From a virus (taxonomy: Duplodnaviria > Caudoviricetes), in the IMG/VR virus record IMGVR_UViG_3300012231_000050, positions 1-24,047 of that record: a stretch of 24,047 nt of DNA; one strand, given 5' to 3'. Every line of letters starts with the position of its first letter. Positions within the stretch are counted from its first letter, which is position 1. Shown here one piece after another: positions 1 through 24,047 of this stretch. Made by a program: the position numbers and the translations under genes. The notes under the pieces are model-generated. The model was not told the origin of the DNA. It searched no databases and saw only the letters and a program-made list of their open reading frames with translations.

Positions 1-28
1 AGGCAGAGGCGTAGGTAGCAATAGGTTG

Positions 29-59
29 AGGATTGGGGAGCTAAATGCTCCCCTTTCCT
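29..59 (+). terminator. Hairpin, probable intrinsic terminator of an upstream unit
   Basis: GGGGAGC(35-41)-TAAAT-GCTCCCC(47-53) followed by TTT; extendable by AGGA/TCCT. It overlaps the ATG at 45. Confidence 0.5.
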
Positions 60-491
60 GAGGCTATGTCACTTAAGAAACTTCGTTCAAGTCCCTTGAT
101 AGAGATTCCCAATCTCGGCCAATATAGCTGGTCTGAACGGCATAGACTTTCGGATATAGAGGGCTTAACTAGGATGGCTACGTGTTCTATTTGTGGTTAC
201 ATCCCAATTAAAAATAAGGGAAGGCTCGCTAACGGAGAACGAAAATGGGTTTGCCTTAATGCAATAACGGCCAGCAAGAAGAAACGTAAAATTGGGAAAT
301 ATACCAAATCGAGTGTTTGTTCCCGATGCGGGTTTGTAGCAGAGCATCTTTGTCAAATCGACGTTCATCATCGAGATGGCGATCCAACAAACAATGATCT
401 AACAAATCTCGAAGATCTCTGCGCAAATTGTCATCGTTATATAACACAGATGGGACGATGCGCTCATGACTACGTACACGGGAGTTCATAA
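45..491 (+). CDS. HNH endonuclease with Zn-binding CxxC motifs
   Basis: CSRCG...IDVHHRDGDPTNNDLTNLEDLCANCH is an HNH motif. The true start may be ATG 66, because ATG 45 lies inside a hairpin. Confidence 0.8.
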   Translation: MLPFPEAMSLKKLRSSPLIEIPNLGQYSWSERHRLSDIEGLTRMATCSICGYIPIKNKGRLANGERKWVCLNAITASKKKRKIGKYTKSSVCSRCGFVAEHLCQIDVHHRDGDPTNNDLTNLEDLCANCHRYITQMGRCAHDYVHGSS

Positions 492-675
492 AACCGATGA
501 TGATCGGTATGAGGCTAAGATCTTTAAGGCCGGTCGCGAGACTCGTATTGGAGTTTATAACTCTGATATTGAGGCTGCAATTGCCTATGATCTTACTGCC
601 GAGGCTGCGCTTGGAGACATCGCACGCCTGAACTTCCCGGAGCGGTCGTCCGTTGCCGCTTCTGACAACGCTTGA
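466..675 (+). CDS. Stand-alone AP2/ERF-type DNA-binding domain protein
   Basis: YTGV...YEAKI...RIGVYNSDIEAAIAYD..A..LG..ARLNFPE follows the AP2 consensus (YxGV...LGxF.t.eeAA.AYD.AA....G..A.lNF). Confidence 0.85.
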   Translation: MTTYTGVHKTDDDRYEAKIFKAGRETRIGVYNSDIEAAIAYDLTAEAALGDIARLNFPERSSVAASDNA

Positions 676-700
676 CACTGACGGCGCAGGGGAGTAGGCT
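672..700 (+). promoter_or_regulatory. Sigma70-type promoter driving the ncRNA array
   Basis: TTGACA(672-677)-17 nt-TAGGCT(695-700). The predicted start near 707-708 coincides with the first hairpin. Confidence 0.75.
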
Positions 701-707
701 GCTCCGC

Positions 708-757
708 GAGCCGGTACGGAGGTAGGTCTACTTCGTGACACACCTTTGTATTGGTTC
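708..757 (+). other. 5' leader hairpin of the ncRNA transcript
   Basis: 16-bp stem with G-U pairs, GAGCCGGTACGGAGGT(708-723)/ACCTTTGTATTGGTTC(742-757). The loop contains TACTTC, as in the array units. Confidence 0.6.
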
Positions 758-774
758 ACTGAACTTTGACAATT

Positions 775-920
775 TTGTGCAGATGCGTAGGAGTGGGTTA
801 CTTCTCATCTGGCGAGGGAGGTTACGGGTTCGAGTCCCGTCACGCAGTTGATCGGCTCTTGCGTGTAGCTCAATTGGTAGAGCGCCAAACGTTACCTAGT
901 CCGCTTAGTTCTCTGCACAA
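775..920 (+). ncRNA. Y RNA unit 1 (YrlA-like) with a complete permuted tRNA-like domain
   Basis: Terminal stem TTGTGCAGA/TCTGCACAA; upper stem GGAGTGGGT/ACCTAGTCC. Payload: TTCTC-ATCTGGC-GAGGG, AGGTT, T-arm ACGGG-TTCGAGT-CCCGT, closed acceptor CACGCAG/TTGCGTG, TA, D-arm GCTC-AATTGGTA-GAGC. T-arm before D-arm is the YrlA arrangement, and a Ro60 gene is nearby. Confidence 0.9.
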
Positions 921-924
921 TATT

Positions 925-1019
925 TCGTAGTGATGCGAGAGAGTGAGTTACTTCTCACCAAAAGCAGGAAGGCTAGTCTTGAGAAACTAGCCACTTACTC
1001 TAAATGGTTCCCACTACGA
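925..1019 (+). ncRNA. Y-RNA-like unit 2
   Basis: TCGTAGTG/CACTACGA; AGAGTGAGT/ACTTACTCT; TACTTC; payload hairpin GGCTAGT-CTTGAGAA-ACTAGCC. Confidence 0.8.
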
Positions 1020-1023
1020 TTAA

Positions 1024-1094
1024 TTGGAACGATGCGAAGGTGTGGGTTACTTCTGCTAAAAGTAAAACCTACACCGTTTTAGTTCTCGTTCCAA
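1024..1094 (+). ncRNA. Y-RNA-like unit 3 (minimal; anticodon stem-loop mimic)
   Basis: TTGGAACGA/TCGTTCCAA; GGTGTGGGT/ACCTACACC; payload TACTT-CTGCTAA-AAGTA. Confidence 0.8.
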
Positions 1095-1096
1095 CT

Positions 1097-1199
1097 TTGG
1101 TTAGATGCGCAGACGTGGGTTACTTCTTGGTAAAGCCGGGGTTTCCCCGTTGGAGGTTCAAATCCTCCAGTCACCTACATCGACTAGTTCTCTAACCAA
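1097..1199 (+). ncRNA. Y-RNA-like unit 4 (variable-arm-like hairpin plus T-arm)
   Basis: TTGGTTAGA/TCTAACCAA; GACGTGGGT/ACCTACATC; CGGGG-TTT-CCCCG followed by GGAGG-TTCAAAT-CCTCC. Confidence 0.8.
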
Positions 1200-1201
1200 C
1201 T

Positions 1202-1289
1202 TGCCCCACTAGGTTGACCTAATTCGTTAGGTTCTCTAGAGATAGATGCGTAGAATTGGGATACTTCGGTTCGACTCCGGGTTGGGGCA
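1202..1289 (+). ncRNA. Y-RNA-like unit 5, circularly permuted scaffold
   Basis: The 3'-half motif (CCTAATTC..GTTC-TCTA) precedes the 5'-half motif (TAGA-TGCG-TA-GAATTGGG-ATACTTC), joined by GAGA. Closed by TGCCCCA/TGGGGCA; T-arm TTCGG-TTCGACT-CCGGG. Confidence 0.7.
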
Positions 1290-1290
1290 T

Positions 1291-1416
1291 GTACCGATGC
1301 GAAGGGTTGGGATACTTCCCGTGATACTGGTTCGAATCCAGTCGGTTACTTCGGTAACTGTGGCAGAAATTGGAAATGCATGGATAAAACTTCCTAGCTC
1401 GTTGTGTTCTCGGTAC
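1291..1416 (+). ncRNA. Y RNA unit 6 (YrlA-like; T-arm, closed acceptor, D-arm)
   Basis: GTACCGA/TCGGTAC; GGGTTGGGA/TCCTAGCTC; ACTGG-TTCGAAT-CCAGT; CGGTTAC-TTCG-GTAACTG; TG-GCA-GAAATTGGAAA-TGC. Confidence 0.87.
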
Positions 1417-1422
1417 TTAATG

Positions 1423-1502
1423 TTTGCGTAGGTGCGTAGGTAAGGGTTACTTCTCACCTGACATGAGGTCAAATACCTTTATCAGTTTGTTCTCTACGTG
1501 GA
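1423..1502 (+). ncRNA. Y-RNA-like unit 7
   Basis: TTTGCGTAGG/TCTACGTGGA; GGTAAGGGT/ACCTTTATC; payload TCTCA-CCTGACA-TGAGG. Confidence 0.78.
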
Positions 1503-1513
1503 CTAGTGCGGTC

Positions 1514-1585
1514 ATGGTCAGGTGCGCAGGTCAAGGGTTACTTCAATTGGTGAAAACACCTTTGACCACAAAGTTCTCTGACCAT
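1514..1585 (+). ncRNA. Y-RNA-like unit 8 (minimal)
   Basis: ATGGTCAGG/TCTGACCAT; GGTCAAGGGT/ACCTTTGACC; payload TTCA-ATTGG-TGAA. Confidence 0.8.
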
Positions 1586-1591
1586 ATATTT

Positions 1592-1759
1592 TAGGCTTGG
1601 CGGGCAGATCACGTAGCGAGCGTGACTGGTAAAAGAAGTGAATCCGAGAAATGAACGGTTAAACTTCTATCTGTTTAGAGTCGCCGCAGTGCTTTAAACA
1701 GAGCGAGCCTAGTGCGGATACAGAGCGGGACTAATCGAGATGCCATATAATTCCCGTTT
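1592..1759 (+). ncRNA. Unidentified pseudoknotted structured RNA, copy A
   Basis: TAGGC..GGGCAGAT..GACTGGT..CGAGCCTA..CGGG..TAATCGAGATG.CA.ATA..CCCGT is shared with 1940-2202; multi-helix junction. Confidence 0.7.
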
Positions 1760-1760
1760 A

Positions 1761-1933
1761 ACGTAGTTGAATGCAGTAGTGGTTAACAACGGCATGTTAT
1801 TCCGGGACGCATGTTCAACGACTACTACTGCATTGAGCTACGTAGGTGCATATAAGTGACACGCATAGGTGAACGGTTCGCGTTCCACACAAATCGCCAC
1901 AACTTCGGTCAATGGGCGAGCCTACGTAGCTCA
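1761..1933 (+). ncRNA. Long-stem structured RNA segment with alternative pairings
   Basis: 24-bp stem 1761-1784/1820-1843 (one mismatch) overlaps a perfect 13-bp stem 1834-1846/1921-1933. Confidence 0.5.
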
Positions 1934-1939
1934 TAAGCA

Positions 1940-2202
1940 ATAGGCATGTCGGGCAGATTGTATCCGGCTTCGGCAAATGTAACGTGGGTGACACAACCCT
2001 ACTACATGGATACGACTGGTGAGGTGGTGAAACACCACTACCGCCTTGAAGTCCACTGAAAGCCGCTGTAGTTTTAGTGTGACAGCAACGACTACACGGA
2101 ATTGAAAGTGCGGGGCGGACGAGCCTATAAAGACGACGGAAGCTATCTGTCACAGCCATGTCGTCGGGTGCGGGGTAATCGAGATGACACATAGGCCCGT
2201 AC
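1940..2202 (+). ncRNA. Unidentified pseudoknotted structured RNA, copy B
   Basis: Same conserved boxes as copy A with expanded arms. TGTGACAG(2078-2085)/CTGTCACA(2147-2154) loop-loop complementarity. The final hairpin is followed by TTTT. Confidence 0.7.
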
Positions 2203-2230
2203 TTTTAATCTACAGAAGAGAGGAGAAAAC

Positions 2231-2248
2231 ATGATGCTAACTAGGTAA
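2231..2248 (+). other. Putative 5-codon minigene (MMLTR)
   Basis: GAGAGGAG-AAAAC-ATG ATG CTA ACT AGG TAA. Confidence 0.4.
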
Positions 2249-2266
2249 TCCTACATAGGAGCAATA

Positions 2267-2506
2267 ATGCTACATGTTCGTGTAGAACCGTCATTTGAGC
2301 CGCTTAGCGTTGAGTATCATGCTCGACGTTTAGTGCGAGAGCAATTCACGCAGGGTAACTTACCTTTCGTAGCTAATGCTACTCGCGCACTTGAACCGGG
2401 TTGGTGCTACGTTTGCGATGAGCGCGCTTGGGTAAAAGTTGGCGGCTACGGTAAGTGTTCTAATTGCCAAGCACTGGCAGAGCGAAATAATAAGCCAGGA
2501 TTCTAA
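2267..2506 (+). CDS. Small Zn-ribbon protein
   Basis: AGGAG RBS; CYVC...CSNC; ends 10 nt before the Ro60 start. Confidence 0.7.
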   Translation: MLHVRVEPSFEPLSVEYHARRLVREQFTQGNLPFVANATRALEPGWCYVCDERAWVKVGGYGKCSNCQALAERNNKPGF

Positions 2507-2516
2507 AGGAGAGGTA

Positions 2517-4067
2517 ATGACTAAATTCTCGGGCAGGCAGGCACGTCCCAACGTGTCTAGTCCGATGCGGACTACGGGAGTACGCGGTACTACGTACGAA
2601 GGTGGTCTAGGTTTTGAGCGCGACGCAAAGACGGAATTATTCCTACTCGCGGTCACTAACATGGTCGCAGAAGATACGTTCTACGAGTCTGGTAAAGATC
2701 GCGATCTTCGCTTCAAAGAACTAGCACATAAGGTTACGGATAAAGATCCGGGTTGGATTCGTAGTTTCATTCCGTATCTCCGAAATGTTATGCAGATGCG
2801 TTCCGCGTCAATCGTACTCGCAGCGCATTACGTCCACGCGAAGGGCGAGAAGGCCCGTGGTGTAGTTGATAGTGCGATGTCTCGCGCCGATGAGCCTGCC
2901 GAGATTCTTGCATACTGGTCGCAGGAGTACGGGAAGAATTTTCCACAGCCGTTAAAGCGTGGGGTAGCAGATGCAGTAGAGCGTCTATACACGGAATACT
3001 CCGCACTGCGGTATGATGGGCAGAGTCGTGCATGGCGCATGGGTGACGTAATTGACCTAGTGCATCCTAAGCCGTTAACTGCGGAGAAGTCCGCACTCTA
3101 CAAGTATCTCCTCGACACACGACATAAGCGCGAGGATATCGGCACTCCCTCCGAAATTCCCATGATTCGTGCATTGAAGTTCGCAAACGATATTCCTGTG
3201 GAGGCTCGTCGTGAGTCGATGCTGAAGAATGGCATTCCACAGGGTATGTCTTGGGAGTCTCTATCCGGTTGGCTACAGGGGCCGATGGATGCAGAGGCGT
3301 GGGAAAATATCATTCCTCAGATGGGTTACATGGCTCTGTTGCGTAACCTTCGAAACTTTGATGAGGCAAACATTTCGAAGGAGTCGCAGAACTACATTCG
3401 TAGCAAGCTGACTAATCCGGAGGAAGTGGCGAAATCTCGACAATTTCCGATTCGGTTCTACTCGGCATGGAAGGCTACGCAGTCTCTCTCGTATGCGCGT
3501 GAAATCGAGGAGGCGTTGGATCTATCCGTCAAGAACATTCCAACGCTGGACGGTCGTACGCTAATCCTAGTCGATGTTTCGGGATCTATGTGGGCACCTA
3601 TTTCTTCTCGCTCGACTGTGCAGCGATATGAACTAGCTGCGCTATTCGGATCTGCCCTCGCACTGCGTAATCGTGGGTCTAGTGATCTTGTCTGGTTCTC
3701 TACTAATTCCTCAAAGATTTGGCCCGCGCATAGTGTCTTGAAGACCATCGATAAGATTGTCGGTAATGGTGGTGGGGGTACGGCAACGTGGCAGGCAGTA
3801 GATACTCACTATAATCACCACGACCGAATCGTGATTATTACCGACGAGCAGGCCCGTGCGTCCTACGGTGCTCGGCGTGAGTACGGAGTGCCGATCTATA
3901 CGTTCAATCTCGCTGGCTATAAGATGGCTCATAACGAACAGGGGGAGAAGGGAAGCTATGTGTTCGGTGGTCTAACTGATGCAGGTTTTGTACTGCTAAA
4001 GGCGCTGGATACGTTGCAGACAGGCGTATGGCCCTGGGACGTTGACAGCCACGATGTAACTGTCTAA
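2517..4067 (+). CDS. rsr: Ro60/Rsr-like TROVE domain RNA-binding protein with C-terminal vWA domain
   Basis: EGGLGFERDAKTELFLLAV, EDTFYE, MGYMALLRNLRN, QFPIRFYSA, MIDAS motif VDVSGSM, GGGT, IITDEQ. AAGGAGAGGT RBS precedes ATG 2517 (the ORF-track start at 2439 is probably too long). Confidence 0.95.
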   Translation: MTKFSGRQARPNVSSPMRTTGVRGTTYEGGLGFERDAKTELFLLAVTNMVAEDTFYESGKDRDLRFKELAHKVTDKDPGWIRSFIPYLRNVMQMRSASIVLAAHYVHAKGEKARGVVDSAMSRADEPAEILAYWSQEYGKNFPQPLKRGVADAVERLYTEYSALRYDGQSRAWRMGDVIDLVHPKPLTAEKSALYKYLLDTRHKREDIGTPSEIPMIRALKFANDIPVEARRESMLKNGIPQGMSWESLSGWLQGPMDAEAWENIIPQMGYMALLRNLRNFDEANISKESQNYIRSKLTNPEEVAKSRQFPIRFYSAWKATQSLSYAREIEEALDLSVKNIPTLDGRTLILVDVSGSMWAPISSRSTVQRYELAALFGSALALRNRGSSDLVWFSTNSSKIWPAHSVLKTIDKIVGNGGGGTATWQAVDTHYNHHDRIVIITDEQARASYGARREYGVPIYTFNLAGYKMAHNEQGEKGSYVFGGLTDAGFVLLKALDTLQTGVWPWDVDSHDVTV

Positions 4068-4070
4068 GCT
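4042..4070 (+). promoter_or_regulatory. Sigma70-type promoter overlapping the Ro60 3' end
   Basis: TTGACA(4042-4047)-17 nt-TAAGCT(4065-4070). Confidence 0.7.
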
Positions 4071-4075
4071 TCTCC

Positions 4076-4186
4076 GCGTCTTCCCTCCCCCAATCCCCTG
4101 GGAAGACGTATGGGCGAGAGAGGATCATTTTGAAAAGTCCAAACCCCCGGACAATTCATAGCTTCTGATCCTCTCTCGCTATTTTT
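4076..4186 (+). ncRNA. Putative small RNA or leader with two C-rich-loop hairpins and a terminator
   Basis: GCGTCTTCCC/GGGAAGACGT with loop TCCCCCAATCCCCT; GGCGAGAGAGGATCA/TGATCCTCTCTCGCT with apical AAACCCCC, then ATTTTT. Confidence 0.55.
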
Positions 4187-4210
4187 GTAATCGAGTAGGA
4201 GGTAGCTCTC

Positions 4211-4915
4211 ATACTGCGTCTAGTCGTGGTACTAAGCACAATATCACTACTATGTGCGATCAACACGGCAACACCGCAAGGAGAGGCAAGATCACAAGTG
4301 AAGAAGCAACAATGCCCCGACGTTGGTAGGGGCATTGACTATTTCAAACACTCGACTTGGAGATGGCAAAAGTTGCGAGGCGTTCCGCTCACAAAGACAA
4401 GCAAGAGACAGATTGCGCCTCATGCTTGTGGCTACGCACGATATGTAGCAAACTTGTGGATGGACCGTTCGTGGGAAGCTAGAGTAAAATACGAGAAATG
4501 GGTAAAAGATCGCACACTCCCTGTAATTAATGATTGGTTGACTGCGATCAGATGGGTCCAACGAATCTATCCCGGTACTTACGATTGGTTGTATTCGATT
4601 TCCGATCGTGAGGGTGGTCATAGCTATTGGGTATGGTTCGGTGGGAGGCGCTGGTCCGGCTACCATATAGGTGATGATTACCTCGGAGCCGATACGGTAG
4701 GCGGGTGGATGCAATTTAGGTATTCGACATTCGCTCCGTATTGGCGACACGCACAGGAGAACTTGAGAGGGCGGGGGTTCATCATCCCCAATTTCAAAAT
4801 GCCTAGTGCTGGCGGTGCTAACCAATATGCGCCATGGTTGTCGCCGATGGGTCAGGCACTAACGGCTGGTTACATGAAGTGGTCAGGTAGAGAAGGATGT
4901 CATTGGTGTCTATAA
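4211..4915 (+). CDS. Secreted lysozyme-like (SLT/Rpf-like transglycosylase) protein
   Basis: Hydrophobic signal-like N-terminus; ISDREGG...GGWMQFRYSTF...SPMGQA...GREGCHW resembles the transglycosylase E-x-G/G-x-x-QF-x-x-ST pattern. Start uncertain (ATA 4211 or GTG 4226). Confidence 0.65.
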   Translation: MLRLVVVLSTISLLCAINTATPQGEARSQVKKQQCPDVGRGIDYFKHSTWRWQKLRGVPLTKTSKRQIAPHACGYARYVANLWMDRSWEARVKYEKWVKDRTLPVINDWLTAIRWVQRIYPGTYDWLYSISDREGGHSYWVWFGGRRWSGYHIGDDYLGADTVGGWMQFRYSTFAPYWRHAQENLRGRGFIIPNFKMPSAGGANQYAPWLSPMGQALTAGYMKWSGREGCHWCL

Positions 4916-4953
4916 TCTCCGAAGGAGTCACATCAGTAATTTGATGCGACTAT

Positions 4954-5457
4954 GTGAGTTCAGCTAGCCCGATATACGAGCAAGAAGTTTGCCCCGCTTG
5001 TGGGCATTTCGTAGACGAACTAGATCCAAATAGTGGATTCTGTTTTGAATGCATAGGATCTACAAAATCTCGATGCCTGGGGTGCAACCGTCTATTTCTA
5101 CGTGACCAATCACATCGACGGTTGTGCCCCTGGTGTCGTGAGGAACGTTGGCTGGAACGTAATGCAGATCGACTTGAAGAATACCTCGCAATCGGTAGTT
5201 CCTTCGACTTTGCTAAGCGTGAGGTTTACTACGAGAATCGACCTATATGCCTATCCTGCGGAGAGCCAATTAAAGGTGCTAGGAATGGAGCAAATTTTTG
5301 CCATCGTACTACTGCCTGCCGGAGATGGCAACGCAGATATCGAACGCTACGCGAGCAGAACATGAAACTTCGTATTCTAGATCCCACGAAACAAGCGTTG
5401 GCCCAAGTCTCTGCCGAAATTTTCGCTAACAAACACAGTATGAATCTACAGGAGTAA
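4954..5457 (+). CDS. Multi-Zn-finger hypothetical protein
   Basis: CPAC, CFEC, CLGC, CPWC and CLSC...C..C motifs. Confidence 0.75.
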   Translation: MSSASPIYEQEVCPACGHFVDELDPNSGFCFECIGSTKSRCLGCNRLFLRDQSHRRLCPWCREERWLERNADRLEEYLAIGSSFDFAKREVYYENRPICLSCGEPIKGARNGANFCHRTTACRRWQRRYRTLREQNMKLRILDPTKQALAQVSAEIFANKHSMNLQE

Positions 5458-5459
5458 TT

Positions 5460-5615
5460 TTGACAGCCGAAGAGTTTCGAGTTGACTTGAAACGATTCAT
5501 CGAGGACGATTACGGTTTTGAAGTAGAGTTACAAGGCAAGCGTCTAGTCGTGCGGGACGGTGAAGAGAAGCCATTGATCATTTTGGTAACCCGAGCGCGG
5601 GTAACCCGAGAGTGA
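5460..5615 (+). CDS. Small hypothetical protein (51 aa, not in the ORF track)
   Basis: AGGAG then TTG start; MTAEEFRVDLKRFIEDDYGFEV...; GTGA overlap with the next gene. Confidence 0.7.
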   Translation: MTAEEFRVDLKRFIEDDYGFEVELQGKRLVVRDGEEKPLIILVTRARVTRE

Positions 5616-5821
5616 AAAGATCGTCAGACGAAAAAGTTCGGGTGAGCACTCCGCGATGCGTGAATTGCTGGCAGCCTATGTTATGGGTTGTCGGTAGCAA
5701 GACTCGTATGACGTGTGAGTGTGGGCATCGTGCAGCAATCTTCCCACCATCCGTACCAGATGCGGGTTGGCTAGCACAAGTACCTACGACTCTCGATATT
5801 TTAAGAGGTATTAATGAATGA
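5612..5821 (+). CDS. Small Zn-ribbon protein
   Basis: CVNC...CECGH; coupled overlaps at both ends. Confidence 0.65.
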   Translation: MKRSSDEKVRVSTPRCVNCWQPMLWVVGSKTRMTCECGHRAAIFPPSVPDAGWLAQVPTTLDILRGINE

Positions 5822-6294
5822 CTAATGAAACAAAGGGAAAAAGCACTAATCTTCTAGTACGCTTGGCCAACCGTGATGGGGGGTGGAAATGTTACTATTG
5901 CAAAATGGATCTGTTAGATGTTTCTAAGATGACGAGGCAAGATATTCAGATAAATAGACTAGAGGAGAATTACCCAACCAAAGATCACTTGATTCCTTTG
6001 TCTCGAAACGGTGCAAACAATTTCGACAACCTCGTATTGAGTTGCTATACGTGTAACCATACGAAAGCAGATAAAACTCCTGAAGAGTTTGCGCCCGTTG
6101 GACCTGGATCAATGATCGATCCAGCGTATCGGAAGTGGATTGATCGTTCTCCTAGCGCAGCGGAAAAGAAGGAGGAACAGAGAATACTCAAGCTTGCACG
6201 TAAGAGATTAAAAATGACTAACAAGCAACTTCAAGAATCCGCTCTGGACGCACAATTCAATTTGATCAAGCCAAAATCGGGTGATTGGAAATAA
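5818..6294 (+). CDS. HNH endonuclease (McrA-like)
   Basis: RDGGWKCYYC...TKDHLIPLSRNGANNFDNLVLSCYTCNHTK. Confidence 0.9.
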   Translation: MTNETKGKSTNLLVRLANRDGGWKCYYCKMDLLDVSKMTRQDIQINRLEENYPTKDHLIPLSRNGANNFDNLVLSCYTCNHTKADKTPEEFAPVGPGSMIDPAYRKWIDRSPSAAEKKEEQRILKLARKRLKMTNKQLQESALDAQFNLIKPKSGDWK

Positions 6295-7842
6295 ATGGTA
6301 AGCCTTAAATTTACACCCGTTGAGGAGAAGTATGAGCCTCATGAGTTCCAGCTTGAAGATCTGGAGTTCCTTAACAAGTTAGACTACTCGGCCAACTGGT
6401 CGGAGATGGGCACGTTTAAAACTAGCACCGGCCTGTGGTGGATTGAGAAAAAAACTGAGGAGCTTCCCGCTGCGAATGTTTTGATCGTCACCACGAAGTC
6501 GGGTAAGGGTGCGTTCTTCGAATGCATCCCTCGATGCTTAAAGACAGACGAGTGGAAGATCTTCAATGTGAGTTCTCGCATTACAGAAGAAGTGATTCTC
6601 CAAGACTTACGGGTAGAATCTGATATTGATGATCTAATACATGCGCTTATGGATCATGACCAAAAAGTTATGGTCTTGTCTCACTATCACGTCTTTGAGA
6701 ATCGTTCGGTACTCAAAGACATTTTCGAAGAGGGAATTGCTCGTAATGCCCTTGAGTGGGATGTTGTATTAATCGATGAAGCACATAAGATCAAATCGAA
6801 AGATGTACAGTGGGGTAGAAATCTAAAGAAGCAGTCTAAGTACGCACGCTTCCGGCATGCCATGACGGGGACGGGCTTCGTTAACAATCCCGCTGAGCTA
6901 TACTCGATTCTAAATTTCCTTCGTCCGGACGTATACACGTCGTATTGGAGGTTCCGTAGGAAGTATTGTGAAGAGGAAAACTGGACAGGCTACGCGAAGA
7001 TCGTAGGCGTACGCGAATCGAGGATCGATGAGTTCATTGCCATGCGCCGGTCCTTTGGTCCACGTAGGAGAATGGCTGAAGTACACAAAGACATCTTAGA
7101 GCCAATCTTTCATGATGTTGAAGTAGAGCTTAATCCGACGCAGAAACGTATGTATAAGGAGATTGTTAAAGAACTTAGAATGCTCGATCAGCAGGGTGTT
7201 CCTATCCATTCACCGAACGTTGTTTCGCAACTTCAACGTCTACGACAGATTGCAGTAGCTACGCCCGAACTAGTCGATTCGTACTACGATCCGAAACTGG
7301 ATCGTCTTGTTCAAGAAGTTAGACTTACGGAACCATCAAGTAAACTCGATGCAGTAATGGAGTTGCTTGAAGGTATGGAGTGGGATGTCGAGGCAAGACA
7401 GCAAGTGGTCGTGTTCTCAAATTTCCGTGATCCATTAGAGCTATTGAAGAAACGGCTAGACGAACAACGGGACAAGAACGGCCGATTACTTCGTGAGGCT
7501 ATTCCGTATATCCACATGGAGCAAAAAGATTCAGAGCAAACACGTTTCGAAAAGTGGAAGATTCAATGGCCTAAGAAGGAAGAACAACTATTTCTCTCGA
7601 CTATTGATCTTGGCGGCGAATCGATTAACCTATCTTCGGCACAGTATTGTATCTTCCTAGACAGAAGTTGGAGTCCGGCCAAAAATCTACAAGCTGTGGG
7701 TCGCATCTATCGCCCCGGCCAAAAGAACCAAGCCGAAATAATCTACATCAATGCAAAGGCTACGGTTGATAAGAGAGTTCTTGATAATGTGACTCAAAAG
7801 GTTGGCTGGTTCAATCTATTGTTCAGTGATGAGGAGGGATAG
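6295..7842 (+). CDS. SNF2-related (SF2) DNA helicase
   Basis: EMGTFKT, IDEAH, MTGT, PAELYSILNFL, SSKLDAV, VVFSNF, GESINL, WSPAKNLQAVGRIYRPGQ. Confidence 0.92.
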   Translation: MVSLKFTPVEEKYEPHEFQLEDLEFLNKLDYSANWSEMGTFKTSTGLWWIEKKTEELPAANVLIVTTKSGKGAFFECIPRCLKTDEWKIFNVSSRITEEVILQDLRVESDIDDLIHALMDHDQKVMVLSHYHVFENRSVLKDIFEEGIARNALEWDVVLIDEAHKIKSKDVQWGRNLKKQSKYARFRHAMTGTGFVNNPAELYSILNFLRPDVYTSYWRFRRKYCEEENWTGYAKIVGVRESRIDEFIAMRRSFGPRRRMAEVHKDILEPIFHDVEVELNPTQKRMYKEIVKELRMLDQQGVPIHSPNVVSQLQRLRQIAVATPELVDSYYDPKLDRLVQEVRLTEPSSKLDAVMELLEGMEWDVEARQQVVVFSNFRDPLELLKKRLDEQRDKNGRLLREAIPYIHMEQKDSEQTRFEKWKIQWPKKEEQLFLSTIDLGGESINLSSAQYCIFLDRSWSPAKNLQAVGRIYRPGQKNQAEIIYINAKATVDKRVLDNVTQKVGWFNLLFSDEEG

Positions 7843-8039
7843 TGACGGACGCCCCGATAAATGGCATCGCCAAAATGCTTCAAGATTTGCCGCGTGTAAC
7901 CCGCGAGCAACAAGAGATTGACGGCACTTGTCCTCGCTGCAATGGACTAGGTGGTATCTATGCGGGTCACCCTGACGGCATTCGGGTGTTCGTGCGCTGC
8001 CCTGCTAGGTGCGTCAACGGGAAGGTGACGACATCGTGA
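7842..8039 (+). CDS. Small Zn-finger protein (CxxCxGxG type)
   Basis: CPRCNGLG...CPARCVNGKV; GAGGAGG RBS. Confidence 0.7.
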   Translation: MTDAPINGIAKMLQDLPRVTREQQEIDGTCPRCNGLGGIYAGHPDGIRVFVRCPARCVNGKVTTS

Positions 8040-8311
8040 ACAAGGATACACGCGACGAGTGTGCGCAGTTAATTGGCACACAGGTCACACCACTTCTAGA
8101 GAGCGGGTCGCTACCGCCGATGTGGCCGTTTTGGCTACCACTTGTCGATGCTATCGCAGAACGAATCATAGACTCCCGCGTAGGGCATCTAGAGCGGGGG
8201 CTAGTCTGGATCCAGGAGTTCGCAGCCAAGATGACGGATACGCACACGGGCTTCGTTCACGTTGAGCGACGCGCTCGTACTGCGCTCGCAGAAAGGACGA
8301 TGACTAAGTGA
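8036..8311 (+). CDS. Hypothetical protein
   Basis: GTGA overlap with the previous gene suggests a start at 8036 within ORF 8009-8311. Confidence 0.65.
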   Translation: MNKDTRDECAQLIGTQVTPLLESGSLPPMWPFWLPLVDAIAERIIDSRVGHLERGLVWIQEFAAKMTDTHTGFVHVERRARTALAERTMTK

Positions 8312-8679
8312 TTTCTACATTAGAAGACATGAAAGAAATTCTTGATGAGGTTGCCTACCTTAACTGGCATTTCATTCTAACGCAAGATCAAGCAGGCAAA
8401 CCTTATCTACAAGTTGCATTTACAGCACGCGATATCGTATCGGGAGAGTCTTGTACGCAAAAGGGACGCAAGTGGAAGCTGTCTTGGTATATGACCAGAA
8501 GTGAAATTGTCTATACAGCTTTCAAGGCGGTGCTAACCGCCGTAGAGCATGAGACGCGCGAATCTTTTCGCTACAAGAATCGAACGATCTTCAGTCCACA
8601 CTTTGACGTAGATAAACTAGTGGAATTCGCCGGAGAAGCGGATAATATTGACATGCGAACAGGAGTGTGGGTTGCCTGA
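8308..8679 (+). CDS. Phage hypothetical protein
   Basis: 123-aa ORF in the coupled gene string; GRKWKLS..MTRSEIVYTAFKAVLTAVEHE. Confidence 0.75.
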   Translation: MISTLEDMKEILDEVAYLNWHFILTQDQAGKPYLQVAFTARDIVSGESCTQKGRKWKLSWYMTRSEIVYTAFKAVLTAVEHETRESFRYKNRTIFSPHFDVDKLVEFAGEADNIDMRTGVWVA

Positions 8680-8803
8680 CATAGCTTGGAAGTGGCGTAA
8701 GTGGACTTTTGGATTCTGGTGGGATCCCGAGAATTGGACTCAGTTCGGCATTGATTTCGGACCGCTCGAAATTGTATGGCGCAGCCCAGGTTATAGACCC
8801 TAA
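8672..8803 (+). CDS. Small Trp-rich protein (43 aa, not in the ORF track)
   Basis: AGGAG-N6-TTG; MPDIAWKWRKWTFGFWWDPENWTQFGIDFGPLEIVWRSPGYRP fills the gap. Confidence 0.6.
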   Translation: MPDIAWKWRKWTFGFWWDPENWTQFGIDFGPLEIVWRSPGYRP

Positions 8804-8812
8804 AGGAGAGCA

Positions 8813-9088
8813 ATGCTTTTCATGATTTGTCGTAAGGACGCAGTTGATCGGAACATTAAGACGAGTGAATTATTCCCTGTGATCGTAGAGTATCCTGAAG
8901 ACACGCCCCACGACATTATCGTAGAAGAGACGCTACACAAAAAATGGGCAGGCTATTTCCCGAAGGACAAGGCATACTATTGTATTCCGATGGGCGACGC
9001 TTCTCTAGTAAGTTTTAGGCCCATACCCCAACCAAAGTACGATGTTATCGTACAACGACTTTCTGATGGTATATACTATGAGCGTTAG
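8813..9088 (+). CDS. Hypothetical protein
   Basis: AAGGAG RBS; 91-aa ORF. Confidence 0.75.
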   Translation: MLFMICRKDAVDRNIKTSELFPVIVEYPEDTPHDIIVEETLHKKWAGYFPKDKAYYCIPMGDASLVSFRPIPQPKYDVIVQRLSDGIYYER

Positions 9089-9090
9089 GA

Positions 9091-9318
9091 TTGGACATGG
9101 CGATTGAATGGGATAAACCGATTGAATGGGAAGCTCGTTTGGGTAATAATCTGATCCTCGTAAAGTACATCACGGCTCCCGGAACGAGTTATATCTATCG
9201 ATTGCCGTCAATTAAGGGGCGTGTCACATGGTACGCACGCAACGCTGGTAAGAAGCGATGGCTAAAACAATACTCGGAGACTGAGAACAGCATGCGGATA
9301 TTGAGCGCCCATGATTGA
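9091..9318 (+). CDS. Hypothetical protein
   Basis: Fills the gap; start may be ATG 9097. Confidence 0.6.
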   Translation: MDMAIEWDKPIEWEARLGNNLILVKYITAPGTSYIYRLPSIKGRVTWYARNAGKKRWLKQYSETENSMRILSAHD

Positions 9319-9784
9319 GCCTGGGCACATTGCTCCCCCTGCGGAGCACTTTGAATTAGGGGATAGGGTAGAGTACCACCACAGGGCTTGTGTAGCGAGA
9401 ATTGCGAATAACAAACATATCCTTGGGATTGGTCGCTTTCCCTCAAATCCGGCTAGTTGGCATTTCGTAAGGGAGGGTAGTCCAGGAATACCTTGGTTCG
9501 AGGGTAAAGATCCCTTGAACATTCGGGCGGATCGAAACGTACGGAATAAGACGATCATCATATGGCCCGAAGACGGAGGCGGTGTTGTAATCGGATTGGT
9601 TCGAAGGGAAATTGGTTTGTCCGTTTCGCCAAGTAGTTACAATACTCTGGACGGATACGATCATGACCCCGGATACTTTGCGGTCGAAGAACGCCATTGG
9701 CTTTACGCGATTAAACAAAGTATCTCAGGGGTGAATTTTGTATTTGCGCCTATGTGGGCTACAAAGGTGGTGGAAAATGACTAG
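9311..9784 (+). CDS. Hypothetical protein
   Basis: 157-aa ORF overlapping both neighbours. Confidence 0.7.
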   Translation: MIEPGHIAPPAEHFELGDRVEYHHRACVARIANNKHILGIGRFPSNPASWHFVREGSPGIPWFEGKDPLNIRADRNVRNKTIIIWPEDGGGVVIGLVRREIGLSVSPSSYNTLDGYDHDPGYFAVEERHWLYAIKQSISGVNFVFAPMWATKVVEND

Positions 9785-10217
9785 CCTAGGATTTACTGGC
9801 TCTCGCTCAGGACCGACAATAGGACAGATCGCGGCGGTAGAAACTTTACTTGTGTCCTACCAACCTACGAGTGTCCATCATGGTGATTGTGTCGGCGCTG
9901 ATGAATGGTTTCATGAGACAGTTATTGCCTCTTGCCGAAAGCACAAGTCGCTAATTCACATACATCCTCCAATTGATCCTAAGTATCGCGCATGGTGCGA
10001 AAAGCTAGGATCTAGAGATAGGATGGTTATTCATGAACCGCTTCCGTACCTGAAGCGTAACCAACGCATAGTAGATTTTTCCCATGTTTTAGTAGCTTGC
10101 CCTTCTACGAATAAGGAAGTAGTACGCTCAGGTACCTGGGCTACGGTACGGAGAGCGAGAGATAAAGGAATTCGTATTCACATCGTCTACCTTAATGGTA
10201 ACATTAAGCTGGAATAG
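9777..10217 (+). CDS. SLOG/DprA-YpsA-like Rossmann-fold nucleotide-binding protein
   Basis: LGFTGSR, VHHGDCVGAD, RNQRIVD, SGTWATVRRA; ATG 9777 preferred. Confidence 0.75.
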   Translation: MTSLGFTGSRSGPTIGQIAAVETLLVSYQPTSVHHGDCVGADEWFHETVIASCRKHKSLIHIHPPIDPKYRAWCEKLGSRDRMVIHEPLPYLKRNQRIVDFSHVLVACPSTNKEVVRSGTWATVRRARDKGIRIHIVYLNGNIKLE

Positions 10218-10238
10218 TTGTCAACAAAGAAAACGGCC

Positions 10239-10267
10239 TTGACACGCGAGGCCGAAGGTGACAGACT
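10239..10267 (+). promoter_or_regulatory. Putative promoter
   Basis: TTGACA-17 nt-CAGACT with an extended TG, in an intergenic gap. Confidence 0.55.
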
Positions 10268-10415
10268 GCCCCGGCTCACGGGGTTAGCGGTTGCTGGTGC
10301 CACCCTGGGGAGTGGACTGACAGGCCCGACGGGATTCGGCACACGGTAATCAGGTGTCGATATTAATTCGTAGACTTGCCTAGGTCTACGTCTCCAACTG
10401 GAGGAGTCCATAACC

Positions 10416-10709
10416 ATGAGCTATCCTGTTCCAATCCTTAGAATCGAGGTAGAGGGCGTAAAGCACTCTATTGTTCAGCATCTTGCGACGAGTGCGCAAG
10501 AGTTCGCTGAAATCGTTCGGGAAGAAGTTGAACAGTTCGATATCGAAGCAAACATTCGCCATCAAGTGAAGATGGCTGTTCCCCGCATTCTACAAGAGAC
10601 GATAGACGAGATGGTGGACGAGATTGGTCGAGAGACGGCACAGTGGGTAAGGCAAGAGTTTACACCAGTCATTCAGGAAGCATACACGAAAGCGTATAAG
10701 AGTCAGTGA
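10416..10709 (+). CDS. Hypothetical protein
   Basis: GGAGGAG RBS; 97-aa ORF. Confidence 0.75.
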   Translation: MSYPVPILRIEVEGVKHSIVQHLATSAQEFAEIVREEVEQFDIEANIRHQVKMAVPRILQETIDEMVDEIGRETAQWVRQEFTPVIQEAYTKAYKSQ

Positions 10710-11062
10710 AACTTCCAATAGTTGTTTCAAAACGTAGTAAGATCGACAAACTGTATCATACCGTCGAGCAGGAACGTAAAGCGCGAATCAGTGCTGAACA
10801 AGCTGCGGCCAAGATGGGACATAGAGTGCGTAAAGGTCTACTGGACCTTGGGGATCTTGCACAGGAGCTTAGGCTTCTTACCGTTCACCTTACACGATCC
10901 CGTGAACGCCGATCCGTTCGATTCGAATTTGAATTAGCCGACGACGTTCTAATCGAAGGCTTTCGACGCAGCGATCGTGGGGAATATCTGCGCCAAGCCG
11001 TAGCACATCATGTAGAGATGGCATTCTACAAGAATCTAGATATGAAAGATTTAATCCGATGA
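10706..11062 (+). CDS. Hypothetical protein
   Basis: GTGA and ATGA coupling. Confidence 0.7.
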   Translation: MKLPIVVSKRSKIDKLYHTVEQERKARISAEQAAAKMGHRVRKGLLDLGDLAQELRLLTVHLTRSRERRSVRFEFELADDVLIEGFRRSDRGEYLRQAVAHHVEMAFYKNLDMKDLIR

Positions 11063-11427
11063 AAGTCGTTGAACCTGGACACATCTACGATTTGCGTCAG
11101 CTTGACGGTGATGGTACTCCCTTGCGATTAGTCTTTGTCAATCGTGAAGAGGGCGACGAGCATGAAGGTACGCAGACGCAAGAAGTTTTGCGTGTCTGCA
11201 TTGACATGCTCGATTCTCTCATTGATCGGACTAACCATTGTGATGATTGTTTGCGATGGGAAGGTAACGATCACATCATCAAGAATATGACGGAAGCTCA
11301 GCGTCATCTACGTCTAGCGATACTTGGTCATGAAGCGCGAAAACTAGAGCGTGACATGGAGAAGGAACGCATTAGTGTAGAAGATATTCCAATCGGCGAC
11401 GATGGACATTTTATGGTGTGCGACTAG
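11059..11427 (+). CDS. Hypothetical protein, possibly Acb2/Tad1-like helical hairpin
   Basis: EGTQTQEVL...LIDR...EGN..I....EA...L.....R pattern; family call tentative. Confidence 0.6.
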   Translation: MKVVEPGHIYDLRQLDGDGTPLRLVFVNREEGDEHEGTQTQEVLRVCIDMLDSLIDRTNHCDDCLRWEGNDHIIKNMTEAQRHLRLAILGHEARKLERDMEKERISVEDIPIGDDGHFMVCD

Positions 11428-11428
11428 A

Positions 11429-11590
11429 ATGAAGATTACTCAGGAAAGCCACAAGGTGGGGATTGCTAGACTCGATGCGATCTTTGGGTGGAATTTCGAA
11501 GCGCATAAGCCCCGTGCGAAGCATTCGCGACCTAAGTCAAAGAGGCTTAGGCGAAAACGAGCACATGAAGCACGCCGGAAGAACAGATGA
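11429..11590 (+). CDS. Small basic protein
   Basis: Arg/Lys-rich C-terminus; ATGA overlap with the next gene. Confidence 0.55.
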   Translation: MKITQESHKVGIARLDAIFGWNFEAHKPRAKHSRPKSKRLRRKRAHEARRKNR

Positions 11591-12801
11591 CGTGGGCACC
11601 GATTATAATTCCTAGTAAATGGGATATTATTCCCATCCATGCTAGTGATGTTGCGTCGTTCATGCGATGTCGACGCTACTGGTCGTGGTCTTCGCCCACC
11701 AGAAGTAATCTCCGCCGTAGAGTAGAACTTCACGGAATCAATCCGAACCTCTGGTATGGATCGGGTATCCATTGGGCTTTGGAGAAAGCTTACAATCCCC
11801 TGCTTAAGCGTGATCCAGTCGAAGCATTTACGACATGGTTCCAATGGCAGTGGAAGGGTGGGCATGTTCCAGAGGATATGCTGAACGAAACGTATGATCC
11901 AAATCCAGTAAAGACTAAAGATGGATATACGATTCGGGGATTGGAAGATCTACTACCACAGGCGGATGAAGAGGAATTTCTAGGGTATCGTGATCTAGGA
12001 ATCGGCATGATGACTTTCTACAAAGAGTACGCAAAGAAGAATGATGACTTTGAAGTAGTCGCCGCCGAGTCTCAATTCAGTGTTCCGCTTGGTTTTAGCG
12101 TTAAGGATGTTCGTCAAGATTCCCCGAACTACGGTGAGAAACTTGAAGCGCATCTTCGCGGTAAGCGCGACGCAATCATTTACTACCCCGAACGCAAAGA
12201 GCCACGTCTACAGTACGGGATACTAGAGAATAAGACAGCAGCCAAGGTGGACGAGGACTACTTCCTTAAGTTGGAGAACGATCCACAGTGTTCTACGTAT
12301 ATCGTTGCCTCGGTCCATGAGGCGCGGACGTATGGGTATCCGTGGGAGCACATCGAAGAGGTTCTCTACAATGCGCTAAGGAAGGCGTATCCAAAACCTC
12401 CGACTATTACTAGTCATGGATTCCCTTCTCTTAACCGCGCACAAGAATCTACGACCGCTGATATGTTCGTAGAGTGTGTGAAGGAACTTGGTCTAGAGGA
12501 TTGGTATCACGAAGATCCGAAGGCTCAGAACTACTATGAGTATTTGGTCGGGATGGGTGATGGTAATTTCATTCAGCGCGACATAGCTACGCGCAATCCT
12601 CATCAGATCGATACCCACTTCAAGGAGCTTAAGGCTATAGCAAAAGAGATGCTAAATCCTAAGACTCCGATCTATAAGCACCCGTCCGGCATGTCGTCCT
12701 GTACCAAGTGCGCTTTCCGCGCTCCATGTCTAGCGCACGACGATGGTAGTGACTGGCAGGAAATGTTAGTCCAAGGTTACGAACAGAATCGTGGGCGATA
12801 A
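11587..12801 (+). CDS. PD-(D/E)XK Cas4/RecB-like exonuclease with Fe-S cysteines
   Basis: FMRCRR, GSGIHWALE, E.QF, GKRD...ENKT, Q..TY, C-terminal CTKCAFRAPC. Confidence 0.88.
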   Translation: MTWAPIIIPSKWDIIPIHASDVASFMRCRRYWSWSSPTRSNLRRRVELHGINPNLWYGSGIHWALEKAYNPLLKRDPVEAFTTWFQWQWKGGHVPEDMLNETYDPNPVKTKDGYTIRGLEDLLPQADEEEFLGYRDLGIGMMTFYKEYAKKNDDFEVVAAESQFSVPLGFSVKDVRQDSPNYGEKLEAHLRGKRDAIIYYPERKEPRLQYGILENKTAAKVDEDYFLKLENDPQCSTYIVASVHEARTYGYPWEHIEEVLYNALRKAYPKPPTITSHGFPSLNRAQESTTADMFVECVKELGLEDWYHEDPKAQNYYEYLVGMGDGNFIQRDIATRNPHQIDTHFKELKAIAKEMLNPKTPIYKHPSGMSSCTKCAFRAPCLAHDDGSDWQEMLVQGYEQNRGR

Positions 12802-13118
12802 TGAAGTACGCATGGGGAGAATTAAAGAACGGCGGAATACGCATTTGCCCTTGCGGAGAAGTTACGTTGGAAGACGATATGCACTTGTGTTCGCTAACGG
12901 AGGAACCTAAAATGACAGCGAATCCGATCAATTCCATCGAAGATCGTAATACGTGGATTGATTTCGGGCGACAAGCATACTTGATCTTTCTCGGAGCGCA
13001 AGAGGAAGGTGCTTCCGAACCGGACGCAATCAAGATGGTGAGTGCTTTCTACAAGGGAATGTTCGTGGGTGCCGCTGAAGCTAATCAAGATGAAGAAGGA
13101 GAGAAGAAGGATGTCTGA
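12801..13118 (+). CDS. Hypothetical protein
   Basis: TAATG coupling; alternative in-frame start at 12912 with a GGAGG RBS. Confidence 0.6.
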   Translation: MKYAWGELKNGGIRICPCGEVTLEDDMHLCSLTEEPKMTANPINSIEDRNTWIDFGRQAYLIFLGAQEEGASEPDAIKMVSAFYKGMFVGAAEANQDEEGEKKDV

Positions 13119-13587
13119 CGGTTCGAACATGGGTATTACAGCAAATCGGGCACTTGGTACAATAATCGGTAACGCAGATCAACCGAGTGAGAATGAAAAA
13201 GCTTCACGCGAAGACGTACTAGCGCGTGTTATGGCTGCGCCTTCACCCCTTGAAGGCGAATCCATCTACTCCCGACCGGGAAAAGATGCCTATTCTCTAG
13301 CCGCAGATTGTATTGCAAAAGCATTCCTACTAGTTGAGGCTGAGGCTCCGGGTACACTGGAAATCGAGCTTTATTACACAAAAGAGAACACTGATATTGA
13401 ATCCTTATGGGGCATGAAGAAAGATGCTGCGACGGCAAGTTGGGACGCAGTAGTTGATAGATGGCCGACATTTGATAATTGGCTCGGCGGTGCTACTGGT
13501 TTCCAAGTCGGTTTTGCGTATAACACGGCGCGATGGCTTAATGAGAAACCGATTGTAGGTAACCCTGCGATCATGACAATTGGATGA
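13111..13587 (+). CDS. Hypothetical protein
   Basis: AGGAG upstream of ATG 13111, inside ORF 13042-13587. Confidence 0.7.
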   Translation: MSDGSNMGITANRALGTIIGNADQPSENEKASREDVLARVMAAPSPLEGESIYSRPGKDAYSLAADCIAKAFLLVEAEAPGTLEIELYYTKENTDIESLWGMKKDAATASWDAVVDRWPTFDNWLGGATGFQVGFAYNTARWLNEKPIVGNPAIMTIG

Positions 13588-13844
13588 AGTTTACCGAAGT
13601 ACCTGATGATGTATTCGAAGATCTTGTACCCCAGAATAAATACCCAATACCAGAGCAACACGGACCACTACGACAGTTCGACAAAGAGATGCGATGTGCA
13701 TCACGAAGATGTGGTTCGTCTACTTTCTTCAAAGTGAATGGGATTTCTTACTGTATGATCCATTCCCTACGTGAATTGAACGCTATTATAGTTAGGGGGT
13801 TGGATGGCGAAAAGCCAGAAGGGAAAAGGAAAGAAACGACGTAG
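13584..13844 (+). CDS. Hypothetical Zn-binding protein
   Basis: CASRRC...YCMIH; ATGA coupling. Confidence 0.7.
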   Translation: MKFTEVPDDVFEDLVPQNKYPIPEQHGPLRQFDKEMRCASRRCGSSTFFKVNGISYCMIHSLRELNAIIVRGLDGEKPEGKRKETT

Positions 13845-13915
13845 AGGTTGGCACCGCTCCAAACGATCTAGTAAACATTTCGATTCAAAGCTCCGTAGAA
13901 TTGAGGAAGCTGTAG

Positions 13916-14647
13916 ATGGCACCAAGCCAAGTCAATAAAGGGCCACTAGCGGATCGGGTTACAACTCCCGACGCTATTAACTTTCTCAACGTTCTCGCCT
14001 ACGGCCTGTTCGGAAGTGGTAAGACAACTTTGGCGGGTACTGCCCAAGATCATCCCATGACTTCGCCTATATTGATGTTAGATGTAGAGGGTGGGACAAC
14101 TACCCTTAGGCATCGGAAGGACATCGATGTTATCCAGGTACGTTCCATCGGTGATGTCGTGGATGTGCATAATACACTGAGAACGGACAACGATGGTTTC
14201 TATAAGACTGTGGCTATCGACTCTCTCTCAGAGCTACACGATCTAGACATGCGTGAAATTATGCGGAGACGCGATCCTAACGCCGACGTTGCTCAGATTC
14301 AGGAGTGGGGTCAAGCTCGAAATCACATGCGCAAAATCGTTAGAGCGTATCGTGATCTACCGATGAACACAATATTCACCGCGCAGCTTGACATTGATAA
14401 AGACAACATTACCGGAGCAATTCAATACTCTCCGAGCTTTTCTGGCAAGTTGAAGACGGAACTACCGGGCTTCATCGATATTGTCGGATATCTCTATACT
14501 ACAATCGAGGAGGAGGAGATAATCAGGACAATCCAATTCGGCCAAACACGTAGAGTTATGGCTAAGGACAGAACGGGAGTCCTTGGCGGCAAGCTGGATA
14601 GTCCAACCATCCCCATGATGTGGGATATGATTCATCCAGCCAAATAA
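13916..14647 (+). CDS. AAA_24/Sak4-like ATPase (ssDNA-annealing recombinase)
   Basis: YGLFGSGKTT, LDVEGG, TVAIDSLSE, IFTA, DIVGYL, AKDR; lies between an exonuclease and an SSB. Confidence 0.88.
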   Translation: MAPSQVNKGPLADRVTTPDAINFLNVLAYGLFGSGKTTLAGTAQDHPMTSPILMLDVEGGTTTLRHRKDIDVIQVRSIGDVVDVHNTLRTDNDGFYKTVAIDSLSELHDLDMREIMRRRDPNADVAQIQEWGQARNHMRKIVRAYRDLPMNTIFTAQLDIDKDNITGAIQYSPSFSGKLKTELPGFIDIVGYLYTTIEEEEIIRTIQFGQTRRVMAKDRTGVLGGKLDSPTIPMMWDMIHPAK

Positions 14648-14668
14648 AAGAAAAGGAGAAAGAACAAA

Positions 14669-15160
14669 GTGAGCATTCTAGATCTTTCCGGCGCTGATGC
14701 TAGTGGTTTCGACGCAGTAGACGCTGGCTCGTACAATAGTACGGTCTACGAGGTAGAAGTGGTTGAAACTTCTGGATCGGGTAAGCTTCCAGCAGGTGTG
14801 CAGATGATTAAGGTGCAGTTTGCAGCACAGGATGAGGGCGTAGAGAACCGTCGGTTCTTTACGAACTTTCCACTGCCCAACGCTGAGCAGCAGCCCGACG
14901 ATAGTAAGCGCAATCGCAGCCTCGGGATGTTCGTGCGGTTTCTCGTCGCACTTGGTTATGACGAGGCCAAGATCAAGTCGAAGGGCTTCGACATTACGAA
15001 GCTGGATGAACTTGTCGGCAAGGAATGTGTTGTTAGGGTCGGCAAGGAACTCTACAAGCGGAACGAGGACGACGAAGGCGAGTGGACCAATCCGGTCAAG
15101 AGCGTCAAGCCTGCGGGATCACCTACGGGTGGATCGGCAGCGCGGAGTGATCTACTCTAA
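14669..15160 (+). CDS. DUF669-like phage ssDNA-binding protein
   Basis: F..V.AGSY...V.EVE...S...MIKVQF...LVGKECVVRV...Y...NPVK; follows the Sak4-like gene. Confidence 0.78.
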   Translation: MSILDLSGADASGFDAVDAGSYNSTVYEVEVVETSGSGKLPAGVQMIKVQFAAQDEGVENRRFFTNFPLPNAEQQPDDSKRNRSLGMFVRFLVALGYDEAKIKSKGFDITKLDELVGKECVVRVGKELYKRNEDDEGEWTNPVKSVKPAGSPTGGSAARSDLL

Positions 15161-15174
15161 GTAGTAAGAAGTAA

Positions 15175-15198
15175 AGGGGGCTACTTCGGTAGCCCCCT
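15175..15198 (+). terminator. Stable UUCG hairpin after the SSB gene (terminator or processing signal)
   Basis: AGGGGGCTAC-TTCG-GTAGCCCCCT; weak U-tract. Confidence 0.6.
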
Positions 15199-15219
15199 AC
15201 TTATCTAAAGGAAGGTTTT

Positions 15220-15714
15220 GTGAAACTCTTTAGTAAACAGCAGACTCCGACAGACGTACGATTCGATGAATTGCTAGAGCAAGTCACTGAGGTTAAAGCT
15301 ACCCTCGCAGAACTGAAGGGTGATAGCCAAGGATTGCTTAAGACAAATCGCTTGCAAGCTGAAGTCAATAAGCTTACAGAATCCCTGACAAAAAAGCAGA
15401 TTGAGTTTGATCGTGAGCAAGAAAAGTGGGATCGTGAGAAGCGTGAGACTGAGCATTTAGTGGGCTTGCAGATGAAGCGCTCAGAATTTGAGTCCGAGTC
15501 GGCAGCACGCGACGCTAAGTTGACTGTGCGCGAGGAGAATCTTGAAGCACAGCAAAAGAGATTCGATGAGCATGTCCTCTTCATCGAGAAGCGCTTTGGC
15601 GAACAGTTCAAATCGCTCAATGGCCTCATGGAGAAATTCTTGGAGCGCATGCCTACGACCAAGCAATTGATTCAAGTCGGAGGACGCAACGGGGATGATG
15701 ATACGAATGCCTGA
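15220..15714 (+). CDS. Coiled-coil hypothetical protein
   Basis: E/K/Q/L-rich heptads; AAGGAAGG RBS. Confidence 0.75.
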   Translation: MKLFSKQQTPTDVRFDELLEQVTEVKATLAELKGDSQGLLKTNRLQAEVNKLTESLTKKQIEFDREQEKWDREKRETEHLVGLQMKRSEFESESAARDAKLTVREENLEAQQKRFDEHVLFIEKRFGEQFKSLNGLMEKFLERMPTTKQLIQVGGRNGDDDTNA

Positions 15715-15886
15715 TTTCACATTCGACAATTGGAACTGGAATCAGAACTATGCGTATTCCAGCAATACCCATTATCCAGTCTACGATATTTCAATTGGAT
15801 CTGGGCTCCCGCCAAAACAACAGACTCCTATGGAGTGGCTGCGTAGTCAGGTAGAAGATATTTGTGCTCTAGCGAGGACACTATGA
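15707..15886 (+). CDS. Small hypothetical protein
   Basis: C-terminal TPMEWLRSQVEDICALA; start 15695-15707. Confidence 0.6.
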   Translation: MPDFTFDNWNWNQNYAYSSNTHYPVYDISIGSGLPPKQQTPMEWLRSQVEDICALARTL

Positions 15887-16044
15887 GTCAGCAGGAAGAC
15901 ATAGGCAAAGCCATTTTGAGTCTTAAAGCCCTGTACCCAAATACATCTACGTCAGAACGATCTGATATGGTGCATGCACATATTGCACAGTATGGTTCGC
16001 CGCCGCATGTAATTTCAACCAACGGTTCAGGTGCAGGAAAGTAA
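15883..16044 (+). CDS. Small hypothetical protein
   Basis: GAGGA RBS; ATGA coupling. Confidence 0.55.
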   Translation: MSQQEDIGKAILSLKALYPNTSTSERSDMVHAHIAQYGSPPHVISTNGSGAGK

Positions 16045-18193
16045 TTTACTACTAGATTTCTTTCGTCTTGTTTTCGGTGATACGGTAGGGTGGCTTTGCA
16101 TAGCAACTGAGTCCTCCGTTAAAGGGGATTTTCGCCAACGATTCTTCCAATGGCCTCTCCAGCAGAGCGAGCTTCTCGCTTATGTTAACAAAGAGAAGTC
16201 TAATAAGAATGTATGGTTCGGGGTTAACCTACTAAATCGAAAAGAACGATCGAAGGAATCTTGTAGATCAGGGCATGTCCTATGGGCAGATCTAGACGAT
16301 TGCTCGCCTGACATAGTGGAACCCAAACCACAGGTGGTAATCGAATCATCTCCCGGCAGATATCAAGCCCTGTGGCGAGTCGATGAAGATATCGACCCAA
16401 AAATCGCTGAGGATTATTCTCGACGCATATATTCTCAGTATCGCGACAACGGCGTAGATTCGGGTTGGGCTTTAACTAAGCTCCTGCGCGTACCATTTAC
16501 GCAGAACTTTAAGCCTGAGTACAATAAGAGCAAGCCAAAAGTCAAACTAATACGAGCGCTTGAGGAAACTCTCGGGGTCGATGTATTTGATCAACTGTCC
16601 TTTACTCGCGCAAGTGACGAAGATAAGCTCGAAGATGCAGCAGTACCTAAAGTCGCTGATGATGCAGACGCAATCATCGCTAGGCACTTTGGTCGACTAT
16701 CAGAACGAGGATTTCCCCATGTGTGGGGGATTGATGCCGTCAAAGGGGAGCGATCCTCAAAGCTTTGGAATCTTATCTGCATTTGCCTAGAAGCAGGACT
16801 TACCGAGGAAGAAACGTACACGGTTGCGTACCATTCGACCGTTAACAAATATCGGATTGACAATCGACCAGATCGTTATCTTTGGCGTGAAGTTAAGAAG
16901 GCCGCACTCCAACTTAAGAACTTTACAGTTCTCGGTAATGCCGTCCCGTTTGAAATGCCTGAGCTTATTCCTGGGGATAACTACAAGTTAGGTAGTTCTC
17001 TGATTGAACGATACATTCGATGGGGCACGAAGGTAACCGATGCCGTTCCGCGCTACCATGAACTTACGGTCTTCATCGTCTTATCCTCTCTCTTGGCGGG
17101 GAATATAAAACTAGAGACTTCGTTCGGCACCGTTCGCCCCAACCTGTGGGGTCTAATTTTCGGGGAATCCACTCTTTGCCGTAAGACAACTGCAATGCGC
17201 TTAGGAATCGACATCCTCGAATTCGTAGATACAGATGTCCTACTTGGTACAGATGGTTCTGCTGAGGGTATCATTAAGGAACTGTCAAGCAGGCCAGGAC
17301 GGACATCGATGTTCTACCGAGACGAAGTAGTGGGTCTAATGAATTCAATGCGCGACAAGAAGTACCAAGCGGGAATGCCGCAGTTGTTCACGCAACTTTA
17401 TGACGGTACTCCAGTTAAGCGGGTGCTAGCCAAAGAGTCCGTATACGCGCAGAGTCCGGTCTTCATCTTTTTCGGTGGTGGTATCACAGATCAGTTTTAT
17501 ACAGCCGTAGGTGAAGATTTCGTTCATTCGGGATTCTTGCCGCGCTTCTTGGTAGTCGCAGGTGTAACTGATAAGTCCCGATTAAGACGGCTTGGCCCTC
17601 CTACGCAAGAGAATCAAGACGAAAAGCAACATATCTATGCCAAGATGCACGAATTGTATCATCGCTATATGATAGAAGAAGATGTTCAAATTGCGGGTCT
17701 GCCAGCTATGGAGCCTGCCGAGACAGTAGCTTTCATGAATAAAGAGGCATACGACTTGTACGGAGATATCAACGACCGCTTCACAGAGGGTGCAGAAAAA
17801 GCACCGAATCCCTCTCTAGCAATTCCGACCTTTGAACGGTTATCTATGTCATTGCTAAAGATGGCTATTCTTGCGGCTGCTACGCGACAGGAGCCGGACG
17901 AACTGAGAATTGAAGTGACAGAACTCGATATCCGCAGAGCTTGCAAATACGTACAAGAATGGGGGTGGGACACGATTGACGTAATTACGCACGTCGGTCA
18001 GACGATTGCTATGAAGACAATCGACAGATGCCATAGGTACATTCAGACGCATTCTGGTACTACACGATCTACGATGATGCGAGCATTGAATCTCAACAAG
18101 AGACAAATCATTGAGATTGAAGAAACACTAGAAGCACGCGGCCATATCAGAGTGCTTCCTCAAGGAAGGGGAAAAATCTATGAAGCAATCTAG
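16031..18193 (+). CDS. RepB-like (AEP) DNA primase fused to a DUF3987-like P-loop domain
   Basis: LWADLD, IESSPGRYQALW, LLRVPFTQN; C-half GESTLCRKTT, GSAEG, RDE, SGFLPRF; C-terminal winged-helix-like end. Confidence 0.88.
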   Translation: MQESNLLLDFFRLVFGDTVGWLCIATESSVKGDFRQRFFQWPLQQSELLAYVNKEKSNKNVWFGVNLLNRKERSKESCRSGHVLWADLDDCSPDIVEPKPQVVIESSPGRYQALWRVDEDIDPKIAEDYSRRIYSQYRDNGVDSGWALTKLLRVPFTQNFKPEYNKSKPKVKLIRALEETLGVDVFDQLSFTRASDEDKLEDAAVPKVADDADAIIARHFGRLSERGFPHVWGIDAVKGERSSKLWNLICICLEAGLTEEETYTVAYHSTVNKYRIDNRPDRYLWREVKKAALQLKNFTVLGNAVPFEMPELIPGDNYKLGSSLIERYIRWGTKVTDAVPRYHELTVFIVLSSLLAGNIKLETSFGTVRPNLWGLIFGESTLCRKTTAMRLGIDILEFVDTDVLLGTDGSAEGIIKELSSRPGRTSMFYRDEVVGLMNSMRDKKYQAGMPQLFTQLYDGTPVKRVLAKESVYAQSPVFIFFGGGITDQFYTAVGEDFVHSGFLPRFLVVAGVTDKSRLRRLGPPTQENQDEKQHIYAKMHELYHRYMIEEDVQIAGLPAMEPAETVAFMNKEAYDLYGDINDRFTEGAEKAPNPSLAIPTFERLSMSLLKMAILAAATRQEPDELRIEVTELDIRRACKYVQEWGWDTIDVITHVGQTIAMKTIDRCHRYIQTHSGTTRSTMMRALNLNKRQIIEIEETLEARGHIRVLPQGRGKIYEAI

Positions 18194-18344
18194 GTGGGGC
18201 ACCCTCTCGAAACATGAGAGGATCACCATTCATCACGCATTGCGTGTCTATCTTCTCCATCCCCTAACGGTGTTGGATAGTACGGATGCAGTTACCGCTA
18301 GAAATCTCGCAGATGAGATATGGAAGGAGATAGAAGGTGAGTAA
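18180..18344 (+). CDS. Small hypothetical protein (54 aa, not in the ORF track)
   Basis: MKQSRWGTLSKHERITIHHALRVY... fills the gap and overlaps both neighbours. Confidence 0.55.
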   Translation: MKQSRWGTLSKHERITIHHALRVYLLHPLTVLDSTDAVTARNLADEIWKEIEGE

Positions 18345-18663
18345 AGGCGGATCGAAGGCAGAACAACTAAAGGCTCTGCAATCACAGGTCGATGACGAAT
18401 TTACGGAATGGGCAAAACTAGGTCTTCACCCTACTTTGTTACAGCACGGCAATGAATCTATATGGGCGATGAAGTTGCAGCTTCAATCCATGATGAACTT
18501 GCTGATCAGACTTGAAATTCTGGACGAGATGGACTTGAACATCGAGTACAAGCGATTGCAACTCAATGACATGCGTGCTCTTTTGGAGCAGGCTAGGGAG
18601 CAAACTCGCGAGGCAATAGCACCAAAGCCCCAAATCATAATTCCTATAGATAGGCAATTCTAA
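18337..18663 (+). CDS. Hypothetical protein
   Basis: AAGGAG RBS; 108 aa. Confidence 0.72.
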   Translation: MSKGGSKAEQLKALQSQVDDEFTEWAKLGLHPTLLQHGNESIWAMKLQLQSMMNLLIRLEILDEMDLNIEYKRLQLNDMRALLEQAREQTREAIAPKPQIIIPIDRQF

Positions 18664-18921
18664 ATGTTCACAGCACTGAAGCTAACGTTAGACGGAGACG
18701 GTGCGCTAAATGAATTACTTACTCTGGATCCTAGTCAGTGGCAAAGAGGCGATATCGAAGAAATGATTATTTTAGAAGACGCGACTAATTTGGGGTATCC
18801 CGCGGTTATGCTCAAAATTCAGTGTAGCGATGGTACGATCGTGATCGCCGAAACGACTTGGCGACTTCTGAATACTGCGGTTAATGCAGCAAGGGCTAGG
18901 TACGGCGAGGACGAAACATGA
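18664..18921 (+). CDS. Hypothetical protein
   Basis: Abuts the previous stop codon; 85 aa. Confidence 0.7.
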   Translation: MFTALKLTLDGDGALNELLTLDPSQWQRGDIEEMIILEDATNLGYPAVMLKIQCSDGTIVIAETTWRLLNTAVNAARARYGEDET

Positions 18922-19208
18922 ATCCTAGTCGACTGCAAAGCATTGCAGATGCCGCAACACCCGGACAGTGGGCAAAGGTTTATTGGCCCGTGCCGATGGA
19001 GCACTATTGGATCGGCGTCCACGACGAAGATGAGTTTTCGTCTAGGATGGCAGGACAAATTACTGAAGTCATTCCAAAAGAAGGAGATGCCGATTTAATT
19101 GTACTAGCACCAGAACTAGTGAGGGCACTGATTGATTTGATTGGATATGCAGAAAACATGCCTGGATATCATCAACATCCATTGACAGAAAAGGCAAGAA
19201 GCTTATGA
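18918..19208 (+). CDS. Ead/Ea22-like phage protein
   Basis: ADAATPGQW...DADLIVLAP motif. Confidence 0.65.
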   Translation: MNPSRLQSIADAATPGQWAKVYWPVPMEHYWIGVHDEDEFSSRMAGQITEVIPKEGDADLIVLAPELVRALIDLIGYAENMPGYHQHPLTEKARSL

Positions 19209-19342
19209 AAGGCGTACTGCTTACCTTTGGTTGTATAATTGCGGGAACTTTAGTCTCAACGATCGATCCGATTTCAGGCTTGGCATTGCTCGTAGTGGGG
19301 GGTATCGCGGGAATCGTGCTTATTTGGACGGAGTTATCGTGA
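19205..19342 (+). CDS. Small two-TM membrane protein (45 aa, not in the ORF track)
   Basis: MKGVLLTFGCIIAGTLVSTIDPISGLALLVVGGIAGIVLIWTELS; ATGA and GTGA overlaps. Confidence 0.7.
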   Translation: MKGVLLTFGCIIAGTLVSTIDPISGLALLVVGGIAGIVLIWTELS

Positions 19343-19713
19343 CACTTACACCGAATGAATATCAAGAGCAAACGCAGACAACTGCTATCTATCCGGCGGG
19401 TGTTGAGGTATCCTTAAGAAATCCGGCCTATCTGCGAGAATGGTTGCCAATTTCGTATTGTGCAACGGGACTCAATGGCGAAGCGGGGGAGATTGCCAAT
19501 CTAGTTAAGAAGGCTCTTAGAGACGAGGGTGGCTTTATCTCTACGGATCGACGGGAGAAGTTGTTTGGTGAAATTGGTGACGCGCAGTGGTATATCTCAG
19601 AACTCTGCACATCGCTCGGATTCAAGCTTGAAGATGTCATGGAATACAACCTAGTCAAACTTAACAAGCGCCAAGAAGAAAATGTACTAACGGGCGATGG
19701 ATCAGACAGATAG
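19339..19713 (+). CDS. MazG-like nucleoside triphosphate pyrophosphohydrolase
   Basis: NEYQ...TAIYP...GLNGEAGEIANLVKK...EIGDAQWY...NLVKLNKR...GDGSDR; GTG 19339 start. Confidence 0.88.
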   Translation: MTLTPNEYQEQTQTTAIYPAGVEVSLRNPAYLREWLPISYCATGLNGEAGEIANLVKKALRDEGGFISTDRREKLFGEIGDAQWYISELCTSLGFKLEDVMEYNLVKLNKRQEENVLTGDGSDR

Positions 19714-19715
19714 AT

Positions 19716-20357
19716 TTGAAGCCCACGGAAATTCAAATTAGGAATGGTACGTTTAAGTACGTCGACAGAATCCTGTTCAAACGATGCACAGGTCCAGCCC
19801 ACGAAGAACCGGAATATTTGCCAGCAACCGAGAAGTATTTTCATTTCCATAGAAAAGGTAAATATGCGGGACAACCGCTCCCTCGATGTAGATTGTGCGT
19901 TAACTGGAATAAGATTCAATCCCCTGGGTCACATCAGGGCTATGTTTCTATTCGTGTAGCACAGCAGTTCTTTGTCGAGGCGACCAATCGTATTGGGGCT
20001 TGGGAACTTGCCCAAAGGACTGGATTGAGTCCTACCACGATTCGTAAAGTTCTAACGACTACCGAAGGAAACATTCGCAAAACGGTACTACGAAAGGTAA
20101 TGCTTGAACTCACATCGATTCAACGTAAACGTGAATACTCCATTTCGAATGGGGCAAAATGGCGGGCGCGACAACGCCTCTTCGACGGATACGATGTATG
20201 TGCTGGTTGCGGTACGCCTAAGACCAACATCTCACTTAGATGCTCGAATTGTTACGAGCGTTATCGTACTCTCTTTAAGGACGGGACAATTTCTGAGAAT
20301 GAGTGGAGTGCAATAAAATGGCAATTGTCATCGCAATATCAGCCGCTGTGGTTATAG
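19716..20357 (+). CDS. Zn-finger/HTH DNA-binding hypothetical protein
   Basis: CTGPAH...CRLC; ELAQRTGLSPTTIRKV helix-turn-helix-like; CAGC...CSNC. Confidence 0.7.
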   Translation: MKPTEIQIRNGTFKYVDRILFKRCTGPAHEEPEYLPATEKYFHFHRKGKYAGQPLPRCRLCVNWNKIQSPGSHQGYVSIRVAQQFFVEATNRIGAWELAQRTGLSPTTIRKVLTTTEGNIRKTVLRKVMLELTSIQRKREYSISNGAKWRARQRLFDGYDVCAGCGTPKTNISLRCSNCYERYRTLFKDGTISENEWSAIKWQLSSQYQPLWL

Positions 20358-20379
20358 TTACGATCATTCAATTCGCTTC

Positions 20380-20853
20380 ATGGTTGGCAAGCAAATGAAG
20401 GGCTATCTATCTGGCCCGATGCTAGGATACTCGGGAGAGAATTACGCGACTTTCGAATTATGGGCAGTACGCCTACGCGAACGTGGTCACGAAGTTCTAT
20501 CCCCCCATGAGGTAGAGTTACCGACTATGATCGCAGAAGAAGATAAGATTGCGTATTATATGCGCAAAGACATCGAAATGGTAATGAAGTCCGATTGTCT
20601 CTGGATGATCCCCGGATGGATGTACTCTCTCGGAGCCAAGATTGAAGTATCGGTCGCAATGGCTTTGAGGTTACCTCTATACGACGTGAAATCAGGGGAA
20701 TTACTAGACATTCGACGGATTCACCATGTTGTAGAGTGTGGCCATGGCCGTCGCGTTACGGTACTAGGAAACGAACTAACTACGTACAGCAAATGCGAAG
20801 ACTGTTACCGCTTCCCGATCTACGACGACAAGTTTAGGATGGACGCGATATGA
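20380..20853 (+). CDS. DUF4406 / nucleoside 2-deoxyribosyltransferase-like protein
   Basis: YLSGPMLG...N..TF...VLSP...YMRKDI...D...IPGW..SLGAKIE; start may be 20395. Confidence 0.8.
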   Translation: MVGKQMKGYLSGPMLGYSGENYATFELWAVRLRERGHEVLSPHEVELPTMIAEEDKIAYYMRKDIEMVMKSDCLWMIPGWMYSLGAKIEVSVAMALRLPLYDVKSGELLDIRRIHHVVECGHGRRVTVLGNELTTYSKCEDCYRFPIYDDKFRMDAI

Positions 20854-20933
20854 TCTGGGCAGCTATTATCGTAGGTTTGGTACTCATTGCGTGGTGTATA
20901 TATCTGGCATGGAAGGATGATTTGCTACCATGA
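20850..20933 (+). CDS. Small single-TM protein (27 aa)
   Basis: MIWAAIIVGLVLIAWCIYLAWKDDLLP; ATGA overlaps at both ends. Confidence 0.6.
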   Translation: MIWAAIIVGLVLIAWCIYLAWKDDLLP

Positions 20934-21226
20934 ACGACATCGAGACGATCCGGGAGGCGCTGCACACGCTTTACGCCTATACGAGCGACGACGCAAACCC
21001 ACCGGGTGAAGGACGATCATGGACGCATGAGCAGGGTCGCGCAGCACTAGGTCGTATTCAGACGGTTGTAGCAAGGCTACCCGAAGTAGTTGCGCTCATT
21101 GACGAACTGCTCGATAGTGAACCTCGCCGACACACCGAGGGTAAAGGCACTTGGGTATTTGACGAAGAATACCTGCGGGAACTACGCACTAGCCTACGAC
21201 GACAAGTTCGGGTGGATGCAGTATAA
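20930..21226 (+). CDS. Hypothetical protein
   Basis: Coupled ORF of 98 aa. Confidence 0.65.
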   Translation: MNDIETIREALHTLYAYTSDDANPPGEGRSWTHEQGRAALGRIQTVVARLPEVVALIDELLDSEPRRHTEGKGTWVFDEEYLRELRTSLRRQVRVDAV

Positions 21227-21489
21227 TGGCCGAGAAAATGGAATGCCCCGGATGTCGGAGCTATAGCTCATCCATTAATCGTGCTGTTCTCAATGGGGAA
21301 CCCTGCCCTAATTGTGGTCTTCCCGCTCTAATTATCCTAGAAGTAGAGGCCGTGCAGAATCTCCGCATAGAGAATGATCTGAAAGAACGGCATGTTGAAG
21401 TTCTAATTTATAACGGACGATTAAGAACCGAAGTTACTCTACTACGCTGCATACTCGCTGACGTGAAGTACGCATTACGTGATGCCTGA
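21226..21489 (+). CDS. Zn-ribbon hypothetical protein
   Basis: CPGC...CPNCG; TAATG coupling. Confidence 0.7.
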   Translation: MAEKMECPGCRSYSSSINRAVLNGEPCPNCGLPALIILEVEAVQNLRIENDLKERHVEVLIYNGRLRTEVTLLRCILADVKYALRDA

Positions 21490-23875
21490 GCCAAAAGCAC
21501 CACACGCTAATTGCGAAGAGTGTCCGCTACTGAAGAAGCCGTGCGCCCAAACAATTAAGGCAATCGGCAAACCTGTGGCAGCCTTTGTAAGTCGAAGTCC
21601 GGGCTATCATGAATCGCGTACAGGCAAGCCATTCTCCGGACCTTCAGGTAAAGTTTTAGATTTCCTACTAAATGAGCAGGGGATAAATCGTAAAGATGTT
21701 CTACTCACTAATACGGTCCTATGTGCGCCAGATGAGGGTGAAGTACCTCCGGCGGCAATTAAGGCATGTGCTCCGCGACTTAAATCCGAACTCGACGGTA
21801 TTAGCCTTGTTATCGCTGCGGGACGCGAAGCGGTTAATCTCCTTATTGGGCGCGGCGCAATCGACAAATACCGTGGTTACCGTATTCAGCAAGAGGGGAG
21901 AATTGTTGTCGCTACGAATAACCCTGCCCTTGTACTCCGAGACGATAGCACTTTTCCAAACCTCAAAAAAGACTTTAGACGAGCCTTCAATCCCTTACCA
22001 GAACCGAAATTCCCGAAAGTAGAGGTAATCGAAGATGCCGACGGCGCTCGACAACTCTTACATCATCTCCATTCCAGTAAGAGTAAATGCATCGCGGCCG
22101 ATATCGAATCGCGCGGTGGACTTACTCATAAAGCGTCTCTCGTCAGCATTCAATTTAGTGTTGACGGACGAACTGCTTACGTTCTTGGAGAGCGCGGAGG
22201 GTTGTGGGAGAATGACAGCTTTGTGGGAAGTGAGTTACGACCCTTCCTTGAATCCGAAGATCACCGTTTCCTTTGGCATAACGGAAAATTCGACGTTAAA
22301 ATCCTCAGATACACCTACGGAATCAACGCCAGAATAGATGAAGATACACTACTGCTCTCGTATGATCTTGATGAGCGTAGTGGCCAAACGGAAAAAGCAC
22401 AAGGCGGATACCATAAACTAGAGTACCTTCTTTCTGAGGAATTCGGCTGGCCTGACTATGAACCTAATTCAGTCAAGCAATTTAAGAAGGATGGAGTAGT
22501 TCGCGACTACGACGAGTTTCACGAATATGCTGGTCGAGATGTTGCGGGCACATATCAGCTATACGAACTATTGAGTAAAAAAGTAAAAGAAGAAAAGCTT
22601 GAACGCCCCTATAGAGAATTGCTAATCGAGGGTGCCGAAGCATGCTCCCGCATCGAGCCTGTGGGGTTCTTCTACAATGTGCAGGCTGCCGCAGACATGA
22701 TGGAAGAGGAAGTCAATCCTGAACTACGTCGATTGACAGCTTCTCTTAGGGAGATTATCGACAATCCCCTCTTTAAACCTCGCTCGCCTCTACAAGCATC
22801 GAAGCTATTCTACAACGATTGGCGAATCGTCCATGCTATGCGCGATAGACCAGACAAAGATCGGTCTGTTGATGTCGCTGCACTCAACGAGATTATCGCA
22901 GGACGCTTTACCAACGGTGCAGGAATCACTAAAGGTGATCACGAATACGATATAATCATTCAATTCGCAACGGAATTGAAGCGCTTTAGACAACTTGCGA
23001 AGCAGGCCGATACATATATCGTCGGATTGATTGAACGTGCAATTCAAGATCCAGACGAAAAAATCTATACGGACTTGCTTATGCATGGAACCACCACAGG
23101 ACGGTTGTCGTCGCGCAATCCAAACCTTCAGAACATTACTCGCACGAAGCCGGACCTACCGGACATTCGCTCTCTGTTCCTAGCTTCGCCTGGACGATTG
23201 CTAGTACAGGCAGATTATTCGCAGGCAGAACTTCGGTGCATCGCCTATTTCTCGCAAGATCCAGAGTTATTGCGCATCTACAATGAAGACTTGGATTTGC
23301 ATGGTATTGCGGCGTCTAACTTTTACGGTGAGAATTTCACGTCAGAGCAACGTAGTCGCGCAAAGAACATGAACTTCGGGCTGTTCTACGGACAGTCTGC
23401 CGCAACATTCCGAGAGAAGCATGACATTCCAGAGAAAGAAGCACAACAGTATATTGATTGGGCATGGAAGAATTTCTCATCAGTGCGAGAGTTTAAAACT
23501 ACTCTCATTGCTAATATGCGAAAGCGTGGCTATGTCGAATCACCTTTCGGACGTAGGCGACGCTTTCACCTTATTACCAAAGAAAATGCGAACGCTATCT
23601 TTCGGGAGGCATTCAACTTCCTACCGCAGTCGACCGCAGGCGATTTCACACTACGTTCTGTTATTGTGCTGCAAAGGGAAATTGATCCTAAACGTGCCGC
23701 TATTTTAATTACTGTCCACGATAACATCGTCAGCGACGTAAAGGAGTCCTACGTGGATGAATACAGCACGGTCTGTCGACAAGTAATGGAGAACCGTCCA
23801 TTGGTAGAGATAGGCTGGACTATTCCTTTCAAGATCGATATTGGTGTTGGTAACTCTTGGGGAGCAGCTAAATGA
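21482..23875 (+). CDS. Family A DNA polymerase with N-terminal uracil-DNA-glycosylase-like (family 4, Fe-S) domain and 3'-5' exonuclease
   Basis: UDG-like: CEECPL, PG..E..TGKPFSGPSG, TNTVLC. Exonuclease: DIE, HNGKFD, YAGRD. Polymerase: TGRLSSRNPNLQNI, DYSQAELR, RSRAKNMNFGLFYG, VHD. Confidence 0.95.
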   Translation: MPEPKAPHANCEECPLLKKPCAQTIKAIGKPVAAFVSRSPGYHESRTGKPFSGPSGKVLDFLLNEQGINRKDVLLTNTVLCAPDEGEVPPAAIKACAPRLKSELDGISLVIAAGREAVNLLIGRGAIDKYRGYRIQQEGRIVVATNNPALVLRDDSTFPNLKKDFRRAFNPLPEPKFPKVEVIEDADGARQLLHHLHSSKSKCIAADIESRGGLTHKASLVSIQFSVDGRTAYVLGERGGLWENDSFVGSELRPFLESEDHRFLWHNGKFDVKILRYTYGINARIDEDTLLLSYDLDERSGQTEKAQGGYHKLEYLLSEEFGWPDYEPNSVKQFKKDGVVRDYDEFHEYAGRDVAGTYQLYELLSKKVKEEKLERPYRELLIEGAEACSRIEPVGFFYNVQAAADMMEEEVNPELRRLTASLREIIDNPLFKPRSPLQASKLFYNDWRIVHAMRDRPDKDRSVDVAALNEIIAGRFTNGAGITKGDHEYDIIIQFATELKRFRQLAKQADTYIVGLIERAIQDPDEKIYTDLLMHGTTTGRLSSRNPNLQNITRTKPDLPDIRSLFLASPGRLLVQADYSQAELRCIAYFSQDPELLRIYNEDLDLHGIAASNFYGENFTSEQRSRAKNMNFGLFYGQSAATFREKHDIPEKEAQQYIDWAWKNFSSVREFKTTLIANMRKRGYVESPFGRRRRFHLITKENANAIFREAFNFLPQSTAGDFTLRSVIVLQREIDPKRAAILITVHDNIVSDVKESYVDEYSTVCRQVMENRPLVEIGWTIPFKIDIGVGNSWGAAK

Positions 23876-24047
23876 CGGACGATGACATTGAGACGGTGAG
23901 GGAACCATGCGAATGTGGATGCCCCGGCGACAAGTACGACGGCCACTGCTGCGAAGACTACGGCATCGCCACGCTGTTCGCCCTGATAGCTCATGACGCG
24001 CTGGCTGCTTCGCGGGGCACGGAGGAAACGCCAGTCGACCCGACCGA
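23872..24047 (+). CDS. Hypothetical protein, truncated by the window end
   Basis: ATGA overlap with the polymerase stop; MTDDDIETVREPCECGC... stays open to the end. Confidence 0.6.
   Translation, partial: MTDDDIETVREPCECGCPGDKYDGHCCEDYGIATLFALIAHDALAASRGTEETPVDPT

Follow-up and report, generated by a model that had tools for sequence, protein, structure and literature searches.

An uncatalogued structured RNA module, present in two diverged copies and probably expressed, between the Y RNA array and the Ro60 gene of an uncultured phage

Two segments of an uncultured phage genome, termed A (positions 1592–1759) and B (1940–2202), share short sequence blocks in the same order and fold into one common plan. 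They are considered to be copies of an orphan RNA module which is real, probably expressed and not catalogued, and they lie between an array of Y RNA-like units and the gene for Ro60. Existing descriptions of phage Ro60 loci list Ro60 and Y RNAs; here, the row of Y RNAs carries other elaborate RNAs too.

Genomic Setting

The window, i.e., the whole stretch of DNA that was analysed (24,047 nt), is a 24-kb fragment of the phage; its IMG/VR record (IMGVR_UViG_3300012231_000050) has a CheckV completeness of 39%, and the DNA runs in which it occurs carry the habitat label freshwater sediment. The features in question are as follows.

45–675, plus strand: HNH/AP2-like gene pair
about 705–2230, plus strand: gene-free stretch
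705–1586, plus strand: Y RNA-like array of about 8–9 units, with the repeated Ro60-binding-stem motif GYGCGNAG..GGGWTACTTC ... GTTCTCT
2231–2248, plus strand: 5-codon minigene with a strong Shine-Dalgarno site in front
2267–2506, plus strand: small Cys-rich open reading frame (79 aa); in Pfam only a sub-threshold C1_1 zinc-finger-like match
2517–4067, plus strand: Ro60 (TROVE) gene (Pfam TROVE, E 3.3e-16)
plus strand: replication genes for a SNF2 helicase, a PD-(D/E)XK nuclease, a primase and a family A DNA polymerase (Pfam)

The order on the plus strand is Y RNAs, A, a hairpin with a further module (M), B, and then Ro60. A regular expression for GGGWTACTTC matched seven times (795, 1044, 1117, 1258, 1309, 1444 and 1535), and several units contain the T-arm-like sequence GGTTCGANTCC. 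The YrlA model of Rfam (RF02553, cut-off 69) gave sub-threshold matches at 794–906 (43.7 bits, E 5.7e-8) and 1296–1411 (32.6 bits). Hits to the Y RNA motif (GYGCGNAG..GGGWTACTTC) were confined to 795–1535, and none of the hits of either kind fell within A or B. The nearest Ro60 from an isolate is the Ro-like RNA-binding protein of Streptomyces phage BRock, with 45% identity. BRock, GiJojo and Atuin are actinophage isolates with tRNA arrays, and their Ro60 gene lies within the tRNA array; in Rabbitrun, tRNAs are found downstream of the Ro60 gene.

Scanning of positions 1–4400 for promoters yielded four promoter-like sites against 5.0 expected, which is no evidence either way, and scanning of the same region for terminators yielded no site. 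A protein gene on the minus strand (1815–2192, 125 aa) was considered and rejected; it had no Pfam family at E ≤ 0.01, and the neighbouring genes are all on the plus strand.

Shared Motifs and Common Fold of Copies A and B

All coordinates and motifs that the original prediction had given for A and B proved correct on re-reading. TAGGC (1592–1596 in A, 1941–1945 in B), CGGGCAGAT (at 1601 and 1950), GACTGGT (at 1624 and 2014), CGAGCCTA (at 1704 and 2120, and also at 1917 in module M) and TAATCGAGATG (at 1732 and 2176) follow each other in the same order in both copies. The best chain of k-mers (k ≥ 7) that the two copies share in collinear order is 35 nt long. Of 5000 dinucleotide shuffles of B, 2 attained this length; against 162 real segments of the window, the maximum was 30 nt. 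Minimum free energy (MFE) folding gave the following elements.

1592–1759, plus strand: copy A, 168 nt; MFE −54.7 kcal/mol, z −2.86 (3 of 200 shuffles as good)
1592–1599/1704–1711: closing stem P1 of A, with junction J1/2 UUGGCGGG
1605–1607/1626–1628 and 1609–1614/1620–1625: P2 of A, A1608 bulged
1634–1639/1663–1668: P3 of A
1670–1680/1692–1702: P4 of A, with CCGCA (1684–1688) in the loop; the tail has UGCGG (1713–1717)
1723–1730/1752–1759: P5 of A, with a 21-nt loop (1731–1751)
1940–2202, plus strand: copy B, 263 nt; MFE −91.3 kcal/mol, z −2.36 (2 of 200 shuffles as good)
1940–1945/2123–2128: closing stem P1 of B, with junction J1/2 AUGUCGGG
1954–1956/2016–2018 and 1958–1965/2008–2015: P2 of B, A1957 bulged, with a branched tip and a cUUCGg tetraloop (1968–1973)
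2023–2029/2033–2039: P3 of B
2042–2048/2111–2117: P4 of B, with an inner hairpin (2067–2073/2090–2096) whose loop contains UGUGACAG (2078–2085)
2132–2138/2159–2165: tail hairpin of B, its loop containing CUGUCACA (2147–2154)
2168–2174/2196–2202: P5 of B, with a 21-nt loop (2175–2195)

The two copies were folded separately and arrived at one common plan. Both have the closing stem UAGGC/GCCUA with a CGA junction, the stem having additional pairs on its inner side in A and on its outer side in B, and both have a first arm of the form GGG-CAG-A-stem-CUG-GU, in which the A is bulged and the stem is variable. The two further arms have no common sequence and differ in length; the tail is single-stranded in A and a hairpin in B. 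The 3' hairpin consists in both cases of 7–8 base pairs and a 21-nt loop with 16 of the 21 positions identical, and in the stems flanking this loop the pairs are kept despite changes from A-U to U-A and from G-U to G-C. Thus, blocks of 9, 7, 8 and 11 nt are intact between the copies, the arms are unrelated with length differences of up to 40 nt, and the conserved blocks correspond to junctions and loops. The original prediction had pointed out that nucleotides of junctions and loops are conserved and the arms are unrelated, and this pattern is real according to both the k-mer chain and the MFE folds.

For each copy alone, the z-score is modest. The complete block (1586–2215) folded with a z-score of −4.75, and none of 20 shuffles was as stable. 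Folding was strand-specific, with −221 kcal/mol for the plus strand versus −188 kcal/mol for the minus strand (z −2.47); the plus strand is therefore more stable by 33 kcal/mol, which fits the presence of G-U pairs and an RNA with the same orientation as the Y RNAs and Ro60. The assignment of A and B to the strand of the Y RNAs and Ro60 was supported in this way. Two cUUCGg tetraloops, one in M (1903–1908) and the one in B given above, are a further mark of structural RNA.

Hairpin H and Module M

The two copies are separated by additional structure. The region 1755–1945 had a z-score of −3.83, and none of 200 shuffles folded as well. Two elements were discerned in it.

1761–1834, plus strand: long hairpin H, between A and M; core stem 1770–1784/1820–1834 (MFE and centroid fold)
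1835–1932, plus strand: module M, closed by GAGCUACGUAGGU/GCCUACGUAGCUC (centroid fold, shared k-mers)

Module M ends in GCGAGCCUA, a 9-mer identical to that of A, and contains UGAACGGUU, which is found also in the loop of P3 (the second arm) of A. It has CAUAUAA in common with the terminal loop of A, and GUGACAC..CAUAGG in common with the terminal loop of B. Motifs of the GUGACA type occur four times in M and B (1856, 1988, 2079, 2185), and a complementary loop occurs once (2147–2155). The view that there are two copies holds for A and B, and the count was incomplete, since a third module shares the end-piece and loop motifs; the block is a row of at least three modules with a common UAGG...CGAGCCUA frame.

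Long-Range Pairings

The original prediction had described the RNA as doubly pseudoknotted, with two long-range pairings that covary. The complementarities are present as written, and they were evaluated by shuffling of one partner. The first pairing, between the loop of the third arm and the tail, comprises 5 bp in A (CCGCA/UGCGG, p = 0.07) and 8 bp in B (UGUGACAG/CUGUCACA, p = 0.005); it holds up moderately and is accepted as plausible. In B it would be a loop-loop contact, the partner being located in the loop of the tail hairpin. The second pairing, of J1/2 with the terminal loop, has 4 bp in A (UGGC/GCCA, p = 0.12) and 4 bp in B (UGUC/GACA, p = 0.24), values which are within chance. It is weak because in A it overlaps the innermost two pairs of P1 and in B the MFE helix 1947–1950/2118–2121, and because B also offers another register of equal length (4 bp, AUGU/ACAU). 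Its covariation rests on a single exchange of G-C to U-A.

Searches for Known Families and Homologues

The statement that the RNA matches no known family was upheld: with Rfam 15 (4227 models), there were no matches at gathering score in the entire window, and of the five matches to positions 600–2400 at E ≤ 10, none was within 1592–2202. ARAGORN detected no tRNA or tmRNA genes in the window. The manA model (RF01745; cut-off 55.2 bits, conserved GGGaGUGaCUGAAUAA core and outer pseudoknot) had no match in 600–2400 at E ≤ 10. The identical search detected manA in a relative (L005, 57.4 bits), thus the method works on sequences of this kind.

Comparison of 1400–2450 with 50,697 phage records by blastn ("distant" setting) gave no match. 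Scanning of IMG/VR with the loop motif returned at least 119 stretches (52 of the 64 parts), none of them with the hairpin context among the matches listed. With the 5' motif, at least 119 stretches were obtained both for a P2 gap of 10–40 nt (40 of the 64 parts) and for a gap of 41–71 nt (32 of the 64 parts); the best candidates among the matches listed for these two scans were situated inside open reading frames or were without the downstream motif. A complete scan of IMG/VR with the 17-nt 5' block AGGCNTGNCGGGCAGAT produced 53 stretches, and GAGCCT was present downstream in none of the 53.

A covariance model built from a single sequence (R1) recovered B as its best non-self match in the window (15.6 bits, E 0.005), by way of the 3' hairpin only. 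When the same model was run on 11 related loci, on the loci of 4 isolates and on 5 whole related records, no match reached E ≤ 10, a result to be read as that of a single-sequence model, since MAFFT misaligns the unequal arms of A and B and distant homologues may have escaped. The designation as a candidate new class was not borne out, as no homologue was found outside the window by blastn against the phages, by the scans of IMG/VR and of prokaryote genomes (genome_contigs), or with R1 on the relatives. It follows that there is no independent covariation, and the "family" consists of two paralogues and a partial third. The complement of the invariant loop, CAUCUCGAUUA, had no site on the plus strand of the window that was better than two mismatches.

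The loop-pattern scan of 596 Gb of prokaryote genomes (genome_contigs) gave nine stretches, seven of which were unrelated and two of which were in tmRNA genes (143.8 and 140.6 bits), one from an Opitutia metagenome-assembled genome and one from another such genome. In these, 25 of 26 nt of the PK3-PK4 segment are identical to positions 2172–2197 of B. In these two tmRNAs (RF00023), the segment has other pairing partners, GAGAUG being paired with an upstream CAUCUC which B lacks; likewise, A and B are without the tRNA-like domain and the tag reading frame, and no tmRNA model matched at E ≤ 10. When 29 further tmRNAs of the same order were sampled, a similar segment occurred in one, with 5 mismatches, and it was not conserved in the other 28. 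Between the window and the two genomes there was no other similarity beyond tRNA-like T-arms which could have indicated a host. According to a rough estimate, p is about 0.01 for a pre-chosen position, and about 13 such matches are expected over any 26-mer of the block; the match may be due to chance.

In full-text literature searches, no paper was found that describes a structured RNA other than Y RNAs at phage Ro60 loci. Y RNAs alone are mentioned in passages of Chen et al. 2014 (PMC4201824) and of the article on Ro60 of phage phiLo (PMC12135203).

Related Ro60 Loci

Guided by Ro60, nine viral loci (5 + 4), seven metagenome loci (one of them the window itself) and the loci of four isolate phages (BRock, GiJojo, Rabbitrun, Atuin) were collected. 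The Ro60 proteins of the nine viral and the six further metagenome loci were 39–77% identical to that of the window. The relatives with 77% identity have Y arrays, followed by three small open reading frames in place of A, M and B. In the locus L005 (Ro60 72% identical), a manA RNA of 177 nt (RF01745; 3680–3856, E 2.8e-14; bit score and cut-off as above) lies between two Y units. Evidently, the slot holds different elaborate RNAs in sister phages.

Evidence from RNA Libraries

Parts of 1500–2600 are present in 13 public runs, two of which (X4 and X6) are on record as metatranscriptomes. Their contigs were placed on 500–4300 and on 1500–21400.

X6, on the ncRNA array: 862–1012, 1305–1511 and 1966–2197; all three well-fitting pieces are Y RNAs and B
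X6, elsewhere in 1500–21400: a single 39-nt piece with 5 mismatches
X4, on the array: 731–1126, 1355–1434 (twice), 1405–1522 and 1891–2199; depth 4–6
X4, elsewhere in the next 19 kb: six pieces of 149–208 nt, depth 2–3, most with many differences

Transcription of B, which the original prediction had presumed, is thus supported by contigs from two metatranscriptome libraries, these being unstranded, with depth given per contig and carry-over of DNA possible. Almost no RNA-library contigs were located on Ro60. The coverage lacks 1523–1890 and hence A, and this gap shows nothing about the expression of A. Both contigs of B end at 2197–2199, within the 3' strand of P5 and with no loose end; a contig from a DNA run continues through this site (2102–2540). 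The stops are a weak hint of an RNA end. They fit P5 as the 3' terminus, with CUUUUAA following it.

The strain in X4 differs from the window at 1880, 1885, 1933, 1982, 1984 and 2002, i.e., in M and B. These variants are in loops or linkers, or change one G-C to G-U, or affect both members of a pair, and the fold energy of B is unchanged with them (−90.1 versus −91.1 kcal/mol). With the variants at 1984 and 2002, an internal loop of equal energy takes the place of the two pairs, which is not a clean compensation. Two DNA runs (X5, X9) did not cover A or B and provided no further natural variants.

Interpretation and Alternatives

With moderate confidence, A and B (with M) are taken for diverged modules of a non-coding RNA which probably exists as a stand-alone stable molecule and whose junction and 21-nt loop would dock a protein or RNA partner. 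The intact junction and loop blocks, the free arms, the strand-specific stability, the UUCG loops and the presence in RNA libraries together argue for a functional fold under selection. In such a scheme, the 3' hairpin would be the 3' end of the RNA, and the modules would be cut out of, or terminated from, the transcript of the array. The loop of the third arm would pair with the tail, as loop to single strand in A and as a loop-loop kiss in B, and the invariant nucleotides of junction and loop might form a binding surface, to judge from the conservation pattern. Candidate partners could be the phage Ro60 RNP, the 79-aa Cys-rich protein or a host factor.

Alternatively, B (and A in tandem with it) could be a cis-acting leader or attenuator, similar to a riboswitch, with the 3' hairpin as a terminator that controls read-through to the small open reading frames and Ro60. 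This is unlikely, although several observations would suit it. The distance from the end of B is 29 nt to the strong Shine-Dalgarno site with its minigene and 315 nt to Ro60; its P5 is followed by CUUUUAA; the RNA contigs of two studies stop there, with almost none over Ro60; and variable arms with conserved junctions are typical of aptamers. In addition, manA, which is present in the array of a relative, was first proposed to be cis-regulatory (Weinberg et al. 2010, PMC2864571). However, A precedes more RNA modules and no open reading frame, and the manA RNA of the relative stands between Y RNAs and not ahead of a gene. The 21-nt loop of the supposed terminator is the most conserved element, which is unusual for an expression platform; loops of the P5 type are far larger than those of usual terminators, the terminator scan was negative, and an alternative anti-terminator pairing was not identified.

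A higher-order assembly, in which A, M and B multimerise via loop-loop kisses and perhaps provide a scaffold or cage with Ro60-Y RNPs, is regarded as improbable. A relative has a manA RNA in the equivalent slot, and manA RNAs form 8-, 10- and 60-mers in vitro through kissing loops according to a cryo-EM preprint (bioRxiv 10.64898/2026.07.01.735769). The loop-loop complementarity of 8 nt in B (p as above) and the four GUGACA-type motifs in M and B versus one complementary loop would be compatible with kissing contacts as well. On the other hand, a single molecule can satisfy the same complementarities, and there is no similarity to manA in sequence or by model at E ≤ 10. By analogy, it is conceivable, but doubtful, that A, M and B constitute a phage-made assembly, in which the contacts are provided by UGUGACAG/CUGUCACA, by CCGCA/UGCGG and by the invariant 21-nt loop. 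Such an assembly would fill, independently and with an unrelated RNA, the role that the cage-forming manA has in the same slot of a sister phage, and with the Ro60-Y particles it might capture or shield RNA during infection.

It is similarly hard to believe that the block has no function of its own and is a duplicated spacer with leftover similarity and hairpins. Homologues were found in none of the collections searched and close relatives lack the block, as such a spacer would suggest. However, drift after a duplication would hit all positions alike, and the blocks of 9, 7, 8 and 11 nt described above remained intact next to unrelated arms, which is unlike a decaying duplicate; moreover, the fold is strongly strand-specific, and B is found in RNA libraries at a depth similar to that of Y RNAs. 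A ribozyme, as considered in the original prediction, which by self-cleavage or ligation would process the array transcript, is very unlikely: the compact multi-helix fold, the invariant junction nucleotides and a polycistronic ncRNA array in need of processing would be in accord with it, but no Rfam ribozyme model (hammerhead, twister, twister-sister, pistol, hatchet, HDV-like, glmS) scored even at E ≤ 10, the X4 contig starts at 1891 and passes unbroken across the 5' end of B, and processing of the RNase P/Z type is offered by the tRNA-like Y units.

The diverged copies of a probable stable RNA are thus the preferred reading. Sister phages differ in the slot, which contains manA, the orphan fold or small open reading frames. 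If functional, A and B would represent a new RNA with two natural variants, which are identical in the nucleotides of junction and loop and have arms unrelated to each other, and one of which is present in RNA libraries. Also, the puzzling RNAs of the manA type would become linked to machinery for RNA quality control.

Comparison with Known Systems

Like A and B, manA (RF01745; PMC2864571) is phage-borne, has multiple helices and was described with predicted pseudoknots and loop-loop contacts, its size being roughly 180 nt. It shows no similarity to A and B in sequence or covariance model, and it has another helix plan and other conserved nucleotides. Hundreds of members of manA exist; of A and B, none beyond the window.

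Modular evolution, with short motifs that frame variable arms, is a feature common to A and B and the Y RNAs (YrlA, RF02553, PMC4201824; Yrl1/2 of Thermus phage phiLo, PMC12135203). In YrlA, the 5' and 3' ends together make up the Ro60-binding stem, for which the conserved 5' motif is given as GNCGAAN0-1G (PMC4201824). With the Y units of the window, A and B share the strand and the array upstream of Ro60, and B has a similar depth of RNA-library contigs. They differ from these units in being without the Ro60-binding stem motif and the T-arm-like module; compared with Y RNAs they are 1.5–3 times longer, and have the closing stem UAGGC/GCCUA instead.

ROOL (RF03087) and GOLLD are large ornate RNAs associated with phages; their stretches are gene-free, highly structured and adjacent to tRNA or tRNA-like genes. 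The likeness is in the genomic niche, the block 1592–2202 being about 610 nt long; the difference is that the block has no Rfam match and folds as three or four separate modules and not as one large RNA. Ornate phage RNAs beside tRNA-like genes are already known; what is new is this uncatalogued fold without a known relative.

Putative transcription signals and metatranscriptome contigs

A promoter-like element, TTGACA/TTGACT followed after a 17-nt spacer by TAGGCT, is conserved at positions 674–702 of the window and at 2644–2672 of L005, the related viral locus, immediately 5' of the first Y RNA unit in each, and may be the promoter of the array. Its -10-like hexamer, TAGGCT, recurs as the opening six nucleotides of copy A, the first of the two paralogous folded RNAs. 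Beyond Ro60, a predicted hairpin structure occupies 4113–4186, starting 46 nt past the stop codon: its 14-bp stem (GCGAGAGAGGAUCA/UGAUCCUCUCUCGC) encloses about 40 nt, and UAUUUUUG comes next. It is likely the operon terminator, and was overlooked in the terminator scan because of its long loop.

The Y RNA units at 731–1126 and 1355–1522 were found in contigs from two metatranscriptome libraries. One strain variant, with 7 substitutions and a 1-nt deletion across 731–1126, was present, and such sequences are useful for analyses of Y RNA covariation.

Open reading frames at the start of the window

Two overlapping reading frames were noted:

45–491, HNH-like ORF, overlapping the ORF at 466–675
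466–675, second ORF, its product judged by eye to be AP2-like

Together they may represent a homing-endonuclease-type gene that a change of frame has divided in two; a Pfam search with the pair (45–675) gave only a sub-threshold match to HNH_3.

Related modules and a tmRNA-like segment

The module M (1835–1932), located between copies A and B, shares its GCGAGCCUA end-piece, as well as several motifs in the loops, with both, while its interior is different; A, B and M appear to be built from reusable pieces. The terminal loop region of copy B (2172–2197) showed identity in 25 of 26 nt to the PK3–PK4 segment of tmRNA. The matching tmRNAs are those of an Opitutia metagenome-assembled genome (MAG) and one other MAG (positions 1501–1526 of stretch L386 and 236–259 of stretch L390). 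The segment is not conserved among other tmRNAs of that order: a version of it, with 5 mismatches, was present in one of 29. The identity could be due to coincidence or mimicry, or could be a clue to the host.

Comparison with known systems

In three actinophage isolates, the Streptomyces phages BRock and GiJojo and the Arthrobacter phage Atuin, the Ro60 gene lies within large tRNA arrays, and several hundred unannotated bases are located immediately 5' of it (e.g., 4421–5000 of the BRock locus).

At 3680–3856 of L005, a manA RNA (RF01745) was detected with 57.4 bits (cut-off 55.2; E = 2.8e-14), flanked by two Y RNA units and immediately 5' of a Ro60 gene whose product is 72% identical to that of the window. 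Marine cyanophages and Photobacterium are the sources from which manA RNA was described, as an element of 5' UTRs. In L005 it belongs to the Y RNA array of a sediment phage.
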